A DNA stretch of 15,864 nt from a virus. Of the stretch, positions 1 to 15,864 are shown piece after piece. The notes beneath the pieces were generated by a model that worked only from the letters and a program-made list of their open reading frames with translations, was not told where the DNA came from and did not search any database. Location: the UHGV virus genome UHGV-0248791, one strand, 5' to 3'. Made by a program: the position numbers and the translations under genes. How positions within the stretch are numbered: position 1 is the first letter of the stretch; each line of letters starts with the position of its first letter.

Positions 1-6
1 AGATAA

Positions 7-83
7 TGGACCGCCATCGAGGACTCGAACCCCGCGCAACCAGCTTCGAAGGCTGGCGCTCTATCCTGATGAGCTAATGGCGG
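7..83 (-). tRNA. tRNA-Arg (anticodon UCG), phage-borne
   Basis: Reverse complement of 7..83 folds as a 77-nt cloverleaf: acceptor CCGCCAT/ATGGCGG, D-arm GCTC-ATCAGGATA-GAGC, anticodon arm CCAGC-CTTCGAA-GCTGG (anticodon UCG), T-arm CGGGG-TTCGAGT-CCTCG, discriminator T, encoded CCA. Confidence 0.75.
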
Positions 84-90
84 TATGTGA

Positions 91-162
91 TGGTGGCCCT
101 TGCTGGATTTGAACCAGCGACCTGGCGATTATGAGTCGCTCTCACCACTGAGCTAAAGGGCC
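91..162 (-). tRNA. tRNA with CAU anticodon (Ile2/Met type, ileZ-like), with a shortened D-arm
   Basis: Reverse complement of 91..162: acceptor GGCCCTT/AAGGGCC, T-arm GCTGG-TTCAAAT-CCAGC, anticodon loop CTCATAA (CAU), discriminator A, encoded CCA. Only 72 nt because the D-arm is short (3-bp stem, 6-nt loop) and 27:43 is an A-C mismatch, so it may be a degenerate copy. Confidence 0.6.
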
Positions 163-171
163 GGGAGCCGC

Positions 172-200
172 ATAATAACGACGCGTAATTAATTCTTCAA
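172..200 (-). promoter_or_regulatory. Candidate sigma70 promoter for the tRNA cluster
   Basis: On the minus strand: -35 TTGAAG (200..195), 17-nt spacer, -10 TATTAT (177..172), then 9 nt to the 5' end of the CAU tRNA at 162. Confidence 0.45.
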
Positions 201-202
201 TA

Positions 203-313
203 TCATCCGTTCTGGCTGACTAAATCCTGTACTTCCCGAACCGTCTGCTCAAAACATTCAGTCTCCAGCTCAACGCCAATTGCACGACGCCCGAGCGCCA
301 GTGCTGCTTTGAC
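203..313 (-). pseudogene. Possible 3' remnant of a DNA methyltransferase gene (C-terminal ~35 codons, no start codon)
   Basis: Minus-strand frame translates ...KAALALGRRAIGVELETECFEQTVREVQDLVSQNG*, resembling the C-terminal A-x-x-L-G-R-x-x-I-G-x-E motif of N6/N4 DNA methyltransferases. The frame is open upstream without any ATG and runs through a terminator hairpin, consistent with a truncated gene. Confidence 0.25.
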
Positions 314-324
314 GCTACGGACAT

Positions 325-353
325 AAAAAAGCCAGCCACTGGGGGAGGCTGGC
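325..353 (-). terminator. Rho-independent terminator (minus strand)
   Basis: GCCAGCC (331-337) pairs with GGCTGGC (347-353) around a 9-nt loop; on the minus strand the hairpin is followed by six U (A-run 325-330 on plus). Confidence 0.5.
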
Positions 354-536
354 GAAACTCGTAGAGCAAAAGTGTTGTTACACTAACTTCGTCACAGGGT
401 TATCCTGCAATACTCAAAATACACAATATTTACAAAACTAATAGTATACAAGGCGATCTTTAAGATTTTGTTATAAATTATTGCCTTTCTCCTCTTTCCA
501 TGAGCTTTCTGGGTAGCCACAGAATTCCGGGTACAG

Positions 537-562
537 AAAAACCCGCTCAGCGGCGGGTTTAA
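537..562 (-). terminator. GC-rich hairpin, weak terminator candidate
   Basis: AAACCCGC/GCGGGTTT stem (539-546 with 553-560), 6-nt loop. The U-tract on the minus strand is only 4 nt, so function is uncertain. Confidence 0.25.
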
Positions 563-737
563 GCTGTGTGACGAAGTAACCACTCTTAACAGCATAACCA
601 ATTTTTTACGTACGTAAACCACTAAATGATATTTGCGAGAATGCTACCGAGTATTGAAAACACCACTACAAATACATAAGCAAATCTCAACAAATAACCA
701 ACAAATAATTTCCAGTGTTATTTTTAGCCGGTTTAAA

Positions 738-768
738 TTGAACCTTCAAATTATAGAGCACTTATAAA
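738..768 (+). promoter_or_regulatory. Candidate promoter in the AT-rich region upstream of the porin gene
   Basis: TTGAAC (738-743), 17-18 nt spacer, TTATAA/TATAAA (762-768). Several alternative hexamers exist in this AT-rich stretch, so the assignment is tentative. Confidence 0.25.
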
Positions 769-987
769 TAACAGCCGTTAATATAAATTGGCTAATAGAT
801 TTATTTTTATTCAGCCAAGAGCCATGAATAGGATTCGATAGAAAAAAGTTCAGATAAAAATAGAGATCTACTTCACAAATCAAACGAGAAACCAAAACTT
901 ACATCTTGAAATAATCACATTGATTAGATGAATATTTATCGCGCAGTGACATCATTTTTTAATAATAGTTCAAAAAAAGGGCTCACG

Positions 988-2070
988 ATGAAAAAATTAA
1001 CAGTGGCAATTTCTGCTGTAGCTGCATCAGTACTGATGGCGATGTCTGCTCAGGCAGCTGAAATTTATAATAAAGACAGTAACAAGCTGGATCTGTACGG
1101 GAAAGTTAATGCTAAGCACTATTTCTCCTCTAATGATGCAGATGATGGTGATACTACTTATGCCCGTCTTGGCTTCAAAGGTGAAACCCAAATCAACGAT
1201 CAACTGACTGGTTTCGGTCAGTGGGAATATGAATTCAAAGGCAACCGCGCTGAATCTCAAGGTTCCTCCAAAGATAAAACCCGTCTTGCCTTCGCTGGCC
1301 TGAAATTCGGTGACTACGGCTCAATCGATTACGGCCGTAACTACGGTGTAGCATACGACATCGGTGCGTGGACTGACGTTCTGCCAGAATTCGGTGGCGA
1401 TACCTGGACCCAAACAGATGTGTTCATGACTGGTCGCACCACTGGTGTTGCAACTTATCGTAACAACGACTTCTTTGGTCTGGTTGATGGTCTGAACTTT
1501 GCTGCTCAGTATCAGGGTAAAAATGACCGCACTGACGTAACTGAAGCTAATGGTGATGGTTTCGGTTTCTCCACTACTTATGAGTATGAAGGATTCGGTG
1601 TAGGTGCAACCTATGCTAAATCTGACCGCACTAATAATCAGGTTATCTACGGTAACAACAGCCTGAATGCATCTGGTCAAAATGCTGAAGTATGGGCAGC
1701 TGGTCTGAAATATGATGCGAACAACATCTATCTGGCTACCACCTATTCTGAAACCCAGAACATGACTGTTTTTGGTAATAACCATATTGCCAACAAAGCA
1801 CAAAACTTCGAAGTAGTTGCACAATATCAGTTCGACTTCGGTCTGCGTCCGTCCGTTGCTTACCTGCAATCTAAAGGAAAAGACTTGGGTGCGTGGGGTG
1901 ATCAGGACCTGGTTGAATATATTGATGTAGGTGCAACCTATTACTTCAACAAAAATATGTCCACTTTTGTTGATTACAAAATCAACCTGATTGATAAGAG
2001 CGATTTCACGAAAGCATCTGGCGTTGCTACCGATGATATCGTTGCTGTAGGTATGGTTTACCAGTTCTAA
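988..2070 (+). CDS. nmpC: General porin of the OmpC/OmpF/PhoE family (NmpC-type prophage porin), intact
   Basis: Start at ATG 988 ([23 protein letters not shown] signal peptide, then mature N-terminus AEIYNKD typical of enterobacterial porins) with AAAGGG Shine-Dalgarno upstream. Aromatic C-terminal ...VGMVYQF. The ORF-track start at 928 adds 20 codons ahead of the signal peptide and is unlikely. Confidence 0.9.
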
Positions 2071-2074
2071 TTTG

Positions 2075-2119
2075 ATTACTAAAAGATATGTTGCGGGAGG
2101 CTTTGCCTCCCCAACATAT
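2075..2119 (-). terminator. Long hairpin with minus-strand U-tract downstream of Q (tR'-like candidate)
   Basis: ATATGTTG-c-GGGAGGC TTT GCCTCCC-CAACATAT gives a 15-bp stem with one bulge (2086-2119); on the minus strand it is followed by CUUUUAGUAAU. Confidence 0.4.
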
Positions 2120-2206
2120 AAGTGGCTCCCTCAAGCCACTTCCTTTAGGAGCACAACCTTGCTTCTAACTATATAAACCTTCTGTTATATATTACCCTTT
2201 ATTTTT

Positions 2207-2231
2207 GGGAGCGTTGCAACGCCCCATTTTT
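2207..2231 (+). terminator. Candidate rho-independent terminator for the porin gene
   Basis: GGGAGCGT...ACGCCCC hairpin (2207-2225) followed by ATTTTT on the plus strand, 137 bp after the porin stop. Confidence 0.45.
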
Positions 2232-2258
2232 AATAATTTTTAGTAAACAATTGGCATA

Positions 2259-2642
2259 TTAATTAGAGTTATTAACAACGATATCCATCTCTAACCGGAT
2301 ATCTAATGCCATTAACATCCCTTCAATTATGCCCTCAGCCTTCTGTAACCTTTTCCCGATATAACCATCAGAGCAGCAATGCTTACCTGCCAGTGACATG
2401 AATGTCATACCGACTACATAATAATCTACTAATAAATCGTGCAAATCGCTGTTGTTCTTTTTCAGACGGGCCATGCACCCGCAAATAATCATCGCGTCAT
2501 CGTCACAACATTGCGGGCGAGATTTTACTTTTGAAGTAATTAATCCCTTAAAACCGGCGGCAATGGACGACCAGGTCACATCTTCATGATTATTAGCCGC
2601 CCACGCTCCCCAGCGTTCGAGAACCATCTGAATATCACGCAT
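2259..2642 (-). CDS. Late-gene antiterminator Q (phage 21/DLP12 QuuD-like)
   Basis: 127-aa product [22 protein letters not shown]... with Cys-rich zinc-binding segment ([13 protein letters not shown]...HCCSDG). Start taken at ATG 2642 with GGAGA Shine-Dalgarno; the track's longer ORF begins at a TTG. Confidence 0.8.
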
Positions 2643-2659
2643 CAACTTTCTCCACAAAA

Positions 2660-3655
2660 TCAGGACAGCACACCAATCGCCAGCGCGCGATCGATAAAAC
2701 GAAATATCAGCTCCAGTTGGGAACCATACTTCTCTTCAAATGCCACGGTATCCGCATGTAGTTCGTCATGGTGTTTTCTGCACAAAGGCAACACAAAAAG
2801 GTCATGCGCTTTTGTACCCATTCCACCCTGACCATGACCAATCAGGTGATGAGGATCGTCGGCTGGCTTACCACAACATGCACACGGCTGCGTCTTAACC
2901 CAGCGCGTGTACTTTTCATTAACCCAGCGACGACGTTTGGGGCGTAACATAAAAGACTCCGGCGACTCCGGATCCACTTTCAGCGCCAGCACCTTTTTCG
3001 CCTTATCCCGGATGATGCTGGTGGCAGGAACCGAAGGCACAAGGTCACCTTCCCGGGTGACAGACGGCACAACAGGCTTCGGTAATCTCAGTGCCTTACG
3101 GGCTGCACTTTCCGGTAAGGCATCCGCCAGGTCATTACGAACCAGCCACCAGCACAGTTCCGGCATTGTCACAACGTGGCTGTCATCAAAACCGAGATCA
3201 CGACGGACTACGGACAACACCCAGCGGGCACAGTTATCCGTTGCCATTGATTCCAGACGTTCCGTGAACTGATCGCGAAGCAGGTTATCGCAGTGCCAGC
3301 ACAGACGGATTGCGCCCGGCGCGTGTCGCATTGTGGTCATGTTCTCGCTGTGCCATCCGGAATGAGGCCACTGGCAGCCTTTTTCACGAAGTAACCAGCT
3401 CTCAAGGCATTCCACGCCACCAGCACGACGGATCACCGCCTCATGGCGGAACACGGCCCGAACGGCAGGATCATCCGCCAGCGGTTGTGATGCTGCCGGA
3501 ACGGCACCACTGGCAAAAGATGAATAACGTTCCGGCTCAGGCTCCAGCAGGACACGCCCCTGCATAAACAGGGGCATCAGCTCTGAACCGGGTCTGAACA
3601 AGACGATCCCCATACGCGGGGCAATTTCAGGGGTCAGCAGTGCTCTCACGGTCAC
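2660..3655 (-). CDS. DUF968/NinG-like nin-region protein with C-terminal Cys/His (HNH-like, zinc-binding) motif
   Basis: C-terminal QPCACCGKP...[19 protein letters not shown]...[12 protein letters not shown]. The start is uncertain: GTG at 3655 or GTG at 3649, the latter with a GAGG Shine-Dalgarno 5 nt upstream. Confidence 0.6.
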
Positions 3656-3701
3656 CTCAGCGAACGGTATTGCATGAACGCAGGAGAAAAAAATTCAGCC
3701 A

Positions 3702-3959
3702 TCACGCAGTAAACTCCTTCACCAGCGTTTCAAACTGGCTTACCTGTCCTTCCAGTTCCGCCACGCAATCCACCAGCTCATCCACCGCCTTTTGTGTGCG
3801 GTGTTTTGCCTGCAGCAGATCACGAAGCGCCGGAGTAAGCTGCTTGCGGAGCGTATCTTTTTTCACGCTCGTTTTTTCCATCTGTTCAGCACAACGAAGC
3901 ATCTCCTGCGCCTGCCGACGAAGTTGTTCCGGTGAAACAGTGATTGTTCTGTTGTTCAA
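3702..3959 (-). CDS. Hypothetical small protein (85 aa, predicted coiled coil)
   Basis: ORF joined to the DnaB-like gene stop (TTGA overlap at 3956-3959); TTG start with GGAG 9 nt upstream. Internal ATG starts have poor Shine-Dalgarno sequences. Confidence 0.45.
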   Translation of the reverse strand: MNNRTITVSPEQLRRQAQEMLRCAEQMEKTSVKKDTLRKQLTPALRDLLQAKHRTQKAVDELVDCVAELEGQVSQFETLVKEFTA

Positions 3960-5356
3960 AATAAACGCTCCGTTTTACTGCCCGACATGCGGTTATTGCT
4001 GTATCTGCGCGGATTGCCCGGCGTCATGGGTGTGGAAAGAACCCGGGCACTCTCCTGGTCCACAGGCAGAAAATGTCCGTTATGAAAACGCCGGTAAATG
4101 GTCCCGAGTGTGCCATTACGCTGTTTCGTGATGTTGATTTCTGCTATGCCTCTGGCCTGTGTATCCGGGTTATACACCTCATCCCTGTAAAGCATCAGAA
4201 TGATGTCGGCATCAGCCTCTATTTCCCCGGAGTTTTTCAGGTCTGAGTTCATGGGACGTTTATTGGGTCTGGATTCCACGCCTCGGGAGAGCTGGCTCAG
4301 AGCAATCAGCGGGAAACCGCCGGATTTTGCCAGGCTTTTAAGTCCCTTTGAGATTTCCCCCACAGCAAGGTCGTGACGCCCCGTGCTGCGGGTTTTAATC
4401 AGACCGAGGTAATCGACCACCACCAGCGCCGTTTCCGGGTGTTTCATCCGGTGGTGCTTCGTGGTTGCACATATCTCATCAATGGTCAGGTTTGCCTGAT
4501 CCACCATCCAGATATTACGCCCCGTCATTCGTCCCACGCCCTGCGAGAAACGCGCCCAGTCTTCATCTTCAAAACGGGCAACAGACTTAAGACGGGATAC
4601 CGGCATTCCACCGGCAGCAGACACCATACGTTCACCAATCTGGATGTTCGCCATCTCCATGGTGAACAGAAGCACGCCATGCCCCTGCTCAGTCACCTTG
4701 TCGATGATGTCCAGCGCAAGTTCGGTTTTCCCCATCGAAGGACGGGCGGCAATGAATACCAGGTCACCGGGCTCCATACCGCCCGTTTTTGCGTCCAGTT
4801 CATCAATACCGGTCATCAGCGCCCTGGATTTCTCCAGTCCCTGATTGCGGCATTCAACACGGTCGACCACTTCCGGAAGGACATCATCAATGTGAACCGG
4901 CTGAATGACGCCCTTTCCGGTCGACAGTGAGGCCATCATGTTCTGCACATCCTTCAGGGCATCCTCGGCTGCTTCACAGGTATACGCATCACGTAAATTC
5001 TGTAATGCTTCAGTCAGTGTTTTTTCTGCATCGCGCAGTGCGGCATTGCGCCGCAACGCTGCGACATAGTGCTCCAGTGAAGACTTCACCCAGGTTTTGC
5101 GTCCGGTGTCGGTAATCACCGGGGCAAGTTCCGGCATCTCATTGCACAGCAGTACGGGGTCAATGACGCCGGATATGCGAGCCTGTCTGCAAATCCCCGC
5201 GTAAATATCCCGGTACTGACGCACAAAAAATACATCCGCCGGAAGTGTGGCCAGAATATCCATCACTTCCGGATCGGCCCCACGCAGAAAAAACGCACCG
5301 ATGACAGCGCCTTCCAGGTCATCGTTACGCCATGCCGGGGTGTTCTGGCTGGTCAT
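3956..5356 (-). CDS. Replicative DNA helicase, DnaB family (phage-encoded)
   Basis: 466 aa with Walker A GxxxxGKT (IAARPSMGKTELALD) and DnaB C-terminal motifs (SQLSRGVESRPNKRPMNSDLKNSGEIEADADIILMLYRDEVY). ATG 5356 with GGAGG Shine-Dalgarno; ATGA overlap with the upstream gene. Confidence 0.9.
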   Translation of the reverse strand: MTSQNTPAWRNDDLEGAVIGAFFLRGADPEVMDILATLPADVFFVRQYRDIYAGICRQARISGVIDPVLLCNEMPELAPVITDTGRKTWVKSSLEHYVAALRRNAALRDAEKTLTEALQNLRDAYTCEAAEDALKDVQNMMASLSTGKGVIQPVHIDDVLPEVVDRVECRNQGLEKSRALMTGIDELDAKTGGMEPGDLVFIAARPSMGKTELALDIIDKVTEQGHGVLLFTMEMANIQIGERMVSAAGGMPVSRLKSVARFEDEDWARFSQGVGRMTGRNIWMVDQANLTIDEICATTKHHRMKHPETALVVVDYLGLIKTRSTGRHDLAVGEISKGLKSLAKSGGFPLIALSQLSRGVESRPNKRPMNSDLKNSGEIEADADIILMLYRDEVYNPDTQARGIAEINITKQRNGTLGTIYRRFHNGHFLPVDQESARVLSTPMTPGNPRRYSNNRMSGSKTERLF

Positions 5357-6252
5357 GCGGCAACACCTCCGATACGAGAACGGTAGCTGGGCCAGTTAAA
5401 CGACAACCAGTTGCGCCCGCCATCGGTGATCCTGTCGGCAATCCGGGGACTGATGAACGCCCACAATTCTTCCGGTGAAAGGTTGCTGATCAGGATAGTT
5501 GGCAAAATACCCTCATACCGGGCATTGATAATTTCCTGCAAAATGGCCATTTCAGCCGCACTGCCAAACTGAACGCCGACTTCGTCGACAATCAGCAAAT
5601 CCAGTGACGCATAATGCTCAATGACGTCATCCGCTGTTTTTTCACTGTCATTCCGCCAGCAGTTTTTCACAGCCCGGGTAAGGCGCATCACGTCGGTGAT
5701 CTCCACACTGGCCAGATAGTTACGGATGATGTGTTTTGCCATTGATACCGCCAGATGATTTTTCCCGGTACCGCAACTGCCGGTCATAACAAGACTGGTA
5801 CCGTTCTCCAGCATATCTGGCCAGTTCTCCGCATAGCGGCGACAGGCCGCAAGATTTCTGGCTGCGTCAGGATTAACCTCCAGATAATTATCAAACTCGC
5901 AGTCCCGAAAACGCAGAGCAATTCCGGCGTTATCAGTCAGTTCTTCCGCCTTGAGGGACGACAGTTCCATGGTCAAATCACTGGCCTCAGCGATCAAGCA
6001 GTCAGGGCAGCATGAAATTTTTTCTCTGTCCTCGCCATTACGATCGATCCACACCAGTATATGCGTACGATATTTACCGTGTTTTTCGCAATATCCGCGA
6101 CCTTCACGCATCAGGCAGGAACGATAAGGCCATGGCTTTTCGCCCTTCTGAGCAAATGCAATCTCTGCCCGTAACTCATCCATTTCTGCCCGTAACTCAT
6201 CCATTCGCGCCTGTAGTCTTGTTTGTTTCTCACGTTGGTCAATCGTCATCAT
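5353..6252 (-). CDS. DnaC/IstB-like AAA+ helicase loader with N-terminal Cys/His cluster
   Basis: Walker A GSCGTGKNHLAVSMA and Walker B LLIVDEVG. Start taken at ATG 6252 (GAGGTG 7 nt upstream) rather than the track's GTG at 6261. The N-terminus has a duplicated heptapeptide MDELRAE. Confidence 0.85.
   Translation of the reverse strand: MMTIDQREKQTRLQARMDELRAEMDELRAEIAFAQKGEKPWPYRSCLMREGRGYCEKHGKYRTHILVWIDRNGEDREKISCCPDCLIAEASDLTMELSSLKAEELTDNAGIALRFRDCEFDNYLEVNPDAARNLAACRRYAENWPDMLENGTSLVMTGSCGTGKNHLAVSMAKHIIRNYLASVEITDVMRLTRAVKNCWRNDSEKTADDVIEHYASLDLLIVDEVGVQFGSAAEMAILQEIINARYEGILPTILISNLSPEELWAFISPRIADRITDGGRNWLSFNWPSYRSRIGGVAA
6164..6205. repeat. Perfect 21-bp tandem duplication (2 copies) inside the DnaC-like gene
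   Basis: tctgcccgtaactcatccatt at 6164-6184 and again at 6185-6205; in frame, encoding MDELRAE twice. Confidence 0.9.
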
Positions 6253-6262
6253 CGCTGTCACC

Positions 6263-7255
6263 TCAGAATGTCAATTTGTTACTGGATTTACCGAATTTGT
6301 CAGACATGGCTCCCAGGCCAGCCAGGACATCGACCTGTCGCTGTCGCCCACCTCCGTGAGCGGCTGGCTGTTGCCAGTAATCTTCGAAGTGACGATCGGG
6401 TCCAAAGAACGTCGCAGCCTGCTTCACGAACTGTGTGCCGGTATTTCCTGTAGCACGTACCCAGGCGGCATACCGCTTCACGCCATCAAGCATGGTCTCC
6501 GGTTTTATTCCCTCCCTGATACGGGCTTTCCAGGCTTTGAAGGCTGCTGACTTGGAATTGCCACCAGCACGTTTGGGATATTCCTGCCAGGCCTGTTCAA
6601 ATTCCGGTGAATATTCCTGTCGGGCAGAACGCGCTGGCGCAGACGCGTCAGCGGATGCATCAATAGTGTTTTTAGTCTCCGTTGTAATCTCTGTAGTAAT
6701 CTCTGTATTTGTATCAACATTCGGCGTATCCCCTGTTCCGTTATGACGTCGGGGGGTGTTCCGTTTTAACGTAATAGCTGTATCGCTGATTGCATTATTG
6801 CTGTTACTTTCTGGCGAAACAGAAGAAGGTGTGGTGATGGCCGCAATTGCCTGTGGGTTGATCCCGACAAACAAAATATTGCTGCATTTCACCCCATCGA
6901 GCATTTCCACCGTGCGTAAATCCAGAGTAATAAACCCTGCATCGCGCAGACGCTTCAGCGCATCTGCGGTTTCCCTTTTCCCGAAACCAAACTGCTCAGC
7001 AAACGCCTGGTAGCTTCTTTGCAGTTTGTCGCCCTGAAAACGCTTGCGATATCCCAGCAACGCTCCGGTGTGCTCATCCCTGACCTCTGTCGGGCGGTAC
7101 CAGTAAACGATCTCTGAAAGCAGAGCGATAGCCGTCGCATCCGGACGCCCACTGGGTAGTCGAATATATTTCCACCAGTTCGCAGGTGTAACATTGCCGG
7201 AAATATTAATTTGACCAATAGCCATAACTTCCGGTGTGGGGGCGTAACGGCTCAT
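6263..7255 (-). CDS. Replication initiator / replisome organiser (lambda O-like role)
   Basis: 330 aa, directly upstream of the DnaC- and DnaB-like genes with ATGA overlap to the preceding ORF. Low-complexity central linker (TEITTEITTE, DASADASA) between N- and C-terminal domains; AAGGAGG Shine-Dalgarno before ATG 7255. Confidence 0.65.
   Translation of the reverse strand: MSRYAPTPEVMAIGQINISGNVTPANWWKYIRLPSGRPDATAIALLSEIVYWYRPTEVRDEHTGALLGYRKRFQGDKLQRSYQAFAEQFGFGKRETADALKRLRDAGFITLDLRTVEMLDGVKCSNILFVGINPQAIAAITTPSSVSPESNSNNAISDTAITLKRNTPRRHNGTGDTPNVDTNTEITTEITTETKNTIDASADASAPARSARQEYSPEFEQAWQEYPKRAGGNSKSAAFKAWKARIREGIKPETMLDGVKRYAAWVRATGNTGTQFVKQAATFFGPDRHFEDYWQQPAAHGGGRQRQVDVLAGLGAMSDKFGKSSNKLTF
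6675..6707. repeat. Iteron-like 12-bp direct repeats within the O-like gene (candidate replication origin)
   Basis: GTAATCTCTGTA at 6684-6695 and 6696-6707, preceded by the degenerate copy TCTCCGTTGTA (6676-6686). Lambda ori iterons also lie inside the O gene linker. Confidence 0.4.
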
Positions 7256-7551
7256 ACAACCTCCTTCCGCGGCATGAGAATTGTGTAGCCACGCGCAGGT
7301 TGTAGTCTGGCTTTTGCATCAATAGTAAGCGTTGCAATTTTTCGGATATGAAGATAACCAGCTCTTTCCAGTGCCAGGGTTTCCCTGAATATCGCTTGCT
7401 TAGAACAACAGCAGAAATCAGCAAGCACCTGATGATCAATAACTCTCTCGCCTTCACCGTCTGAAGAACCCGACATCAAAACACGCAACATAATCAGGCG
7501 CTGAATCGGGTTATCGAAAGCACATCCGCACACAAACTGAAAACAGTTCAC
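7252..7551 (-). CDS. Hypothetical protein (99 aa), possible helix-turn-helix DNA-binding protein
   Basis: GTG start overlapping the upstream stop (GTGA) with GGAGG 6 nt upstream; ATGA overlap with the O-like start. Possible HTH segment SKQAIFRETLALERAGYL. Confidence 0.5.
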   Translation of the reverse strand: MNCFQFVCGCAFDNPIQRLIMLRVLMSGSSDGEGERVIDHQVLADFCCCSKQAIFRETLALERAGYLHIRKIATLTIDAKARLQPARGYTILMPRKEVV

Positions 7552-7772
7552 GCCACACCTCCCAGACGCTTAAACATTTTTCCAGACAGAAATACCGCCA
7601 GAGGGTAACTGATGGTGTAGCTACGCCCCTGTAGTTCGCACACGACTTTCTGGCTTTCAGCGTTGACTAGGCAAACCCGCAGAACGTGACCGTTGCTGGT
7701 GGCGAACCACTGCCCCACACGGGGGCAACGGTTGTATCGGTGATACAGGGAATTAACGATGTGGCGGATCAT
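7548..7772 (-). CDS. Hypothetical protein (74 aa)
   Basis: ATG 7772 with GGAGG Shine-Dalgarno 7 nt upstream; ATGA overlap with the upstream ORF. Confidence 0.5.
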   Translation of the reverse strand: MIRHIVNSLYHRYNRCPRVGQWFATSNGHVLRVCLVNAESQKVVCELQGRSYTISYPLAVFLSGKMFKRLGGVA

Positions 7773-7963
7773 GGACGCACCTCCGCCGTAGTTACGTATT
7801 TAACCGGGCTACCTTTCATTGAGATGGTTTCACACATCTCTGCCGCTTTCAGTTCCGCTGTTTTTCTGGATTTATAGCGACGGTGCCAGACAGATACATC
7901 CGTGCGAACTGATACATCGTTTCTGTATTCCGTAGTGGAGATGATGATTTCGTAACTAATCAT
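7769..7963 (-). CDS. Hypothetical protein (64 aa)
   Basis: ATG 7963 with GGAGG Shine-Dalgarno 7 nt upstream; ATGA overlap with the stop of the Rha-family gene. Confidence 0.5.
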   Translation of the reverse strand: MISYEIIISTTEYRNDVSVRTDVSVWHRRYKSRKTAELKAAEMCETISMKGSPVKYVTTAEVRP

Positions 7964-8820
7964 GGGCGAACCTCCTTGTCAGAACCATTCAGCCTGGAAT
8001 CAACAAGTGCAGCGCCAAAAACAGCATCACCAACACGGTCGTACAGTTTGCTAGCCAGCGGAGATTCAACGGCCTTAAGCATTGGATAAAGCTGGCTTGT
8101 CCAGATTTGATGGATTTCACGCAAATGCAGGTATACGCCTCTGGCGTTTCGTGCGACAGCTGACATATCAGACGCATCGGCACCTGATAAACTCTTCTCC
8201 ATCAGGTTAAAGGCGTTGATGTATGCCTCTTTGAACCGGGCAGCACGTTTACCAGTGAAGCCCATGGCAAGAAACGCAAAACCGTCGCGGGTGATTTGGT
8301 AACAAGGGAGCTTGCGTGTACCACCGTTCGGTTGATTTACCGAAATCGATGTCTCCGCAAAATTGCGGGCACAAAACTCAGGGGAACAATCCAGAGTGCG
8401 GATCTTTTTCAGCACATCGTCATGACGCTTGGAGAAGAAGTTGGCAACAGCCAAAGAAGTGGTAACGGCCTGGCCGTTGTCAATGGTGATTTCAGGTTGA
8501 GTGAGGGCTGGGATCGTAGCCATGATGGCAGCCTCCGTTGACAGTGAAAAACTTCCACCACCGGAAACGCCAATTTCACTGGTGGTGAACTGGACGGGGT
8601 TGGCGTAACCGGCGTCAACGGAGACCGGCGCACCTTTCGGTGCCCCCGCCCAGCCCACCATAATCTGGATGTGAGCAAATGCGGACGATAAAAAAGACGC
8701 TGGCGCGTCATACATCGCCGTTGACAATTTCAGGACGCCAATCCCGGCACCCGCTTTATAAGGTGCGGAGACAGTGTAACGTCCCGGAATTGCAGAATCA
8801 ATATGCTGGTGGCGGATCAT
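7960..8820 (-). CDS. Rha-family phage regulatory protein (paralog A); alternative internal start at 8523 would give a 187-aa product
   Basis: Rha-like motifs AVTTSLAVANFFSKRHDDVLKKIRTL...ITRDGFAFLAMGFTGKRAARFKEAYINAFNLME. Two nested starts: ATG 8820 (GGGAGG Shine-Dalgarno, ATGA coupling to the upstream gene) and ATG 8523 (GGAGG Shine-Dalgarno), the latter sitting right at the start of the Rha domain. Confidence 0.6.
   Translation of the reverse strand: MIRHQHIDSAIPGRYTVSAPYKAGAGIGVLKLSTAMYDAPASFLSSAFAHIQIMVGWAGAPKGAPVSVDAGYANPVQFTTSEIGVSGGGSFSLSTEAAIMATIPALTQPEITIDNGQAVTTSLAVANFFSKRHDDVLKKIRTLDCSPEFCARNFAETSISVNQPNGGTRKLPCYQITRDGFAFLAMGFTGKRAARFKEAYINAFNLMEKSLSGADASDMSAVARNARGVYLHLREIHQIWTSQLYPMLKAVESPLASKLYDRVGDAVFGAALVDSRLNGSDKEVRP
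8524..8820 (-). promoter_or_regulatory. Conserved structured leader, copy A (candidate cis-regulatory RNA; may also be translated as an N-terminal extension)
   Basis: Transcript sense: site 1 GTCAACGG (8725..8718), terminator-like GACGC-GCCA-GCGTC plus U6 (8709..8690), hairpin GCACC-GAAA-GGTGC (8643..8630), site 2 CUCCGUUGAC (8623..8614), pseudoknot-type helices ACGCCAA/TTGGCGT interleaved with CACCACC/GGTGGTG (8606..8556), site 3 GUCAACGGAG overlapping the Shine-Dalgarno (8542..8533). Confidence 0.4.
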
Positions 8821-9479
8821 AGGTGCACCTCCCGTTGATTACGACGGAACGCGGAGTGACCCTGGACGGTTTCAGCCTCATGGAATGCTTCAATACAGCT
8901 CTCGTAGTACCGCATTGTGCGCAGACTTAACCCAAGCTGAAGCATCATCAGACCATCAAGGGTGATGTAATAACCACGCAGGGAGTCACCGTAGATGTGA
9001 TAAGTACCCGGTATGAAATTGCGGGTAAAAAACCCGCGTGAGCAGTTCAGATACTCGATTTTGTCAACGATGTTCTGGTGCATGCGCTTGAAATGGCAGG
9101 CAACATGCAGGGAGAAAATAACGGCCTTGCCGTTGACGACTTCGATTTTTAGGAATGGGGAAGTTAGGACAGTAGCCATGATGGCAGCCTCCGTATGCAA
9201 TGGATAACTTCCACCACCGGAGCTGCGAAACTCATGGGTGGTGAACTGAACAGGGTTCGCAGTACCGGCGCATACGGAAACCGGCGAGCCTTTCGGCTCC
9301 CCTGCCCAGCCCACCATAATTCTGGCGTGCGTGAGCGCGGACGATAAAAAAGACGCTGGCGCGTCATATATCGCCGTATGCAATTCCGGGCTGCGACCCC
9401 CGGCACCCGCTTTATAAGGTGCGGAGACAGTGTAACGTCCCGAAATTGCAGAATCAATATTTGGTCTTGAAATGATCAT
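8817..9479 (-). CDS. Rha-family phage regulatory protein (diverged paralog B); alternative internal start at 9179 would give a 120-aa product
   Basis: Degenerate Rha-like region AVIFSLHVACHFKRMHQNIVDKI...ITLDGLMML. ATG 9479 lacks a clear Shine-Dalgarno, whereas internal ATG 9179 has GGAGG 8 nt upstream within a 20-nt block identical to copy A. Confidence 0.5.
   Translation of the reverse strand: MIISRPNIDSAISGRYTVSAPYKAGAGGRSPELHTAIYDAPASFLSSALTHARIMVGWAGEPKGSPVSVCAGTANPVQFTTHEFRSSGGGSYPLHTEAAIMATVLTSPFLKIEVVNGKAVIFSLHVACHFKRMHQNIVDKIEYLNCSRGFFTRNFIPGTYHIYGDSLRGYYITLDGLMMLQLGLSLRTMRYYESCIEAFHEAETVQGHSAFRRNQREVHL
9180..9479 (-). promoter_or_regulatory. Conserved structured leader, copy B (same architecture as copy A with compensatory changes)
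   Basis: Site 1 GCATACGG (9381..9374), identical GACGC-GCCA-GCGTC plus U6, hairpin GAGCC-GAAA-GGCTC (9299..9286), site 2 UUCCGUAUGC (9279..9270), helices CTGCGAA/TTCGCAG interleaved with CACCACC/GGTGGTG, site 3 GCAUACGGAG overlapping the Shine-Dalgarno (9198..9189). Confidence 0.4.
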
Positions 9480-9563
9480 ATAGCTGCTGATATCTTTAGA
9501 ACTGTTCTTGGATGTTTCGGAGCCGTTTTATGCGAAACAGCTCCCCGTTATTGATGTTGAGTG

Positions 9564-9588
9564 AGCCGGGTTACTCCCGGCTTTTTTT
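9564..9588 (+). terminator. Strong rho-independent terminator on the plus strand, antisense to the early-right operon
   Basis: AGCCGGG-TTACT-CCCGGCT 7-bp GC-rich stem (9564-9582) followed by a T-run to 9588. On the minus strand the hairpin is not followed by U, so it is unidirectional for plus-strand transcripts. Confidence 0.55.
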
Positions 9589-10295
9589 CACCGCTGCCAA
9601 CCAATAACCTGAAATAACCCCATTTTCGGGTGATACCAGCGAGTCCCTCGCGGTTCTGCTTCCTCCATAATCCGATAAAAAGCAGCCATAAACGGTTCCA
9701 CAGCAACAATTGCGCGACGTGACAACAATCCGTCCGGCGTCATGAACTCATGGGTGTCTGTAGGAATCTGATAGGCGTTCACCAGATTGCGGCATTTATC
9801 ATCTGACAAACCGGTTTTTGCTTTCAGTTGGCGATATCCGGCATAGCCCTCACGAATAGTGCCCTTTTTAATTTGCTCGACTGTTTCAGCAACGTGGCTG
9901 ACTTTTTCTTCCACCTGAGTGATCCGTTTCTGTTGGCGAACGGCTTCAAGAGCCATCGCGGCAACCATTTCGATTTCGCTCATTGGCTTACGGATCTGTT
10001 CTTCCAGTTCGCGCCAGCGATCTACCAGGCGAGCTGTGAATTCAGGACAGAGCTGTGCGACGACAATGATGCTGTCGCGCTTACCTCGTTCACCTTCGAA
10101 TACATACGCGCTAGAAAATCGGCGAGGCCCAAGTGATTGTTTATTCTCAATTTCCACAGTCTGTGGAAATTGGATGATTCCCTTTTTAGCCAGTGTTTCA
10201 ATAGTTCTCTTAACACTATCTGGTCGGCTTCCCACCAGCTCTGCGATCTCAACGCTGGTCATGGATGCTTTGCCGTTAAAAATTGCGGTGTTCAT
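9588..10295 (-). CDS. Rha/antirepressor-family phage regulatory protein (235 aa)
   Basis: N-terminal MTSVEIAELVGSRPDSVKRTIETLAKKGII...GERGKRDSIIVVAQLCPEFTARLVDRW resembles Rha-family regulators. ATG 10295 has an AGGAGA Shine-Dalgarno 6 nt upstream. Confidence 0.7.
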   Translation of the reverse strand: MNTAIFNGKASMTSVEIAELVGSRPDSVKRTIETLAKKGIIQFPQTVEIENKQSLGPRRFSSAYVFEGERGKRDSIIVVAQLCPEFTARLVDRWRELEEQIRKPMSEIEMVAAMALEAVRQQKRITQVEEKVSHVAETVEQIKKGTIREGYAGYRQLKAKTGLSDDKCRNLVNAYQIPTDTHEFMTPDGLLSRRAIVAVEPFMAAFYRIMEEAEPRGTRWYHPKMGLFQVIGWQR

Positions 10296-10519
10296 TGTTG
10301 GTCTCCTGTGGGCTTGTCATCTTCTGTATTCGCTAGACTTGGGTGTGTATATGGAATGCTCGGATCCAGATGACAAAGAATGGCAACATCCTCCGGAACA
10401 CCTCGCGTTTTCCACTTTCCAACACCTTGACTGCCACGAGGCCTTCCTTTCTTTGGGAACCTGCGACCAATAGCGGCATTGGTTTTAAATTGAATTTTTA
10501 ATATTTCATAAAGGGTCAT
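10292..10519 (-). CDS. Questionable small ORF (75 aa) in the Cro position; no HTH recognisable, may instead be an untranslated leader
   Basis: ATG 10519 is only 17 nt from the operator cluster and has a weak Shine-Dalgarno. The product is basic and low-complexity (GRRFPKKGRPRGSQG). The stop overlaps the downstream ATG (ATGA). Confidence 0.3.
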   Translation of the reverse strand: MTLYEILKIQFKTNAAIGRRFPKKGRPRGSQGVGKWKTRGVPEDVAILCHLDPSIPYTHPSLANTEDDKPTGDQQ

Positions 10520-10536
10520 TCTTTAGTCTCACGCCA

Positions 10537-10608
10537 GATACTTTGTTATCCAACGATGTTAACCATAGGAACCCAAAGTATCAAGAAATTCTGTTACTTT
10601 AGTATCAA
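10537..10608. promoter_or_regulatory. OR-type operator cluster with divergent PRM/PR promoters between cI and the early-right operon
   Basis: Three copies of an AAGTATC core: GATACTTTG (10537-10545, inverted), AAAGTATCAA (10575-10584), TTAGTATCAA (10599-10608). On the minus strand the motif reads TTGATAC, which overlaps a -35-like hexamer (TTGATA, 17 nt, TAACAT). Confidence 0.5.
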
Positions 10609-10630
10609 CAGCCATGAGAGGAGAAGAAAA

Positions 10631-11287
10631 ATGAAGTCTTTAGGTGAACGTCTCATCAACGCACGGCAAAAAGCTGGGTTAACACAAGATGCGTTGGCTA
10701 AAAAAGCTGGGGTCACCAGAGTTGCAATAAGTAAAGCCGAGCAAGGCCTTACAAAAAGTTTCAACGGTGACACCCTTTTTAAAGTTGCAGCTGCACTGCG
10801 GTGTTCACCGCAGTGGCTTCAGAACGGAGATGAAAAAGATAAGCATTGGGAAAATAATGTTAAGAGCTGCCCACAGAGAGACACAGCACACTCTTACCCT
10901 GTAATTAACTGGGTTCAGGCAGGATTATTCGCAACTTCTGGTGATGACTACAACATGTATGATCAGGATAATTGGAGGCATTCTGTAAAATACGCTGGTG
11001 AGAGGGGGTTCTGGCTGGAAGTGCACGGAGACTCAATGACTTCGCCCGTAGGAATAACATTTCCTGAAGGAATGTCGATCCTTGTCAACCCAGATAAAGA
11101 AGTTTTTTCAGGGTGTTACGTCATCGCCAGAAAAAAATCCACCAATGAAGCAACATTCAAAAAATATATTTCTGACATGGGAAAGGCGTTTCTAAAGCCC
11201 CTTAATCCACAATATCCAATCATAGAAATGGACAATGATTGCGAAATAGTAGGTGTTGTGGTTGATGCCAGATGGGATATTTTCTGA
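10631..11287 (+). CDS. CI-type prophage repressor (N-terminal HTH, C-terminal LexA-like S24 peptidase domain)
   Basis: HTH LTQDALAKKAGVTRVAISKAEQG; S24 motifs GDSMTSP (Ser) and a downstream Lys; candidate Ala-Gly cleavage site in WVQAGLF. Start ATG 10631 with AGAGGAGAAG Shine-Dalgarno; the track's longer ORF lacks one. Confidence 0.85.
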   Translation: MKSLGERLINARQKAGLTQDALAKKAGVTRVAISKAEQGLTKSFNGDTLFKVAAALRCSPQWLQNGDEKDKHWENNVKSCPQRDTAHSYPVINWVQAGLFATSGDDYNMYDQDNWRHSVKYAGERGFWLEVHGDSMTSPVGITFPEGMSILVNPDKEVFSGCYVIARKKSTNEATFKKYISDMGKAFLKPLNPQYPIIEMDNDCEIVGVVVDARWDIF

Positions 11288-11320
11288 CCAGACACAAAAC
11301 ACAAAACACAAAAAGAAACC

Positions 11321-11393
11321 AAAGTATCAAAAATCACTTGCCACGCCTTGATACCTTAGTTACCATAAAACAAAGTTCGTAACTGAGGTATCA
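11321..11393. promoter_or_regulatory. OL/PL-type operator and promoter region downstream of cI
   Basis: The same 10-mer as in OR, AAAGTATCAA (11321-11330), plus the inverted copy TTGATACCTT (11348-11357) and AGGTATCA (11385-11392). Precedes the first plus-strand early-left gene. Confidence 0.4.
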
Positions 11394-11397
11394 TCTC

Positions 11398-11901
11398 ATG
11401 ATCAATAAAGCTACAACTCTTGACTGTCTCGAAGAACTGAAAAACCTCGGCAGCCTCATTACACTAATAGCAAAAGCAACACCTGATGCTACGCTCTCTA
11501 GCGATATAGAGTCATGCGCAGGACTGGCATGGGATATGACAAATAGCATATCCAGAAAGCTATCGTCAGCAATGCTTTTACAGAACAAAAATTCTGCAAT
11601 CAACAACCGTCTTCGCACCCAACGCGAAGCCTGCGGCTTAACAACCGCCGAACTCGCCAGGCTGCTCGATCTCGATGAAGAAATCATCATTCAGTGGGAG
11701 AGCGGAGAGTATGAACCAACCATCAGTATGCTTATCCCACTGGCAAATATTCTTGGCTGCGATCCGATGTGGCTGTTAACTGGCGAGGTTACTCCTCCGG
11801 AGCAACCAAAAAGTGAGGAGCAGCAACACCATGACGCATCTCAACAAGTTTGCCCCTTATCTCGCGAAGCTCTTCTGCGGAAGAACCAATACCAATGGTG
11901 A
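11398..11901 (+). CDS. HTH (XRE-family) DNA-binding protein, first gene of the early-left operon; not N-like
   Basis: HTH in the C-terminal half (LTTAELARLLDLDEEIIIQWESGEYEPTISMLIPLANILGCDPMWLLTG). No arginine-rich N-terminal motif. ATG 11398 with GAGG upstream. Confidence 0.55.
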   Translation: MINKATTLDCLEELKNLGSLITLIAKATPDATLSSDIESCAGLAWDMTNSISRKLSSAMLLQNKNSAINNRLRTQREACGLTTAELARLLDLDEEIIIQWESGEYEPTISMLIPLANILGCDPMWLLTGEVTPPEQPKSEEQQHHDASQQVCPLSREALLRKNQYQW

Positions 11902-12029
11902 CATAATCGCCGCTTCGCCCTTCAAGGTACATGCGAACATTTTTATCAATCATTGCGGAAACAGTCTCAATATGAAAACACTTCTGAGACTCGCTATATA
12001 GCAGAACATATAAGTCAGCTGAGGAAGCC

Positions 12030-12395
12030 ATGAAAAAGTTCGAAAACATAACTGTTCTCCATGTTGATGACTTTGATTATACAAACCCGGAACTTCTCCC
12101 GGAGGTTGTAAAGGCAATAGATGTTGCCGATATAGTGATTAGAGAAAAGAGAATTGTCAAAAACAGGCTCGCATGCACTTCAGGAGCAATGACAGAAACA
12201 ACCTCACAGCAAGATAATTACGAAGGCATTTGCCTGGAGCCTGATTCATTTGCAATAAATGTTTATCATTTATTGCATGCAACACAGGTATTACATATGT
12301 CCAGTAATCACGAAACGAAAACACTCGGCAGCGAAATTCTGAATTTTGCATGTGAGTATACAAAAGCTGCTGCCGAAAAAGAATTAGCGCAATAA
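12030..12395 (+). CDS. Hypothetical protein (121 aa)
   Basis: ATG 12030 with a strong GAGGAAG Shine-Dalgarno; no recognisable motifs. Confidence 0.6.
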   Translation: MKKFENITVLHVDDFDYTNPELLPEVVKAIDVADIVIREKRIVKNRLACTSGAMTETTSQQDNYEGICLEPDSFAINVYHLLHATQVLHMSSNHETKTLGSEILNFACEYTKAAAEKELAQ

Positions 12396-12589
12396 CAACA
12401 AATATGCCCTGAACGTTTATTGCGGTTTTATCGCCGGGGATTGTTACAACCTTAATCCACAGGAGGCTTTATTGTGACTTTTATAAAGAATATGGCATCA
12501 CACAAGACCGCCTGCCTTATTGCACAATACGGTGAAAATTACATGCATATTGCCTGCTTATTTCTGCGTAAAGCATACGGGAGATAATA

Positions 12590-12778
12590 ATGCATCAGAA
12601 AACAGCAGAACACGAACAAACCAGAGTATTGCTGACCATCAAAAACGGGAAAGTAATATTCATTCGCCATGTTCATGACGATGAACTTGTAGGAAATCTT
12701 TCAACATTCCTGTTTATTGCAGAAAAGGCAGGATATGACGTTATTGCACCAGCAGATGAAGATGAAGATGAGGAATAA
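12590..12778 (+). CDS. Hypothetical small protein (62 aa) with acidic C-terminal tail
   Basis: ATG 12590 with GGGAG Shine-Dalgarno; C-terminus ADEDEDEE. Confidence 0.5.
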   Translation: MHQKTAEHEQTRVLLTIKNGKVIFIRHVHDDELVGNLSTFLFIAEKAGYDVIAPADEDEDEE

Positions 12779-12783
12779 ATATC

Positions 12784-13365
12784 ATGCAATACGATGAATT
12801 CCAGGCTGAAGCAACAGCCAATGGTATACGAACTGGCAGTATGACGATTGATTATCACGACGCCATACGTCGTCTGGATGCCGGAGAATTCGATACTCCT
12901 AATGTGCGAGGTTTACGTATCCTTCAGTGTCTGGCGCAAGCCGACGAAGCAGGATTACTGGGTAAACTTCCGGTTGAGATGAAGGTTGCTCAGTGGCGAT
13001 GGTTGTATGTGACGACATTCATCAACGAAGAAGAAGACAAGAACGGCACAATTGATATCCTGAATGAACACGGAACAACTGAACACGCCGTGGTATATAA
13101 CGGGATGTATGGGTTTATGACGATATATCCCGGCCCCATTCGATTTGCCTTACAACAGTATATTGAATGGAATTTAATTCAAAAATACGGCGAAGCTGAA
13201 GGAATGGGAAGAGCGCTGTTTCTTTATCAGAAAATGCTCACTACTTCCCCTGATAAAGGTTTCATTCTTTCAGATATGGGTCGAGAAGGGCTTGAAATCC
13301 TTCTGGATGAAATTATTAACGAAATGAATACTCATGGCATGCAATCCGAAACAGATATTAAGTAA
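12784..13365 (+). CDS. Hypothetical protein (193 aa)
   Basis: ATG 12784 with GAGGAA Shine-Dalgarno 8 nt upstream; tightly follows the previous gene. Confidence 0.65.
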   Translation: MQYDEFQAEATANGIRTGSMTIDYHDAIRRLDAGEFDTPNVRGLRILQCLAQADEAGLLGKLPVEMKVAQWRWLYVTTFINEEEDKNGTIDILNEHGTTEHAVVYNGMYGFMTIYPGPIRFALQQYIEWNLIQKYGEAEGMGRALFLYQKMLTTSPDKGFILSDMGREGLEILLDEIINEMNTHGMQSETDIK

Positions 13366-13375
13366 AAGGGACCAC

Positions 13376-13624
13376 ATGACCGTTATCGAGTATATCCAGG
13401 AAAATCCAGATTGCAGTAGAGAAGATATATCCCTCGCACTTGGAAGAAGCGCAACTTCTATCAGTAATGAATTATCACGGTTATTGTGGAATGGGTTAAT
13501 AGTACGAACTGGAGAAAAAAACAAAATGATTCTGTACTGCGTAAACAATCTGCCGTTTGGATACAGCAATCCCCTAAGTGTTATGTTCAACCAGTTACTT
13601 AAACAGGTAAGAAATGGCAACTGA
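13376..13624 (+). CDS. Small putative winged-helix DNA-binding protein (82 aa)
   Basis: ATG 13376 with AAGGGA Shine-Dalgarno; HTH-like segment EDISLALGRSATSISNELSRLLWNGLIV. The track's longer ORF from 13334 overlaps the upstream gene and lacks a Shine-Dalgarno. Confidence 0.5.
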   Translation: MTVIEYIQENPDCSREDISLALGRSATSISNELSRLLWNGLIVRTGEKNKMILYCVNNLPFGYSNPLSVMFNQLLKQVRNGN

Positions 13625-13904
13625 CTCACAACTAACCATAGAAACGGCCCTGAATGTCGGCCTGGCGCTCCTTGGTTATTTTTACATCGTGTTCTGCAGC
13701 GGACGGTGGCTGTCGCTGTTGTTCCTGAAAAAATGGAATAAACGCCGTAAGCAGGATGAACGCCAGAAGGCATTAGAAGCGTTCTATGACGCATTTGAGC
13801 TTAGCCGCATTGAACCAGGTACAACAGCCAGGATAGCGACAAAAGGCGACCTGATGATAGTGATGTTCCGACAGGAGAGAGCAGAGAAAGGGGAATCAGC
13901 ATGA
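13614..13904 (+). CDS. Hypothetical small membrane protein (96 aa, one predicted TM helix)
   Basis: Hydrophobic segment LNVGLALLGYFYIVF followed by a basic stretch KKWNKRRK; ATG 13614 with AGGTAAG upstream; overlaps both neighbours. Confidence 0.5.
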   Translation: MATDSQLTIETALNVGLALLGYFYIVFCSGRWLSLLFLKKWNKRRKQDERQKALEAFYDAFELSRIEPGTTARIATKGDLMIVMFRQERAEKGESA

Positions 13905-14641
13905 AATTTTCCAAATTTTCTGAGTTGGTGAATCGTATTTTGTCCAACAACCACAGCCATCGTCGCGATATGGATGTAACGATCGTTGTTCATTCGCCTG
14001 GCAGCATTGGTTCAACACCCTCAGTTGAAGTTCAGTCAATTCACGCTGGTTTTGATTGGGATTCCGGGAAAGTGCTGATTTTCCCAGCACAGCCACTGAC
14101 CACTCTAACACCAGAACAGATTACTGATATTACTGATAGTGTGCGCAAAGGTCAGTCCTGGCACGCATATCAGGAATACAAGAAGCATAAAGAGCAGTTG
14201 GAAAAATTATCGATTGAACTTGATGCCGCAAAACAGCGCATTGCAGAGCTGGAGGGTAATTTCACGGCGCTGGCAGCGGAGAATGCGGGAATAAAGTCTG
14301 CAATTCCAGAATCACGGGATATTGAAGATGACAATGACAATATGGATGACGTATCTCTCGCGGAAGACTTCGGGTTCAATCATGCAATAGAACGGATGAG
14401 GAGACAGATACCTGAAACGCCAACCACTGATGCTTTCCTGGCTGAAGTCCGGGCGCAGGGGGTGGATGCTGCTATAGAAGCTGCAAAAAATCTGGTGGCC
14501 CAAGAATATGAGTATAAGGATTTCAAAGCGGCGCAGAGTGATTGCTGTATGTACCCTGGTTCAGACCTGGTAGGGAAGGTTGAAATGACTGAGTGGTTAG
14601 TTGACTTTGCTGCCCAGCTTCGCAAAGGAGGCAACCAGTGA
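13901..14641 (+). CDS. Hypothetical protein (246 aa) with central coiled coil
   Basis: ATGA overlap with the upstream gene and GTGA overlap with the downstream gene; coiled-coil-like region KEQLEKLSIELDAAKQRIAELEGNF. Confidence 0.65.
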   Translation: MKFSKFSELVNRILSNNHSHRRDMDVTIVVHSPGSIGSTPSVEVQSIHAGFDWDSGKVLIFPAQPLTTLTPEQITDITDSVRKGQSWHAYQEYKKHKEQLEKLSIELDAAKQRIAELEGNFTALAAENAGIKSAIPESRDIEDDNDNMDDVSLAEDFGFNHAIERMRRQIPETPTTDAFLAEVRAQGVDAAIEAAKNLVAQEYEYKDFKAAQSDCCMYPGSDLVGKVEMTEWLVDFAAQLRKGGNQ

Positions 14642-15297
14642 GCGAAATTAATTACCAGGCACTGCGTGAGGTGGCGGAACGTGCAATTCCAGCAATGGAA
14701 CGCCTGTTAATGTTGCCAGCTGATGATGACTTGTTAAGTGAACAGGAACTTAAAGATTACGGTGTGGATATTGATGCGCTCAACGCCTTCAAATTTCTGG
14801 CCGGACCAGAAACCGTGCTGGCACTACTGGATGAACGGGAAAGAAACCAGCAATACATAAAACGCCGCGACCAGGAGAACGAGGATATTGCGCTAACGGT
14901 AGGGAAACTGCGTGTTGAGCTTGAAGGCAAAGACAAGCTGATTGCAGAGCTTGGAAAACAATGCGCCGAATGGGAGAGAAAAGCATCAAGCAACTTTGAA
15001 GAGTGTGCTGCGATGGCTGAACGTATCGAAGAGTTGGAGAAGACCACCACAGGGCAGGATGCCAATATAAACAGCCAACAGGAACGCGTGACTCAATCAG
15101 CTAATAGGCACGTATATCACTACAACGCAGTGAGCAATGTTAGTGGCATTACCATGTCCGGGATTGCGCAGTCACCTTTCAGAATCAAATCGCAATCCGA
15201 CCTTGAAGAGTTTAAAAGCGCACTTAGCAAGGTTTGTGGTTTCCATGCAACAGCAGTCACATCTCTTTCATATCTTGGGCGTGAGGAAGAAGAGTAA
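14638..15297 (+). CDS. Ea22-like early accessory protein
   Basis: N-terminal MSEINYQALREVAE and the block LDERERNQQYIKRRDQENEDIALTVGKLRVELE resemble lambda Ea22-family proteins (recalled from memory). GTG start with AGGAGG Shine-Dalgarno 6 nt upstream. Confidence 0.55.
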   Translation: MSEINYQALREVAERAIPAMERLLMLPADDDLLSEQELKDYGVDIDALNAFKFLAGPETVLALLDERERNQQYIKRRDQENEDIALTVGKLRVELEGKDKLIAELGKQCAEWERKASSNFEECAAMAERIEELEKTTTGQDANINSQQERVTQSANRHVYHYNAVSNVSGITMSGIAQSPFRIKSQSDLEEFKSALSKVCGFHATAVTSLSYLGREEEE

Positions 15298-15301
15298 AGC
15301 G

Positions 15302-15490
15302 ATGAAAAACCGTAAAGCAAAAATTCTGTTAGCTCGCAGAAACGGTGTTGGGATCTGGCGCTGGTTGAGGATTAGTAACAGACGAGTGAGGTTGGCGGGG
15401 TGTTGCGGGGTGATGGGTCACAGTTGTTGCAAAAAGCCCAGTGCGGCGCAAAACCGCTGGAAAAACCACTTGCGCACTAAAGGAGAGTAA
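15302..15490 (+). CDS. Hypothetical small basic Cys-containing protein (62 aa)
   Basis: ATG 15302 just after the upstream stop; Arg/Lys-rich with CC...CC (LAGCCGVMGHSCCKK). Weak Shine-Dalgarno. The track's longer version from 15137 overlaps the upstream gene by about 160 nt and is unlikely. Confidence 0.3.
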   Translation: MKNRKAKILLARRNGVGIWRWLRISNRRVRLAGCCGVMGHSCCKKPSAAQNRWKNHLRTKGE

Positions 15491-15491
15491 T

Positions 15492-15710
15492 GTGCCAACA
15501 TTATTCAGAAAAGAATATCCGCGAAGAAGTCGAATAACAGAATTCCTGTTTCTCATTCTGTTTGTCGTGTTGATGATACCGATATCCCCGTTAATCCTAG
15601 TCTGGATAATCGGAAAAATAATTGAGCCAGTTATTGAATTGTATAACGACGTGGTATGGGCGTCATTCAACACACTGCACAATAAAATTAATCCGTATAA
15701 GGAAAGCTGA
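15492..15710 (+). CDS. Hypothetical small membrane protein (72 aa)
   Basis: GTG 15492 with AGGAG Shine-Dalgarno 6 nt upstream; hydrophobic core FLFLILFVVLMIPISPLILVWIIG. Confidence 0.4.
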   Translation: MPTLFRKEYPRRSRITEFLFLILFVVLMIPISPLILVWIIGKIIEPVIELYNDVVWASFNTLHNKINPYKES

Positions 15711-15711
15711 T

Positions 15712-15864
15712 ATGGCAACTTTGACAAAAAAAGAACAGGCATGGTTGAACGAATTACAGGAAGTTCTTGATCGCTGTCCATCACCGAAAAAAATTGGTTT
15801 TTACACCATTGGCGATAAAAGCATTTACCTGTATGACCTGCGCCGCATGGATGAAATCATGGAG
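15712..15864 (+). CDS. Hypothetical protein, 5' part only (runs off the window)
   Basis: ATG 15712 with AAGGAAAG Shine-Dalgarno 5 nt upstream; open to the window end (MATLTKKEQAWLNELQEV...). Confidence 0.4.
   Translation, partial: MATLTKKEQAWLNELQEVLDRCPSPKKIGFYTIGDKSIYLYDLRRMDEIME

What the first reader, a model, noticed from the sequence alone, without database searches (positions are those of the whole stretch)
1..200. Phage-borne tRNA cluster with its own promoter, matching the ileZ-argN-argO arrangement found downstream of Q in Stx-type phages
A CAU-anticodon tRNA (Ile2/Met type) followed by a UCG tRNA-Arg on the late strand, with a good sigma70 promoter immediately upstream, matches the tRNA order seen downstream of Q in Stx-converting and related lambdoid phages. 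There the next element is often a third tRNA-Arg and then cargo (stx or other morons) before the lysis genes. The window starts 6 nt after the tRNA-Arg, so the neighbouring cargo is just outside. The CAU tRNA is only 72 nt with a short D-arm, so its functionality is uncertain.
Basis: partly seen in the sequence, partly recalled or inferred. Interest (0 to 1): 0.45.

Follow-up and report, generated by a model that had tools for sequence, protein, structure and literature searches.

The report
Prophage tRNA cassette, one gene damaged
This is the well-known three-tRNA cassette (ileZ-argN-argO) with its own promoter that sits in front of the lysis genes of Shiga-toxin-type and related E. coli prophages; this copy is ordinary except that its first tRNA has a rare 4-base deletion that probably disables it.

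Summary
ARAGORN and Rfam both call a tRNA-Arg(UCG) at 7-83 and a CAU tRNA at 91-162, both on the minus strand. A TTGAAG-17-TATTAT promoter-like site lies at 200-172.

Bases 1-480 are 91% identical to Stx phages, where these genes are annotated ileZ and argN with a 'pT' tRNA promoter. In a genome that is 100% identical to the window over bases 1-1500, the DNA just left of the window holds:
- argO (UCU),
- a SASA/NanS-type esterase,
- holin, lysozyme and terminase.

That genome has no stx.

Three refinements:
- **The 72-nt CAU tRNA is a deletion allele.** It is an Ile2 (ileX-like) gene that has lost one unit of a GAGCGAGC tandem. Only 6 of 3062 E. coli records carry this allele, and its Rfam score falls from 72.5 to 58.2 bits. 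It is probably crippled.
- **The promoter is supported by conservation.** Its hexamers are kept in all 126 related loci, although the sequence upstream of them is unrelated between families. A published dRNA-seq start site exists at the homologous place.
- **Q is not adjacent.** A phage porin gene lies between Q and the late promoter. pR' maps to 591-618, followed by an StxS-like leader and tR' at 323-351.

The cassette is already known, so interest is low.

The parts
7..83 (-). argN-type tRNA-Arg, anticodon UCG, 77 nt, with CCA encoded. The cloverleaf is intact.
   Evidence: ARAGORN. Rfam tRNA 56.0 bits with no non-standard pairs. It differs from the Stx2-phage argN at 2 loop positions only. 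Annotated argN in the Stx2a_F723 and WGPS8 records.
91..162 (-). ileZ-type tRNA-Ile2 (anticodon CAU, ileX-like) carrying a 4-nt deletion. One GAGC of the tandem GAGCGAGC, which spans the 3' strand of the D stem, nucleotide 26 and the start of the anticodon stem, is missing. The gene is 72 nt instead of 76.
   Evidence: ARAGORN. Alignment to Stx2-phage ileZ and to K-12 ileX, metT and metU. Rfam scores 58.2 bits here against 72.5 for the intact gene. The allele is rare: 6 of 3062 E. coli records, and 7 IMG/VR loci against at least 120 intact.
172..200 (-). pT, the cassette's own sigma-70 promoter. The -35 TTGAAG is at 200-195, the spacer is 17 nt, and the -10 TATTAT is at 177-172. A G+C-rich 9-nt stretch follows before the tRNA 5' end.
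   Evidence: Consensus scan. Homologous to the annotated pT of phage 06-3462. The hexamers and spacing are conserved in 126 of 126 loci and 37 unique upstream sequences, while the sequence upstream of -35 is unrelated between families. A primary start site mapped by dRNA-seq upstream of the tRNAs in the Sakai Stx2 phage is reported in PMC7547250.
203..316 (-). C-terminal remnant of a DNA methyltransferase gene (a pseudogene). Its stop codon lies just before the -35 of pT.
   Evidence: PGAP annotates the identical sequence in B1-56 as 'site-specific DNA-methyltransferase, incomplete, missing N-terminus'. A similar small remnant is annotated in Stx2 phage 06-3462.
323..351 (-). tR'-type intrinsic terminator: a GCCAGCC/GGCUGGC hairpin followed by U6. 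It insulates the cassette from pR' in the lysogen.
   Evidence: Fold. 29 of 29 identical to, and aligned with, the annotated terminator of 06-3462 at L002 6329-6357. [quoted passage not shown] Equating that 3' end with this terminator is my inference from the matching distance, since the site lies about 258 nt downstream of pR' in 06-3462.
323..585 (-). Homologue of the pR'-tR' leader RNA (StxS-like, about 260 nt). It includes an internal hairpin at 537-562.
   Evidence: 217 of 260 identical to the Stx2-phage leader. The hairpin at 562-537 folds at -15.7 kcal/mol with z = -3.3.
591..618 (-). pR'-type late promoter (TTTACG-16-TATGCT), assigned by homology only.
   Evidence: It aligns end to end with the annotated pR' of phage 06-3462, L002 6593-6620. 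It matches only 8 of 12 consensus positions, so the consensus scan did not flag it.
988..2070 (+). Lc/NmpC/OmpD-type phage porin gene. It is a moron on the opposite strand, lying between Q and pR'.
   Evidence: 97-99% DNA identity to the porin region of phages PA-2 (lc), 434 and ev243. PGAP calls it 'porin OmpC'. It contains no AUA, CGA, CGG, AGA or AGG codons.
2259..2642 (-). Late antiterminator Q (QuuD type).
   Evidence: PGAP calls it 'antitermination protein QuuD' in B1-56 and CE10. 78% amino-acid identity to the Q of Stx2 phage 06-3462.

Best explanation
The feature is the ileZ-argN(-argO) tRNA cassette of a stx-negative lambdoid prophage of E. coli. It sits on the late strand, downstream of the late promoter pR' and its terminator tR', and upstream of an esterase gene and the lysis cassette.

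In the lysogen, transcription from pR' stops at tR' (323-351). The cassette is then transcribed from its own promoter pT (200-172). After induction, Q-modified RNA polymerase reads through tR' and through the tRNAs into the late genes, so the tRNAs are also made as part of the late transcript and cut out by RNase P and 3' processing.

The products add decoding capacity for codons that are rare in E. coli but commoner in prophage genes:
- AUA, read by Ile2 after lysidine modification of C34.
- CGA/CGG, read by Arg-UCG. From memory of the K-12 tRNA gene set, the host has no tRNA with this anticodon; this was not checked here.
- AGA/AGG, read by Arg-UCU, which lies just outside the window.

In this copy the first gene has lost 4 nt by slippage in a GAGCGAGC tandem. 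That removes either half of the D stem or three pairs of the anticodon stem, so ileZ is most likely inactive or badly impaired and only the Arg tRNAs work.

Shown here: the genes, their homology, their context, the conservation of the promoter and the rarity of the deletion. Taken from a paper: a start site for the tRNAs in a homologous phage. Inferred: expression in this prophage, the codon-supply role and the loss of ileZ function.
For: tRNA calls.

Homology: about 91% to annotated ileZ, argN and pT in Stx phages.

Left flank in the 100%-identical genome: argO(tct), SASA esterase, holin, lysozyme, terminase.

Context in about 125 related loci: Q lies upstream on the same strand; stx2AB lies at about +341 in roughly 10 loci; elsewhere the cassette is followed by the esterase, holin and lysozyme.

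Promoter: TTGNNN-16/17-TAT(T/C)AT ends 8-10 nt before the tRNA in 126 of 126 loci, and conservation collapses upstream of -35. A dRNA-seq start site is reported for the tRNAs (PMC7547250).

pR' and tR' were mapped by alignment and the hairpins fold.

Ile2 identity: the intact ileZ matches K-12 ileX closely and shares C4-G69, C5-G68 and A73 with it, whereas metT and metU have U4 and A5. PGAP calls the gene tRNA-Ile.

Codon use: AGA+AGG run at 9-13 per 1000 codons and AUA at 4-8 per 1000 in the prophage genes, against about 2 and 1.2 per 1000 in nine flanking host genes. In stx2AB, AUA is 37 per 1000, which is 68% of Ile codons.

Deletion: alignment; a loss of 14.3 bits on the Rfam model, with three anticodon-stem pairs lost; present in 6 of 3062 E. 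coli records; 7 IMG/VR loci against at least 120 intact.
Against: No expression data exist for this prophage.

The promoter matches only 9 of 12 consensus positions, and such matches are not enriched over shuffles.

The host baseline for codon use is small (2426 codons). AUA enrichment over the whole-genome E. coli average, about 4-5 per 1000 from memory, is modest outside stx.

The damaged ileZ still passes ARAGORN, Rfam and PGAP. A cloverleaf with a 3-bp D stem and a 4-bp anticodon stem can be drawn at -25.6 kcal/mol, against -29.0 for the intact cloverleaf. Loss of function is therefore not proven.

The left flank of the actual source genome was not seen. It is inferred from genomes identical over only the first 1500 bases.
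Confidence: 0.85

Rival explanations
1. The 72-nt CAU tRNA is still a working Ile2 tRNA with an unusual 3-bp D stem and no nucleotide 26, so the whole cassette is functional.
For: ARAGORN, Rfam (58 bits) and PGAP all still accept it. The ARAGORN-style fold keeps the G18-G19 loop, a CUC/GAG stem that retains the U12-A23-type pair, and the full anticodon arm. The allele persists in 6 complete genomes and 7 viral contigs on three different flank haplotypes.
Against: It occurs in 0.2% of E. coli records with this gene. It loses 14 bits against the tRNA model. Its minimum-energy fold has no 7-nt anticodon loop. Every other copy keeps the 76-nt form. The chromosomal ileX and, in at least one carrier genome, other copies of the probed ileZ segment (4 places in strain 15A) would relax selection on a dead copy. 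The allele of those other copies was not determined.
Confidence: 0.15
2. The tRNAs have no promoter of their own and are made only from the Q-dependent late transcript. On this view the TTGAAG-17-TATTAT site is a chance match.
For: The consensus match alone is not above chance. The cassette lies on the late strand downstream of pR'.
Against: The hexamers and spacing are kept in all 126 loci across four or more unrelated upstream sequence families. A primary start site for the tRNAs was mapped between tR' and stx2AB in the Sakai phage. Two terminators lie between pR' and the cassette.
Confidence: 0.07
3. It is a chromosomal tRNA locus that serves as a phage attachment site, so the tRNAs are host genes at a prophage border.
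For: Many prophages integrate next to tRNA genes (general knowledge).
Against: There are phage genes on both sides: Q and the porin upstream within the window, and argO, esterase, holin, lysozyme and terminase downstream in the identical genome. The integrase and host genes lie 16-18 kb away at the other end. The same cassette is present in isolated phage genomes.
Confidence: 0.01
4. The main benefit of the cassette is not supplying rare-codon tRNAs. Instead it replaces or evades host tRNAs that are attacked by anticodon nucleases (for example colicin D, which cuts tRNA-Arg), or it simply marks a recombination boundary between phage modules.
For: Arg-UCG is an anticodon that E. coli does not otherwise encode (own knowledge). 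Cassette composition is very fluid (cat-tcg-tct, cat-tct, cat-ttt-tgt-tcc and others). The cassette lies at mosaic junctions.
Against: Nothing here tests nuclease resistance. The three anticodons match the classic E. coli rare codons, which are enriched in prophage genes and in stx.
Confidence: 0.07

Closest known systems
ileZ-argN-argO tRNA cassette with pT of Stx-converting phages (933W / Sakai Sp5 type, e.g. Stx2a_F723, WGPS8, 06-3462)
   Same: Same genes in the same order on the late strand, with about 91% DNA identity over 480 nt. The promoter is at the same position, the methylase remnant, tR' and pR'-leader are the same upstream, and the SASA esterase and lysis genes are the same downstream.
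   Different: The nearest relatives have no stx between argO and the esterase. ileZ carries a 4-nt deletion. A porin gene is inserted between Q and pR'.
E. coli chromosomal ileX (tRNA-Ile2, CAU, lysidine-dependent)
   Same: The intact phage ileZ matches ileX at most positions. It has the same anticodon loop, the same C4-G69 and C5-G68 pairs, the same A73 and the same T arm apart from 1 nt. The -10 element lies about 9-10 nt before the mature 5' end with a G+C-rich stretch between.
   Different: A27-C43 replaces G27-U43. The promoter sequence is different. The window copy lacks 4 nt.
DLP12 / PA-2 / 434 late region (Q - nmpC/lc porin - late promoter - lysis genes)
   Same: Window 536-1500 is 97-99% identical to these phages. 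The Q is of QuuD type.
   Different: In phage 434 the holin follows the porin region directly, with no tRNA cassette, methylase remnant or esterase. The window is a mosaic whose junction lies at the hairpin at 537-562.

Membership tests
ileZ-argN-argO cassette of lambdoid/Stx prophages | First gene is a CAU-anticodon tRNA of Ile2 (ileX-like) type | tested here: met
   PGAP labels it tRNA-Ile. The copy carries a 4-nt deletion.
ileZ-argN-argO cassette of lambdoid/Stx prophages | Second gene is tRNA-Arg(UCG), 7 nt downstream | tested here: met
   It differs from the Stx2-phage argN at 2 loop positions.
ileZ-argN-argO cassette of lambdoid/Stx prophages | Third gene is tRNA-Arg(UCU) | not testable with these tools
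   It lies outside the window. It is present 13 nt after argN in the genome identical over 1-1500 and in 5 of 5 viral contigs of the same haplotype.
ileZ-argN-argO cassette of lambdoid/Stx prophages | Located on the late strand between pR'/tR' and the lysis genes | tested here: met
   pR' and tR' homologues are at 591-618 and 323-351. The lysis genes lie downstream in relatives.
ileZ-argN-argO cassette of lambdoid/Stx prophages | Own promoter (pT) directly upstream of ileZ | tested here: met
   The sequence element is present and conserved. Activity is shown only in a homologous phage (PMC7547250).
Functional tRNA-Ile2 (TilS/IleRS substrate) | CAU anticodon, C4-G69 and C5-G68 acceptor pairs, A73 (determinants recalled from the TilS and IleRS literature) | tested here: met
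   Alignment with ileX, metT and metU.
Functional tRNA-Ile2 (TilS/IleRS substrate) | Canonical cloverleaf: 4-bp D stem, nucleotide 26, 5-bp anticodon stem with a 7-nt loop | tested here: not met
   The 4-nt deletion leaves either a 3-bp D stem with no nucleotide 26 (ARAGORN) or a 2-bp anticodon stem (Rfam alignment). The minimum-energy fold lacks a 7-nt anticodon loop.
Functional tRNA-Ile2 (TilS/IleRS substrate) | Lysidine formation and charging with isoleucine | not testable with these tools
   Needs tRNA-seq, mass spectrometry and aminoacylation assays.
Stx-converting phage | stxAB operon directly downstream of the tRNA cassette | tested here: inconclusive
   This lies outside the window. 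It is absent in all close relatives of this haplotype, where the esterase starts at +736. It is present at about +341 in other loci.
Chromosomal tRNA attachment site | Host genes on one side and integrase next to the tRNA | tested here: not met
   There are phage genes on both sides, and the integrase is 16-18 kb away.

The most novel reading that the evidence does not exclude
The GAGCGAGC tandem inside ileZ may be a slippage hotspot that repeatedly turns the phage Ile2 tRNA off, and possibly back on. Alternatively the 72-nt product may be a working tRNA with a non-canonical core. The deletion allele occurs on three different flank haplotypes, and each haplotype also has intact counterparts. 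That pattern is compatible with recurrence, but equally with a single event spread by recombination.
Probability: 0.06. Interest if true: 0.35.

Novelty: already known. Interest (0 to 1): 0.12.

Why it matters
It matters little on its own. The cassette has long been annotated in Stx-phage records as ileZ, argN and argO with a putative tRNA promoter pT. A copy of the probed ileZ segment is present in 3051 of 5426 complete E. coli genomes.

The useful points are practical:
- Automatic annotation labels the 72-nt gene as a normal tRNA-Ile or tRNA-Met, although it is a deletion allele.
- The window shows clearly how a porin moron sits between Q and the late promoter.
- Cassette content varies widely between prophages, and decayed tRNA genes are common.

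Tried and rejected
- **Literature searches** for ileZ, argN and argO, and for 933W tRNA genes, found nothing relevant in the held library. The 933W genome paper could not be opened under the PMC id I tried from memory. The only experimental statement found about the tRNA promoter is one sentence in PMC7547250.
- **The consensus promoter and terminator scan** was uninformative. Promoter-like sites are not enriched, and it missed both hairpin terminators and pR'. I relied on homology, conservation and folding instead.
- **Minimum-energy folding** of single tRNAs is a weak test. Even the intact ileZ does not fold into a cloverleaf as its minimum-energy structure, so the energies are only indicative.
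- **pR' directly downstream of Q** (2060-2360): that region does not align with the Stx-phage pR' leader, whereas 300-625 does. I rejected this placement.
- **The species-representative genome scan** gave only 7 hits, all Escherichia or Shigella apart from two doubtful MAG contigs. It says little beyond the host range.
- **One origin or several for the deletion** could not be decided.

Full report
**What is in the sequence.** ARAGORN reports two tRNA genes in the window, both on the minus strand. They are tRNA-Arg (anticodon tcg) at 7-83 and a CAT-anticodon tRNA at 91-162, whose anticodon starts at position 30 rather than the usual 34. The Rfam tRNA model scores them 56.0 and 58.2 bits against a gathering score of 29. 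The consensus scan finds TTGAAG-17-TATTAT at 200-172 on the minus strand, ending 9 nt before the first tRNA. That scan found 4 such sites in 2.8 kb where shuffles give 6.7, so the match by itself proves nothing.

**Identity of the cassette.** Window 1-480 matches 361 phage records, nearly all of them Stx1- or Stx2-converting phages, at about 91% identity. Where those records are annotated, the genes are called ileZ (tRNA-Ile) and argN (tRNA-Arg). Phage 06-3462 (L002) annotates the following series on one strand: pR', two terminators, a small methylase ORF, 'pT; putative tRNA promoter', ileZ, argN, a third tRNA-Arg, stx2AB, a large esterase-type gene and the holin. ARAGORN gives cat-tcg-tct for that locus.

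**What lies outside the window.** Window 1-1500 is 100% identical to the chromosome of E. coli B1-56 and 99.9% identical to two other complete genomes. In B1-56 the sequence to the left continues as follows:
- tRNA-Arg(tct), 13 nt after argN;
- a SASA-family carbohydrate esterase;
- a class II holin, lysozyme and lysis protein;
- terminase, then head and tail genes.

There is no stx. The integrase and host genes lie at the far end of the prophage. The best match to the whole window is only 87% coverage at 97% identity, so the source genome itself is not in the collection and this left flank is an inference from close relatives. Five IMG/VR contigs of the same haplotype also have cat-tcg-tct. 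In the two of them with enough downstream sequence, and in B1-56, the esterase starts at +736/+737.

**The 72-nt tRNA.** Alignment with the Stx2-phage ileZ shows that the window copy is identical except for the loss of four bases. The intact gene reads GGTGAGAGCGAGCGACTC and the window reads GGTGAGAGCGACTC, so one unit of the tandem GAGC-GAGC is missing. This is the pattern expected from replication slippage.

The intact 76-nt gene is a textbook cloverleaf and scores 72.5 bits. The window copy scores 58.2 bits. The covariance model places the gap at nucleotide 26 plus three pairs of the anticodon stem. ARAGORN instead shortens the D arm to 3 bp. Either way one helix of the core is damaged. The minimum-energy fold has no 7-nt anticodon loop. 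A forced cloverleaf is possible at -25.6 kcal/mol, against -29.0 for the intact gene.

The allele is rare:
- A 60-nt probe across the site matches 3062 E. coli records in 3051 of 5426 genomes. Only 6 records carry the deletion form, and 3055 align with the 4-nt gap.

The deletion is found on three flank haplotypes, each with intact counterparts. This means either recurrent slippage or spread by recombination, and I could not decide between them. Another paper reports decayed tRNA genes ('tRNA-pseudo') in the same cassette of stx2i prophages (PMC13641118). About 33 of the loci here have only a degenerate remnant where argN should be.

**Ile2 or Met.** The intact phage gene is close to K-12 ileX. 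It shares ileX's anticodon loop, the C4-G69 and C5-G68 pairs and A73, whereas the elongator genes metT and metU have U4 and A5 and differ throughout the stems. From my knowledge of the TilS and IleRS literature, those acceptor pairs are the determinants that separate tRNA-Ile2 from tRNA-Met. PGAP labels the gene tRNA-Ile. ARAGORN's 'Met' label merely reflects the unmodified anticodon.

**The promoter.** I oriented 126 loci on the tRNA strand and compared the 60-70 nt before ileZ, which gave 37 unique sequences. Every locus has TTGNNN, a 16- or 17-nt spacer and TATTAT (TATCAT in four loci), ending 8-10 nt before the mature 5' end. Per-column information peaks at the two hexamers and drops upstream of -35. 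There the sequences fall into unrelated families, such as GGATGAGA..., GTTTTTTA..., TTGAATGC... and CAAGGGC.... The cassette therefore travels together with this promoter. Sy et al. [quoted passage not shown] The promoter claim is thus supported by homology, conservation and an experiment in a relative, but not by data from this prophage.

**Upstream layout.** Q (QuuD type, 2259-2642, minus strand) shares 78% amino-acid identity with the Stx2-phage Q, but it lies 2.1 kb away. Between them, on the plus strand, is an Lc/NmpC/OmpD-type porin gene (988-2070) that is 97-99% identical to the porin region of phages PA-2, 434 and others.

The annotated pR' of phage 06-3462 aligns end to end with window 591-618 (TTTACG-16-TATGCT). 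Its tR' terminator aligns with 325-353. The stretch between them is 83% identical, 217 of 260 positions. The region next to Q (2060-2360) does not align with that leader. The order on the late strand is therefore:

1. Q
2. porin gene (opposite strand)
3. pR'
4. a leader of about 260 nt with a hairpin at 562-537
5. tR' at 351-323
6. methylase remnant at 316-203
7. pT
8. ileZ
9. argN

Both hairpins fold as expected. This leader is the homologue of the RNA called StxS in PMC7547250.

**How it most likely works.** In the lysogen, pR' transcripts end at tR', so the tRNAs depend on pT. After induction, Q-modified polymerase reads through tR' and the cassette into the esterase and lysis genes, adding tRNA precursor. 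These steps are inferred from the layout and from what is established for lambdoid late transcription.

The anticodons read AUA, CGA/CGG and, for argO, AGA/AGG. Counts per 1000 codons:

| Gene set | AGA+AGG | AUA |
|---|---|---|
| Window and B1-56 prophage genes | 9-13 | 4-8 |
| Nine host genes flanking the prophages (2426 codons) | about 2 | 1.2 |
| stx2AB | about 20 | 37 (68% of Ile codons) |

The porin gene has none of these five codons. The host sample is small, so this supports the codon-supply reading but does not prove it. With ileZ damaged, this prophage probably supplies only the Arg tRNAs. The chromosomal ileX, and possibly other prophage ileZ copies, could cover AUA; strain 15A has 4 places matching the probe, though the allele of those copies was not determined.

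**Comparison and verdict.** This is a member of a known, very common element. The exact ileZ core occurs only in Escherichia and Shigella among species-representative genomes, apart from two doubtful MAG contigs. Across loci the cassette varies in content: cat-tcg-tct is the most frequent, followed by cat-tct, cat-ttt-tgt-tcc, cat-tcg and cat alone. Nothing here is new in kind.

Noticed in passing
window 323-618 (-): This is a homologue of the Stx-phage late promoter pR' (591-618), the pR'-tR' leader RNA of about 260 nt (StxS-like, 83% identical) and tR' (323-351). It lies downstream of the porin gene rather than next to Q. No Rfam family matched it at gathering score.
   Followed up: partly
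window 8578-8766 and 9234-9422 (-): There are two copies each of C4 antisense RNA (83 and 81 bits) and isrK Hfq-binding RNA (62 and 59 bits). They lie in two 294-nt direct repeats (8511-8804 and 9167-9460) that are 82% identical and 656 nt apart, inside or next to Rha-family regulator ORFs. The relative CE10 appears to have one unit fewer. This looks like a duplicated P1-immI/Gifsy-type antirepressor control module.
   Followed up: partly
window 988-2070 (+): The Lc/NmpC-type porin moron has no AUA, CGA, CGG, AGA or AGG codons, unlike the surrounding prophage genes. That is consistent with high expression in the lysogen without any need for the phage tRNAs.
   Followed up: partly
window 536-562: This is a mosaic junction. 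To the right, the window is 97-99% identical to PA-2/434/DLP12-type phages. To the left, it is about 91% identical to Stx-type phages. The hairpin at 537-562 is shared by both groups and may be the crossover point.
   Followed up: partly
L008 and L009 (IMG/VR), about 80-170 nt after the ileZ start: In the cat-tct cassettes, the argN position holds a remnant that keeps the acceptor-stem ends but has an unrelated interior, and ARAGORN rejects it. About 33 loci have this form.
   Followed up: no
IMG/VR loci among L011-L130: 14 loci carry ileZ followed by tRNAs with anticodons ttt, tgt and tcc (Lys, Thr, Gly) instead of the two Arg genes, behind the same type of promoter.
   Followed up: no
L134 and L139 (genome contigs): The exact ileZ core occurs in MAG contigs labelled 'Proteobacteria bacterium' and 'uncultured Collinsella sp.'. 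These are probably mis-binned Escherichia prophage contigs.
   Followed up: no
window 2660-7255 (-): The replication and early region differs from B1-56 and resembles the CE10-type prophage: a DUF968 protein, a DnaB-type replicative helicase and an ATP-binding loader-like protein. The window is therefore a recombinant of at least three phage lineages.
   Followed up: no

What the first reader, a model, noticed from the sequence alone, without database searches (positions are those of the whole stretch)
620..2258. Intact porin moron inserted convergently between Q and the late region, bracketed by terminators
An OmpC/OmpF-family porin with its own ~370-bp AT-rich upstream region is transcribed opposite to Q. 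Its 3' end abuts a long hairpin that would terminate minus-strand (Q-side) transcripts, and a separate plus-strand terminator follows the porin. In E. coli K-12 the equivalent DLP12 nmpC is inactivated by IS5; here the ORF is uninterrupted, so the prophage may alter outer-membrane permeability or phage-receptor properties of the lysogen. The pR'/qut site must lie in the ~190 bp between the Q stop and the hairpin, but I could not define it with confidence.
Basis: partly seen in the sequence, partly recalled or inferred. Interest (0 to 1): 0.35.

Follow-up and report, generated by a model that had tools for sequence, protein, structure and literature searches.

The report
Known prophage porin cassette (Lc/NmpC type)

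Summary
An uninterrupted 360-aa OmpC/OmpF-family porin (988-2070, +) converges on a Q antiterminator gene (2259-2642, -). It has a 28-29% G+C upstream region and a highly structured 3' spacer. It is not new. The protein is 100% identical to the porin of phage PhiR34_1 and 91% to PA-2 Lc. The segment 620-2258 occurs in 2,469 of 5,426 complete E. coli genomes, and its 3' UTR is 96% identical to the K-12 nmpC-quuD spacer, where the IpeX RNA is reported to lie.

Q belongs to the Q21/Q933W family (identical to K-12 QuuD), not the Q82 type. Window 1-619 is homologous to the whole post-Q region of Shiga-toxin phages, where the late promoter start and terminator have been mapped. By that homology pR' lies left of the porin: -35 at 618-613, -10 at 596-591, start at A584. 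A hairpin follows at 560-537 and tR' at 353-325.

The porin cassette (about 620-2282) is therefore an insert between Q codon 120 and pR', and late transcription runs away from it. Among 100 related loci the same slot holds the porin (34), other mostly convergent cargo including candidate defence genes (43), or nothing (23).

The parts
620..2282 (.). Porin cassette: the block present here and absent from Shiga-toxin phages with a related Q. It also supplies the last 7 codons and the stop of Q.
   Evidence: Homology with Stx phage PA28 covers window 1-619 and 2310-2644 only. Homology with PhiR40_1 and 1H12 stops at 2283. Q proteins diverge after LEMD, residue 120.
620..987 (+). AT-rich control region and 5' leader of the porin. 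The promoter is not located. A -35-like TTGAAA lies at 906-911, and 848-987 is nearly invariant among 36 sequence variants.
   Evidence: 28.5-29.5% G+C; alignment of 36 variants; no consensus promoter flagged.
860..880 (+). CRP-like site, identical to the one annotated in the PA-2 lc record.
   Evidence: PA-2 feature 1363-1383 maps here with 0 mismatches.
988..2070 (+). Porin CDS, 360 aa (signal peptide 988-1056, mature protein from AEIYNK), Lc/NmpC type.
   Evidence: 100% identical to the PhiR34_1 and E. coli B1-56 porins, 91% to PA-2 Lc.
2071..2241 (+). Porin 3' UTR, homologous to the K-12 nmpC-quuD spacer where the IpeX RNA is reported. Five hairpins: 2086-2119, 2120-2141, 2145-2168, 2170-2191, 2206-2226.
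   Evidence: Fold z=-8.3; 96.3% identical to K-12; 95-99% conserved in 21 variants; IpeX given as 167 nt and part of the porin transcript (PMC12197685).
2206..2241 (+). Plus-strand intrinsic terminator of the porin transcript: stem-loop 2206-2226, then U5-AAUAA-U5. In this window the stem carries a G-to-A change that most relatives lack.
2086..2119 (.). Long hairpin next to the porin stop codon. On the minus strand it is followed by CUUUUAG (a weak terminator for read-through from Q). On the plus strand it is the first hairpin of the 3' UTR.
2259..2642 (-). Antiterminator Q, Q21/Q933W family, identical to K-12 QuuD.
   Evidence: PF06530; 127/127 identical to QuuD; 77-81% to Stx-phage Q; distant match to the solved Q21 structure.
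584..618 (-). Late promoter pR', assigned by homology: -35 TTTACG at 618-613 (preceded by the relic stop codon of a Q933W-type ORF at 608-606), -10 TATGCT at 596-591, start at A584.
   Evidence: Alignment with Sakai Sp5 and PA28; published start site mapped onto the Sakai sequence; the block is unique in the window.
537..560 (-). First terminator-like hairpin of the late leader (+25 to +48): AAACCCGC...GCGGGUUUUU. It is the only hairpin of this kind seen between pR' and the holin gene in PhiR34_1, and the K-12 DLP12 leader reads the same.
325..353 (-). Shiga-toxin-phage-type tR': stem 353-347/337-331, U-run 330-325. The pR' transcript 584-325 (260 nt) is the homologue of StxS.
   Evidence: In Sakai the published 3' end falls on the last U of the same hairpin.
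203..316 (-). DNA methyltransferase remnant, as found in Stx phages.
   Evidence: RefSeq annotation of the 99.5% identical E. coli B1-56 region.
7..162 (-). Two phage tRNA genes: CAT anticodon at 91-162 and Arg-TCG at 7-83. A promoter-like site lies at 200-172.

Best explanation
Window 620-2282 is a self-contained lysogenic-conversion cassette of the Lc/NmpC kind, carried by an E. coli lambdoid prophage. It holds an AT-rich control region with a CRP-like site, an intact general-diffusion porin gene, and a ~165-170-nt structured 3' UTR ending in its own terminator. That UTR is the homologue of the IpeX RNA region.

Shown here: the cassette is inserted in the opposite orientation between codon 120 of the Q antiterminator gene and the -35 box of the late promoter pR'. 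It therefore lies outside the late operon. pR' (start at A584) fires leftward, away from the porin, through a leader with two terminators (560-537 and 353-325), then into the tRNA genes. By comparison with the identical E. coli B1-56 prophage, a sialate-esterase gene and the lysis genes follow beyond the window.

Inferred from the literature on PA-2 and DLP12 (largely from memory): in the lysogen the porin is made from its own promoter and inserted in the outer membrane. The 3' UTR lowers OmpC and OmpF synthesis. The cell's porin set is thus exchanged, which changes permeability and removes OmpC as a receptor for other phages.
For: Porin identity and integrity.

Known kind: PA-2 lc is 91.5% identical over the whole segment and carries the same annotated signal peptide and CRP sites. 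The segment is in 2,469 of 5,426 complete E. coli genomes and 36 phage records. The K-12 copy is the IS5-disrupted nmpC.

3' UTR: strongly structured, with a plus-strand terminator. It is 96% identical to K-12 and 95-99% conserved, with changes mostly in hairpin loops. [quoted passage not shown]

Position of pR': window 1-619 matches the full post-Q region of Stx phage PA28 at 87%. The multiple alignment shows the conserved block. The published Sakai start site and 3' end fall 7 nt after a TATCAT -10 and on the last U of the terminator, and the same elements are present in the window. Q tails diverge after residue 120. In 100 loci with this block and an upstream Q, the gap is 39-72 nt (23 loci), porin-sized at 1669-1688 nt (34), or holds other cargo (43).
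Against: - No expression data exist for this strain. An intact nmpC has been called 'quiescent' in E. coli B (title cited).
- The porin promoter was not located, and the consensus scan found none.
- The pR' assignment rests on homology to a mapped promoter of a Q that is 77-81% identical. The Q-binding element and the sigma-dependent pause element could not be recognised. The -10-like TACATT of Stx phages reads TACTTC here.
- The IpeX boundaries and mechanism come from secondary sources and memory. The primary paper was not available, and Rfam has no IpeX family.
- The sequences are too similar for a covariation test of the UTR structure.
Confidence: 0.85

Rival explanations
1. One reading: pR' and the Q-loading site lie in 2071-2258, directly after Q. 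The long hairpin at 2119-2086 is tR', and Q-modified polymerase transcribes the porin antisense on its way to the lysis genes.
For: This is the position of pR' in lambda and in Stx phages (directly after Q). The spacer is highly structured on the minus strand (z=-5.1). It contains AT-rich -10-like hexamers such as TAATAT and TATAGT, and a 15-bp hairpin followed by CUUUU.
Against: - The spacer is absent from relatives with 77-85% identical Q proteins, while the block at 619-536 is present in all of them.
- That block is homologous to an experimentally mapped pR'.
- No second copy of the block exists in the window.
- No consensus promoter was found on the minus strand of the spacer.
- The best -35/-10 pair there (TTGCAA / TAATAT) has a 19-nt spacer.
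- The spacer travels with the porin as one unit in all 34 porin loci.
Confidence: 0.06
2. The gene is intact but silent. The 28% G+C upstream region keeps it repressed (for example by H-NS) under ordinary conditions, so the prophage does not change the outer membrane of the lysogen in practice. This concerns activity, not identity, and does not exclude the main explanation.
For: Very AT-rich control region. No consensus promoter detected. An intact nmpC in E. coli B is described as quiescent in the literature (title).
Against: - The coding sequence and 3' UTR are conserved without disruption across many phages and genomes.
- Amino-acid changes cluster in three patches that correspond to indel positions in solved porins, as expected for an exposed, selected protein.
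- PA-2 Lc is expressed in lysogens (own knowledge of the literature).
Confidence: 0.3
3. The structured spacer 2071-2258 is mainly a two-way transcriptional insulator between the convergent Q and porin genes, not a regulatory RNA. This is not exclusive of the main explanation.
For: Hairpins with U-runs are present on both strands. Convergent genes need termination between them.
Against: - Five consecutive hairpins are more than termination requires.
- The plus strand folds better than the minus strand (z=-8.3 against -5.1).
- The literature assigns a trans-acting function, repression of OmpC and OmpF, to this region.
Confidence: 0.2

Closest known systems
Lc porin (gene lc) of lambdoid phage PA-2, GenBank J02580
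   Same: Same gene, orientation and neighbours. 91.5% DNA identity over 620-2258 and 91% protein identity. Identical signal peptide and identical annotated CRP sites. Same 3' spacer leading into the end of Q.
   Different: The protein is 5 residues shorter. Substitutions and indels are concentrated in three patches (residues ~181-196, 215-232, 263-268). Left of the pR' block, PA-2 continues to the holin gene, whereas this prophage continues into a Shiga-toxin-phage-type leader and tRNA genes.
nmpC / IpeX / quuD locus of the K-12 cryptic prophage DLP12
   Same: Q is 127/127 identical. The 3' spacer is 96% identical, the upstream region and pR' block about 92%. The gene order Q - porin (opposite strand) - pR' block is the same.
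   Different: K-12 nmpC is split by IS5B after nt 1040; here the ORF is whole. In DLP12 the pR' block is followed by essD after about 170 nt; here it is followed by an StxS-type leader, tR' and tRNAs.
Late control region of Shiga-toxin phages (Q933W, pR', StxS, tR', ileZ-argN-argO)
   Same: Window 1-619 is 87% identical to this region of phage PA28 and Sakai Sp5. That includes the promoter hexamers, the start site, both hairpins, the methylase remnant and the tRNAs. Q is 77-81% identical.
   Different: In Stx phages the Q ORF runs into the -35 box, so there is no insert. Here 1.66 kb of porin cassette separates them, and Q has a different 7-residue tail. By comparison with the 99.5% identical E. 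coli B1-56 prophage, no stx genes follow the tRNAs beyond the left end of the window.
Chromosomal general porins OmpC, OmpF, PhoE, OmpN/OmpK37 and Salmonella OmpD
   Same: Same family and fold by sequence (E 1e-116 to 1e-137 against solved structures), with the PEFGG constriction-loop motif and the C-terminal Phe.
   Different: This porin is phage-borne, lies in a 28% G+C context and has its own 3' UTR regulator. Databases label it variously 'OmpC' or 'OmpD'. Orthology with Salmonella OmpD was not tested.

Membership tests
General bacterial porin family (Pfam Porin_1: OmpC/OmpF/PhoE) | Full-length match to the family profile | tested here: met
   PF00267, E=3.1e-153, profile positions 1-337 of 337; all 337 mature residues align with solved porins.
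General bacterial porin family (Pfam Porin_1: OmpC/OmpF/PhoE) | Cleavable N-terminal signal peptide, loop-3 PEFGG motif and C-terminal aromatic residue | tested here: met
   [23 protein letters not shown]|AEIYNK matches the PA-2 annotated signal peptide. VLPEFGGD and the terminal YQF are present.
General bacterial porin family (Pfam Porin_1: OmpC/OmpF/PhoE) | 16-stranded beta-barrel trimer with channel activity | not tested
   No structure prediction was run; the sequence similarity to solved trimers was judged sufficient. Channel activity needs experiment.
Lc/NmpC lysogenic-conversion porin of lambdoid phages | Close sequence relationship to PA-2 Lc / K-12 NmpC | tested here: met
   91% protein identity to Lc and 100% to the PhiR34_1 porin; 91.8% DNA identity to the K-12 nmpC fragment.
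Lc/NmpC lysogenic-conversion porin of lambdoid phages | Located after Q, on the opposite strand, upstream of the lysis genes | tested here: met
Lc/NmpC lysogenic-conversion porin of lambdoid phages | Carries the conserved 3' UTR (IpeX region) | tested here: met
   96.3% identical to the K-12 spacer; present in all 34 porin loci examined.
Lc/NmpC lysogenic-conversion porin of lambdoid phages | Expressed in the lysogen and lowers OmpC | not testable with these tools
   Needs outer-membrane protein profiles of the lysogen.
Q21/Q933W-family antitermination module | Q protein of Pfam PF06530 | tested here: met
   E=3.5e-53; weak but significant match to the solved Q21 structure, E=7.6e-7.
Q21/Q933W-family antitermination module | pR' directly downstream of the Q stop codon | tested here: not met
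   The promoter homologue lies 1.64 kb from the Q stop, separated from it by the porin cassette.
Q21/Q933W-family antitermination module | Promoter homologous to a mapped pR', followed by intrinsic terminator(s) | tested here: met
   hairpins with U-runs at 560-537 and 353-325.
Q21/Q933W-family antitermination module | Recognisable Q-binding element and sigma-dependent pause element | tested here: inconclusive
   The initial transcribed region is conserved (AGTGGTTAC...). However, the -10-like hexamer TACATT of Stx phages reads TACTTC here, and no direct repeat like that of Q21 could be assigned (Q21 description).
Moron (independent transcription unit inserted between genes that are adjacent in related phages) | Absent from related phages, with sharp boundaries | tested here: met
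   Boundaries at about 620 and 2282. 23 of 100 related loci have an empty slot.
Moron (independent transcription unit inserted between genes that are adjacent in related phages) | Own terminator and own promoter | tested here: inconclusive
   A terminator-like hairpin with a U-run lies at 2206-2241. No promoter was located; there is only a conserved region with a CRP-like site.

The most novel reading that the evidence does not exclude
The porin/IpeX cassette is one allele of a cargo hotspot that, as far as my one literature search shows, has not been systematically described. The slot lies between codon 120 of Q21/Q933W-family Q genes and the -35 box of pR'. It accepts many alternative units, nearly always convergent with Q. 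These include candidate anti-phage systems (KAP-NTPase PDC-S20, PDC-S42, a Kiwa-like KwaB plus membrane protein), several unannotated two-gene sets, a lipoprotein and an esterase. In that light the porin cassette would be a receptor-exchange form of superinfection defence, and the unannotated neighbours would be a source of new defence genes.
Probability: 0.4. Interest if true: 0.45.

Novelty: already known. Interest (0 to 1): 0.15.

Why it matters
For the porin itself the value is mainly correct annotation. RefSeq calls it 'porin OmpC' and phage records call it 'OmpD', but it is the phage Lc/NmpC porin with the IpeX-type 3' UTR. It may change permeability and phage-receptor display in the lysogen.

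The useful correction is the position of pR'. Late transcription should not be expected to run antisense through the porin.

The wider point is that the gap between Q and pR' in this Q family is a recurrent cargo slot, and it may be worth mining for defence genes.

Tried and rejected
- Phage-82-type pR'. I first assumed Q was 82-like and looked for the 82 pR' features (a -10-like element at +9 to +14, GCC at +15-17, a pause at +25) in 2071-2258. I rejected this when Pfam and PDB placed Q in the Q21/Q933W family.
- Rfam. A permissive search of 1-3000 found only the two tRNAs and chance-level hits. There is no IpeX or StxS family.
- Consensus promoter and terminator scan. It flagged none of the elements discussed here, including the pR' homologue (8 of 12 hexamer matches). 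It therefore neither supports nor refutes them. It did flag a promoter-like site at 200-172, upstream of the tRNAs.
- Primary papers. Castillo-Keller 2006, Perdue and Roberts 2010 and Prilipov 1998 were not held, and the supplement with the 82 pR' sequence was not held either.
- Covariation test of the 3' UTR hairpins. Abandoned because the 21 variants are 95-99% identical, with changes mostly in loops.
- RefSeq K-12 record. It does not annotate ipeX, so the IpeX boundaries could not be transferred directly.
- PADLOC and Pfam on slot cargo. Only 2 of 10 proteins matched PADLOC and 3 of 10 matched Pfam. 'Defence hotspot' is therefore only partly supported.
- ORFs 392-622 (-) and 220-369 (-). 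No family hits. They overlap the late leader and the methylase remnant, and I regard them as spurious.
Full report
**1. What is in the sequence**

The window is the early-right and late-control part of an E. coli lambdoid prophage, with the phage's rightward direction on the minus strand.
- From right to left it encodes a CI-type repressor (10556-11287, +), Ash/Rha-type regulators, a DnaC-like loader and a DnaB-type helicase.
- These are followed by a DUF968 protein (2660-3655) and an antiterminator Q (2259-2642, Pfam PF06530, E=3.5e-53).
- On the plus strand, converging on Q, lies an uninterrupted porin gene.

The mechanical ORF runs 928-2070, but the true start is ATG 988 (360 aa), for three reasons:
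- it is preceded by AAGGG;
- it gives the signal peptide [23 protein letters not shown]|AEIYNK, the one annotated for PA-2 Lc;
- a 1-nt length polymorphism in the A-run at 972-979 among relatives breaks the frame of the upstream ATG.

Evidence that the porin is complete:
- Pfam Porin_1 matches end to end (E=3.1e-153).
- All 337 mature residues align with solved OmpK37, OmpC, OmpK36, PhoE and OmpF structures (E 1e-116 to 1e-137).
- The loop-3 PEFGG motif and the terminal YQF are present.

**2. It is the known Lc/NmpC prophage porin**

- Segment 620-2258 is found at 80% coverage or more in 2,469 of 5,426 complete E. coli genomes, and in 36 phage records.
- The protein is 100% identical to that of the viable phage PhiR34_1 and of E. 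coli B1-56, and 91% identical to Lc of phage PA-2 (GenBank J02580).
- Differences from Lc fall in three patches (about residues 181-196, 215-232 and 263-268), which coincide with indel positions against solved porins.
- Q is 127/127 identical to K-12 QuuD.
- The K-12 homologue nmpC is split by IS5B after nt 1040, and joining the fragments restores a normal C-terminus.
- Both CRP sites annotated in the PA-2 record are conserved without mismatch, at 564-584 and 860-880.

**3. The 188-nt spacer between the two stop codons**

The spacer is far more structured than shuffled controls on both strands (plus z=-8.3, minus z=-5.1).

On the plus strand it forms five hairpins:
- 2086-2119
- 2120-2141
- 2145-2168
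- 2170-2191
- 2206-2226

The last is followed by AUUUUUAAUAAUUUUU, a terminator that would give a 3' UTR of about 161-171 nt.

The spacer is 96.3% identical to the K-12 nmpC-quuD spacer. Across 21 sequence variants it is 95-99% conserved, with changes mostly in hairpin loops.

The literature places the IpeX RNA here. [quoted passage not shown] Other papers list IpeX as a repressor of ompC, and of ompC and ompF (PMC3333887; PMC5069750). From memory, the primary paper is Castillo-Keller et al. 2006, which localised ipeX to the untranslated region after nmpC and noted the same sequence after PA-2 lc. I could not obtain it, and Rfam has no family for it.

On the minus strand the long hairpin is followed only by CUUUUAG. 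It could stop read-through from Q, but it is a weak terminator.

**4. Where the late promoter really is**

The evidence points elsewhere.

*Q family.* Q belongs to the Q21/Q933W family (PF06530). It is 77-81% identical to the Q proteins of Shiga-toxin phages.

*Homology to the Stx-phage post-Q region.* Pairwise comparison shows that window 1-619 matches the entire post-Q region of Stx2 phage PA28 at 87%. The match starts 13 nt before the Q933W-type stop codon, whose relic TAA survives at window 608-606. It runs through the leader, a methylase remnant and the tRNA genes. The Q gene itself matches at 2310-2644. Relative to Stx phages, everything between (about 620-2282) is an insert.

*The mapped promoter.* In strain Sakai the pR' start and the 3' end of the 258-nt pR' transcript (StxS) were mapped by dRNA-seq and Term-seq (PMC7547250). 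I transferred the published coordinates to the current record with an offset of +142. The start then falls on an A 7 nt after a TATCAT -10, 22 nt past the Q stop. The 3' end falls on the last U of a GC-rich hairpin. These two coincidences validate the offset.

*The homologous elements in the window, on the minus strand:*

| Element | Window position |
|---|---|
| -35 TTTACG | 618-613 |
| -10 TATGCT | 596-591 |
| Start (A) | 584 |
| First terminator-like hairpin | 560-537 (+25 to +48) |
| Stx-type tR' stem | 353-331 |
| tR' U-run | 330-325 |
| Resulting leader | 260 nt |

*Conservation of the block.* The ~85-bp block at 619-536 is shared by PA-2, DLP12, PhiR34_1, PhiR40_1, PA28 and Sakai, although their flanks differ. 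It occurs once in the window.

*Consistent literature.* Published work reports that the DLP12 lysis operon is controlled by the phage Q-type antiterminator and has its regulatory region just upstream of essD (PMC7918800).

*Consequence.* pR' and the porin gene are back to back and divergent. Late transcription does not cross the porin.

*Not resolved.* I could not identify the Q-binding element or the pause element. The -10-like TACATT of Stx phages reads TACTTC here.

**5. Boundaries and the nature of the slot**

Q proteins of the window, Sakai, PhiR40_1 and 1H12 are collinear up to LEMD (residue 120) and then diverge. Their tails are 7, 24, 1 and 5 residues long. The right edge of the cassette is therefore window 2282/2283, and the left edge is about 620.

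I scanned viral contigs for the pR' block and obtained 120 loci. In 100 of them a PF06530 Q was detectable upstream on the same strand.

| Slot content | Loci | Gap from Q to block | Q identity to the window |
|---|---|---|---|
| Empty | 23 | 39-72 nt | 44-82% |
| Porin | 34 | 1669-1688 nt | 95-100% |
| Other cargo | 43 | 626-2477 nt | 45-85% |

The other cargo is nearly always on the opposite strand. It includes:
- a KAP-NTPase matching PADLOC PDC-S20 (E=6e-171);
- a PDC-S42 protein;
- a KwaB-like protein next to a membrane protein;
- an NA37 nucleoid-associated protein;
- an esterase;
- a lipoprotein;
- several two-gene sets with no family match.

Phage 1H12 has a lipocalin gene after Q but lacks the block.

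The porin cassette is therefore one allele of a recurrent cargo slot. Calling that slot a defence hotspot is only partly supported.

**6. This particular mosaic**

In PA-2, DLP12 and PhiR34_1 the pR' block is followed, after the first hairpin, by the holin gene. Here it is followed by the Stx-type leader, tR', a methylase remnant and tRNAs. In the 99.5% identical B1-56 prophage the next genes are a third tRNA, a SASA-family esterase and the lysis genes, with no stx.

The join lies inside the shared block. None of the 34 porin loci sampled has the Stx-type tR'. Only 3 of 5,426 complete genomes span the junction. This is a rare recombinant of two common modules, not a new kind of element.

**7. 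Verdict**

The identity, intactness, orientation and K-12 contrast are right. The location of pR'/qut is not, and 'bracketed by terminators' holds only loosely.
- The feature is already known: Lc and NmpC from the 1980s, IpeX from 2006.
- Whether this copy is expressed cannot be told from sequence. An intact nmpC in E. coli B has been called quiescent (title cited).
- Interest is low. The only lead of some wider value is the Q-to-pR' cargo slot.

Noticed in passing
window 325-584 (minus strand): A homologue of the Shiga-toxin-phage late leader RNA StxS. It is a 260-nt pR'-to-tR' transcript, about 81% identical overall to Sakai StxS and nearly identical over the last ~85 nt, including the GUAUU RNase E site context. 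It sits in a prophage that by comparison with E. coli B1-56 carries no stx genes.
   Followed up: partly
window 537-560 and 325-353 (minus strand): There are two terminator-like hairpins in series in the late leader. The first (+25 to +48) is shared by all phages with this pR' block and is the only one seen before the holin in PhiR34_1. In Stx phages the mapped 3' end is at the second hairpin, so the first must be read through at least in part without Q.
   Followed up: partly
L009-L128 (viral contigs); window 620-2282 as one allele: The interval between Q codon 120 and the pR' -35 box is a recurrent cargo slot. Of 100 loci, 23 are empty, 34 hold the porin and 43 hold other cargo, mostly convergent. 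The other cargo includes PADLOC PDC-S20 and PDC-S42 proteins, a KwaB-like protein with a membrane partner, and several unannotated two-gene sets.
   Followed up: partly
window 564-584: The first 'CRP site' annotated in the 1986 PA-2 record coincides with positions +1 to +21 of the late transcript (AGTGGTTACTTCGTCACACAG). This is the most conserved part of the pR' block. It may instead be part of the Q-loading or pause region.
   Followed up: no
window 330-760: The junction between the DLP12/PA-2-type porin cassette and the Stx-phage-type leader lies inside the shared pR' block. It is present in only 3 of 5,426 complete E. coli genomes (B1-56, O111:H21 strain 15A, and one unnamed human isolate).
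   Followed up: yes
window 7-162 and 172-200 (minus strand): Two phage tRNA genes. ARAGORN calls the CAT-anticodon gene Met, while RefSeq annotates the equivalent as tRNA-Ile (ileZ type). The other is Arg-TCG. A sigma-70-like site (TTGAAG-17-TATTAT) lies just upstream, matching the tRNA promoter reported between tR' and stx in Sakai.
   Followed up: partly
window 203-316 (minus strand): A remnant of a DNA methyltransferase gene lacking its N-terminus, as in Stx phages. The mechanical ORFs 392-622 and 220-369 on this strand have no family matches and overlap the leader and this remnant.
   Followed up: partly
window 2206-2226: The stem of the porin terminator carries a G-to-A change (GGGAGCG) that creates an A-C mismatch. 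Most of the 21 variants have a perfect GGGGGCG stem.
   Followed up: no
window 7960-10295 (minus strand): Three consecutive genes encode proteins with Rha domains, and the first two also have Ash domains (286, 220 and 235 aa). They look like tandem paralogues in the early-right operon.
   Followed up: no
window 2660-3655 (minus strand): A DUF968 protein with a weak HNH-nuclease signature lies directly upstream of Q. In DLP12 and PhiR34_1 that position holds rusA and ylcG.
   Followed up: no

What the first reader, a model, noticed from the sequence alone, without database searches (positions are those of the whole stretch)
6640..6720. Iteron-like tandem repeats inside the O-like initiator gene: candidate origin of replication
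Two perfect and one degenerate copy of a 12-bp unit (GTAATCTCTGTA) lie in the low-complexity linker of the O-like gene, encoding TEITTEITTE. In lambda the origin iterons also lie within the O gene, between its two domains. Here the repeats are shorter and fewer than lambda's four 19-bp iterons, and no obvious adjacent AT-rich unwinding element is seen.
Basis: partly seen in the sequence, partly recalled or inferred. Interest (0 to 1): 0.4.

Follow-up and report, generated by a model that had tools for sequence, protein, structure and literature searches.

The report
Conserved 12-base repeats mark intragenic origin
The short repeats inside this prophage's replication-initiator gene are real and are copies of a 12-base DNA word, kept letter for letter in phage and plasmid initiator genes across many bacterial phyla, that most likely forms the shared half of a replication origin embedded in the gene.

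Summary
GTAATCTCTGTA occurs twice perfectly (6684-6707), with one degenerate unit beside it, in the linker of a 330-aa O-like gene (6263-7255, minus strand).

Relatives carry 1-5 copies. The word (T)ACAGAGAwTAC is conserved at the DNA level, including synonymous sites, in relatives from Enterobacterales, Bacillus, Clostridia, Chloroflexota and others. In these blocks Glu is GAG 106 times and GAA 5 times, against 358:784 elsewhere in the same genes. The word also follows three N-terminal domain types with no BLASTP similarity, so it is probably not the specificity-determining iteron.

The lambda-style iterons are more likely the units just upstream (6714-6774). They recur every 22-23 bp, are dyad-symmetric in relatives, differ between lineages and covary between arms. 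The last one sits at a fixed distance from the 12-mer array.

The array lies where lambda has its AT-rich region.

Best reading: a two-part origin inside the gene, with lineage-specific initiator sites plus a universal sequence-specific element, probably for unwinding or replisome entry. No replication or binding experiment exists. I found no published description, Pfam family or Rfam family.

The parts
6263..7255 (-). O-like replication initiator gene (330 aa) that contains the whole element in its inter-domain linker
   Evidence: ORF list and translation. It matches PHROG 270 'replication initiation protein' at E=4.6e-78. It has no Pfam or NCBIfam family. It is followed by DnaC-like and DnaB-like genes.
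6827..7255 (-). N-terminal domain (aa 1-143), an extended winged helix and the presumed DNA-binding domain
   Evidence: AlphaFold2 model with mean pLDDT 91. The best Foldseek PDB matches are TFIIE-alpha/TFE winged helices and the DnaD N-terminal domain 2v79, at E about 4e-3 to 1.4e-2. Residues 79-112 give weak GntR/AsnC HTH sequence matches.
6759..6774 (-). Dyad unit 1, TTACGTTAAAACGGAA (arms 6/7 complementary): candidate initiator binding site (iteron)
   Evidence: Coordinates verified. It is part of direct repeat D5. It corresponds to TTACGTTgaAACGTAA in Serratia, Yersinia and Xenorhabdus relatives.
6736..6751 (-). Dyad unit 2, CGACGTCATAACGGAA (12/16 identical to unit 1, 23 bp downstream, read in a different reading frame)
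   Evidence: The 23-bp spacing means the same DNA word encodes TLKRNT in unit 1 and RHNGT in unit 2.
6714..6729 (-). Dyad unit 3, ATACGCCGAATGTTGA (degenerate). Its centre lies 9.5 nt before the ACAAAT-ACAGAG anchor, the fixed position seen throughout the family.
   Evidence: The fixed-position dyad is shown.
6671..6712 (-). 12-mer array: ACAAAT + ACAGAGATTACT + ACAGAGATTACA + ACGGAGACTAAA. This is the family-wide conserved word and the subject of the finding.
   Evidence: for the sequence. Cross-phylum DNA-level conservation is shown. Copy number varies from 1 to 5 in E. coli relatives.
6771..6782 (-). Outlying 10/12 copy of the word (TACAGCTATTAC), overlapping the start of dyad unit 1
   Evidence: Its significance is unknown.
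6263..6643 (-). C-terminal domain (aa about 205-330), an exchangeable module presumed to contact the helicase loader
   Evidence: The same C-domain is joined to four different N-domain types in E. coli prophages. It is homologous to the C-domain of the Vagococcus plasmid pBN31-16k protein. PHROG hits include 'DnaD-like helicase loader'.
5353..6261 (-). DnaC-like helicase loader gene (trans-acting partner)
   Evidence: Pfam IstB_IS21/Bac_DnaA, NCBIfam DnaC and PHROG 50.
3956..5356 (-). DnaB-like replicative helicase gene (trans-acting partner)
   Evidence: Pfam DnaB_C at E=9.8e-74 and DnaB N-terminal domain.

Best explanation
The repeats belong to a two-part, cis-acting replication origin embedded in the linker-coding part of the initiator gene.

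Part 1 is three units spaced 22-23 bp apart (6774-6714). In relatives these units are dyad-symmetric, with arms converging on an A-rich centre. They are the lineage-specific binding sites of the protein's own N-terminal winged-helix domain, and so the true counterparts of lambda's iterons and of RepA_N 'Rep boxes'.

Part 2 is the 12-mer array (6712-6671). It begins a fixed distance, about 1.5 helical turns, after the last dyad and occupies the position of lambda's AT-rich region. It is a sequence-specific element common to many initiator families. Its most likely role is the place where the duplex is opened and the helicase or primosome enters, through contact with single-stranded DNA or with a conserved host factor.

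The peptide TEITTEIT is a by-product. The C-terminal domain then recruits the phage DnaC-like/DnaB-like pair.

Shown: the anatomy, DNA-level conservation, covariation, position and low stability.
Inferred: binding, unwinding and origin activity.
For: (1) Selection acts on the DNA of the 12-mers.
- In 50 distinct loci from several phyla, third-codon positions of ACA-wAT-ACA-GAG-AwT-ACT-ACA-GAG carry 1.0-2.0 bits.
- Glu is GAG:GAA 106:5 in the block, against 358:784 in the rest of the same genes.
- Asn is AAT:AAC 95:1, against 623:272. Thr ACC is 0 of 271, against 195 of 861.
- Some units lie in other reading frames.

(2) The position is specific. The 10-mer ACA[GA]AGA[ATC]TA occurs 124 times at +400 to +800 nt on the coding strand in 60 of 80 loci. 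It occurs only 3 times elsewhere on that strand and once on the other strand. All 80 IMG/VR hits examined lie in mid-ORF of roughly 300-aa ORFs.

(3) The array is independent of initiator specificity. It follows three N-domain clusters with no BLASTP similarity and at least 5 C-terminal clusters, and each N type has its own upstream repeats.

(4) The dyad units behave like binding sites. Their period is about 22-22.5 bp and the last centre is fixed at -9.5 nt from the anchor. 74.6% of cells are paired against 49.3% in shuffles. The covariation score is 0.611 against 0.196 (0 of 500 shuffles reach it), and slid controls give 0.10-0.24. Half-sites differ between lineages along with the putative recognition helix.

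(5) In E. coli relatives that are 5-9% diverged, the linker DNA is almost invariant (0-3 changes per 60 nt), while both domains carry 3-15 per 60 nt. The one change within the dyad array falls between units.

(6) The array is the least stable 40-mer and 60-mer of the 3.3-kb replication cluster.

(7) There is precedent. Lambda's iterons ATCCCTCAAAACGAGGGA followed by an AT-rich block lie inside O. The pSK41 Rep boxes lie centrally within rep, and the linker they encode is dispensable (PMC5703833). [quoted passage not shown]

(8) The same module sits on plasmids, including a 16-kb Vagococcus plasmid whose gene neighbourhood shows no other evident replication gene.
Against: - No experiment of any kind supports binding, unwinding or origin activity for this family. 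I found none in the literature held.
- In this window the dyad units are degenerate. Only unit 1 is a good dyad and unit 3 is weak, so the iteron assignment rests largely on relatives.
- In low-GC hosts the array is not unusually unstable (a median of 13% of windows in the gene are less stable). A purely thermodynamic unwinding role therefore does not explain its conservation.
- What recognises the word is unknown.
- The low divergence of the linker in E. coli could partly reflect recent recombination.
- The loci used are not phylogenetically independent.
Confidence: 0.6

Rival explanations
1. The 12-mers themselves are the iterons. The winged-helix domain, or a part of its fold shared by all three N-domain types, binds each double-stranded 12-bp unit, and the upstream dyads serve another purpose such as autoregulation or DNA bending.
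For: The units are tandem direct repeats inside an initiator gene and are conserved together with the N-domain family. All three N-domain types share a hydrophobic-x-YW motif (EIVYWYRP, QIFYWQDK, QICYWLED). hhalign gives a weak colinear match between types a and b (E=0.0013, probability 18%).
Against: The word is the same for N-domains with no BLASTP similarity and across phyla, while the putative recognition helix varies. Iterons normally diverge with their initiator. The 12-bp head-to-tail spacing is off helical phase. Copy number ranges from 1 to 5 among near-identical prophages. The adjacent dyads have the design known for lambda and RepA_N iterons (PMC7145576).
Confidence: 0.15
2. The array is a DNA-level element that is not an origin component. 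It could be a conserved junction sequence that promotes recombination between N- and C-terminal modules, or an RNA-level or translational signal.
For: The break in homology between the window and Stx1-phage genes falls inside the array (matches end at query position 444, which is window 6706). Many N x C module combinations exist.
Against: Second-order selection for shuffling is unlikely to hold 11 of 12 positions across phyla. The fixed spacing to the last dyad points to a structural relation with a bound protein. There is no Rfam match. There is no promoter-like site in the block. Types c and d exchange the same C-domain without the word.
Confidence: 0.12
3. The array is only a slippage-prone, low-complexity Thr/Glu linker (a protein-level spacer and VNTR) with no function as DNA.
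For: Copy number varies in 12-bp, in-frame steps (1, 2, 3, 4 or 5 copies). It lies in a low-complexity inter-domain region.
Against: Synonymous sites are conserved across phyla, against each host's codon preference (GAG:GAA 106:5 against 358:784; AAT:AAC 95:1; no ACC). Units occur in other reading frames. The neighbouring 16-mer is repeated in two frames.
Confidence: 0.03
4. The origin of this prophage lies elsewhere, for example in an AT-rich intergenic region, and the intragenic repeats are relics.
For: Several regions of the window are less stable than the array (400-970, 2030-2440, 10486-10525). The window's dyad units are degenerate.
Against: None of those regions lies in the replication module or carries the family's conserved words. 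The linker DNA is under strong conservation in E. coli relatives. The same arrangement recurs in hundreds of elements.
Confidence: 0.1

Closest known systems
ori-lambda inside gene O of phage lambda (four iterons plus an AT-rich region)
   Same: The origin lies within the initiator gene, between the N- and C-domain coding parts. The direct repeats are about 16-19 bp long with internal dyad symmetry, their arms converge on an A-tract, and their period is 20-24 bp. An AT-rich block follows on the C-terminal side, and module exchange occurs at this boundary.
   Different: The initiator is not a Phage_rep_O family member (no Pfam hit). Lambda's AT-rich block has no significant match to the 12-mer word (2 matches against 1.09 expected). 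Here the block is a tandem array of a word conserved across phyla. The partners are a phage DnaC-like loader and a DnaB-like helicase rather than lambda P with host DnaB.
RepA_N plasmid replicons (pSK41 Rep and its Rep boxes; PLE RepA)
   Same: The protein has three parts: a DnaD-like winged-helix N-terminal domain, a central linker encoded by the origin, and an exchangeable C-terminal domain. The iterons are semi-palindromic with arms converging on poly-A. Chimeric initiators arise by N-domain swaps, as in pPR9 (PMC5703833, PMC7145576).
   Different: There is no RepA_N Pfam match. The fold match to DnaD-NTD is weak (E about 1e-2). The papers I could read do not mention a conserved 12-mer array next to the Rep boxes.
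Tandem 11-13-mers of DNA unwinding elements (E. coli oriC 13-mers, RK2 oriV 13-mers), which Rep or DnaA proteins contact as single strands (from my own knowledge; review cited as ref. 41 in PMC7145576)
   Same: Short tandem repeats lie directly beside the initiator sites. They are the least stable DNA of the module in this window. They are sequence-specific rather than merely AT-rich.
   Different: The word is conserved across phyla and initiator families, whereas known unwinding-element repeats are replicon-specific. It lies inside a coding sequence. In low-GC hosts it is not especially unstable. Unwinding has not been tested.
Intragenic origins of DnaD-like 'replisome organiser' genes of Gram-positive phages (TP901-1 rep; also r1t and Tuc2009, from memory)
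   Same: Repeats lie within the rep gene linker and are followed by an Asn/Thr-rich, AT-rich stretch. TP901-1 rep is annotated 'replication protein, experimental'.
   Different: TP901-1 has a different N-domain and its own repeats (TTTTCCAGATGTGG x2), and it lacks the exact word.

Membership tests
lambda-type intragenic origin | The origin lies inside the initiator gene, between the N- and C-terminal domain coding regions | tested here: met
   The repeats at 6671-6774 lie between the N-domain (aa 1-143) and the C-domain (aa about 205-330).
lambda-type intragenic origin | Three or more direct repeats of about 18-19 bp with internal dyad symmetry, at a spacing of about 2 helical turns | tested here: inconclusive
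   The window has three 16-bp units spaced 23 and 22 bp apart, but only unit 1 is a good dyad. Relatives have 2-6 clear dyads whose arms covary.
lambda-type intragenic origin | An AT-rich, easily melted region lies next to the iterons on the C-terminal side | tested here: met
   The region 6660-6719 has 31.7% GC and is the least stable 40-mer and 60-mer within 3956-7255.
lambda-type intragenic origin | The initiator belongs to the lambda O protein family (Pfam Phage_rep_O) | tested here: not met
   No Pfam family matched at E<=0.01. There was only a weak HTH_36 hit at E=0.019.
lambda-type intragenic origin | The initiator binds the repeats and the fragment supports replication | not testable with these tools
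   This needs EMSA or footprinting and an ori-cloning assay.
RepA_N replicons | A RepA_N domain (PF06970) in the initiator | tested here: not met
   Searches found no hit.
RepA_N replicons | A DnaD-NTD-like winged-helix fold in the N-domain | tested here: inconclusive
   DnaD NTD 2v79 ranks 4th at E=1.4e-2 with TM about 0.4-0.48. No RepA structure appears in the top 50.
RepA_N replicons | Semi-palindromic direct repeats, with arms converging on an A-tract, located centrally in the rep gene | tested here: met
   This is shown for the family and for the window (unit 1). The definition comes from PMC7145576 and PMC5703833.
Iterons in the strict sense, applied to the 12-mers | The repeat sequence is specific to, and co-varies with, the initiator's DNA-binding domain | tested here: not met
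   The same word follows three N-domain clusters with no BLASTP similarity. It is near-invariant across phyla while the recognition helix varies.
Iterons in the strict sense, applied to the 12-mers | Multiple direct repeats within or next to the origin | tested here: met
   The window has 2 perfect units and 1 degenerate unit. Relatives have 1-5.
DNA unwinding element with tandem 11-13-mers | Tandem short repeats directly flank the initiator sites | tested here: met
   The array starts 9.5 nt after the centre of the last dyad.
DNA unwinding element with tandem 11-13-mers | The lowest helical stability of the origin region | tested here: inconclusive
   This is met in the window and in high-GC hosts (median 2% of windows are less stable). 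It is not met in low-GC hosts (median 13%, and up to 84%).
DNA unwinding element with tandem 11-13-mers | Initiator-dependent strand opening at the repeats | not testable with these tools
   This needs KMnO4 or P1-nuclease probing.

The most novel reading that the evidence does not exclude
The word (T)ACAGAGAwTAC is a pan-bacterial, sequence-specific 'origin core'. At least three winged-helix initiator families with no detectable sequence similarity, found on phages, phage-plasmids and plasmids in Proteobacteria, Firmicutes, Chloroflexota, Atribacterota and others, place their own lineage-specific iterons at a fixed distance from it. The reason would be that a conserved component of the host replication machinery, or a conserved single-strand-binding surface of the initiators, reads it during opening, helicase loading or priming. 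It would then be a portable, universal origin module comparable in reach to the DnaA box or DnaA-trio, but for mobile elements.
Probability: 0.4. Interest if true: 0.8.

Novelty: new variant of a known kind. Interest (0 to 1): 0.62.

Why it matters
Origins inside initiator genes are textbook for lambda and for RepA_N plasmids. There, however, every element of the origin is thought to be replicon-specific.

Here one half of the origin is a 12-base word held constant across bacterial phyla and across initiator families with no detectable sequence similarity, while the other half changes with the initiator. If the word is read by a conserved host factor or as single-stranded DNA, three things follow:
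- It would show how diverse mobile elements reach the same entry point of the bacterial replisome.
- It would give a simple sequence signature for locating origins in thousands of unannotated prophages and plasmids.
- It would explain why domain swaps in these genes happen at exactly this point.

In practical terms, it predicts which roughly 110 bp of this E. coli prophage family should work as an origin and as a phage-resistance decoy.

Tried and rejected
- **Literature.** Searches for the DNA word, the peptide, replisome-organiser origins and the non-lambdoid Stx phage replication papers found no description of the element. The Eru-phage paper (PMC8044961) does not analyse origins. Weaver 2009 (PMC2652615) is not held.
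- **Lambda.** Lambda's AT-rich region is not a degenerate copy of the array (2 matches with up to 3 mismatches against 1.09 expected).
- **RNA element.** No Rfam family covers it. There were only sub-threshold hairpin-like miRNA hits in the dyad arrays of two relatives.
- **Promoter.** There is no sigma-70-like site in the block.
- **Intergenic copies.** Competibacter loci where the ORF seemed to end before the array turned out to be homopolymer frameshifts in nanopore assemblies, so they are uninformative. L168 likewise has a frameshift in an A7 run.
- **Protein search.** The search for homologous proteins with the N-domain returned mostly fragments under 250 aa. It was useful only for a few distant relatives.
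- **Sequence search of PDB.** It gave only weak generic HTH hits.
- **Pure AT-richness.** This was rejected as the explanation for the conservation, because block GC stays at 0.29-0.36 whatever the gene GC.
- **TP901-1 rep.** It has the same layout but not the word.
Full report
**The observation.**
The window carries GTAATCTCTGTA twice in perfect tandem at 6684-6695 and 6696-6707. Tandem Repeats Finder reports 6676-6707, period 12, 2.7 copies. On the coding (minus) strand, in frame, the units are:
- ACAGAGATTACT (6706-6695)
- ACAGAGATTACA (6694-6683)
- a degenerate ACGGAGACTAAA (6682-6671)

They are preceded by the half unit ACAAAT (6712-6707) and encode ...TNTEITTEITTETKN.... With up to 2 mismatches the word occurs 7 times in the window against 1.18 expected (0 of 200 shuffles reach 7). 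One extra 10/12 copy lies at 6782-6771. The block is itself the AT-rich patch: 31.7% GC at 6660-6719, and the least stable 40-mer and 60-mer of the whole 3956-7255 replication cluster.

**Gene context.**
The repeats lie in the linker of a 330-aa ORF (6263-7255, minus strand). It matches PHROG 270 'replication initiation protein' (E=4.6e-78) but no Pfam or NCBIfam family. A DnaC-like loader (5353-6261) and a DnaB-like helicase (3956-5356) follow it. A CI-like repressor and Rha/Ash-type genes lie upstream. The N-terminal 143 residues model confidently (pLDDT 91) as an extended winged helix. The nearest solved folds are TFIIE-alpha/TFE winged helices and the DnaD N-terminal domain, all weak (E about 4e-3 to 1.4e-2). 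The gene is found in 480 of 5426 complete E. coli genomes, always on the chromosome.

**Variation among close relatives.**
Among distinct E. coli and IMG/VR loci with the same N-domain, the number of perfect units is 1 (1 locus), 2 (46), 3 (8), 4 (1) or 5 (1). The array therefore expands and contracts in 12-bp steps.

In relatives that are 5-9% diverged overall, substitutions are spread over both domains at 3-15 per 60 nt. Gene nt 361-660, which is the linker, carries only 0-3 per 60 nt. The one change within the dyad array falls between two repeat units. Such conservation in a low-complexity linker points to constraint on the DNA, although recent recombination could contribute.

**Mosaicism.**
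The same C-terminal domain is joined in E. coli prophages to four N-terminal types:
- Type a is the window's type.
- Type b (Stx1/Stx2 phages, L001) has no BLASTP similarity to type a (hhalign gives only E=0.0013, probability 18%). It nevertheless carries TENT/TEIT/SENT 12-mers at the same place, preceded by its own GGGAAAnCC-type repeats. DNA homology with the window ends inside the array, at 6706.
- Types c and d (phiP27) lack the word and have other repeat sets.

**Deep conservation.**
A scan of one genome per species with an N-domain alignment gave 80 loci from Enterobacterales, Acinetobacter, Bacillus, Clostridia, Lachnospiraceae, Chloroflexota, Atribacterota, Competibacteraceae and others, with 36-69% N-domain identity. 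About 50 of them encode T[NY]TE[IN]TTE[IN]T... some 160-230 residues in. The DNA reads ACA-wAT-ACA-GAG-AwT-ACT-ACA-GAG-AwT-AC.

Third-codon positions carry 1.0-2.0 bits. Codon use within the block, compared with the rest of the same genes, is:

| Residue | In the block | Rest of the same genes |
|---|---|---|
| Glu, GAG:GAA | 106:5 | 358:784 |
| Asn, AAT:AAC | 95:1 | 623:272 |
| Thr, ACC | 0 of 271 | 195 of 861 |
| Ile, ATT | 57 of 65 | 419 of 1056 |

The 10-mer ACA[GA]AGA[ATC]TA occurs 124 times at +400 to +800 nt on the coding strand in 60 of 80 loci. It occurs only 3 times elsewhere on that strand and once on the other. A few units are in other reading frames. The word is therefore selected as nucleic acid, and the peptide is secondary.

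**The neighbouring dyad units.**
Directly upstream of the array, each lineage has 2-6 units with a period of about 22-23 bp. Each unit is a dyad whose arms converge on an A-rich centre, and the arm sequences are lineage-specific:
- Enterobacterales: TTACGTTgaAACGTAA
- B. cereus group: CCTTACTTgaAAGTAAGG
- Coprococcus: TACAAAATTTTGTA
- Syntrophomonas: TCATGTAATcaATTACATGA
- A Chloroflexota MAG: TGGCGCnnGCGCCA
- Others: CTCCCGaaaaaaCGGGAG

The centre of the last dyad is fixed 9.5 nt before the ACAwAT anchor. On 46 distinct sequences, 74.6% of cells pair against 49.3% in shuffles. The covariation score is 0.611 against 0.196 (0 of 500 shuffles reach it), and slid controls give 0.10-0.24. Weaker peaks at -32 and -54.5 give the 22-22.5 bp period. 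The putative recognition helix (residues 93-106) differs between lineages in step with the half-sites.

In the window the units are TTACGTTAAAACGGAA (6774-6759), CGACGTCATAACGGAA (6751-6736) and ATACGCCGAATGTTGA (6729-6714). The first is a good dyad, the second is a 12/16 direct copy read in another frame (TLKRNT against RHNGT), and the third is weak.

**The array is a shared module.**
All 80 examined sit 140-220 codons into ORFs of roughly 270-390 aa.

Their N-terminal parts fall into three clusters with no BLASTP link:
- type a, 17 loci
- type b, 14 loci
- a third type, 'e', 49 loci (QICYWLED..., with its own iterons GGGCAAATTGCACTCATCGA)

These combine with at least five C-terminal clusters. 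Type e includes S. aureus, Bacillus, Lactobacillus, Klebsiella and Erwinia phages. Phage 96 keeps one unit. The type-a module also occurs on phage-plasmids of B. cereus/thuringiensis and on a 16-kb Vagococcus plasmid. That plasmid has dyads (TGACATTAAAATGTCA), 12-mers, a window-like C-domain and a DnaA/Hda-like loader.

**Physical properties.**
Block GC stays at 0.29-0.36 while gene GC ranges from 0.24 to 0.63. In high-GC genes the block is among the least stable 2% of 36-nt windows. In low-GC genes it is only among the least stable 13% (median). AT-richness alone does not explain its conservation, so a sequence-specific reader is implied.

**Comparison with known systems.**
- Lambda's annotated iterons (ATCCCTCAAAACGAGGGA x4, 20-24 bp period) have the same design of arms converging on an A-tract. 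They are followed, inside O, by a 32% GC block. That block has no significant match to the word.
- For RepA_N plasmids, the N-terminal domain binds Rep boxes located centrally in rep. The central linker encoded by the origin is dispensable as protein, the C-terminal domain is host-specific, and chimeric N-domains occur (PMC5703833). [quoted passage not shown]
- The present family works like these systems but fails their protein-family tests.

**Model.**
Shown:
- the anatomy
- DNA-level selection on both repeat classes
- covariation of the dyad arms
- the fixed phase between the dyads and the array
- sharing of the array among initiator families with no BLASTP similarity
- low stability of the array in this window

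Inferred:
- The winged-helix domain binds the dyad units as the lineage-specific iterons.
- The resulting complex opens or hands over the adjacent 12-mer array, which is read sequence-specifically, either as single strands or by a conserved host factor.
- The C-domain brings in the DnaC-like/DnaB-like pair.

I put 0.6 on this two-part-origin reading. The alternatives are:
- 0.15 that the 12-mers are themselves the double-strand binding sites
- 0.12 on a non-origin DNA or RNA function, such as a recombination joint
- 0.10 on an origin elsewhere
- 0.03 on a mere linker

**Limits.**
- There are no experimental data.
- The window's dyads are degenerate.
- The loci are not phylogenetically independent.
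- The IMG/VR sample was capped.
- The literature held here is incomplete. 'Not described' means not found in the library, in Pfam or in Rfam.

Noticed in passing
window 6164-6205: A perfect 21-bp tandem duplication (TCTGCCCGTAACTCATCCATT x2, TRF score 84) lies inside the N-terminal part of the DnaC-like loader gene. It is an in-frame 7-aa duplication.
   Followed up: no
window 8578-8665, 9234-9321 (C4); 8690-8766, 9346-9422 (isrK), all minus strand: Two copies each of C4 antisense RNA (83 and 81 bits) and isrK (62 and 59 bits) lie inside the two tandem Ash/Rha-type genes 7960-8820 and 8817-9479. This looks like a duplicated P1/P7-style antisense-controlled antirepressor module.
   Followed up: no
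window 10-83 and 94-162, minus strand: Two tRNA genes lie at the left end of the window (Rfam tRNA, 56 and 58 bits).
   Followed up: no
window 7252-7551, minus strand: A 99-aa ORF has a stop that overlaps the start of the O-like gene. It matches the first 93 positions of PHROG 4617 'replication initiation protein' (E=2e-29) and has no Pfam family. It may be a second, small replication factor.
   Followed up: no
L165, L166, L167 (E. coli chromosomes): The same N-domain, repeats and most of the C-domain occur with a different C-terminal tail. No DnaC-like or DnaB-like genes lie downstream; a PerC-family regulator or a methyltransferase follows instead. This suggests variants that use the host loader and helicase.
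   Followed up: partly
L001 3440-3600; L254; L036; L068: Each other N-domain type has its own repeat family in the linker. Type b has GGGAAAnCC-type repeats, type e has GGGCAAATTGCACTCATCGA, and type c has TTCACCAGGTGGTGCA plus GAACCAGTCAAw x3. Type d (phiP27) has GACCCkTCAGAwTCTG plus AAAACATGATCCGCAAG x2. The SEPSK unit also varies in copy number.
   Followed up: partly
A3 columns 7/20 (last dyad, outermost pair): The outermost dyad pair is T-G in 10 of 46 sequences, for example TACGTT..AACGTG. That is a mismatch in a DNA palindrome but a wobble pair in a folded single strand. It is unexplained.
   Followed up: no
RefSeq annotation of the same protein (H33, H34, H42): PGAP names some copies 'LvrA C-terminal domain-related protein' and others 'replication protein' or 'hypothetical protein'. 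NCBIfam HMMs gave no hit here.
   Followed up: no
L168 (gene nt about 630-640), L213, L230: Apparent truncations of the initiator ORF in metagenome-assembled genomes coincide with homopolymer runs (A7, G7, C7). They are probably assembly errors rather than real split genes.
   Followed up: partly

What the first reader, a model, noticed from the sequence alone, without database searches (positions are those of the whole stretch)
7960..10519. Early-right operon carries three Rha-family paralogs where Cro and cII are expected
Immediately downstream of the OR operators the minus-strand operon has a doubtful 75-aa low-complexity ORF, then a 235-aa Rha/antirepressor-family gene, then two tandem diverged Rha-family genes, and only then the small ORFs and replication genes. 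I found no HTH Cro-like or cII-like ORF in any frame between OR and the O-like gene. Rha-family genes are normally single accessory genes, so a triple set in the lysis-lysogeny decision position suggests an unconventional switch or an anti-repressor/exclusion function.
Basis: partly seen in the sequence, partly recalled or inferred. Interest (0 to 1): 0.55.

Follow-up and report, generated by a model that had tools for sequence, protein, structure and literature searches.

The report
Two RNA-gated Rha cassettes beside Cro
This prophage has an ordinary repressor/Cro switch after all, and two of its three "Rha genes" are small gene cassettes, each kept off by its own antisense RNA; this design is already known from phage P1 and Salmonella Gifsy-1.

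Summary
The ORFs exist, but the interpretation mostly fails.

1. **Cro is present.** The "doubtful" 75-aa ORF (10519-10292, minus strand) is conserved across Enterobacterales. It is always the first gene divergent from an HTH+S24 cI-type repressor. Its model (pLDDT 88) matches N15, Xfaso-1 and P22 Cro best.
2. **The 235-aa gene is Roi-like.** It has a Rha/Roi-type N-terminal domain and its start overlaps the cro stop (ATGA).
3. **The two tandem "Rha genes" are not 220- and 286-aa proteins.** Their first ~100 codons (the Pfam "Ash" domain) are two copies of a 284-nt RNA leader. Each leader holds a promoter, an IsrK-like sRNA with terminator (Rfam 59 and 62 bits), a C4 antisense RNA (83 and 81 bits), and C4 target sites covering the Shine-Dalgarno of the real Rha CDS (120 aa and 187 aa).

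The two leaders differ in the C4 recognition elements a'/b' and in both sets of targets, so they look mutually orthogonal. Across 20 distinct leaders these elements covary (94-99% paired, against 62-64% when shuffled). Relatives carry arrays of one to three cassettes.

This is the Gifsy-1 isrK-orf45-anrP / P1 c4-icd-ant design with a Rha cargo. No cII homologue was found. It is a new member of a known kind, of modest interest.

The parts
10631..11287 (+). cI-type repressor (HTH_3 + Peptidase_S24). The likely true start is M26 of the listed ORF 10556-11287.
   Evidence: Pfam Peptidase_S24 78.5 bits and HTH_3 53.8 bits. RefSeq relatives annotate a 657-nt 'LexA family protein'. Translation from 10631 begins MKSLGERL.
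10537..10606 (.). Operator region. Three 14-nt partial dyads of the form GATAC-N4-GTATC at 10537-10550, 10569-10582 and 10593-10606.
   Evidence: Repeats; coordinates. That these are repressor/Cro binding sites is inferred, not shown.
10556..10584 (-). Candidate early-right promoter (TTGATA-17-TAACAT)
   Evidence: Consensus scan, 9 of 12 matches. This is a pattern match only.
10292..10519 (-). Cro-like gene (75 aa)
9588..10295 (-). Roi-like protein (235 aa) with a Rha/Roi-type winged-helix N-terminal domain. Its ATG overlaps the cro stop codon (ATGA).
   Evidence: Residues 1-99 are 61-68% identical to Roi of Stx phages such as VT2-Sakai. phrog_63 'anti-repressor Ant' E = 4e-46. Phage_pRha 25.6 bits (below cut-off) and HTH_Crp_2 E = 2e-5. 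Sequence.
9429..9457 (-). Cassette A promoter (TTGATT-17-TACACT)
   Evidence: The hexamers and their spacing are kept across 65 leaders even where the spacer diverges, and they align with the Gifsy-1 isrK promoter.
9346..9422 (-). Cassette A IsrK-like sRNA. It carries sites a1 (9398-9389) and b1 (9381-9371) and ends in an intrinsic terminator.
   Evidence: Rfam RF01394, 58.8 bits (gathering score 50). Terminator at 9365-9352. Site coordinates.
9234..9321 (-). Cassette A C4 antisense RNA. Element b' is 9280-9269 (UUUCCGUAUGCG) and a' is 9263-9256 (ACUGCGAA).
   Evidence: Rfam RF01695, 83.3 bits (gathering score 45), E = 1.8e-15. Predicted fold -46.2 kcal/mol.
9180..9317 (-). Cassette A counterpart of Gifsy-1 orf45. 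Its AUG lies at the 5' end of C4. It is 46 codons long and in frame with the Rha ATG, with no stop between. It contains a2 (9230-9219) and b2+SD (9198-9187).
   Evidence: dN/dS for this segment is about 0.74 and variability is flat across codon positions.
8817..9179 (-). Cassette A cargo: short Rha-domain protein (120 aa)
   Evidence: GGAGG lies 8 nt before the ATG. phrog_995 E = 1e-54. dN/dS is 0.10-0.22 in all but one comparison with relatives of the same length; the exception is the two copies within L054, at 0.31. 36% identical to the cassette B cargo.
8773..8801 (-). Cassette B promoter (TTGATT-17-TACACT)
8690..8766 (-). Cassette B IsrK-like sRNA. It carries a1 (8742-8733) and b1 (8725-8715) and ends in a terminator.
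   Evidence: Rfam RF01394, 62.2 bits. Terminator at 8709-8696.
8578..8665 (-). Cassette B C4 antisense RNA. Element b' is 8624-8613 (UCUCCGUUGACG) and a' is 8607-8600 (UACGCCAA).
   Evidence: Rfam RF01695, 81.4 bits, E = 5.1e-15. Relative to copy A there are compensatory changes in hairpin 1 and in the closing stem.
8524..8661 (-). Cassette B counterpart of orf45, in frame with the Rha ATG. It contains a2 (8574-8563) and b2+SD (8542-8531).
7960..8523 (-). Cassette B cargo: Rha-family protein (187 aa)
   Evidence: Phage_pRha 95.1 bits. TIGR02681 88 bits. phrog_821 E = 7e-103. 39.6% identical to P22 Rha over residues 12-112.

Best explanation
The region is a conventional lambdoid immunity switch followed by accessory genes. 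The switch has an S24-type cI, three operators and a divergent Cro-like gene.

The first accessory gene is a Roi-like DNA-binding protein, translationally coupled to cro.

The next two are self-contained cassettes. Each has, in order:
1. its own sigma-70 promoter;
2. a 77-nt IsrK-like sRNA ending in an intrinsic terminator and carrying sites a1 and b1;
3. an 88-nt C4 antisense RNA carrying the complementary elements a' and b';
4. a second set of sites, a2 and b2, with b2 overlapping the GGAGG Shine-Dalgarno of a Rha-domain gene.

**Shown here:** the anatomy, the RNA family membership, the complementarity, its covariation across relatives, and purifying selection on the cargo but not on the "Ash" reading frame.

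**Inferred from P1/P7 immI and Gifsy-1 isrK-orf45-anrP:**
- In a lysogen the cassette promoter makes short IsrK-like RNA plus some read-through transcript. C4 is processed out of the read-through transcript.
- C4 pairs with a2/b2 and blocks ribosome entry, so the Rha protein is not made.
- The IsrK-like RNA, which carries decoy sites a1/b1, shifts the balance towards translation.
- Translation may start either at the SD-linked AUG or at the orf45-type AUG inside C4, which here is in frame with Rha.

The two cassettes differ in both a and b elements. Each C4 should therefore control mainly its own cargo, as with P1 versus P7 heteroimmunity.

What the Rha cargos do is the weakest step. The likeliest roles are anti-repressor-like or regulatory action on a repressor or promoter of this or another prophage.
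For: **RNA genes.** Rfam finds C4 at 83.3 and 81.4 bits (gathering score 45) and isrK at 58.8 and 62.2 bits (gathering score 50), inside the two ORFs. The experimentally studied Gifsy-1 locus has the same isrK-then-C4 layout upstream of anrP (PMC4825925).

**Specificity of the two cassettes.** The cognate triplets are:

| Cassette | a element | b element |
|---|---|---|
| A | UCGCAG | GCAUACGG |
| B | UUGGCGU | GUCAACGG |

. Predicted duplex energies for the C4 core against the downstream target are -41.3 and -44.3 kcal/mol for cognate pairs, against -28.3 and -27.3 for crossed pairs.

**Covariation across 20 distinct leaders**:

| Pairing | Cells paired | Shuffled | Slid | Double-sided changes (observed vs shuffled) |
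|---|---|---|---|---|
| a'/b' with a2/b2 | 94.2% | 61.5% | 33-46% | 88 vs 27.7 |
| a'/b' with a1/b1 | 98.9% | 63.5% | not stated | 97 vs 28.1 |

**Coding signal.** The cargo shows dN/dS of 0.10-0.22. The "Ash" frame shows about 0.74 and 1.1, with variability flat across codon positions.

**Conserved signals.** The internal GGAGG-N8-ATG and the promoter hexamers are conserved in 65 leaders.

**Cro.**

**Roi.**

**Arrays.** Relatives carry one to three cassettes, confirmed by Rfam in L058 and L061.
Against: - No expression data exist for this locus. The promoter scores only 8 of 12 against consensus and was not picked up by the generic scan.
- The frame through the whole leader is open in nearly all relatives, and indels are multiples of three. 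Ribosomes probably do traverse at least the C4-proximal part, so the region is not purely non-coding.
- Cassette B's long ORF has a good SD and an ATGA junction at 8820. It could be translated from the early-right transcript.
- The shared ACGGAGGC part of b2 leaves about 8 bp of possible cross-pairing between the cassettes.
- The cargo here is a Rha domain. It is not homologous to AnrP, which is an ORF6N protein. P1 Ant was not compared. An anti-repressor activity is therefore an analogy, not a finding.
- The Cro assignment rests on fold and position. Sequence profiles are silent and hhalign against P22 Cro is weak.
Confidence: 0.8

Rival explanations
1. One reading: the phage lacks Cro and cII, and the three Rha paralogues form an unconventional lysis-lysogeny switch in their place.
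For: No Pfam, NCBIfam or PDB sequence match to Cro or cII for any small ORF. Three Rha-profile hits lie between the operators and the replication genes.
Against: The 75-aa ORF has a Cro-type fold and a Cro-type position, and it travels with its cI in genomes that have no Rha genes. Immunity-region swaps replace cI together with this small gene and leave the Roi-like gene in place. The cassettes vary from zero to three in related phages, including inducible ones, so they are accessory.
Confidence: 0.05
2. The 220-aa and 286-aa ORFs are genuine two-domain Ash-Rha proteins, as RefSeq and Pfam annotate them. The RNA family matches are secondary.
For: Pfam Phage_ASH scores 62.7 and 73.5 bits, above its cut-off of 26. 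RefSeq annotates the equivalent of the 220-aa ORF in a close relative as 'ash family protein' and the 286-aa equivalent as 'Rha family phage regulatory protein', both as long ORFs. The frame stays open across diverged leaders, with indels in multiples of three. An SD+ATGA junction precedes the 286-aa ORF.
Against: The Ash frame shows dN/dS of about 0.74-1.1 and no third-position excess, against 0.1-0.2 in the cargo. The variable positions covary as RNA duplexes, not as codons. The ORF would contain a promoter and a terminator. In Gifsy-1 the same leader is out of frame with its cargo and has been shown to act as RNA (PMC4825925). The 220-aa ORF has no SD.
Confidence: 0.1
3. The cassettes are addiction or abortive-infection modules rather than anti-repressors. 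The Rha cargo harms the cell or an incoming phage, and C4 acts like an RNA antitoxin.
For: Over-expressing IsrK in Gifsy-1 stops growth, through AnrP and AntQ (PMC4825925). From my own knowledge: rha was defined as a gene that inhibits phage growth in IHF-deficient hosts, and P1 icd blocks cell division. The RNAs are made constitutively in lysogens (10.1101/787010).
Against: No PADLOC defence model matches any of these proteins. Nothing here tests toxicity. The 120-aa cargo is only a DNA-binding-type domain.
Confidence: 0.2
4. The Roi-like 235-aa protein takes over the role of cII and activates repressor establishment.
For: It occupies the position directly after cro and has a winged-helix domain. 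A candidate antisense RNA with a terminator abuts its stop codon, recalling lambda oop at cII.
Against: It has no similarity to cII families. Its relatives (Roi) normally sit in the nin region of Stx phages. Relatives with the same cI/Cro lack it and carry unrelated ORFs in this slot.
Confidence: 0.1

Closest known systems
Gifsy-1 isrK-orf45-anrP locus of Salmonella (Hershko-Shalev et al. 2016, PMC4825925)
   Same: The order is the same: promoter, IsrK sRNA with terminator, C4-type RNA (STnc1160), an AUG at the 5' end of C4 (the first AUG of orf45), and an SD covered by b2. Rfam finds isrK and C4 in both. The leaders align base by base.
   Different: - The cargo here is a Rha domain, not the ORF6N protein AnrP.
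- The orf45 counterpart is in frame with the cargo with no stop. In Gifsy-1 its TGA overlaps the anrP ATG.
- There are two cassettes in tandem.
- They lie in the early-right operon, not downstream of Q.
P1/P7 immI region (c4 antisense RNA-icd-ant; Citron and Schuster 1990, from my own knowledge and as summarised in PMC12197685)
   Same: The C4 RNA has elements a' and b' complementary to a1/b1 upstream and a2/b2 downstream, with b2 at the ribosome-binding site. Specificity variants give orthogonal control.
   Different: The cargo's relation to P1 Ant was not tested. The upstream a1/b1 segment is a separate terminated sRNA. Many more specificity types are present: I read about 8 a-types and 11 b-types from the table, and they reassort. 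Several cassettes can sit in one phage.
Satellite phage P4 CI RNA with seqA/seqC
   Same: According to PMC4825925, IsrK is a structural homologue of the P4 seqA RNA, and CI pairs with sites on both sides of itself.
   Different: In P4 the outcome is transcription termination of the replication genes. Whether termination plays a part here was not tested.
All-alpha Cro proteins (N15, Xfaso-1, P22)
   Different: There is no significant sequence similarity. The 75-aa protein has a conserved basic 5-residue insertion (PKKGRPRG) in the turn before the predicted recognition helix.
Roi of HK022 and Stx phages, and Rha of P22 and phi80
   Same: The N-terminal domain of the 235-aa protein is 61-68% identical to Stx-phage Roi. 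The cassette B cargo is 39.6% identical to P22 Rha.
   Different: Roi normally lies in the nin region, but here its relative is coupled to cro. The Rha cargos here sit behind an RNA leader. The P22 rha region was not checked for one.

Membership tests
C4 antisense RNA (Rfam RF01695) | Covariance-model score at or above the gathering score | tested here: met
   83.3 and 81.4 bits against 45; full-length matches covering model positions 1-87.
C4 antisense RNA (Rfam RF01695) | Elements a' and b' complementary to a1/b1 upstream and a2/b2 downstream, with b2 at the ribosome-binding site | tested here: met
   Both cassettes have cognate triplets. Covariation across 20 leaders gives 94.2% and 98.9% paired cells, with 0 of 500 shuffles as high.
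C4 antisense RNA (Rfam RF01695) | Processed from a longer transcript and represses translation of the downstream gene | not testable with these tools
   Needs Northern blots, RNase P assays and reporter fusions.
IsrK sRNA (Rfam RF01394) | Covariance-model score at or above the gathering score, with its own promoter and intrinsic terminator | tested here: met
   58.8 and 62.2 bits against 50. Terminators at 9365-9352 and 8709-8696. Conserved -35/-10 hexamers aligned with the Gifsy-1 promoter.
Gifsy-1 isrK-orf45-anrP operon | Upstream ORF (orf45) whose stop overlaps the cargo start codon (translational coupling) | tested here: not met
   The homologous AUG is present (9317, 8661), but it reads in frame into the cargo with no stop. 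In Gifsy-1 the orf45 TGA overlaps the anrP ATG.
Gifsy-1 isrK-orf45-anrP operon | Cargo homologous to AnrP | tested here: not met
   AnrP is an ORF6N protein (72.2 bits). It shows no meaningful alignment with the Rha cargos.
Rha family (Pfam PF09669 / TIGR02681) | Profile score above the curated cut-off | tested here: met
   This applies to the 187-aa cargo only: 95.1 bits against 29.9 and 88 against 45.95. It is also 39.6% identical to P22 Rha.
Rha family (Pfam PF09669 / TIGR02681) | Profile score above the curated cut-off (120-aa cargo and 235-aa protein) | tested here: inconclusive
   Scores are 26.4 and 25.6 bits, below 29.9. The 120-aa cargo is nevertheless 36% identical to the 187-aa cargo. 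The 235-aa protein is Roi-like but is not significantly similar to the cargos in pairwise comparison.
Cro (all-alpha, P22/N15 type) | Small protein encoded as the first gene divergent from the repressor, across the operators | tested here: met
   This arrangement is seen in the window and in E. coli, phiP27, Stx1 phage, Klebsiella and Photorhabdus relatives.
Cro (all-alpha, P22/N15 type) | Cro fold | tested here: met
Cro (all-alpha, P22/N15 type) | Sequence-profile match to a Cro family | tested here: not met
   No Pfam or NCBIfam hit. hhalign against P22 Cro gives probability 2.7%.
Cro (all-alpha, P22/N15 type) | Binds the operators and represses the repressor's maintenance promoter | not testable with these tools
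   Needs gel-shift assays and genetics.
Lambda cII / P22 C1 type activator | Profile match in any ORF between the operators and the replication genes | tested here: not met
   No cII family hit for the 64-, 74-, 99-, 120-, 187- or 235-aa products. The 99-aa ORF matches the N-terminus of a replication initiator (phrog_4617, E = 2e-29).
Ash protein family (Pfam PF10554) | Profile score above the cut-off | tested here: met
   62.7 and 73.5 bits against 26. However, the matched residues are the translation of the promoter, IsrK and C4 leader and show no coding-type constraint. The match describes an ORF call, not a demonstrated protein domain.

The most novel reading that the evidence does not exclude
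Tandem arrays of one to three IsrK-C4 cassettes act as a combinatorial RNA "barcode" among lambdoid prophages.
- The a and b recognition elements reassort independently. I read at least 8 a-types and 11 b-types from 26 distinct combinations.
- Cassettes within one array almost always differ in b'. By my reading this holds for 15 of 16 pairs.
- A lysogen would therefore silence only incoming or co-resident cassettes of matching type. Mismatched cassettes would express their Rha effectors and disturb the resident prophage.
- The in-frame orf45-Rha fusion would add a second, structure-gated isoform of the effector.
Probability: 0.25. Interest if true: 0.6.

Novelty: new member of a known kind. 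Interest (0 to 1): 0.33.

Why it matters
**Annotation.** The "ash family protein" and long "Rha family" ORFs annotated here and in many E. coli prophages merge a regulatory RNA leader with a shorter real gene. The 75-aa "hypothetical protein" is probably the Cro of a widespread immunity type. That type includes phiP27 and several Stx1-converting phages.

**Biology.** The locus shows that the IsrK/C4 leader is a portable control unit. It is attached to different DNA-binding cargo families (Rha here, ORF6N in Gifsy-1), comes in many orthogonal specificities, and can be stacked in one phage. This gives a ready set of natural variants for testing how antisense specificity shapes interactions between prophages. 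The mechanism itself is already established for P1/P7 and Gifsy-1, so this is not a new principle.

Tried and rejected
**Searches that found nothing**
- Sequence searches for the 75-aa ORF: Pfam, NCBIfam and a PDB profile search found nothing useful.
- PDB sequence searches for the 187-aa and 235-aa proteins found nothing.
- PADLOC found no defence-system match for any protein of the operon.
- I looked for a cII candidate in relatives that share this cI/Cro. The ~100-aa ORFs in that slot have no informative family.

**Hypotheses rejected**
- I expected the cassette cargo to be homologous to Gifsy-1 AnrP. It is not: AnrP is an ORF6N protein.
- I considered that the 120-aa cargo is a truncated pseudogene. 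It keeps its length in five lineages, with dN/dS of 0.1-0.2.
- I considered that the three Rha-profile genes are recent paralogues. That is true only for the two cassette cargos.

**Technical limits**
- A BLAST-based cassette count missed diverged leaders, and a first regular expression found none. The corrected pattern still misses some cassettes, so array frequencies are lower bounds.
- MAFFT misplaced a2 in leaders with a 3-nt insertion and the b elements in two short-loop leaders. This lowers the counts. I did not hand-correct it.

Full report
**Setting**

The window is a lambdoid prophage segment.
- On the plus strand lie a cI-type repressor and further leftward-operon genes. The repressor scores HTH_3 53.8 bits and Peptidase_S24 78.5 bits. 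Its likely start is 10631.
- On the minus strand run, in order: the 75-aa ORF, the three Rha-profile ORFs, three small ORFs, an O-like initiator, a DnaC-like loader, a DnaB-like helicase, a DUF968-type gene and a Q-type gene.
- Between cI and the 75-aa ORF are three GATAC-N4-GTATC-like 14-mers and a TTGATA-17-TAACAT promoter match.
- About 91 of 5,426 complete E. coli genomes carry at least 80% of the 2.75-kb region, and 1,444 carry some part of it. phiP27, several Stx1a- and Stx2-converting phages, and the mitomycin-induced phage ASU11 share much of it.

**The 75-aa ORF is Cro-like**
- It has no Pfam, NCBIfam or PDB sequence match and belongs to a PHROG of unknown function.
- It is nevertheless conserved at 63-95% identity across E. 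coli, Klebsiella, Yersinia, Salmonella, Citrobacter, Providencia, Photorhabdus and Xenorhabdus, with 23 invariant positions in residues 1-57 and a variable tail.
- With that alignment, AlphaFold gives pLDDT 87.8 for an all-helical domain.
- In six places read in Klebsiella and Photorhabdus records, the homologue is always the first gene divergent from an HTH_3+S24 repressor, about 105-115 bp away. It is followed there by unrelated small ORFs and replication genes, not by Rha genes.
- Where relatives of the window carry a different cI, the small gene changes too while the Roi-like gene stays. It is annotated Cro in PhiR49_2 and 'putative CII repressor' in ASU11.
- I conclude with about 0.8 confidence that this is the Cro of this immunity type.
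- One oddity remains: a conserved basic insertion (PKKGRPRG) in the turn before the predicted recognition helix.

**The 235-aa gene**
- Its ATG overlaps the cro stop codon.
- Residues 1-99 are 61-68% identical to Roi of VT2-Sakai and other Stx phages.
- It hits phrog_63 'anti-repressor Ant' (E = 4e-46) and several winged-helix families. Phage_pRha scores just below its cut-off.
- In pairwise comparison it is not significantly similar to the two downstream cargos.
- It is best described as a Roi-like DNA-binding protein in a slot that varies within this cI/Cro lineage.

**The two tandem ORFs are RNA-gated cassettes**

*RNA genes inside the ORFs.* Rfam places a C4 antisense RNA at 9321-9234 and 8665-8578 (83.3 and 81.4 bits, gathering score 45). 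It places isrK at 9422-9346 and 8766-8690 (58.8 and 62.2 bits, gathering score 50). These lie exactly under the Pfam Phage_ASH hits of the two ORFs and within a 294-nt direct repeat.

*Parts of each copy, in order*:
1. TTGATT-17-TACACT promoter.
2. The IsrK-like RNA with a GC hairpin and U-run terminator.
3. C4.
4. About 85 nt further on, GGAGG-N8-ATG opening the Rha domain.

The real cargos are therefore 9179-8817 (120 aa) and 8523-7960 (187 aa). They are 36% identical to each other. The 187-aa cargo is 39.6% identical to P22 Rha.

*Comparison with Gifsy-1.* The Gifsy-1 record shows the same isrK-then-C4 pair upstream of anrP. The leaders align throughout.

**Recognition elements**

Aligning the two copies shows that most differences fall in six short islands.
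- The loop of C4 hairpin 2 (b') is complementary to a site just before the IsrK terminator (b1), and to a site running into the Shine-Dalgarno (b2).
- The joint after hairpin 2 (a') is complementary to the loop of the second IsrK hairpin (a1), and to a site about 20-30 nt downstream of C4 (a2).

| Cassette | a element | b element |
|---|---|---|
| A | UCGCAG | GCAUACGG |
| B | UUGGCGU | GUCAACGG |

Predicted duplexes favour cognate over crossed pairs by 13-17 kcal/mol.

*Relatives.* I collected 80 related loci from IMG/VR, which gave 65 unique leaders. They fall into 26 combinations of elements. By my count these represent about 8 a-types and 11 b-types, which reassort but stay matched as triplets.

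*Covariation test.* On a MAFFT alignment of 20 distinct leaders, which was not fitted to any structure:

| Pairing | Cells paired | Shuffled | Slid | Double-sided changes (observed vs shuffled) |
|---|---|---|---|---|
| a'/b' with a2/b2 | 94.2% | 61.5% | 33-46% | 88 vs 27.7 |
| a'/b' with a1/b1 | 98.9% | 63.5% | 33-51% | 97 vs 28.1 |

This is the P1/P7 c4 arrangement (summarised in PMC12197685; listed as c4 and c4-a1b1 in PMC2864571).

**Is the "Ash" part translated?**
- The cargo is under purifying selection: dN/dS is 0.10-0.22 between 120-aa variants.
- In the same frame upstream, dN/dS is about 0.74 from the C4-embedded AUG to the cargo ATG, and about 1.1 further upstream. Variability is flat across codon positions at 0.62, 0.61 and 0.65. 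The amino-acid sequence is therefore not conserved as a protein.
- Even so, the AUG in AUUAUGGUGGG is homologous to the first AUG of Gifsy-1 orf45. It is in frame with the cargo ATG at 138 or 141 nt, with no stop, in essentially all leaders.
- In Gifsy-1, orf45 ends in a TGA that overlaps the anrP ATG.
- This fits the published view that translation through orf45 matters while its peptide sequence does not (PMC4825925; PMC12197685). Here it would produce an N-terminally extended Rha isoform.
- Cassette B's long ORF also starts at a GGAGG...ATGA gene junction that recurs at two later gene boundaries. Read-through translation from the early-right transcript therefore cannot be excluded.

**Arrays**

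Relatives carry one, two or three cassettes. Rfam confirms three isrK-C4 pairs in L058 and in L061. Upstream units repeat every 656 nt with the 120-aa cargo. By my reading, cassettes within one array differ in b' in 15 of 16 pairs. The close E. coli relative L001 has the B-type leader on the 120-aa cargo and a third type on the second cassette, so leaders and cargos recombine.

**Mechanism: shown versus inferred**
- *Shown:* the anatomy, the family membership of the RNAs, the complementarity and its covariation, the orthogonality of the two cassettes in sequence and in predicted energy, and the coding constraint on the cargos.
- *Inferred from P1/P7 and Gifsy-1:* C4 is processed from read-through transcripts and blocks cargo translation by pairing at a2/b2. 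The IsrK-like RNA counteracts this. Derepression yields Rha proteins that act on a repressor or a promoter.
- IsrK and the C4-type RNA STnc1160 are abundantly expressed in Salmonella lysogens (10.1101/787010).
- The activity of the cargo is unknown. No defence model matches and no solved homologue exists.

**cII**

No ORF matches a cII family. The 99-aa ORF matches the N-terminus of a replication initiator, and the 64- and 74-aa ORFs belong to PHROGs of unknown function. Other Stx-phage lineages are already reported to lack cII, cIII and N (PMC8044961), so this absence is not exceptional.

**Verdict**

The main inference is wrong, because Cro is present. The feature that actually explains the tandem pair, two orthogonal IsrK-C4 leaders, was missed. 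The system is a new member of a known kind. The co-occurrence of c4 and isrK next to Bro-N, Rha or AntA genes has been noted before, for example in APSE phages (10.1101/2020.03.17.996009). I did not find the following described in the literature I searched: stacking of orthogonal cassettes, the reassorting a/b types, and the in-frame orf45-Rha fusion. These are modest extensions of what is known.

Noticed in passing
window 9467-9592 (+ strand): A candidate small antisense RNA lies in the spacer between the Roi-like gene and cassette A. It has a TTGAAA-18-TATCTT promoter match with an extended TG, an internal hairpin, and a strong terminator (GAGCCGGG-TTACT-CCCGGCTT followed by a T-run) whose tail abuts the Roi-like stop codon. 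Its position recalls lambda oop at the end of cII. Rfam has no match. It is about 100% conserved in close relatives only, so covariation is uninformative.
   Followed up: partly
window 8809-8832, 7952-7975, 7761-7784: A conserved gene-junction motif, GGAGGTnCnnCnATGAT, appears at three gene boundaries. It provides the SD plus an overlapping stop/start, and the upstream proteins end in ...EV(H/R)(L/P). The 286-aa ORF and the 74-aa ORF both begin MIRH. This suggests that cassette B and the 64-aa ORF were inserted at such a junction and that the long ORF borrowed its start from it.
   Followed up: partly
L060:4708-4991: One cassette in a three-cassette array has b1 and b' of one type (CAAUAUAG / CUAUGUUG) but b2 of another (CACCAAAG). 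It is an apparent recombinant whose SD site is not matched by its own C4.
   Followed up: no
L084 (Gifsy-1) 33513-34329; L059:10268-10545: The same IsrK+C4 leader drives a non-homologous cargo in Gifsy-1 (AnrP, ORF6N domain, 72 bits). By its first codons, the second cassette in L059 has an AnrP-like cargo too. The leader is a portable unit shared by different cargo families.
   Followed up: partly
window 7960-8820 and 8817-9479; RefSeq relatives such as L001:4172-4834: The Pfam Phage_ASH domain and the RefSeq name 'ash family protein' correspond here to the conceptual translation of a promoter, an sRNA, a terminator and an antisense RNA. Annotation of this family may need review.
   Followed up: partly
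window 11398-11901 (+): A second HTH_3 protein (167 aa) lies directly downstream of cI on the same strand. It is conserved in phiP27 (L10) and in E. coli relatives. Its HTH region gives weak PADLOC hits to RmrA and capH models. Its function is unknown; it may be a second regulator or a target of the Rha cargos.
   Followed up: no
window 7252-7551 and 6263-7255 (-): The 99-aa ORF matches only the N-terminal ~90 residues of a PHROG replication-initiator family (phrog_4617, E = 2e-29). It sits directly upstream of the 330-aa O-like gene. The same 99-aa + ~280-aa pair occurs in a Klebsiella relative (L089). This looks like a two-gene initiator.
   Followed up: no
window 10-162 (-), 928-2070 (+), 2259-2657 (-): Two tRNA genes (Rfam 56 and 58 bits) and an OmpC/NmpC-like porin gene lie next to the Q-type antiterminator gene at the left end of the window.
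   Followed up: no
L087-L092 (Klebsiella, Photorhabdus): In relatives that share this cI/Cro pair, the slot directly after cro holds unrelated ORFs of ~30-105 aa (phrog_4439, phrog_852, unknown function) instead of the Roi-like gene. The post-cro position is therefore a variable accessory slot.
   Followed up: partly

What the first reader, a model, noticed from the sequence alone, without database searches (positions are those of the whole stretch)
8524..9479. Duplicated ~300-nt leader in front of two tandem Rha-family genes, with compensatory base-pair covariation: candidate structured regulatory RNA
Each tandem Rha-family gene is preceded by a ~300-nt element (A: 8524-8820, B: 9180-9479) of identical architecture, about 80% identical at nucleotide level, and more conserved than the Rha domains themselves. 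The differences fall as matched double changes in paired segments. (1) An 8-nt motif occurs direct, inverted, direct: GUCAACGG / CCGUUGAC / GUCAACGG in A, and GCAUACGG / CCGUAUGC / GCAUACGG in B, with three substitutions each mirrored in the complement. (2) A GAAA-tetraloop hairpin is GCACC-GAAA-GGUGC in A and GAGCC-GAAA-GGCUC in B. (3) A helix ACGCCAA/UUGGCGU in A is CUGCGAA/UUCGCAG in B, and it interleaves with an invariant CACCACC/GGUGGUG helix, which is pseudoknot topology. Site 2 can pair with site 1 (8 bp) or with site 3 (10 bp); site 3 covers GGAG of the Shine-Dalgarno of the internal ATG that begins the Rha domain. Mutually exclusive pairings around a Shine-Dalgarno are the hallmark of a translational switch. 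A conserved GACGC-GCCA-GCGUC plus U6 attenuator-like hairpin follows site 1 in both copies. Against a purely non-coding reading: the element stays in frame with the Rha ORF in both copies, the indels are multiples of 3, and copy A has its own strong Shine-Dalgarno plus ATG at 8820. So it may be a translated N-terminal extension carrying embedded RNA structure. I do not recognise it as a known RNA family.
Basis: seen in the sequence. Interest (0 to 1): 0.85.

Follow-up and report, generated by a model that had tools for sequence, protein, structure and literature searches.

The report
Two phage C4/IsrK antisense-RNA cassettes
The duplicated 300-nt "leader" is two copies of an already known phage immunity cassette, in which a small decoy RNA (IsrK) and a processed antisense RNA (C4) mask the ribosome-binding site of an antirepressor-type gene; the two copies have different pairing specificities and, unusually, sit inside a reading frame that is kept free of stop codons.

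Summary
On the minus strand, each ~300-nt element is an isrK/c4-a1b1-type RNA (Rfam RF01394, 62 and 59 bits) followed by a C4 antisense RNA (RF01695, 81 and 83 bits).

Its ACGCCAA/UUGGCGU "helix" is a'/a2, and an a1 copy lies upstream. Its GAAA hairpin is C4 stem P2. Its "attenuator" is the IsrK terminator. b2 overlaps the GGAGG that precedes the internal ATG of each Rha gene.

Across 22 diverse homologous leaders these pairings are 95-98% maintained, with compensatory changes at most positions. I found about 38 b' loop variants. Tandem arrays of two or three modules recur, and their b' loops always differ within an array.

The same cassette controls unrelated antirepressor types in P1, P4, Gifsy-1 and phiV10.

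One thing is possibly new. In the Rha-linked clade the frame through the cassette is depleted of stop codons (0.7% against about 4.4% in the other frames). Yet it shows no amino-acid constraint and is predicted to be unfolded. The Pfam "Ash domain" therefore looks like a translated RNA cassette.

Interest is low to moderate.

The parts
8796..8801 (-). Module A promoter, -35-like TTGATT
   Evidence: Sequence. Identical in A and B. Aligns with the annotated P1c4 -35 of P1 and with TTGACA upstream of Gifsy-1 isrK. The simple promoter scan did not flag it because it matches only 8 of 12.
8773..8778 (-). Module A promoter, -10-like TACACT, 17-nt spacer, ends 6 nt before the RNA start
   Evidence: Sequence. 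The Rfam isrK model starts at 8766.
8690..8766 (-). Module A IsrK / c4-a1b1-type RNA: hairpin 1 (8747-8766), hairpin 2 with a1 in its loop (8731-8746), single-stranded b1, intrinsic terminator
   Evidence: Rfam isrK 62.2 bits against gathering score 50. c4-a1b1 scores 23.9 bits, below threshold, at 8727-8779.
8735..8741 (-). a1 site of module A (UUGGCGU)
   Evidence: Complementary to a'. a1:a' is 98% paired with compensatory changes at 6 of 7 pairs across 22 leaders.
   Evidence: b1:b' is 98% paired with compensatory changes at 7 of 8 pairs.
8690..8709 (-). IsrK-type intrinsic terminator of module A: GACGC-GCCA-GCGUC plus U6
   Evidence: Terminator scan. 3' hairpin of the Rfam isrK model.
8578..8665 (-). 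Module A C4 antisense RNA. The mature RNA is predicted to span about 8581-8659 by analogy with P1.
   Evidence: Rfam C4 81.4 bits against gathering score 45, all model pairs canonical. P1, P2 and P3 are 100% paired across 22 leaders.
8630..8643 (-). C4 stem P2 with GAAA tetraloop, module A
   Evidence: Compensatory changes at 4 of 5 pairs. Weinberg 2010 notes that GNRA/UNCG loops are typical of P2.
8600..8606 (-). a' of module A (ACGCCAA) in the single-stranded junction
8567..8573 (-). a2 target site of module A (UUGGCGU)
   Evidence: a':a2 shows compensatory changes at 5 of 7 pairs. Same position as the annotated a2 of P1.
8554..8562 (-). GGUGGUGGA, alternative partner of the 3' strand of C4 stem P1 (8581-8589). 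The resulting hairpin presents a2 in its loop.
   Evidence: 97.5% paired, compensatory changes at 3 of 9 pairs. It also covaries in P1, L171, L173, L117 and L192.
   Evidence: b':b2 is 94% paired with compensatory changes at 7 of 8 pairs. In every homologue b2 overlaps the Shine-Dalgarno 8-10 nt before the ATG.
7960..8523 (-). Rha-family gene A, short form (187 aa) from the ATG behind b2 and the Shine-Dalgarno
   Evidence: Pfam Phage_pRha 3.9e-27. The start is inferred from b2/SD conservation.
7960..8820 (-). Long ORF A (286 aa, annotated 'Rha family phage regulatory protein') that reads through promoter, IsrK, C4 and the targets. Its ATG overlaps the stop of gene B (ATGA).
   Evidence: Stop depletion in this frame. 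Residues 1-107 have pLDDT 23-29.
9452..9457 (-). Module B promoter, -35-like TTGATT (-10 TACACT at 9429-9434)
   Evidence: Identical to module A.
9346..9422 (-). Module B IsrK / c4-a1b1-type RNA, with a1 UCGCAG (9391-9396), b1 GCAUACGG (9374-9381) and terminator (9346-9365)
   Evidence: Rfam isrK 58.8 bits..
9234..9321 (-). Module B C4 antisense RNA: P2 GAGCC-GAAA-GGCUC (9286-9299), b' CCGUAUGC (9270-9277), a' CUGCGAA (9256-9262)
   Evidence: Rfam C4 83.3 bits..
9189..9229 (-). Module B target region: a2 UUCGCAG (9223-9229), GGUGGUGGA (9210-9218), b2 GCAUACGGAG (9189-9198) overlapping the Shine-Dalgarno GGAGG (9188-9192)
8817..9179 (-). Rha-like gene B, short form (120 aa). The long ORF 8817-9479 (220 aa) is annotated 'ash family protein' in RefSeq.

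Best explanation
Each ~300-nt element is a self-contained phage 'immI-type' RNA control cassette placed in front of a Rha-family (antirepressor-type) gene. Step 1 below is shown here; steps 2-7 are inferred from relatives.

1. Shown by sequence. A sigma-70-like promoter (TTGATT-N17-TACACT) starts a transcript at about 8766 in module A and about 9422 in module B.
2. The first 77 nt form an IsrK / c4-a1b1-type RNA. It displays a1 in a hairpin loop and b1 in a single strand, and it ends at an intrinsic terminator. Termination there would release a short sRNA.
3. Read-through transcribes a C4 antisense RNA. By analogy with P1, it is cut out by RNase P just after the AU of the conserved AUGG.
4. 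C4 carries a' and b'. These pair with a2 and b2 immediately downstream. b2 covers the Shine-Dalgarno of the rha gene, so translation initiation at 8523 / 9179 is blocked. The block can act in cis on the unprocessed transcript or in trans by processed C4.
5. In P1 and P4, loss of translation leads to Rho-dependent termination. Here that would also reduce expression of the downstream replication genes.
6. The short IsrK-type RNA carries the same a1/b1 sequences. It can titrate C4 or remodel the leader and so turn the gene on, as proposed for P1 and shown for Gifsy-1.
7. Modules A and B differ at both contacts, with changes mirrored at all three sites. They should therefore be mutually orthogonal, like the heteroimmune pair P1/P7.

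A second layer applies in this Rha-linked clade. The whole cassette lies in a reading frame kept free of stops and chained to the neighbouring genes by ATGA overlaps. The most likely reason is that ribosomes arriving on early-operon transcripts translate straight through it. That would suppress the internal terminator and Rho polarity and yield an N-terminally extended Rha. The peptide itself seems not to matter.
For: **Family identity.**
- Rfam C4 scores 81.4 and 83.3 bits against a gathering score of 45. isrK scores 62.2 and 58.8 bits against 50.
- The same pair of hits occurs in Gifsy-1, P4, phiV10, TL-2011a, and Hafnia and Klebsiella phages. P1 has C4 plus c4-a1b1.

**Layout.**
- The P1 GenBank record annotates promoter, a1, b1, C4 RNA, a2 and b2 ('repression of icd ant translation') in the same order and spacing.

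**Covariation, on 22 diverse leaders.**
- Internal C4 and IsrK helices plus a':a2 and b':b2: 95.0% of cells paired, against 34-45% when partners are slid. 26 pairs carry compensatory changes.
- a1:a', b1:b' and the alternative helix: 97.9% paired, against 34-53% when slid.
- G-U replacements occur, which argues for RNA rather than DNA pairing.

**Control of the start codon.**
- b2 overlaps the Shine-Dalgarno 8-10 nt before the ATG in every lineage, whatever gene follows: Rha, ORF6N, Bro-N, or icd/Ant.
- The minimum-free-energy fold of read-through leader A pairs a'b' with a2b2 and buries the Shine-Dalgarno, z = -4.4.

**Experiments in relatives.**
- In Gifsy-1, IsrK given in trans raises anrP translation about 100-fold. 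Compensatory mutants confirm pairing between IsrK and the downstream region. A processed RNA, STnc1160, arises downstream of IsrK (PMC4825925).

**Orthogonality.**
- A and B differ at 3 of 8 positions in b and at about 3 of 7 in a, mirrored in all three sites.
- All 19 tandem arrays I found in other loci carry different b' loops.

**Open reading frame.**
- Frame 0 has stops in 7 of 1065 distinct codon variants, against 48/1060 and 46/1060 in the other frames.
- 93 of 101 unique leaders have no stop in frame 0.
- The C4 AUG is in frame with the Rha ATG in 32 of 32 clusters.
- 4-nt gene overlaps occur at 8817-8820, 7960-7963, 7769-7772, 7548-7551, 7252-7255 and 5353-5356.

**No protein-level signal.**
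- Variant counts by codon position are 346/322/387 and the synonymous fraction is 0.28, against 0.22 and 0.24 in the other frames.
- A and B differ at 23/16/23 positions by codon position.
- AlphaFold2 gives pLDDT 23-29 for residues 1-107 and 70-83 for the Rha domain, from the same alignment.
Against: - Nothing was measured in this prophage. Promoter activity, termination at the IsrK terminator, RNase P processing, and the cis or trans action of C4 are all inferred from relatives.
- The simple promoter scan did not flag the proposed promoter, which matches 8 of 12 positions.
- c4-a1b1 (RF03163) scores only 23.9 and 18.5 bits here, against a gathering score of 46.7.
- Unlike P1 (icd) and Gifsy-1 (orf45), there is no separate coupled leader ORF. 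Details of coupling and Rho termination may therefore differ.
- No evidence here shows that these Rha proteins are antirepressors.
- The ribosome-transit explanation for the open frame is my own inference. A functional long protein isoform is not excluded.
- The codon variants I counted are not phylogenetically independent.
Confidence: 0.85

Rival explanations
1. The element is simply protein-coding: a genuine N-terminal 'Ash domain' of Rha-family regulators. Its nucleotide conservation and repeats would be by-products of a recent duplication and of the protein sequence.
For: - Pfam Phage_ASH matches both ORFs (2.3e-20 and 5.2e-17).
- RefSeq annotates an 'ash family protein'.
- 5418 database proteins match the long ORF, and nearly all listed ones carry Ash plus Rha.
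- The frame is open and depleted of stops.
- Indels are multiples of 3 or are compensated.
- The ATG at 8820 has a GGGAGGTG Shine-Dalgarno and an ATGA overlap with gene B.
Against: - There is no third-position bias: 23/16/23 between A and B, and 346/322/387 across 101 leaders.
- The synonymous fraction, 0.28, is close to that of the non-coding frames, 0.22 and 0.24.
- The changes are compensatory at the RNA level and non-synonymous at the protein level: S to H twice and D to C at the three b sites.
- Residues 1-107 are predicted unfolded, with pLDDT 23-29.
- The same RNA cassette has stops in all three frames in P1, TL-2011a, phiV10 and a Klebsiella phage. In Gifsy-1 the only stop-free frame is out of phase with anrP.
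- In P4, Pfam Ash matches the obsolete conceptual 'cI protein' ORF that overlaps the CI RNA. The real P4 epsilon protein belongs to a different family, PF25738.
- In P0044 the second leader is read in a different frame and is still open.
Confidence: 0.07
2. A purely cis-acting translational switch or attenuator. One leader RNA toggles between site 2:site 1 and site 2:site 3 pairings, with an attenuator hairpin, and no separately processed trans-acting RNA is involved.
For: - The minimum-free-energy fold of the read-through leader pairs a'b' with a2b2 in cis and sequesters the Shine-Dalgarno.
- The Gifsy-1 study describes two alternative conformers of the long transcript.
- The 3' strand of C4 P1 has two mutually exclusive partners, both supported by covariation.
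- Weinberg 2010 notes that C4 may sometimes act in cis.
Against: - The C4 part scores as a complete C4 RNA with the closed 17-bp P1 stem characteristic of the excised RNA.
- In P1 the C4 RNA is annotated as a discrete 77-nt RNA.
- In Gifsy-1 a stable processed species, STnc1160, is seen downstream of IsrK, and IsrK acts in trans.
- About 38 specificity classes and heterospecific arrays are what selection against cross-talk between diffusible RNAs would produce. For a purely cis element there would be no pressure to diversify.
Confidence: 0.06
3. The direct/inverted/direct octamers are DNA sites, either operators for a DNA-binding protein such as Rha itself or recombination sites, rather than RNA pairing partners.
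For: - Repeated 7-8-mers in both orientations next to genes for DNA-binding proteins resemble operator layouts (sequence only).
- Rha family proteins carry a winged-helix DNA-binding domain (PMC8951638).
Against: - Pairing is kept through G-U wobble changes, which preserve RNA helices but not DNA sequence identity. Examples are Hafnia b1 against b2 and several pairs.
- The sites sit in the loop, junction and Shine-Dalgarno positions predicted by the RNA model.
- The motifs vary freely among about 38 classes. The downstream proteins do not covary with them, and the same cassette precedes four unrelated protein families.
Confidence: 0.02

Closest known systems
Phage P1/P7 immI operon (c4 antisense RNA - icd - ant1/ant2), Rfam RF01695 and RF03163
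   Same: Same order: promoter, a1, b1, hairpin plus U-run, C4 RNA (P1 closing stem, P2 tetraloop hairpin, P3 with b' in the loop, a' in the junction), a2, b2 overlapping the ribosome-binding site of the first gene. Specificity is set by a/b sequences that covary in triplicate, as between the heteroimmune phages P1 and P7 (own knowledge: Citron & Schuster 1990).
   Different: - The controlled gene is a Rha-family gene reached directly. There is no separate icd-like leader ORF.
- The cassette lies in a lambdoid early operon upstream of the replication genes, not in a plasmid-prophage immI operon.
- Two heterospecific copies stand in tandem.
- The whole cassette is inside an open reading frame, whereas the P1 leader has stops in all frames.
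Salmonella Gifsy-1 isrK-orf45-anrP locus (IsrK, Rfam RF01394; STnc1160)
   Same: An IsrK-type 5' RNA with its own promoter and leaky terminator, followed by a C4-type RNA and an antirepressor-like gene whose Shine-Dalgarno is covered by b2. The short RNA activates translation of the read-through mRNA in trans (PMC4825925). The a sites are identical (UUGGCGU/ACGCCAA).
   Different: - AnrP is an ORF6N protein, not a Rha protein.
- In Gifsy-1, orf45 starts at the AUG at the C4 5' end, is out of frame with anrP, and ends in an ATGA overlap that gives translational coupling. Here the same AUG is in frame with rha, 138 nt upstream, and no stop intervenes.
- The Gifsy-1 locus has a single copy.
Satellite phage P4 immunity (CI RNA with seqA / seqB / seqC)
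   Same: Rfam C4 and isrK both match the P4 immunity region. There is a processed antisense RNA with target copies upstream and downstream, and it controls genes upstream of the replication gene. A conceptual ORF runs through the RNA and is the source of the Pfam 'Ash' match.
   Different: P4 uses the RNA as its only immunity factor and acts through premature transcription termination (own knowledge: Ghisotti, Deho, Forti and co-workers; summarised in PMC4825925). This prophage also has a LexA/CI-type repressor.
Pfam PF10554 Phage_ASH / NCBI 'ash family protein'
   Same: The N-terminal ~100 residues of both long ORFs match the profile end to end.
   Different: The evidence here indicates that this 'domain' is the conceptual or incidental translation of the isrK-C4 cassette. 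There is no amino-acid-level constraint, it is predicted unfolded, and in P4 it coincides with the CI RNA.

Membership tests
C4 antisense RNA (Rfam RF01695) | Covariance-model score at or above the curated gathering score (45 bits) | tested here: met
   81.4 bits (8578-8665) and 83.3 bits (9234-9321), full-length 1-87/87.
C4 antisense RNA (Rfam RF01695) | Three-stem fold: long closing stem P1, P2 capped by a stable tetraloop, P3 with b' in its loop, and a' in the P3-P1 junction | tested here: met
   All model pairs are canonical in both copies. P1, P2 and P3 are 100% paired across 22 leaders, with compensatory changes at 4, 4 and 1 pairs. Both copies have a GAAA loop.
P1/P7 immI-type control system | a' and b' complementary to a2 and b2 downstream, with b2 over the ribosome-binding site of the first gene | tested here: met
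   7 bp (a) plus 10 bp (b) in module A. b2 runs into GGAGG, 8 nt before the ATG. The same holds in all homologues.
P1/P7 immI-type control system | Second copy of the targets (a1, b1) upstream of C4 | tested here: met
   a1 at 8735-8741 / 9391-9396 and b1 at 8718-8725 / 9374-9381. 98% paired, with compensatory changes at 6 of 7 and 7 of 8 pairs.
P1/P7 immI-type control system | C4 released from the primary transcript by RNase P as a ~77-nt RNA that acts in trans | not testable with these tools
   Only the conserved AU|GG context and the ...CACCACC 3' end can be seen in the sequence.
P1/P7 immI-type control system | Separate small leader ORF (icd in P1, orf45 in Gifsy-1) translationally coupled to the antirepressor gene | tested here: not met
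   No stop lies between the C4 AUG (8661) and the rha ATG (8523). The two are in frame, 138 nt apart, in 32 of 32 clusters.
P1/P7 immI-type control system | The controlled gene encodes an antirepressor | tested here: inconclusive
   Pfam Phage_pRha. PHROG hits include 'anti-repressor' and 'Rha-like transcriptional regulator' families. No functional data exist.
isrK (Rfam RF01394) | Covariance-model score at or above the gathering score (50 bits); two 5' hairpins plus a Rho-independent terminator | tested here: met
   62.2 and 58.8 bits, full length 1-77/77. The terminator was also found independently.
isrK (Rfam RF01394) | Own promoter, partial read-through into the downstream gene, trans-activation by the short form, Hfq binding | not testable with these tools
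   A promoter-like TTGATT-N17-TACACT is present and conserved. Its activity was not measured.
c4-a1b1 (Rfam RF03163) | Covariance-model score at or above the gathering score (46.7 bits) | tested here: not met
   23.9 and 18.5 bits at the expected places, 8727-8779 and 9383-9435. P1, TL-2011a and Gifsy-1 do pass the threshold. The region is covered here by the overlapping isrK model.
Pfam Phage_ASH (PF10554) as a protein domain | Profile match above the cut-off | tested here: met
   73.5 and 62.7 bits against a cut-off of 26.
Pfam Phage_ASH (PF10554) as a protein domain | Behaves as a protein: purifying selection on amino acids and a foldable domain | tested here: not met
   No codon-position bias. 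pLDDT is 23-29 with no secondary structure. The only protein-like property is depletion of stop codons.

The most novel reading that the evidence does not exclude
In the Rha-linked prophage clade, the isrK-C4 cassette is a true dual-use sequence.

- Its nucleotides are shaped by RNA pairing, yet selection also keeps it as an uninterrupted reading frame joined to the neighbouring early genes.
- Ribosomes on early-operon (lytic) transcripts would read through the promoter, terminator, antisense RNA and targets. That would override the RNA lock and protect the downstream replication genes from termination and Rho polarity.
- In the lysogen, the cassette's own promoter would make only the RNAs that keep rha shut.
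- On this reading the widely annotated Pfam/NCBI 'Ash domain' (thousands of proteins) is a non-folding by-product of an RNA element.
- Arrays of two or three orthogonal cassettes would form a combinatorial 'RNA immunity barcode' among co-resident prophages.
Probability: 0.35. Interest if true: 0.55.

Novelty: new member of a known kind. Interest (0 to 1): 0.3.

Why it matters
As a discovery of a new RNA it does not matter. The cassette is the classic P1/P7 C4, P4 CI and Gifsy-1 IsrK system and is already in Rfam. Three by-products are useful.

1. **Annotation.** The 'ash family protein' and 'Ash domain' labels, and the long starts of these 'Rha family' genes, hide a regulatory RNA cassette. 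This affects about a quarter of complete E. coli genomes (1425 of 5426 have a match) and many Stx-phage regulatory regions, where the Ash domain is reported as having no known function (PMC8951638).

2. **Prophage induction.** These cassettes sit between the repressor/cro region and the replication genes of Stx-type and other lambdoid prophages. RNA-based, specificity-coded control of antirepressor-type genes is therefore relevant to induction and to cross-talk between co-resident prophages. I found about 38 b' classes, and arrays are always heterospecific.

3. **An unusual constraint.** An ORF that is kept open without any amino-acid constraint, laid over a structured RNA, is an unusual evolutionary signature. 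If it is confirmed, it would be a clean example of translation being selected for ribosome transit rather than for the protein product.

Tried and rejected
- **Whole-molecule duplex energies.** RNAduplex between C4 and the target or IsrK was uninformative. It unfolds everything and gives -40 to -53 kcal/mol for cognate and non-cognate pairs alike. I judged orthogonality by direct inspection of the a and b contacts instead.
- **Promoter scan.** The consensus scan did not list the proposed promoter, which matches 8 of 12 and falls below its 9 of 12 rule. The promoter assignment rests on alignment with the annotated P1c4 promoter and the Gifsy-1 isrK start.
- **Stop avoidance within the b sites alone.** By a rough estimate, about 20% of random b classes would carry an in-frame stop in b1/b2 or b'. 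I saw 2 such classes (L152, L173) among roughly 25. That is not significant, so the argument rests on the whole-leader statistics.
- **P4 epsilon as 'Ash'.** One paper uses PF10554 as the profile for P4 epsilon. A Pfam scan shows that epsilon is PF25738 and that PF10554 matches the conceptual cI ORF over the CI RNA. I rejected the idea that Ash is the P4 antirepressor.
- **DNA-level reading.** I considered operators or recombination sites and rejected them because of the G-U substitutions.
- **Retron or DGR readings.** I thought of these briefly and dropped them. There is no reverse transcriptase nearby, and the differences between the copies are not adenine-specific.
- **Primary literature.** Citron & Schuster 1992 and Heinrich 1994 could not be read because they are not held. 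Statements about RNase P processing and Rho-dependent polarity are from my own knowledge.
- **Gifsy-1 AnrP versus Rha-A.** They show no detectable similarity, so the cassette, not the gene, is the conserved unit.

Full report
**1. What is in the sequence**

The genes in 7960-10519 lie on the minus strand. Two ORFs are relevant:
- 8817-9479, 220 aa.
- 7960-8820, 286 aa.

Each consists of about 100 N-terminal codons followed by a Rha-type domain. The two N-terminal stretches (A: 8524-8820; B: 9180-9479) differ at 62 of 297 aligned positions, which is 79% identity. The Rha parts share only 36% amino-acid identity.

The two octamers occur four times each in the window against 0.39 expected, and 0 of 200 shuffles reach that count.

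**2. What it is**

A scan of the window against Rfam at the curated thresholds gives four relevant hits, all on the minus strand.

| Module | isrK (RF01394) | C4 antisense RNA (RF01695) |
|---|---|---|
| A | 8766..8690, 62.2 bits | 8665..8578, 81.4 bits |
| B | 9422..9346, 58.8 bits | 9321..9234, 83.3 bits |

All hits are full length, and all C4 model pairs are canonical. The related model c4-a1b1 (RF03163) lies at the expected position but below threshold, at 23.9 and 18.5 bits.

The richly annotated P1 record shows the same architecture. In order it lists promoters P2c4/P1c4, 'putative a1 target site', 'b1 target site', the C4 RNA, 'target site a2 ... repression of icd ant translation', 'target site b2', and then icd and ant1/ant2.

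|---|---|
| Sites 1 / 2 / 3 | b1 / b' / b2 |
| ACGCCAA / UUGGCGU | a' / a2 |
| (not noticed) | a1 at 8735-8741 and 9391-9396 |
| GAAA hairpin | C4 stem P2 |
| GACGC-GCCA-GCGUC-U6 | IsrK terminator |

On P2, Weinberg et al. note that it is usually capped by GNRA or UNCG loops.

The sequence upstream of the RNA start is identical in A and B. It is a promoter-like TTGATT-N17-TACACT that ends 6 nt before the isrK model start. It aligns with the annotated P1c4 promoter and with TTGACA-N17-TATATT in front of Gifsy-1 isrK.

**3. Relatives**

The isrK + C4 pair is found in Gifsy-1, P4, phiV10, Stx-phage TL-2011a, a Hafnia phage and a Klebsiella phage. P1 has c4-a1b1 + C4. The genes behind the cassette are unrelated to one another.

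| Phage | Gene behind the cassette |
|---|---|
| Gifsy-1 (AnrP), TL-2011a | ORF6N |
| phiV10 | Bro-N |
| P1 | icd, then KilAC Ant |
| This window | Rha |

In every case the a and b motifs differ, but all three copies change together. In every case b2 also overlaps the Shine-Dalgarno 8-10 nt before the ATG. The cassette is therefore a portable regulator, and the real start of the regulated gene is the ATG behind b2: 8523 and 9179 here.

The element is common:
- 1425 of 5426 complete E. coli genomes have a match to 7900-9600, and 75 have the whole tandem pair.
- 337 phage records match element A, often with nothing annotated there.

**4. Covariation**

I aligned 22 leaders taken from different 90%-identity clusters and counted pairs for structures I specified.

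*First structure: internal IsrK and C4 helices plus a':a2 and b':b2.*
- 95.0% of cells are paired, against 34-45% when partners are slid by 1-3 columns.
- 26 pairs have changes on both sides. 0 of 500 shuffles reach the observed values on four of the five measures.
- Pairs with compensatory change: b':b2 7 of 8, a':a2 5 of 7, P2 4 of 5, P1 4 of 17. P1 is 100% paired.

*Second structure: a1:a', b1:b' and the helix between the 3' strand of P1 and GGUGGUGGA.*
- 97.9% of cells are paired, against 34-53% when slid.
- Pairs with compensatory change: 6 of 7, 7 of 8 and 3 of 9.

Examples are CUAUCGCC/GGCGAUAG, GCUGUCAC/GUGACAGC and CUGCCACC/GGUGGCAG. It presents a2 in a hairpin loop and competes with the C4 closing stem.

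G-U substitutions in several helices argue for RNA rather than DNA pairing.

The minimum-free-energy fold of read-through leader A keeps the IsrK hairpins and terminator. It pairs a'b' with a2b2 in cis and buries the Shine-Dalgarno, with z = -4.4.

**5. How it most likely works**

*Shown here, by sequence and comparison:* the parts, their order, their complementarity, and the position of b2 on the Shine-Dalgarno.

*Taken from experiments on relatives:*
- In P1/P7 the c4 RNA represses synthesis of Ant (P1 record). It does so by pairing with a2/b2 and blocking translation of the first ORF, with Rho-dependent polarity downstream. It is excised by RNase P. These last points are my own knowledge of Citron & Schuster 1990/1992 and Biere et al. 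1992.
- The a1/b1 copy was proposed to compete for C4.
- In Gifsy-1 part of the isrK transcripts read through the terminator into an inactive mRNA. Short IsrK in trans activates anrP translation more than 100-fold. Compensatory mutations confirm pairing between the IsrK middle region and the downstream region. A processed RNA, STnc1160, is made from the read-through transcript.

*Inferred for this window:*
- Each module makes an IsrK-type decoy/activator and a C4-type repressor from one promoter.
- C4 masks the rha ribosome-binding site in cis or in trans.
- The balance between the two RNAs sets Rha expression.
- Because the modules lie upstream of three small ORFs and the replication genes (a 330-aa ORF, a DnaC/IstB-like ATPase, a DnaB-type helicase), polarity could extend to replication, as in P4.

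**6. Two copies, two specificities**

| Site | Module A | Module B |
|---|---|---|
| a | UUGGCGU | U(U)CGCAG |
| b | GUCAACGG | GCAUACGG |

Cross-pairing would leave three adjacent mismatches in b and three mismatches in a. The modules should therefore be orthogonal.

This is not peculiar to the window. A profile search of all the loci I fetched found the following:
- 234 C4 copies in 211 sources.
- 21 sources with two or three copies.
- 19 tandem arrays at spacings of about 390-870 nt, usually about 650 nt.
- Different b' loops within every array.
- About 38 different b' loops and at least 15 a' variants overall.

**7. The reading frame**

I collected 101 unique leaders (32 clusters at 90% identity) using only the junction GAGGCTGCYATYATGGCTAC, which does not bias for ORFs.

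*Signs that the frame is kept open:*
- 93 of 101 leaders have no stop in the 300 nt upstream in the frame of the Rha ATG. The other two frames carry on average 4.7 and 2.6 stops.
- Among distinct column/triplet variants, stops are 7 of 1065 in frame 0, against 48 of 1060 and 46 of 1060 in the other frames.
- The depletion holds both upstream and downstream of the C4 AUG.
- The C4 AUG is 135, 138 or 141 nt from the Rha ATG in 32 of 32 clusters.
- Insertions in the spacer keep the frame, and the Hafnia leader has a -1 and a -2 deletion that compensate each other.
- In a 496-aa fused form seen on 279 contigs, the second leader is read partly in another frame and is still open.

*Signs that the protein itself is not selected:*
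- Variants are spread 346/322/387 over codon positions.
- The synonymous fraction is 0.28, against 0.22 and 0.24 in the other frames.
- A and B differ at 23/16/23 positions by codon position, with 28 non-synonymous and 11 synonymous codon changes.
- With one 32-sequence alignment, AlphaFold2 gives pLDDT 23-29 and no secondary structure for residues 1-107, and pLDDT 70-83 for the Rha domain.

*Where the frame is not open:*
- Outside this clade the cassette has stops in all three frames in P1, TL-2011a, phiV10 and the Klebsiella phage. In Gifsy-1 the only stop-free frame is out of phase with anrP.
- The stand-alone intergenic copy L152 has in-frame stops.

*Context.* In the window the long ORFs are linked to their neighbours by 4-nt overlaps at 8817-8820, 7960-7963, 7769-7772, 7548-7551 and 7252-7255.

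*My reading, which is an inference.* When the cassette is embedded in the early operon, ribosomes coming from upstream must be able to cross it. An in-frame stop would expose about 300 nt of untranslated, terminator-containing RNA ahead of the replication genes. A functional long Rha isoform remains possible.

**8. The 'Ash domain'**

- Pfam PF10554 matches the N-terminal 100 residues here.
- In P4 it matches the old conceptual 'cI gene product (AA 1-137)' ORF at 8168-8584.
- That ORF overlaps the Rfam C4 hit at 8507..8420, which is the CI RNA.
- The true P4 derepression protein epsilon belongs to PF25738.
- A recent Stx-phage study lists Rha/Ash proteins next to cI and notes that no function is known for Ash.

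The simplest account is that 'Ash' is the translation of the isrK-C4 cassette.

**9. Verdict**

The RNA family and mechanism, however, are already known, so the element is a further member of the C4/IsrK immI-type systems.
- Three features are not described in anything I could find, and I present them as leads rather than discoveries: direct in-frame linkage to a Rha gene, recurrent heterospecific arrays, and stop-codon avoidance without protein constraint.

Noticed in passing
window 9467-9591, + strand: A candidate small RNA antisense to the early operon. It has a promoter-like TTGAAA-N18(TG)-TATCTT (9467-9496) and a strong + strand terminator GAGCCGGG-TTACT-CCCGGCTT plus T7 (9563-9590). The terminator overlaps the stop codon of the 235-aa gene (9588). 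The ~89-nt RNA folds into two hairpins with z = -3.2. In position and orientation it resembles lambda OOP RNA (antisense to the 3' end of cII). No Rfam family matched.
   Followed up: partly
window 9130-9137, - strand: A fourth copy of module A's b octamer GTCAACGG lies inside the coding region of Rha gene B, about 42 nt after its ATG. It could be chance, because it falls in the conserved NG(K/Q)AV motif. It could also be a cross-target for C4-A on the rha-B mRNA.
   Followed up: no
P4 genome, L212 8168-8584(-); Pfam PF10554: Pfam 'Ash protein family' matches the obsolete conceptual P4 'cI protein' ORF that overlaps the CI RNA, not the epsilon protein (PF25738). At least one published P4-satellite survey used PF10554 as the epsilon marker.
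   Followed up: yes
L107 (three modules at about 656-nt spacing), L192 (three at about 390 nt), L006, L100, L143, L131, L093 and others: Arrays of two or three C4 cassettes are recurrent in IMG/VR prophage contigs. Within an array the b' loops always differ.
   Followed up: partly
Protein P0044 (496 aa, seen on 279 contigs); P0001 (478 aa): In some genomes two cassette-plus-Rha units are fused into a single ORF (Ash-Rha-leader-Rha). In P0044 the second leader is translated partly in a different frame and is still stop-free.
   Followed up: partly
L088 / L089 / L091 positions 487-800, and most IMG/VR loci (for example L015): In the commonest context the cassette follows an upstream gene of ~105 aa (PHROG 1170, unknown function). 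That gene has no stop codon of its own and runs in frame into the cassette and the Rha gene, giving the ~383-386-aa 'antirepressor' or 'peptidase' annotations.
   Followed up: partly
window 1-162 and 928-2070: Two tRNA genes lie on the minus strand: tRNA-Arg(TCG) at 7-83 and tRNA-Met(CAT) at 91-162. A prophage-borne Gram-negative porin gene lies at 928-2070(+), and a DUF968/HNH-like gene at 2660-3655(-). These are typical lambdoid prophage cargo.
   Followed up: no
window 9588-10295(-), 10292-10519(-), 10556-11287(+): The immunity region holds a LexA/CI-type repressor (HTH_3 plus Peptidase_S24) that is divergent from a 75-aa cro-position ORF. That ORF is followed by a third Rha/Ant-like gene of 235 aa (PHROG 63 'anti-repressor Ant'), which has no C4 cassette in front of it.
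   Followed up: no

What the first reader, a model, noticed from the sequence alone, without database searches (positions are those of the whole stretch)
9467..9588. Candidate ~85-nt antisense small RNA between the Rha/antirepressor gene and leader copy B
A strong plus-strand intrinsic terminator (7-bp GC stem, T-run, 9564-9588) sits where no plus-strand gene exists, overlapping the stop codon of the minus-strand 235-aa gene. About 90 nt upstream there is a plausible sigma70 promoter on the same strand (TTGAAA 9467-9472, 18-nt spacer, TATCTT 9491-9496). The predicted transcript (about 9503-9588) contains alternative hairpins (GTTTCG...CGAAAC and GGAGC...GCTCC) and is antisense to the junction preceding leader B. 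This recalls the sar antisense RNA that controls ant in P22.
Basis: seen in the sequence. Interest (0 to 1): 0.5.

Follow-up and report, generated by a model that had tools for sequence, protein, structure and literature searches.

The report
Convergent small-RNA gene in prophage early operon
Between an antirepressor-like gene and a known RNA-controlled antirepressor module of an E. coli lambdoid prophage lies what looks like a self-contained gene for an 85-90 nt RNA read against the early operon; it is built like the classic phage antisense RNAs oop and sar but unrelated to them in sequence, and its expression is still untested.

Summary
The strongest intrinsic terminator in the window (stem 9563-9583, seven T to 9588, -14.5 kcal/mol) points along the + strand, where no + strand gene exists. 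Its T-run shares one base with the stop codon of the minus-strand 235-aa Rha/Ant-like gene. A TTGAAA-18-TGaTATCTT promoter-like site (9467-9496) lies about 70 nt upstream.

The window is a phiP27/Stx-phage-like prophage. "Leader copy B" is an isrK + C4 RNA module (Rfam), present twice in tandem.

The cassette occurs in 211 of 5426 complete E. coli genomes and in Stx2a/2d phages, in three alleles about 70% identical. All three keep the -35, the extended -10, a 5' decamer GTTCTTGGAT and the terminator, while the middle diverges but still folds into a hairpin. phiP27 has a different + strand terminator at the same spot.

The same scanner rates lambda pO/oop equally. There is no Rfam family, no similarity to oop or sar, and no literature hit.

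I read it as a real, undescribed convergent small-RNA gene that most likely acts as an oop/sar-type cis-antisense element. A trans-acting role is not excluded. No expression evidence exists, the internal hairpin is not clearly beyond chance, and no target was found.

The parts
9467..9472 (+). -35 hexamer TTGAAA of the candidate promoter
   Evidence: Invariant in 15 of 16 distinct variants across three alleles. Found again by the scanner in alleles T2 and T3.
9488..9496 (+). Extended -10: TG (9488-9489), A, TATCTT (9491-9496)
   Evidence: TG_before_second = yes; the only such site in the window. T2 and T3 have TGgTATTTT. Between T1 and T2 the hexamers plus TG differ at 1 of 14 positions, and the rest of the spacer at 8 of 16 (counted on the alignment).
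9500..9588 (+). Predicted transcript of about 85-89 nt (5' end inferred at 9500-9504, 3' end in the T-run)
   Evidence: Inference from the promoter and terminator geometry. Fold: -30.4 kcal/mol, z -3.5, mostly due to the terminator. The body alone gives z -1.5. No Rfam family.
9504..9513 (+). Conserved 5' decamer GTTCTTGGAT (possible seed)
   Evidence: Identical in 15 of 16 variants while the flanks diverge and carry indels. Its complement occurs nowhere else in the window.
9519..9544 (+). Internal stem-loop: GGAGC / GCTCC with inner GTTTT / GAAAC
   Evidence: Each allele has a different hairpin at this place, and two inner pairs change on both sides. The hairpin is not significant against shuffles on either strand.
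9563..9588 (+). Intrinsic terminator: stem 9563-9583, loop TTACT, T7 at 9582-9588
   Evidence: The stem is invariant in all alleles apart from one C>T that keeps a G-U pair only on the + strand. There is no U-run on the minus-strand side.
9588..10295 (-). Upstream cistron: 235-aa Rha/Roi/Ant-like gene. Its TGA stop (9590..9588) shares one base with the terminator T-run
   Evidence: Pfam Phage_pRha plus winged helix, both below cut-off. PHROG 63 'anti-repressor Ant', E 4e-46. RefSeq calls it a Rha family regulator.
9429..9457 (-). Likely isrK promoter, back-to-back with the candidate promoter: TTGATT 9457..9452, 17 nt, TACACT 9434..9429, +1 at 9422
   Evidence: Read by eye. It scores 8 of 12, below the scanner's threshold. 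The position fits model position 1 of the isrK match. Nine bp separate the two -35 hexamers.
9346..9422 (-). isrK-type RNA, copy B ('leader copy B')
   Evidence: Rfam RF01394, 58.8 bits against a gathering score of 50.
9234..9321 (-). C4 antisense RNA, copy B
   Evidence: Rfam RF01695, 83.3 bits against a gathering score of 45.

Best explanation
Positions 9467-9588 form a self-contained small-RNA gene: a sigma-70 promoter with an extended -10, a transcript of about 85-90 nt, and a strong intrinsic terminator. It is transcribed convergently to the prophage's PR-type early operon, in the 165-bp gap between the Rha/Ant-like gene and the isrK/C4-controlled antirepressor module.

Shown here:
- The signals exist.
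- They are conserved as a unit in three diverged alleles.
- They match the anatomy of proven phage antisense RNAs.

Inferred mechanism:
- The RNA acts in cis like lambda oop or P22 sar. When PR fires, read-through RNA from the Rha/Ant gene into the isrK module forms a duplex of about 85 bp with it.
- That duplex would be cut (RNase III type) and would uncouple or destabilise the flanking cistrons.
- Convergent transcription, and the 9-bp back-to-back overlap with the isrK promoter, add transcriptional interference and promoter competition.
- The terminator keeps this antisense transcription out of the Rha, cro and cI region.

No operator of the prophage repressor lies nearby, so the promoter should be constitutive in lysogens.
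For: - The terminator is the top-ranked site of the window and is unique. Its energy is -14.5 kcal/mol, against -16.7 for lambda tO. It is oriented for the + strand only, and no + strand gene lies anywhere between 2070 and 10556.
- The promoter scores 9 of 12 with TG. That is the same class as the proven lambda pO with the same tool.
- The cassette is present in 211 of 5426 complete E. coli genomes and is 100% identical in seven Stx2a/2d phages, ASU11 and PhiR49_2.
- Three alleles about 70% identical keep the -35, the TG, the -10, the 5' decamer and the terminator, while the spacer and middle diverge with indels. The scanner finds both signals again in T2 and T3.
- Between window and L004 the isrK and C4 sequences on one side are 100% identical, and the last part of the Rha gene on the other side is nearly identical. 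The conserved blocks inside the divergent spacer are therefore interleaved with diverged ones. They are not simply recombination edges.
- Two stem SNPs keep pairing only on the + strand.
- phiP27 has a different + strand terminator (-13.1 kcal/mol) at the same place after the same gene.
- The nesting is the same as in the annotated P22 sar and lambda oop.
Against: - There are no expression data of any kind.
- Promoter-like sites are not enriched in the window.
- Only three allelic lineages, all from E. coli prophages, carry the conservation argument. The two double-sided pair changes are at most two events.
- The internal hairpin is not beyond shuffles, and in allele T1 it folds better on the minus strand.
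- The RNA covers no ribosome-binding site or coding sequence except one base of a stop codon, so a cis effect would have to work through RNA cleavage or interference.
- In a lysogen the cis target is not transcribed.
- An invariant 5' decamer is not expected for a purely cis-acting RNA.
- More distant Rha/Roi homologues have no spacer at all.
Confidence: 0.5

Rival explanations
1. The same transcript is made, but it works in trans as an Hfq-type base-pairing sRNA expressed in lysogens. It would use the conserved 5' decamer GUUCUUGGAU as a seed against host or phage mRNAs. Its position in the early operon would then be only where a moron-like cassette landed.
For: - The 5' decamer is invariant in three alleles whose neighbouring segments diverge.
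- The architecture is a 5' single strand, an internal hairpin, an A/U-rich linker, and a terminator with 7-8 U.
- No repressor operator lies near the promoter, so it should be on in lysogens, when the cis target is silent.
- Convergent sRNA genes behind prophage cistrons are a known theme in EHEC (PMC4104026).
Against: - No complementary site was found in the window, in isrK, C4, or the leaders of cro, rha and cI, or in about 90 related loci. Only coding-sequence matches of 10-14 nt turned up, in the wrong sense or in variable genes.
- Host targets could not be searched.
- It is not a member of any Rfam sRNA family.
Confidence: 0.25
2. The element is a passive insulator. The + strand terminator only stops stray antisense transcription from the AT-rich divergent isrK promoter region, or from further upstream, from running into the Rha, cro and cI region. 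Any short RNA is a by-product with no function of its own.
For: - A terminator of different sequence sits at the same place in phiP27, where only an 8 of 12 promoter can be found by eye and none by the scanner.
- The RNA body is poorly conserved, and its hairpin is not significant.
Against: - The promoter hexamers and TG are conserved against a diverged spacer.
- The 5' decamer is invariant.
- No other + strand promoter-like site lies upstream within about 7 kb.
Confidence: 0.15
3. No + strand transcript is made. The hairpins act in the minus-strand early mRNA, as a 3' stabiliser of the cro-rha message, as a processing site, or as a boxB-like antitermination signal. Or the signals are a chance combination.
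For: - Both hairpins also form on the minus strand, and in T1 the inner one is a perfect 10-bp helix there.
- The minus-strand loop AGUAA is a purine-rich pentaloop.
Against: - The T-run lies only on the + strand side, and on the minus strand the hairpin is followed by CUCACUCAAC.
- There is no second copy of the hairpin in the window, as a nutL/nutR pair would require, and boxA-like words are at chance level.
- The spacer shows only a mild C over G excess, so there is no rut signature.
- Stem SNPs would give A-C mismatches on the minus strand.
- Chance does not explain the same two signals in three alleles.
Confidence: 0.1

Closest known systems
Lambda OOP RNA (pO - oop - tO)
   Same: - A small RNA (77 nt) with its own promoter and intrinsic terminator.
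- It is transcribed against the PR operon, in the direction of cI.
- It is nested between the second early cistron and the next one.
- Its promoter overlaps the start of the downstream gene.
- The same scanner gives both a 9 of 12 promoter with TG and a strong terminator.
- For OOP, the RNase III cuts in the duplex lie outside cII (PMC5869508). An intergenic duplex can therefore control the upstream gene.
   Different: - No sequence similarity.
- The upstream gene is Rha/Ant-like, not cII, and the downstream unit is an isrK/C4 module, not O.
- The overlap with the upstream coding sequence is 1 nt instead of 52.
- There is no LexA box.
P22 sar RNA (immI)
   Same: - A convergent RNA of about 70 nt between two cistrons of an antirepressor operon.
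- Its terminator overlaps the stop codon of the upstream gene (arc, 2 nt).
- Its promoter lies inside the first codons of the downstream gene.
- The phiP27 version of the junction would, if transcribed, cover the ribosome-binding site and GTG start of a BRO-N antirepressor gene exactly as sar covers ant.
   Different: - In this window the RNA covers no ribosome-binding site or start codon.
- There is no arc/mnt context.
- No sequence similarity.
- The promoter and terminator signals are stronger than those of sar.
Convergent prophage sRNAs of EHEC (AgvB, AsxR, HnrS, Pas sRNAs)
   Same: - Short sRNA genes with an intrinsic terminator.
- They lie convergent to a phage operon behind a cistron, are carried as moron-like cassettes, and are enriched in pathogenic E. 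coli (PMC4104026; PMC13502914; bioRxiv 10.64898/2026.05.13.724894).
   Different: - Those lie in the late region (PR' or moron site), and several are Rfam families that did not match here.
- Their pattern is a variable 5' end with a conserved 3' end. Here the 5' decamer and the terminator are conserved and the middle varies.
IsrK / C4 antirepressor control modules (Gifsy-1 isrK-orf45-anrP; P1 immI c4-icd-ant)
   Same: They are the immediate neighbour: two tandem copies in the window. The candidate promoter is back-to-back with the likely isrK promoter.
   Different: - Those RNAs are on the sense strand of the antirepressor operon and act on its leader (PMC4825925).
- The candidate is on the other strand, upstream of the isrK start, and shows no complementarity to them beyond shuffles.
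- No antisense partner is described for the Gifsy-1 locus in that paper's locus description.

Membership tests
Lambda oop | Sequence homology to oop / tO | tested here: not met
   Local alignment score 16 against a shuffle mean of 13.4 (17% of shuffles as high). Only the C/G hairpin plus T-run aligns.
Lambda oop | Lies between cII and the replication gene O, overlapping about 52 nt of the cII 3' end | tested here: not met
   The upstream gene is Rha/Ant-like. The overlap is 1 nt of the stop codon. Downstream lies isrK/C4.
Lambda oop | Own promoter and intrinsic terminator, convergent to PR, same direction as cI | tested here: met
   (same signal class). cI/LexA-like repressor on the + strand. 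PR-like site on the minus strand at 10584..10556. Prediction only.
Lambda oop | LexA box at the promoter | tested here: not met
   No CTGT-N8-ACAG with at most 1 core mismatch in 9380-9620.
Lambda oop | RNase III-dependent cleavage of the sense mRNA | not testable with these tools
   Needs an rnc mutant and transcript mapping.
P22 sar | Complementary to the ribosome-binding site and start of the downstream antirepressor gene | tested here: not met
   No start codon with a Shine-Dalgarno sequence on the minus strand of 9500-9588. The nearest ATG (9479) lies 24 nt beyond the predicted 5' end.
P22 sar | Nested between two cistrons, terminator on the upstream stop codon, promoter over the downstream start | tested here: met
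   Compare (sar 15021-15090, arc ends at 15022, Psar at 15097-15125, ant starts at 15091).
P22 sar | Sequence similarity to sar; arc/mnt context | tested here: not met
   Alignment score at or below the shuffle mean. No arc or mnt neighbours in the annotation.
Any Rfam 15 RNA family (including AgvB, AsxR, Esr41, STnc100, DicF) | Match at the family's gathering score | tested here: not met
   No match at the gathering threshold. The best permissive hit is sroD, 24.5 bits against 50, and only the terminator aligns.
Hfq-dependent trans-acting sRNA | Intrinsic terminator with at least 6 U, and a conserved single-stranded seed | tested here: met
   7-8 U; invariant 5' decamer. These are necessary features, not sufficient ones.
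Hfq-dependent trans-acting sRNA | Hfq binding and identified targets | tested here: inconclusive
   No convincing target in the window or related loci. The host genome could not be searched. Binding is not testable here.
N-utilisation site (boxA/boxB) | boxB hairpin repeated in both early operons, with boxA upstream | tested here: not met
   The hairpin is unique in the window. boxA-like words are at chance level, and none is adjacent.

The most novel reading that the evidence does not exclude
The cassette encodes a new trans-acting prophage sRNA that is constitutively made in lysogens, including Stx2a/2d-phage lysogens and extraintestinal E. coli. Its invariant 5' seed GUUCUUGGAU would reprogram host or co-resident phage mRNAs. 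Its promoter, back-to-back with and sterically overlapping the isrK promoter, would form a two-RNA toggle that sets the threshold of the IsrK/C4-controlled antirepressors and so of prophage induction. The three alleles of the RNA body could then be specificity variants.
Probability: 0.2. Interest if true: 0.6.

Novelty: new member of a known kind. Interest (0 to 1): 0.42.

Why it matters
If the RNA is made, it adds a third RNA regulator to a locus that already carries two (IsrK and C4). That locus sits next to the immunity region of prophages that include Stx2a/2d-converting phages and prophages of about 4% of completely sequenced E. coli.

It would be an easily testable new example of the oop/sar design, a convergent small RNA nested between early cistrons. 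Here it sits next to antirepressor genes that decide prophage induction, and hence Shiga-toxin release.

It also shows that current annotation hides the RNA layer of this locus. PGAP annotates the spacer and the isrK/C4 DNA as an 'ash family protein' ORF.

Tried and rejected
- **Rfam:** no family at the gathering or permissive threshold.
- **Literature:** exact-sequence search of the paper library found 0 papers. Published EHEC/EPEC prophage sRNAs (AgvB, AsxR, HnrS, Pas) are all late-region genes and different. A 2025 review of phage sRNAs lists nothing at this position.
- **Homology to lambda oop or P22 sar:** none.
- **Small ORF on the + strand:** the ATG at 9513 has no Shine-Dalgarno sequence. 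The frame runs through the terminator, and the ATG is lost in one T3 variant (L004/CFIA, TTGAAT). Rejected.
- **boxB/nut reading of the minus-strand hairpin:** the hairpin is unique and boxA-like words are at chance. Rejected.
- **Rho-utilisation reading of the spacer:** the C-G excess is only about +1 sd. Not supported.
- **Control by the prophage repressor or LexA:** operators of the GATACTTTG type occur only at 10537-10606 and 11315-11363. There is no LexA box.
- **Trans targets:**
  - No complementarity beyond chance in the window, in isrK/C4, or in the leaders of cro, rha and cI.
  - Recurrent 10-14 nt matches in related loci lie inside the integrase or an HTH coding sequence, one of them in the same sense as the RNA. 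I treat these as chance.
- **Wider taxonomic range:** two pattern scans of one genome per species found nothing. IMG/VR gave 91 stretches. Every instance checked there falls in the same three alleles, and BLAST found one copy per locus.
- **More distant Rha/Roi homologues** (phi467, CharmingMan, PSTCR3, D6, KPP5665-2): the next gene abuts, with no spacer and no terminator.
- **phiP27-type junction:** 26 genomes, all at least 99% identical, so there is no variation to analyse.
- **Significance of the internal hairpin:** z is only -0.8 to -2.1 on the + strand and -1.3 to -2.9 on the minus strand.

Full report
**1. Where we are**

The window is a lambdoid prophage of the phiP27 / Stx-phage type.
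- The region 8600-10700 matches phiP27, many Stx1a/2a/2d-converting phages, and prophages in 1107 of 5426 complete E. coli genomes.
- The minus strand carries a PR-type early operon:
  - a cro-position gene of 75 aa (10519..10292);
  - a 235-aa Rha/Roi/Ant-like gene (10295..9588), with Pfam Phage_pRha plus winged helix below cut-off and PHROG 63 'anti-repressor Ant';
  - two further Rha-domain ORFs;
  - replication genes and Q.
- The LexA/CI-type repressor is on the + strand from about 10556-10631 to 11287.
- Operators of the GATACTTTG type flank the repressor at 10537-10606 and 11315-11363.
Rfam finds isrK (RF01394) plus C4 (RF01695) twice in tandem: copy B at 9422..9346 and 9321..9234, copy A at 8766..8690 and 8665..8578. 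These are the IsrK and c4 antirepressor-control modules of Gifsy-1 and P1 (PMC4825925).

**2. The observation**

Everything described is present.
- The + strand terminator GAGCCGGG-ttact-CCCGGCTT plus T7 (9563-9588) is the top-ranked terminator-like site of the window.
- Its hairpin energy is -14.5 kcal/mol, against -16.7 for lambda tO and -7.1 for the isrK terminator.
- Its core is unique in the window and is expected 0.01 times by chance.
- It has a U-run only on the + strand. On the minus strand the hairpin is preceded by A7 and followed by CUCACUCAAC.
- T9588 is shared with the TGA stop codon of the 235-aa gene.
- No + strand gene lies between 2070 and 10556.
- The promoter-like site TTGAAA-18-TATCTT (9467-9496) scores 9 of 12 and is the only one in the window with an extended -10 TG.
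- Alone it would not be evidence, because the window has fewer promoter-like sites than its shuffles (16 against 20.6).

**3. Controls**

- The same scanner on lambda finds the proven pO/oop/tO cassette as TTGAGT-17-CATAAT, 9 of 12, TG present, plus a terminator. That is the same signal class as the candidate.
- On P22 the scanner finds neither the annotated Psar nor the sar terminator. The candidate's signals are therefore at least as good as those of two experimentally established phage antisense RNAs.

**4. Conservation**

*Distribution*
- The 132-bp cassette is in 211 of 5426 complete E. coli genomes (188 at 99% identity or more).
- It is 100% identical in seven Stx2a/2d phages, ASU11 and PhiR49_2.
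- IMG/VR holds 91 stretches that match the pattern, and BLAST found one copy per locus.
- It is absent from one representative genome for each of 185,579 species.

*Three alleles*
- Twenty-one distinct spacer sequences fall into three alleles, T1 (the window), T2 and T3. Alleles T1 and T2 are about 70% identical, with indels.
- In the alignment of 16 variants the invariant blocks are:
  - the -35 (one variant has TTGGAA);
  - the TG and the TAT..T of the -10;
  - GTTCTTGGAT at the predicted 5' end;
  - GTTGAG-GAGCCGGG..CCCGGC-T7/8.
- Between T1 and T2 the hexamers plus TG differ at 1 of 14 positions and the rest of the promoter spacer at 8 of 16. My count gives a one-sided hypergeometric p of about 0.013 for this single comparison.
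- The scanner independently calls TTGAAA-18-TATTTT with TG, plus the terminator, in T2 and T3.
- Between window and L004 the isrK and C4 sequences on one side of the cassette are 100% identical, and the last part of the Rha gene on the other side is nearly identical. The conserved blocks inside the divergent island therefore alternate with diverged ones. That fits constraint better than recombination edges.

*Structure*
- Each allele has a different internal hairpin at the same place, and two inner pairs change on both sides.
- With three lineages this is at most two events.
- The body alone is not clearly more stable than shuffles: z -0.8 to -2.1 on the + strand and -1.3 to -2.9 on the minus strand.
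- Two SNPs in stems keep a G-U pair on the + strand and would be A-C on the minus strand: the terminator C>T in L066, and GAAG>GAGG in L053 and L066.

**5. Other junction types**

- In phiP27 the same gene is followed by a different + strand terminator, GGCCGG-ttttctc-TGCCGGCC plus TTTCTTATTT, at -13.1 kcal/mol.
- By eye, a TTGATT-18-TGaTATTGT site (8 of 12, below the scanner's threshold) lies inside the start of the next gene, a BRO-N antirepressor. A 57-nt RNA from it would cover that gene's ribosome-binding site and GTG start, exactly as sar covers ant. All 26 genomes with this junction are 99% identical or more.
- In the Stx2_14040 type and in distant Rha/Roi homologues the next gene abuts, and there is no spacer or terminator.
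- The cassette therefore behaves as a discrete, moron-like unit of about 128 bp with its own promoter and terminator.

**6. What it is antisense to**

- The isrK match begins at 9422.
- A likely isrK promoter lies just upstream: TTGATT 9457..9452, 17 nt, TACACT 9434..9429. This was read by eye and scores 8 of 12.
- The two -35 hexamers are back-to-back, 9 bp apart, so the two RNA polymerase footprints should overlap. This is an inference.
- The candidate RNA (about 9500/9504-9588) therefore does not overlap IsrK. It is antisense only to transcripts that read through from PR across the Rha/Ant stop codon.
- No minus-strand terminator lies between 9588 and 9365, so such read-through is expected when PR is on.
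- The RNA covers no ribosome-binding site. The only nearby minus-strand ATG (9479, the PGAP 'ash family' start) lies between the candidate's -35 and -10, has no Shine-Dalgarno sequence, and is 24 nt outside the RNA.

**7. Mechanism**

I commit to a real, self-contained, convergent small-RNA gene. I put the probability that a discrete + strand RNA is made at about 0.65.

*Most likely action: cis, in the manner of oop and sar.* This part is inferred.
- Duplex formation with PR read-through RNA would lead to RNase III-type cleavage and decay, or to uncoupling of the flanking cistrons.
- For oop, the RNase III cuts lie outside cII (PMC5869508), so an intergenic duplex can be enough.
- Convergent transcription and competition with the isrK promoter would add interference.
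- The terminator shields the rha, cro and cI region from antisense transcription.

*Main rival: a trans-acting, Hfq-type sRNA.*
- The invariant 5' decamer, the 7-8 U tail and a promoter without a repressor operator argue for it.
- I found no target in the window, in isrK or C4, in the early leaders, or in about 90 related loci. The host genome could not be searched.

*Lesser rivals:* a passive insulator terminator, a minus-strand RNA element (boxB-like, rut or 3' stabiliser), or chance.

**8. Comparison and novelty**

- It works like oop or sar in anatomy but is a member of neither:
  - no sequence similarity;
  - different flanking genes;
  - 1 nt instead of 52 nt of coding overlap;
  - no LexA box;
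  - no ribosome-binding site covered.
- It is not in Rfam 15.
- It is not among the published EHEC/EPEC prophage sRNAs, which are late-region genes.
- Its sequence is in no paper of the library.
- I rate it a new member of a known kind, phage-encoded convergent or antisense small RNAs. Interest is moderate and everything rests on sequence.
- A Northern blot or a look at existing strand-specific RNA-seq of a carrier strain would settle whether the RNA exists.

Noticed in passing
window 8578-8766 and 9234-9422 (minus strand): Two tandem isrK + C4 RNA modules. A 294-nt repeat at 8511-8804 and 9167-9460 is 82% identical. Each module is followed by a Rha-domain ORF. With the 235-aa gene, the early operon therefore carries three antirepressor-like genes in series, two of them behind IsrK/C4 leaders.
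   Followed up: partly
window 9162-9434 and 8817-9479 (minus strand); also 7960-8820: The Pfam 'Ash protein family' domain (PF10554) of the annotated 220-aa and 286-aa ORFs maps onto the DNA that encodes the isrK and C4 RNAs (aa 16-106 = 9434..9162). The PGAP 'ash family protein' starts at ATG 9479, upstream of the isrK start (9422), and has no Shine-Dalgarno sequence. The copy A ORF, in contrast, has a strong GGAGGTG site and an ATGA stop/start overlap (8817-8832). Either this DNA is read both as protein and as RNA, or part of the protein family is a translated RNA gene.
   Followed up: partly
L005 (phiP27) 1437-1530: The phiP27 junction has a different + strand terminator on the stop codon of the same Rha/Ant gene. 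A by-eye promoter (TTGATT-18-TGaTATTGT, 8 of 12) lies inside the start of the BRO-N antirepressor gene L15. A 57-nt RNA from it would cover the L15 ribosome-binding site and GTG, a closer copy of the sar design than the window's cassette. Its local similarity to the T1 RNA scores 21 against a shuffle mean of 12.8.
   Followed up: partly
window 9588-10295 (minus strand) compared with L002 and L004: Alleles of the 235-aa Rha/Ant-like protein differ mainly in the first 60 or so residues (the winged-helix DNA-binding part). The C-terminal 170 or so residues are almost invariant, which suggests allele-specific DNA-binding specificities.
   Followed up: no
window 10537-10606 and 11315-11363: Repeated GATACTTTG(N4)C-type sites flank the repressor gene. 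They are probably the OR and OL operators. A PR-like site TTGATA-17-TAACAT lies on the minus strand at 10584..10556. The ORF listing start of the repressor ORF (10556) lies inside this operator region, so the true start is probably further downstream, where RefSeq calls a shorter protein.
   Followed up: partly
L003 (E. coli ETEC4090) 93-1240: In this strain an IS (integrase-core transposase gene) is inserted between the isrK module and the candidate promoter, a few bases upstream of its -35. The small-RNA cassette and the Rha gene are left intact.
   Followed up: no
window 11745-11760; L098 about 5200-5230: The HTH gene on the repressor side contains GGCAAATGTTCTTGG in some relatives (GGCAAATATTCTTGG in the window). 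That is a 14-nt identity, in the same sense and not complementary, with the 5' end of the T2 allele of the candidate RNA. It is probably chance, although 14 nt in about 10 kb is unusual.
   Followed up: partly
window 7-162 (minus strand): Two phage-borne tRNA genes, tRNA-Arg(tcg) and tRNA-Met(cat), lie at the left end of the window, beyond the early genes.
   Followed up: no

What the first reader, a model, noticed from the sequence alone, without database searches (positions are those of the whole stretch)
10520..11397. Repressor operators share an AAAGTATCAA-type motif present in both OR and OL; the motif overlaps the early promoter -35
The 10-mer AAAGTATCAA occurs at 10575-10584 (OR) and identically at 11321-11330 (OL), with related copies GATACTTTG (inverted, 10537-10545), TTAGTATCAA (10599-10608), TTGATACCTT (inverted, 11348-11357) and AGGTATCA (11385-11392). 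In the opposite orientation it reads TTGATAC, which is a -35-like hexamer, so repressor binding would occlude the early promoters. This defines the likely immunity specificity of the prophage. A CACAAAA x3 tandem repeat lies just after cI (11291-11312).
Basis: seen in the sequence. Interest (0 to 1): 0.4.

Follow-up and report, generated by a model that had tools for sequence, protein, structure and literature searches.

The report
Prophage repressor operators, three per side
The repeated motif is real and marks six imperfect 14-bp palindromes (GATAC-N4-GTATC type), three on each side of the repressor gene of a phiP27-like E. coli prophage; this is an ordinary lambda-style immunity switch whose operator sequence I could not find described in the papers I could reach.

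Summary
Observation confirmed. AAAGTATCAA occurs exactly twice (0.03 expected), and all four related copies exist within 1 nt of the stated coordinates.

The 10-mer is not the unit. Each copy is the strong half plus spacer of a 14-bp dyad, consensus (TT)GATAC-YTWR-GTWWC. There are six sites:
- O1-O3: 10537-10550, 10569-10582, 10593-10606, between a Cro-fold gene (-) and cI (+).
- O4-O6: 11315-11328, 11350-11363, 11379-11392, between cI and the next + strand gene.

The window is a phiP27-like lambdoid prophage of E. coli.

Main evidence:
- Six of 33 GATAC pentamers fall in 1.4% of the window.
- Only an N4 spacer gives the dyad.
- Among 48 sequence variants, 26% of site columns vary against 73% of other intergenic columns.
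- Site positions are kept where flanks diverged.
- Relatives with about 50% identical cI carry TAAAC-N4-GTTTA or GAAAC-N4-GTTTC at the same places, and their CI and Cro recognition helices differ too.

The -35 overlap holds for the cro-side promoter (TTGATA in O2). On the other side the best promoter is TTGCCA/TACCAT, and O5 covers its spacer and -10.

No binding data exist, so promoters, site order and cooperativity are inferred. This is a new member of a textbook kind, of low interest.

The parts
10537..10550 (.). O1: GATACTTTGTTATC, an operator-like dyad. It covers the predicted start of the cro-side (PR-like) transcript.
   Evidence: It sits at -94 from the cI start in the window, L069 and the Stx phages. 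In an Stx2a phage it is the perfect palindrome GATACTTAAGTATC.
10569..10582 (.). O2: GAACCCAAAGTATC (reverse complement GATACTTTGGGTTC). It overlaps the -35 TTGATA and the spacer of the PR-like promoter.
   Evidence: It sits at -62 from the cI start in relatives. The strong half is invariant across variants.
10593..10606 (.). O3: GTTACTTTAGTATC. It overlaps the only -10-like hexamer (TAGTAT, 10600-10605) upstream of cI, so it is a candidate site for autoregulation of the cI promoter.
   Evidence: at -38 from the cI start. The promoter assignment comes from my reading of the sequence and is weak.
11315..11328 (.). O4: GAAACCAAAGTATC (reverse complement GATACTTTGGTTTC), upstream of the PL-like -35.
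   Evidence: In L069 it is the perfect core palindrome GATACTTTAGTATC.
11350..11363 (.). O5: GATACCTTAGTTAC. It covers the spacer and the first three bases of the -10 of the PL-like promoter.
   Evidence: It is almost invariant among 48 variants.
11379..11392 (.). O6: GTAACTGAGGTATC (reverse complement GATACCTCAGTTAC). It lies just downstream of the predicted PL-like start and contains the GAGG ribosome-binding site (11385-11388) of the 167-aa gene. It is an inverted copy of O5.
   Evidence: (I4).
10556..10584 (-). Predicted PR-like sigma-70 promoter for the cro-like operon: TTGATA (10584-10579), 17 nt, TAACAT (10561-10556).
   Evidence: 9 of 12 matches. TTGATA and TAACAT are kept in the Stx phages. 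This is a consensus match only; no transcript start is known.
11338..11366 (+). Predicted PL-like sigma-70 promoter for the operon downstream of cI: TTGCCA (11338-11343), 17 nt, TACCAT (11361-11366).
   Evidence: 9 of 12 matches. It is kept in L069 as TTGCCC / 17 nt / TACCAT although the flanks have diverged. This is a consensus match only.
10631..11287 (+). cI-type repressor gene, 218 aa. It has an N-terminal HTH_3 domain and a C-terminal S24 autopeptidase domain, with Ala97-Gly98, Ser135 and Lys177/178 aligned to the lambda cI cleavage site and catalytic residues.
   Evidence: lambda repressor 3bdn, E 9e-34; phrog_4. The upstream in-frame ATG at 10556 is rejected because the extension is out of frame in the Stx1a phage, which has a 1-nt deletion.
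10292..10519 (-). Divergently transcribed 75-aa gene, homologue of phiP27 L12. It is predicted to be an all-alpha Cro-type HTH protein.
11398..11901 (+). First gene of the PL-like operon: 167 aa with a C-terminal HTH_3 domain (DicA-like or CII-like by profile). It sits where lambda has N.
   Evidence: (phrog_4739 and phrog_4836).
11292..11313 (+). ACACAAA x3 tandem repeat just after the cI stop codon. Its copy number varies and it probably has no function.
   Evidence: Relatives carry 1-3 copies. It lies in the most variable stretch of the region.

Best explanation
The motif marks the operators of a lambda-type lysis/lysogeny switch in a phiP27-like prophage of E. coli. Six imperfect palindromes of the type (TT)GATAC-N4-GTWWC flank the repressor gene. 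Three lie in the 111-bp cro-cI intergenic region (OR-like) and three in the 110 bp between cI and the next early operon (OL-like).

Inferred mechanism:
- Dimers of the 218-aa CI bind the sites through the N-terminal helix-turn-helix, with recognition helix VTRVAISKAEQG. Each dimer reads one invariant GATAC half and one weaker half.
- Occupancy of O1 and O2 blocks the leftward-reading promoter TTGATA/TAACAT, which drives cro, the Rha/Ant-like genes and the replication genes.
- Occupancy of O5 and O6 blocks TTGCCA/TACCAT, which drives the 167-aa HTH gene and the genes beyond it.
- O3 overlaps the likely -10 of the cI promoter and would give negative autoregulation.
- DNA damage would inactivate CI by RecA-stimulated self-cleavage at Ala97-Gly98, using the Ser135/Lys dyad.
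- The 75-aa Cro-fold protein probably binds the same sites to shut off cI.

Shown here: the sites exist, they are dyads with an N4 spacer, they are clustered, they are conserved above their surroundings, and they change together with the CI and Cro recognition helices in related phages. Inferred: who binds them, the promoters and transcript starts, the order of affinities, cooperativity and any OL-OR looping.
For: Context:
- The region is 95% identical to phiP27 L10-L14, and the phiP27 cI homologue is annotated 'putative lambda repressor'.
- The prophage sits at yecE, as phiP27 does.
- CI has HTH_3 and Peptidase_S24 domains. Its C-terminal domain aligns with lambda cI at E 9e-34, with the cleavage and catalytic residues kept.
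- The divergent 75-aa protein has a Cro fold.

Sites:
- The exact 10-mer occurs twice against 0.03 expected.
- Six of 33 GATAC pentamers fall in 1.4% of the window, P = 6e-6.
- The partner half at N4 matches GTATC at 21 of 30 positions for these six, against a mean of 1.33 of 5 per site for the other 27 GATACs (P = 2e-4). No other spacer gives more than 11 of 30.

Conservation:
- Among 48 distinct variants, 26% of site columns vary against 73% of other intergenic columns (Fisher 8e-12).
- GATAC is invariant in 49 of 50 distinct site instances.
- In L069 (cI 86% identical, flanks diverged) all six sites persist, and the OR sites are at -94, -62 and -38 as in the window.

Covariation:
- Relatives with about 50% identical cI and about 70% identical cro carry TAAAC-N4-GTTTA (Serratia, L071/L084) or GAAAC-N4-GTTTC (L188, L189) at equivalent positions.
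- Their CI helices differ (VSRMAISKIEMG, VSRVTISKIELG) and so do the Cro helix residues.
- L071 has no homologue of the 167-aa HTH protein but still has the sites.

Promoters overlap the sites.

All 195 of 5,426 complete E. coli genomes that carry the region have exactly one copy. This is weakly consistent with superinfection immunity.
Against: - No binding, footprinting or transcript-start data exist for this repressor in anything I could read. The 2002 phiP27 genome paper is not held.
- The promoters are 9-of-12 consensus matches.
- The cI promoter is poorly defined. Its candidate -10 TAGTAT is TGGTAT or TTGTAT in the Stx phages.
- The conservation statistics use related sequences, so the P values are only indicative.
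- The covariation cannot separate CI from Cro as the binder, because both change together.
- The single copy per genome could also reflect competition for one attachment site.
Confidence: 0.87

Rival explanations
1. The sites are operators, but CI does not bind them. They would be recognised only by the Cro-fold protein, or by the 167-aa HTH protein encoded next to the OL-like region.
For: Three HTH proteins are encoded around the sites. The Cro recognition-helix residues also covary with the site sequence, so the comparative data alone do not single out CI.
Against: The Serratia relative L071 lacks any homologue of the 167-aa protein yet has dyads at the same places. In every characterised lambdoid switch CI and Cro share the same sites (established knowledge; restated in PMC6649833). 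A CI with no operators next to its own gene would leave immunity unexplained.
Confidence: 0.06
2. The repeats are promoter elements rather than protein-binding sites: repeated -35-like TTGATA hexamers, or remnants of a duplication between the two intergenic regions.
For: TTGATA is a good -35 and coincides with one predicted promoter. O2 and O4 share a 26-nt stretch at 81% identity (D1).
Against: Only one of the six copies has a -10 at a workable spacing. The copies point in both directions. Each has a partner half at exactly N4, which promoters do not need. In relatives the sites change sequence while keeping position and dyad form.
Confidence: 0.03
3. The pattern is chance similarity in AT-rich intergenic DNA and has no function.
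For: The 10-mer with up to 2 mismatches is not enriched over the whole window (24 found, 16.9 expected).
Against: The exact 10-mer, the pentamer clustering, the N4 dyad, the conservation and the covariation all argue against chance.
Confidence: 0.01

Closest known systems
Phage lambda OR/OL with CI and Cro
   Same: The layout is the same: cro, a tripartite operator, cI, a second tripartite operator, then the second early operon. Sites are imperfect palindromes with a consensus half and a weaker half, and they overlap the early promoters. The CI C-terminal S24 domain is homologous to that of lambda (E 9e-34), with the Ala-Gly, Ser and Lys residues kept.
   Different: - The N-terminal DNA-binding domain is the HTH_3 (434/P22) type and is not detectably like lambda's.
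- The sites have a 14-bp core with the symmetry axis between base pairs, not lambda's 17 bp with a central base pair.
- Centre-to-centre spacings are 32 and 24 bp in OR and 35 and 29 bp in OL.
- No rexAB genes and no predicted terminator lie between cI and OL, so OR and OL are only about 780 bp apart.
- The first gene of the PL-side operon is an HTH protein rather than N. PMC3430580 found no N, cII or cIII in phiP27.
- Cro has the all-alpha fold.
P22 c2 and 434 repressor operators
   Same: The DNA-binding domain family is the same (P22 c2 N-terminal domain E 1e-8, 434 Cro E 7e-9). The operators have even length, like the 14-bp 434 operator. More distant relatives in the same search (L072-L078, 46% identical cI) carry P22-like ATTTAAGA...TCTTAA sites.
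   Different: The half-site sequence (GATAC) and the recognition helix (VTRVAISKAEQG) differ from both. The C-terminal domain is closer to that of lambda.
Phage phiP27 (Stx2e) immunity region, L10-L12, and the Stx1a/Stx2a phages integrated at yecE
   Same: This is the same immunity region. It is 95% identical to phiP27 and about 85% identical to the Stx1a and Stx2a phages. All six sites are present in them.
   Different: This prophage carries no stx in the window. Beyond the Q-like gene lie a porin gene and tRNA genes. I found no description of these operators in the literature I could read.
933W and H-19B operator regions
   Same: These are Stx-phage early regulatory regions with several CI operators that overlap PR and PL (review PMC8065619).
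   Different: According to that review, 933W has 3 OR and 2 OL sites and H-19B has 4 OR sites. Here there are 3 and 3. The sequences and repressors are unrelated in their N-terminal domains.

Membership tests
Lambdoid CI/Cro immunity switch | Repressor with an N-terminal HTH domain and a C-terminal LexA-like (S24) self-cleaving domain that has the Ala-Gly site and the Ser/Lys dyad | tested here: met
   Pfam HTH_3 and Peptidase_S24. Alignment to lambda cI 3bdn at E 9e-34 with VQAG, GDSMT and FKK motifs aligned.
Lambdoid CI/Cro immunity switch | Small Cro-type DNA-binding protein transcribed divergently from cI | tested here: met
Lambdoid CI/Cro immunity switch | Three imperfectly palindromic sites in the cI-cro intergenic region | tested here: met
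   O1-O3 at 10537-10606. The dyad with an N4 spacer is shown, and conservation.
Lambdoid CI/Cro immunity switch | A second operator cluster controlling the other early operon (OL/PL) | tested here: met
   O4-O6 at 11315-11392 around a predicted promoter. The operon it controls starts with an HTH gene, not N.
Lambdoid CI/Cro immunity switch | Operators overlap the early promoters | tested here: inconclusive
   Two consensus matches of 9 of 12 overlap O1/O2 and O5/O6, and their hexamers are conserved. No transcript starts are known.
Lambdoid CI/Cro immunity switch | Operator sequence covaries with the recognition helices across immunity types | tested here: met
   GATAC, TAAAC and GAAAC half-sites go with three different CI and Cro helices at equivalent positions.
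Lambdoid CI/Cro immunity switch | Direct, specific binding of CI and Cro to the sites; cooperative binding; OL-OR looping | not testable with these tools
   This needs EMSA, footprinting or ChIP.
LexA (SOS) box | CTGT-N8-ACAG in the regulatory region | tested here: not met
   No match with up to 1 mismatch lies in 10520-10630 or 11288-11397. The whole window has 4 matches against 5.1 expected.

The most novel reading that the evidence does not exclude
O5 and O6 are inverted copies of each other. As RNA they form a perfect 14-bp stem whose 3' arm contains the ribosome-binding site of the 167-aa HTH gene. The predicted PL-like transcript starts inside the loop and so lacks the 5' arm. No terminator is predicted after cI, so a read-through cI transcript would carry both arms.

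The pair could therefore act both as protein operators and as an RNA gate. The downstream gene would be translated only from its own promoter after induction, and not from the lysogenic cI message.
Probability: 0.08. Interest if true: 0.45.

Novelty: new member of a known kind. Interest (0 to 1): 0.2.

Why it matters
It gives a testable operator definition, (TT)GATAC-N4-GTWWC at six mapped sites, for the immunity type shared by phiP27 (Stx2e), several Stx1a- and Stx2a-converting phages and prophages in about 3.6% of complete E. coli genomes. This helps predict which Stx phages are homoimmune and helps in designing reporters for induction.

The three closely related immunity types (GATAC, TAAAC and GAAAC half-sites with small changes in the CI and Cro recognition helices) form a small natural series for studying how repressor specificity shifts. 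Beyond that it confirms textbook biology.

Tried and rejected
- The 10-mer with up to 2 mismatches over the whole window is not enriched (24 found, 16.9 expected). The signal is in clustering and dyad structure.
- The LexA box is absent from the region.
- The longer 243-aa cI ORF starting at ATG 10556 is rejected. The extension is out of frame in the Stx1a phage and runs across the operators. ATG 10631 has a GGAG ribosome-binding site.
- TTGATA at 11348 as a -35 has no -10 at 16-18 nt (my reading of the sequence). The scan instead gives TTGCCA/TACCAT.
- The genome-contig scan with cI found no close relative, only the 51% identical Serratia homologue and more distant ones.
- In the literature, the phiP27 genome paper is not held. 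Two reviews and comparative papers mention phiP27 but not its operators. A 2025 Stx2e paper has nothing on operators.
- Wobble-compatible changes in the O5/O6 stem were seen in 3 of 4 variants (read). That is too few to count as covariation.

Full report
**What is in the sequence**

The 10-mer AAAGTATCAA occurs exactly twice in the window, at 10575-10584 and 11321-11330. Shuffles give 0.03 expected, and none of 200 reaches two matches. The heptamer repeat after cI is real: ACACAAA x3.1 at 11292-11313. Allowing two mismatches, the 10-mer is not enriched over the whole window (24 found, 16.9 expected). So the evidence is the clustering of copies, not the loose motif.

**What the unit really is**

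Each copy is one half plus the spacer of a 14-bp imperfect palindrome.

| Site | Coordinates | Sequence, GATAC half first |
|---|---|---|
| O1 | 10537-10550 | GATACTTTGTTATC |
| O2 | 10569-10582 | GATACTTTGGGTTC |
| O3 | 10593-10606 | GATACTAAAGTAAC |
| O4 | 11315-11328 | GATACTTTGGTTTC |
| O5 | 11350-11363 | GATACCTTAGTTAC |
| O6 | 11379-11392 | GATACCTCAGTTAC |

(Sequences.)

- The neutral pattern GATAC-N4-GTATC with up to two mismatches hits 12 times against 4.6 expected. Six of the hits lie in the 221 nt of the two intergenic regions.
- Six of the 33 GATAC/GTATC pentamers in the window lie in that 1.4% of it (binomial P = 6e-6).
- For those six, the partner pentamer at a 4-nt spacer matches GTATC at 21 of 30 positions. 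The other 27 GATACs average 1.33 of 5 (P = 2e-4). No other spacer from 0 to 8 gives more than 11 of 30.
- Over 50 distinct site instances from relatives, GATAC is invariant apart from one T-to-C change. The base 5' of it is T in 42 of 50 instances. The weak half reads G-T-W-W-C.
- The consensus is therefore (T)TGATAC-YTWR-GTWWC, with one strong and one weak half as in lambda operators.

**Genomic context**

- The region is 95% identical to phage phiP27 genes L10-L14 and about 85% identical to several Stx1a- and Stx2a-converting phages. It has the phiP27 gene order.
- The nearest complete genome, E. coli O111:H21 strain 15A at 99.2%, has the prophage at yecE, next to yecN and cmoA.
- The gene at 10631-11287 (+) encodes a 218-aa repressor with HTH_3 and Peptidase_S24 domains.
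- Its C-terminal domain aligns with lambda cI (3bdn, E 9e-34), with the Ala-Gly cleavage site (A97-G98), Ser135 and the Lys of the dyad in place. Its N-terminal domain resembles P22 c2 and 434 Cro, not lambda.
- Downstream of cI on the same strand is a 167-aa protein with a C-terminal HTH_3 domain. It sits where lambda has N. The same paper reports no N, cII or cIII in phiP27.
- The topology is therefore cro, then OR, then cI, then OL, then the second early operon, as in lambda.

**Promoters**

These are consensus predictions only.
- On the - strand: TTGATA (10584-10579), 17 nt, TAACAT (10561-10556). O2 covers the -35 and spacer, and O1 covers the predicted start.
- On the + strand: TTGCCA (11338-11343), 17 nt, TACCAT (11361-11366). 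O5 covers the spacer and the start of the -10, and O6 lies just downstream.
- Both hexamer pairs persist in relatives, including L069, where the surrounding sequence has diverged.
TTGATA at 11348 has no -10 at a usable distance.
- For cI itself, the only -10-like hexamer is TAGTAT (10600-10605) inside O3, with a poor -35. This would fit an activated, autoregulated promoter like lambda PRM. However, the hexamer is TGGTAT or TTGTAT in the Stx phages, so this is the weakest part of the picture.

**Comparative evidence that the sites are functional**

- From 229 cI relatives in viral contigs plus the annotated phages, I aligned 48 distinct versions of the region. Columns inside the six 14-mers vary in 26% of cases. 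Other intergenic columns vary in 73% and flanking coding columns in 31% (Fisher 8e-12; the sequences are related, so this is indicative only).
- In L069 (cI 86% identical, same recognition helix) the intergenic DNA has diverged. Even so, six sites remain, and the OR sites are at -94, -62 and -38 from the cI start, as in the window. O4 is there the perfect core GATACTTTAGTATC.
- In one Stx2a phage O1 is the perfect palindrome GATACTTAAGTATC.

**Covariation with the proteins**

| Group | CI recognition helix | Cro helix residues | Dyad at equivalent positions |
|---|---|---|---|
| Window group | VTRVAISKAEQG | GSQG | GATAC-N4-GTATC |
| Serratia (L071/L084; cI 51%, Cro 69%) | VSRMAISKIEMG | SPQA | TAAAC-N4-GTTTA, two perfect copies |
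| L188/L189 (cI about 49%, Cro 69-75%) | VSRVTISKIELG | SGQA / TGQA | GAAAC-N4-GTTTC |

(From.)

- More distant cI relatives (46% identical) carry P22-like sites.
- L071 lacks a homologue of the 167-aa HTH protein but keeps the sites. This argues against that protein being the binder.
- CI and Cro change together, so the data cannot say which of them reads the sites. By analogy with all studied lambdoid switches, both do (PMC6649833).

**Other observations bearing on the reading**

- All 195 of 5,426 complete E. coli genomes that hold the region hold it once. This fits superinfection immunity, but competition for one attachment site would explain it as well.
- There is no LexA box in the region.

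**Mechanism and confidence**

I put 0.87 on the statement that these six dyads are the CI operators (shared with Cro) of a lambda-type switch, with SOS induction through CI self-cleavage. The existence, symmetry, clustering, conservation and covariation of the sites are shown. Binding, promoter positions, site hierarchy, cooperativity and looping between clusters only about 780 bp apart are inferred.

Rivals:
- Another HTH protein binds instead of CI: 0.06.
- The repeats are promoter elements or duplication relics: 0.03.
- Chance: 0.01.

**Novelty**

This is a new member of a textbook kind. I found no description of the operators of this immunity type in the papers I could read. The 2002 phiP27 genome paper is not held, so I cannot exclude that it noted them. 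Interest is low (0.2).

The most novel reading not excluded concerns O5 and O6.
- They are inverted copies that would form a perfect 14-bp RNA stem (-24.7 kcal/mol for the region, z = -3.3) containing the ribosome-binding site of the downstream gene.
- Only a read-through transcript from cI would carry both arms, and no terminator is predicted after cI. More distant relatives have an obvious terminator there.
- This could gate translation by transcript origin, but it may simply be a by-product of two like operators in inverted orientation (probability about 0.08).

Noticed in passing
window 11349-11393: O5 and O6 form a 15-nt inverted repeat that is 93% complementary as DNA and a perfect 14-bp stem with one G-U as RNA, with a 15-nt loop. 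The 3' arm holds the GAGG ribosome-binding site (11385-11388) of the 167-aa gene. The predicted PL-like start (about 11373) lies in the loop.
   Followed up: partly
window 11288-11397; loci L071-L078 downstream of cI: No intrinsic terminator is predicted between the cI stop codon and the next gene, so cI transcripts may read into the PL-side operon. Relatives with 46-51% identical cI have a clear GC hairpin plus T run right after cI.
   Followed up: partly
window 8578-8665, 9234-9321 (C4) and 8690-8766, 9346-9422 (isrK), all - strand: Two tandem modules match Rfam C4 antisense RNA (81-83 bits) and isrK (59-62 bits). They lie inside the 5' parts of the two Ash/Rha-domain ORFs (7960-8820 and 8817-9479, -). 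This looks like a P1 immI-type antisense control of antirepressor-like genes downstream of the cro-side promoter. The 'Ash' protein domain overlaps the RNA genes.
   Followed up: no
window 928-2070 (+), 2259-2657 (-), 7-162 (-): An OmpC/NmpC-type porin gene (Porin_1, E 4e-153) and two tRNA genes (Arg-TCG, and Met-CAT by ARAGORN) lie beyond the Q-like antiterminator gene. This is where phiP27 and the Stx phages carry stx.
   Followed up: no
window 11292-11313: The ACACAAA repeat has 1 to 3 copies among otherwise near-identical prophages. This looks like slippage in a non-essential spacer.
   Followed up: yes
loci L071/L084, L188, L189: There are at least three related immunity types whose half-sites differ at positions 1 and 3 only (GATAC, TAAAC, GAAAC). 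O3 of the Serratia phage is a hybrid, GATACTTTAGTTTA.
   Followed up: partly
window 9588-10295 (-); phiP27 locus L001 6166-6837: phiP27 and E. coli strain 15A have an extra + strand ORF inserted between the cro-like gene and the Rha/Ant-like gene. In this window the two genes overlap by 4 nt. This is mosaic variation just downstream of cro.
   Followed up: no

What the first reader, a model, noticed from the sequence alone, without database searches (positions are those of the whole stretch)
11398..15864. Early-left accessory cassette of about eleven small uncharacterised genes with no N, exo/bet/gam, kil or cIII recognisable
Downstream of PL the plus strand carries tightly packed, mostly overlapping ORFs with good Shine-Dalgarno sequences. 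They include a 167-aa protein with a C-terminal XRE HTH, a 62-aa protein with a DEDEDEE acidic tail (anti-restriction and DNA-mimic proteins often look like this), an 82-aa winged-helix-like protein, two small membrane proteins, coiled-coil proteins and an Ea22-like protein. Such regions often encode superinfection-exclusion, anti-defence or toxin-type functions, but none can be assigned from sequence alone.
Basis: inference. Interest (0 to 1): 0.45.

Follow-up and report, generated by a model that had tools for sequence, protein, structure and literature searches.

The report
Prophage early-left operon hiding antisense gene

Summary
The ORFs are real and lie downstream of a PL-like promoter with operators shared with OR. 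No N, nutL boxA, exo/bet/gam, kil or cIII is detectable, and related prophages lack them all the way to xis-int.

The region has two parts. Genes g1, A, g2, g3, g4 and g5 (11398-13365, phiP27 L10-L06) form a conserved block. In 80 viral loci it travels with nine different repressor types. g1 is an XRE-HTH protein whose N-terminal domain matches the repressor type one-to-one. "A" (11789-12049, minus strand, 86 aa) is under purifying selection (dN/dS 0.07-0.34). It belongs to an uncharacterised family of at least 366 clusters. It starts head-to-head with g2, overlapping by 20 nt, and synonymous sites in g2's first 50 codons are abnormally conserved.

Genes g6-g12 are mosaic lambdoid accessory genes: a winged-helix protein, DUF4752, two Ea22-family proteins and DUF4014.

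No defence, anti-defence or toxin family matches. The acidic tail of the 62-aa protein is a variable repeat that other alleles lack. g5 and A have confident models but no known fold.

Verdict: largely ordinary, with one modestly novel embedded module.

The parts
10631..11287 (+). Context: cI-like LexA/S24-family repressor gene (218 aa), co-oriented with the cassette
   Evidence: phrog_4 'transcriptional repressor' E=2e-52. Annotated 'LexA family protein' in RefSeq relative H1.
11317..11393 (+). OL/PL region: promoter-like site at 11338-11366 (TTGCCA-17-TACCAT) embedded in operator-type inverted repeats
   Evidence: Promoter scan. Inverted repeats I1 and I3. Exact AGTATCAA occurs only at OR (10577, 10601) and here (11323).
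11398..11901 (+). g1: 167-aa XRE-type HTH protein (phiP27 L10). It has an N-terminal helical 'X' domain that is immunity-specific, a conserved HTH (residues 72-126), and an unselected C-terminal tail (about residues 131-167).
   Evidence: PF01381 at 43.3 bits against cutoff 23. phrog_4739 E=4e-99. N-domain class matches repressor class one-to-one in 82 loci. Tail absent in phiP27 and ASU11, and most substitutions there fall on g1 codon position 2.
11789..12049 (-). A: 86-aa protein gene on the opposite strand. It is tail-to-tail with g1 (113-nt overlap) and head-to-head with g2 (20-nt start overlap). GGAG lies 8 nt before the ATG.
   Evidence: phrog_6104 E=1e-49. Homologs of 82-88 aa in Escherichia, Salmonella and Citrobacter. 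dN/dS 0.07-0.34, and 0.07-0.14 in codons 1-50. Family of 366 clusters. AF2 pLDDT about 90 for residues 11-72, topology beta-beta-alpha-beta-alpha.
12030..12395 (+). g2: 121-aa protein (phiP27 L08). It has a conserved N-domain (residues 1-50, IVKNR motif) and a C-terminal helical domain homologous to g1-type N-domains.
   Evidence: phrog_5451 E=3e-83. Length 121 aa in all loci. C-domain against PhiR49_2 L10 N-domain: 43% identity, E=7e-10. Against ASU11 gp50: E=2e-4.
12030..12180 (.). Zone of nucleotide-level constraint inside the 5' end of g2. This is where A's promoter and 5'-UTR must lie.
   Evidence: Synonymous diversity is 0.005 in codons 1-40 against 0.062 in codons 41-121 (p=0.0014). Third-position pi of 0.010 is below first+second-position pi of 0.021 in codons 8-50, and pi is 0.000 at 12030-12059. 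RNA folding is unremarkable, z -0.8 to -1.5.
12474..12587 (+). g3: conserved 37-aa micro-protein with an AGGAGG Shine-Dalgarno, translationally coupled to g4 (TAATAATG)
   Evidence: 62-73% identical in phiP27, ASU11, Citrobacter and Salmonella loci. dN/dS 0.07-0.15 with an invariant C-terminal LRKAYGR.
12590..12778 (+). g4: 62-aa acidic protein (phiP27 L07 family), made of a conserved ~45-residue core plus a variable (ED)n tail
   Evidence: phrog_340 E=2e-21, with weak matches to C-terminal parts of anti-repressor PHROGs. Tail length is variable and the tail is absent in other alleles. The tail is encoded by an (AGATGA)x3 repeat.
12784..13365 (+). g5: 193-aa protein (phiP27 L06 family), mixed alpha/beta, no known fold
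13376..13624 (+). g6: 82-aa winged-helix (MarR-like) protein
   Evidence: phrog_1687 'MarR family' E=1e-24, and phrog_142 'Ren-like' E=5e-5. MarR_2 scores 22.9 bits, below the cutoff of 27.
13614..13904 (+). g7: 96-aa DUF4752 protein with one probable transmembrane segment
   Evidence: PF15944 at 137 bits. Kyte-Doolittle maximum 1.67 at residues 12-30.
13901..14641 (+). g8: 246-aa Ead/Ea22-family coiled-coil protein with its own N-terminal domain
   Evidence: PF13935 at 37.7 bits against cutoff 27. phrog_368 and phrog_6026.
14638..15297 (+). g9: 219-aa Ead/Ea22-family protein
   Evidence: PF13935 at 104.3 bits, residues 2-133. No sequence match to any PDB chain, so the lambda Ea22 C-terminal domain is not shared.
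15302..15490 (+). g10: 62-aa very basic (+16) Cys-rich protein
   Evidence: phrog_1380 E=8e-32. Net charge.
15492..15710 (+). g11: 72-aa DUF4014 membrane protein (GTG start after AAGGAG)
   Evidence: PF13198 at 87 bits. phrog_1832. Kyte-Doolittle maximum 2.99 at residues 19-37.
15712..15864 (+). g12: 5' part (51 codons) of an 87-aa gene, cut off by the window end
   Evidence: phrog_1714 E=4e-29, residues 1-51 of 87. Full-length copies in H1 and PhiR49_2.

Best explanation
The interval is the promoter-proximal 4.5 kb of the repressor-controlled early-left (PL) operon of a phiP27-type lambdoid prophage. This phage type has a Q antiterminator but no N or nutL, and no exo/bet/gam. Relatives sit at the yecE-yecN/cmoA site and end the operon with xis-int.

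The interval has two layers.

(1) A conserved immunity-proximal module, g1-A-g2-g3-g4-g5 (phiP27 L10-L06). g1 occupies the position that N holds in lambda. It is an XRE-type DNA-binding protein. Its HTH is shared between phages, but its N-terminal helical domain switches together with the repressor type. g2 carries a paralogous helical domain. Gene A lies on the opposite strand between them, so every PL transcript is antisense to the whole A mRNA. A's own expression signals must lie inside the first ~150 nt of g2, where synonymous sites are abnormally conserved. I infer that A and the PL operon are expressed in a mutually exclusive way. A would be made when PL is repressed (in the lysogen) and shut off by transcriptional collision and antisense pairing once the repressor is inactivated. 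g1 and g2 would be the early regulators of this small circuit.

(2) A mosaic distal part (g6-g12) of exchangeable lambdoid accessory genes. Its only partly characterised relatives are the Ea22 proteins, which favour lysogeny.

Shown: the gene map, the promoter and operator context, selection on A, g3 and g2, the linkage statistics, the domain relationships, and the absence of known defence, anti-defence or toxin domains. Inferred: the timing of A expression, the antagonism with PL, and any regulatory role for g1 and g2.
For: PL and operators. No plus-strand terminator of note in 11398-15864. Relatives and integration site.

A is a real gene. phrog_6104 E=1e-49. Homologs of 82-88 aa in four genera. 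dN/dS 0.07-0.34, with third-position bias in the minus frame.

Conserved architecture: the g1 / A / g2 arrangement recurs in ASU11, Citrobacter and Salmonella prophages with different repressors.

Linkage: of 80 A-containing viral loci, 80 have the g1 HTH, 79 have g2 (76 with the same 20-nt head-to-head overlap), 77 g3, 75 g4 and 66 g5, but only 38 have this window's cI type. g1 N-domain class matches repressor class one-to-one across 9 classes and 82 loci with no exception.

Domain relationships: the g2 C-domain is homologous to g1-type N-domains. One family member fuses an A-domain to an HTH.

Partner outside phages: a g2N-like ORF with the [VI][VI]K[ND]R motif sits divergently next to A in three independent non-enterobacterial loci. 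It is the only place the motif occurs among 1,199 ORFs. One of these ORFs is hit by an HMM trained only on enterobacterial sequences, E=5e-4.

Embedded signals: synonymous-site constraint in g2 codons 1-50 and a diversity trough centred on the start overlap, not explained by RNA structure.

Ea22 family: PF13935 hits, with a pro-lysogenic role reported in PMC7093339 and PMC10834534.
Against: No canonical sigma-70 promoter for A was found on the minus strand between 12050 and 12200. The conserved TTGACA and GGAG upstream of A coincide with conserved g2 codons (IVKNR, ITVLH), so they cannot be separated from coding constraint.

There are no expression data, so the timing of A expression is pure inference.

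In three viral contigs the A homolog sits co-oriented in the replication module after DnaB, with no g2N partner. The antisense arrangement is therefore not intrinsic to the family.

A is truncated in the viable phage phiP27, so the proposed circuit is dispensable.

The one-to-one link between the g1 N-domain and the repressor could be mere physical linkage, since the two lie about 110 bp apart.

The diversity trough could partly reflect recombinational homogenisation rather than functional constraint.

Only one of the distant g2N-like ORFs is statistically supported by HMM.
Confidence: 0.6

Rival explanations
1. One reading: the cassette is mainly a collection of anti-defence, superinfection-exclusion or toxin-type genes. 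For example, the acidic 62-aa protein would be a DNA mimic or anti-restriction factor, and the membrane proteins would be exclusion factors.
For: Early-left regions of lambdoid phages are known to hold such genes (general knowledge). g4, g5, g8 and g9 are strongly acidic, with net charges of -8, -14, -15 and -15. g7 and g11 are small membrane proteins. g6 has a weak match to 'Ren-like exclusion protein' phrog_142, E=5e-5. Most of the products have unknown function, so the idea cannot be excluded.
Against: PADLOC gives no specific hit. No Pfam, NCBIfam or PHROG anti-restriction or toxin family matches. The acidic tail of g4 is a length-variable repeat that other alleles lack. The models of g5 and A match no known anti-defence fold in the PDB or BFVD. 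g6 matches MarR-type regulators far better than it matches Ren.
Confidence: 0.25
2. A and the g2 N-domain are a stand-alone two-gene system, for example a toxin-antitoxin-like or abortive-infection pair, that phages have captured. g1 would be its transcriptional regulator.
For: The A + g2N-like pair occurs outside phages, in a Thermodesulfovibrionales chromosome next to an unrelated PIN toxin-antitoxin pair, and in soil or water metagenome contigs. Both proteins are small. The module is accessory, since A is truncated in phiP27. One family member fuses the A-domain to an antitoxin-like XRE HTH.
Against: The two genes are divergent with overlapping starts, not co-transcribed as in type II systems. 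Neither matches any toxin or antitoxin family. A has no nuclease-like catalytic set. In other phages A occurs without g2N.
Confidence: 0.12
3. g1 is the functional replacement for lambda N or CII: an immunity-specific early regulator needed for expression of the left operon or for the lysis-lysogeny decision. A would be only a passenger moron.
For: g1 is the first gene after PL. Its N-terminal domain co-varies perfectly with the repressor type, as N does with immunity in lambda, 21 and P22 (the comparison with N is general knowledge). PHROGs labels a related family 'CII-like regulator'. No N or nut site is detectable.
Against: g1 has no arginine-rich motif and is an HTH DNA binder, not an RNA-binding antiterminator. 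BLASTP against lambda CII is not significant, E=0.07. No plus-strand terminators that would call for antitermination are predicted. Perfect co-variation is also expected from simple adjacency.
Confidence: 0.15
4. The minus-strand ORF A is a non-coding artefact, an open frame that arises by chance opposite real genes.
For: It overlaps two plus-strand genes. RefSeq does not annotate it in the best relative. No canonical promoter was found.
Against: dN/dS is 0.07-0.14 in the 128-nt stretch that overlaps no plus-strand gene. Length is conserved in four genera. A profile finds 366 clusters of small proteins with the same motif. The AF2 core is confident.
Confidence: 0.03

Closest known systems
Early-left genes L10-L06 of Stx2e phage phiP27 (NC_003356), and the same block in phages PhiR49_2 and ASU11 and in yecE-integrated Stx prophages
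   Same: They are homologous gene for gene: g1=L10, g2=L08, g4=L07, g5=L06. DNA identity to phiP27 is 84.5% over 41% of the query, and 97% to PhiR49_2. The position directly after the repressor gene is the same.
   Different: All of these genes are annotated as 'hypothetical' or 'unknown' in those records. In phiP27 the 3' part of A and the g1 tail are replaced by a 521-bp segment carrying two other ORFs. The distal genes g6-g12 differ between these phages.
Lambda PL operon and its exo-xis (ea) accessory region, including Ea22
   Same: It is a repressor-controlled leftward early operon ending in xis-int. It contains two PF13935 Ead/Ea22-family proteins with an N-terminal region and a coiled coil. 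Ea22 is an early, tetrameric protein that favours lysogeny (PMC10834534, PMC7093339).
   Different: There is no N/nutL, cIII, kil, gam, bet or exo. The C-terminal domains of g8 and g9 are unrelated to the solved lambda Ea22 C-terminal domain. No orf60a, orf61, orf63 or ea8.5 homologs were detected.
Lambda N (positional analogue only)
   Same: Both are the first gene after PL, and both have a part that is specific to the immunity type (general knowledge for N).
   Different: g1 is an XRE-type HTH protein with no arginine-rich motif. No nut boxA is present. It is not homologous to N.
Antisense and convergent-transcription switches: lambda OOP RNA against cII, the face-to-face promoters of P2 and 186, and 'excludon' gene pairs
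   Same: Oppositely oriented transcription units overlap, so expression of one must interfere with the other. A's transcript is antisense to the 3' end of g1 and the 5' end of g2.
   Different: Here the antisense unit encodes a conserved protein rather than only an RNA. The promoters are not mapped and no interference has been shown. This is an analogy of mechanism, not membership.
DNA-mimic anti-restriction proteins (Ocr, ArdA)
   Same: g4 is small and acidic (net charge -8) and is encoded early.
   Different: No family match. The acidity is concentrated in a 7-residue tail that varies in length and is missing from other alleles. Ocr and ArdA instead display charge along a folded surface (general knowledge).

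Membership tests
Lambdoid early-left (PL) operon | Starts directly downstream of, and co-oriented with, the cI-type repressor gene. The promoter is overlapped by operators shared with OR. | tested here: met
   Repressor at 10631-11287. Promoter at 11338-11366. Inverted repeats. Exact AGTATCAA only at OR and OL.
Lambdoid early-left (PL) operon | Uninterrupted co-oriented genes running to xis-int | tested here: met
   Relatives H1 and PhiR49_2 continue co-oriented to the excisionase and integrase genes. No strong plus-strand terminator in the window. The window itself ends before xis-int.
Lambdoid early-left (PL) operon | N antiterminator with nutL (boxA/boxB) as the first function | tested here: not met
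   No N-family hit for any product. boxA matches are at chance level (9 against 8.8 expected) and none is near PL.
Lambda-type recombination and host-takeover set (exo, bet, gam, kil, cIII) | Homologs of these proteins in the left operon | tested here: not met
   No Pfam, PHROG or NCBIfam hit. They are also absent from the full left arm of relatives.
XRE/Cro-CI HTH (PF01381) | Pfam score above the gathering threshold | tested here: met
   g1 scores 43.3 bits against a cutoff of 23, residues 72-126.
Lambda CII | Significant sequence similarity beyond a generic HTH | tested here: not met
   BLASTP E=0.07 against lambda CII (sequence entered from memory). The 'CII-like' label is only the name of a PHROG family.
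Ead/Ea22 family (PF13935) | Pfam score above the gathering threshold | tested here: met
   g9 scores 104.3 bits and g8 scores 37.7 bits, against a cutoff of 27.
Lambda Ea22 proper | Shares the solved Ea22 C-terminal dimeric domain | tested here: not met
   Neither g8 nor g9 matches any PDB chain at E<=1 apart from chance hits. The paper itself notes that the C-terminal domain distinguishes lambda Ea22 from Stx-phage homologs (PMC10834534).
MarR / winged-helix regulators | Pfam score above the gathering threshold | tested here: inconclusive
   g6 scores 22.9 bits on MarR_2, below the cutoff of 27, but matches phrog_1687 'MarR family' at E=1e-24.
Known anti-phage defence systems (PADLOC-DB 2.0) | A specific hit to a defence-system protein model | tested here: not met
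   Only generic HTH (RmrA, capH) and winged-helix (CARF/CasR C-terminal) similarities.
DNA-mimic anti-restriction proteins (Ocr/ArdA) | Family match, or a conserved acidic surface | tested here: not met
   No family hit. The acidic tail is a variable repeat absent from other alleles.
Curated anti-defence families (Acr, Gad, Tad and others) | A hit to dedicated anti-defence HMMs | not testable with these tools
   No anti-defence library is available. Only the PHROG categories could be checked, and they gave no anti-defence hit.
Type II toxin-antitoxin | Co-transcribed gene pair with a recognisable toxin or antitoxin fold | tested here: not met
   A and g2 are divergent with overlapping starts. 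No toxin or antitoxin family hit for A or g2.
phrog_6104 / A family | Motif VLLWSxSQxxFHIET...N...DY in a protein of 60-110 aa | tested here: met
   E=1e-49. All 60 sampled relatives hit phrog_6104. Alignments A1 and A4.

The most novel reading that the evidence does not exclude
Gene A and the g2 N-domain form a previously undescribed two-gene unit. It is arranged head-to-head with overlapping starts, and it occurs from Thermodesulfovibrionales to E. coli prophages. In phiP27-type phages it has been wired, through the shared helical domain of g2 and the immunity-specific domain of g1, into a second bistable switch next to cI/Cro. This switch would report or reinforce the state of PL. The A family (at least 366 clusters, no Pfam model, no known fold) would then be a new class of small regulatory or anti-regulatory proteins.
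Probability: 0.2. Interest if true: 0.6.

Novelty: new member of a known kind. Interest (0 to 1): 0.38.

Why it matters
As a whole this is one more mosaic accessory region of a lambdoid prophage, and its sequences are already in public phage records as 'hypothetical'.

Three things are worth keeping:

1. A conserved protein gene is systematically missed or mis-annotated. RefSeq omits A, g3 and g6 and truncates g2 to 68 aa in the best relative. A belongs to a large uncharacterised family.

2. The immunity region of these N-less phages extends into the first domain of the first PL gene. This gives a concrete, testable candidate for an immunity-specific early function.

3. The head-to-head A/g2 arrangement, with suppressed synonymous variation, is a compact system for testing antisense or collision-based control in a prophage carried by about 6% of complete E. 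coli genomes, including Stx-phage relatives.

Tried and rejected
- Sequence searches of g2, g4, g5, A, g8 and g9 against the PDB, and profile searches with the A, g5 and g2 alignments, gave only chance or designed-protein hits.
- Rfam found nothing in 10200-15864 at E<=1 beyond two chance-level hits, and nothing at gathering threshold inside the finding.
- PADLOC and NCBIfam gave only generic HTH similarities.
- Literature: no paper mentions DUF4752. The phiP27 papers found do not treat these genes.
- Promoter for A: no canonical sigma-70 site. The conserved TTGACA and GGAG are confounded by g2 coding. RNA structure in the constrained zone is unremarkable.
- Co-variation between the g1 N-domain and the g2 C-domain within a phage is not seen. 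g1N is hypervariable, while g2C is nearly invariant in E. coli.
- Iterating the g2N HMM did not bring in the L088 and L091 ORFs.
- Searches for A-family genes in isolated phages using distant members found only PhiR49_2 and ASU11.
- A TTATTGC motif cluster as a candidate g1 operator: enriched here, but absent from the Salmonella loci, so I did not assign it.
- The 27-bp palindrome in g2 is perfect only in this allele, so I did not interpret it.

Full report
**Setting.** The window is a lambdoid prophage. From left to right it carries two tRNAs, an OmpC-like porin, Q, a NinG-like gene, DnaB, a DnaC-like gene, an O-like gene, two Rha-type antirepressor genes and a cro-like gene, all on the minus strand except the porin. 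A LexA/S24-type repressor gene follows on the plus strand at 10631-11287. The finding begins just after this repressor. The region 11288-15864 matches 2,971 of 5,426 complete E. coli genomes in parts, but only 14 genomes cover 80% or more of it, so it is a mosaic. The best relative (UPEC957C) shows the same gene string continuing to an excisionase and an integrase next to yecE (DUF72), yecN and cmoA. Among isolated phages the closest are PhiR49_2 (97% identity), phiP27 (84.5% over the first 41% of the query) and Stx prophages integrated at yecE.

**Checking the observation.** A promoter-like site (TTGCCA-17-TACCAT, 11338-11366) lies between the repressor gene and 11398. It sits inside inverted repeats. 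All three exact copies of the half-site AGTATCAA in the window flank the repressor gene, two at OR and one here. This supports the PL assignment.

Reading the DNA directly gives 12 plus-strand genes with Shine-Dalgarno sequences:

| Gene | Coordinates | Length |
|---|---|---|
| g1 | 11398-11901 | 167 aa |
| g2 | 12030-12395 | 121 aa |
| g3 | 12474-12587 | 37 aa |
| g4 | 12590-12778 | 62 aa |
| g5 | 12784-13365 | 193 aa |
| g6 | 13376-13624 | 82 aa |
| g7 | 13614-13904 | 96 aa |
| g8 | 13901-14641 | 246 aa |
| g9 | 14638-15297 | 219 aa |
| g10 | 15302-15490 | 62 aa |
| g11 | 15492-15710 | 72 aa |
| g12 | 15712 to window end | partial |

Only three junctions overlap. Six are gaps of 1-10 nt and two are larger (128 and 78 nt). 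No product matches N, Exo, Bet, Gam, Kil or CIII. boxA-like sites are at chance level, and relatives lack these genes throughout the left arm. No strong plus-strand terminator is predicted, which fits a single N-independent transcription unit.

**A missed gene on the other strand.** The minus-strand ORF at 11789-12049 (86 aa) matches phrog_6104 at E=1e-49. Gene callers find homologs of 82-88 aa in Escherichia, Salmonella and Citrobacter, with invariant CFHIET, RMYL and GDYV motifs. Against the ASU11, Citrobacter and Salmonella copies, substitutions concentrate at third positions of the minus frame. dN/dS is 0.07-0.34 overall and 0.07-0.14 for the first 50 codons, most of which overlap no plus-strand gene. 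I call this gene A.

A starts at M1, because Salmonella has Ile at position 7, and GGAG lies 8 nt upstream. In the 113 nt where A overlaps g1, most changes fall on g1's second codon position. The g1 tail differs completely between loci and is absent from phiP27 L10 and ASU11 gp50. That tail is therefore an unselected read-through.

The 37-aa g3 is also real. It is 62-73% identical in distant loci, has dN/dS of 0.07-0.15, and keeps an invariant C-terminus. The full 121-aa g2 is conserved in length and N-terminal sequence, although RefSeq often annotates only a 68-aa C-terminal piece.

**Two layers.** The arrangement g1 forward, A reverse, g2 forward recurs next to unrelated repressors in ASU11, Citrobacter and Salmonella prophages. 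Counts in 80 A-containing viral loci:

| Gene | Loci with a hit |
|---|---|
| g1-type HTH | 80 |
| g2 | 79 (76 with the identical 20-nt head-to-head start overlap) |
| g3 | 77 |
| g4 | 75 |
| g5 | 66 |
| this window's cI type | 38 |
| g6 | 37 |
| g7 | 34 |

So g1-A-g2-g3-g4-g5 (phiP27 L10-L06) is a conserved module, while g6-g12 are exchangeable.

The N-terminal domain of g1 falls into nine classes, and each pairs with exactly one repressor class across 82 loci, with no exception. The mosaic junction lies at the boundary between the N-domain and the HTH. The immunity-specific segment therefore reaches into the first domain of the first PL gene, much as N is immunity-linked in lambda, 21 and P22 (general knowledge). 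Simple adjacency could give the same pattern.

The C-terminal helical domain of g2 is homologous to g1-type N-domains: 43% identity and E=7e-10 against PhiR49_2 L10, and E=2e-4 against ASU11 gp50. It does not co-vary with them.

**The A family.** A profile search finds 366 clusters at E<=1e-3. Nearly all are proteins of 60-110 aa with the consensus VLLWSxSQxxFHIET...N...DY. None has a Pfam or NCBIfam family, and all fall in phrog_6104, which has no known function. One member fuses the A-domain to an XRE HTH, and two carry tandem A-domains.

In three independent non-enterobacterial loci (a Thermodesulfovibrionales chromosome and two metagenome contig types), a small ORF lies divergently against the start of the A homolog. 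It carries the motif [VI][VI]K[ND]R at the same distance from its start as IVKNR in g2. That motif occurs in 4 of 1,199 ORFs from those loci, and all four are this ORF. An HMM trained only on enterobacterial g2 N-domains ranks one of them first, at E=5e-4. The others are not significant by HMM.

In three viral contigs, by contrast, A lies co-oriented in the replication module after DnaB, without this partner. In phiP27 the 3' part of A is replaced by 521 bp carrying two other ORFs, so A is dispensable in a viable phage.

**Evidence for embedded signals.** Because A and g2 start head-to-head, A's promoter and leader must lie inside g2. Among 28 g2 alleles, synonymous diversity is 0.005 in codons 1-40 and 0.062 in codons 41-121 (p=0.0014), while amino-acid diversity is not reduced.

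Across 39 distinct segments, nucleotide diversity has a trough centred on the start overlap (0.000 at 12030-12059). In g2 codons 8-50, third positions (0.010) vary less than first and second positions (0.021). This reverses the normal pattern seen in codons 51-121 (0.063 against 0.023). A's own third positions next door are more variable (0.045). RNA folding of this zone is unremarkable.

This indicates a non-coding constraint at the DNA or sequence level, consistent with promoter or operator elements for A. No canonical sigma-70 site was found, and recombinational homogenisation is an alternative explanation.

**Mechanism.** Shown: PL transcription must run antisense through all of A. A is a selected protein gene with constrained upstream sequence. 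g1, g2, A and an HTH are connected by shared domains, a fusion protein and conserved neighbourhood. Inferred: A is expressed when PL is repressed and is silenced by collision and antisense pairing after induction, with g1 and g2 acting as early regulators of this circuit. I put about 0.3 on that specific switch and about 0.85 on the structural description.

**The distal genes and the functional hints.** g8 and g9 are Ead/Ea22-family proteins. Lambda and Stx-phage Ea22 are early, tetrameric and favour lysogeny, and their C-terminal domains differ between phages (PMC7093339, PMC10834534). Neither g8 nor g9 matches the solved lambda C-terminal domain. g6 is a MarR-like winged-helix protein. g7 and g11 are DUF4752 and DUF4014 membrane proteins. 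g10 is a +16-charged Cys-rich peptide. g12 belongs to phrog_1714. All have unknown function.

PADLOC finds no defence system. The acidic tail of g4 is encoded by a short tandem repeat. It ranges from ADEDEE to AD(ED)8E within one allele group, and it is absent from the other alleles, which share only the ~45-residue core. This weakens the DNA-mimic idea. g5 gives a good model (pLDDT 87, pTM 0.83) with no structural relative in the PDB or BFVD. g1 is not a lambda CII homolog.

**Verdict.** The general interpretation stands, but the specific functional hints do not. The cassette is an ordinary member of a known kind of region, and its sequences are already public as hypothetical genes. The modest novelty lies in three things: the embedded antisense gene and its large uncharacterised family, the immunity-linked domain of g1, and the constrained head-to-head A/g2 junction.

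Noticed in passing
window 8578-8766 and 9234-9422 (minus strand): There are two tandem copies of a C4 antisense RNA (83 and 81 bits) followed by isrK (62 and 59 bits), each upstream of a Rha-type antirepressor gene. The long 'N-terminal extensions' shared by ORFs 7960-8820 and 8817-9479 are these RNA elements read as protein. The real Rha starts are probably the internal Met in '...AAIMAT...'.
   Followed up: partly
window 7-83 and 91-162 (minus strand): tRNA-Arg(TCG) and tRNA-Met/Ile2-type(CAT) genes lie at the left edge of the window, as in the tRNA clusters of Stx and other lambdoid phages.
   Followed up: no
window 928-2070 (+) next to Q at 2259-2657 (-): An OmpC/NmpC/Lc-like porin gene (380 aa) lies beside the Q antiterminator gene, as in DLP12 and PA-2-type prophages (the comparison is from general knowledge).
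   Followed up: no
window 12252-12747: The heptamer TTATTGC occurs 11 times in the window against 2.9 expected (0 of 200 shuffles reached 11). Seven copies lie in this 500-nt stretch from the 3' half of g2 to g4, including two inverted pairs (12252/12270 and 12389/12417). The cluster is shared with PhiR49_2, partly shared with phiP27 and ASU11, and absent from the Salmonella loci. It may be a protein-binding site array. I did not assign it.
   Followed up: partly
window 12251-12277: A perfect 27-bp palindrome (TGCAATAAATG-TTTAT-CATTTATTGCA) lies inside g2. Most other alleles have one mismatch because they encode FAV instead of FAI.
   Followed up: partly
window 12754-12771: The acidic tail of g4 is encoded by an (AGATGA)x3 repeat. 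The copy number differs between otherwise near-identical alleles, giving tails from ADEDEE to AD(ED)8E. This looks like slippage-type length variation.
   Followed up: yes
window 11292-11313: An exact (ACACAAA)x3 tandem repeat lies between the repressor stop codon and the OL/PL operators.
   Followed up: no
L003 (phiP27) 4483-5003: A 521-bp segment replaces window 11784-11942. It carries an 82-aa plus-strand ORF and the annotated minus-strand L09, whose likely real start is a 35-aa ORF after GGAGGA. It truncates A and removes the g1 tail. Some E. coli genomes (H39, H40) show the same longer variant.
   Followed up: partly
L001 (RefSeq NZ_CM149646) 6100-8600: There are annotation gaps in the best RefSeq relative. 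A, g3 and g6 are not annotated although their sequences are intact, and g2 is called as a 68-aa C-terminal fragment.
   Followed up: yes
L097 1258-1650, L098 12835-13026, L095 9896-10237: In other viral contigs the A-family gene sits co-oriented immediately after DnaB (with stop-start overlap in L098), or next to replication genes. The family is therefore also used inside early-right or replication operons.
   Followed up: partly
window 6263-7255 (minus strand): The replication O-like protein contains the repeat '...TEITTEITTET...', which suggests iteron-type DNA repeats (a possible origin) inside the gene, as in lambda O (not analysed).
   Followed up: no
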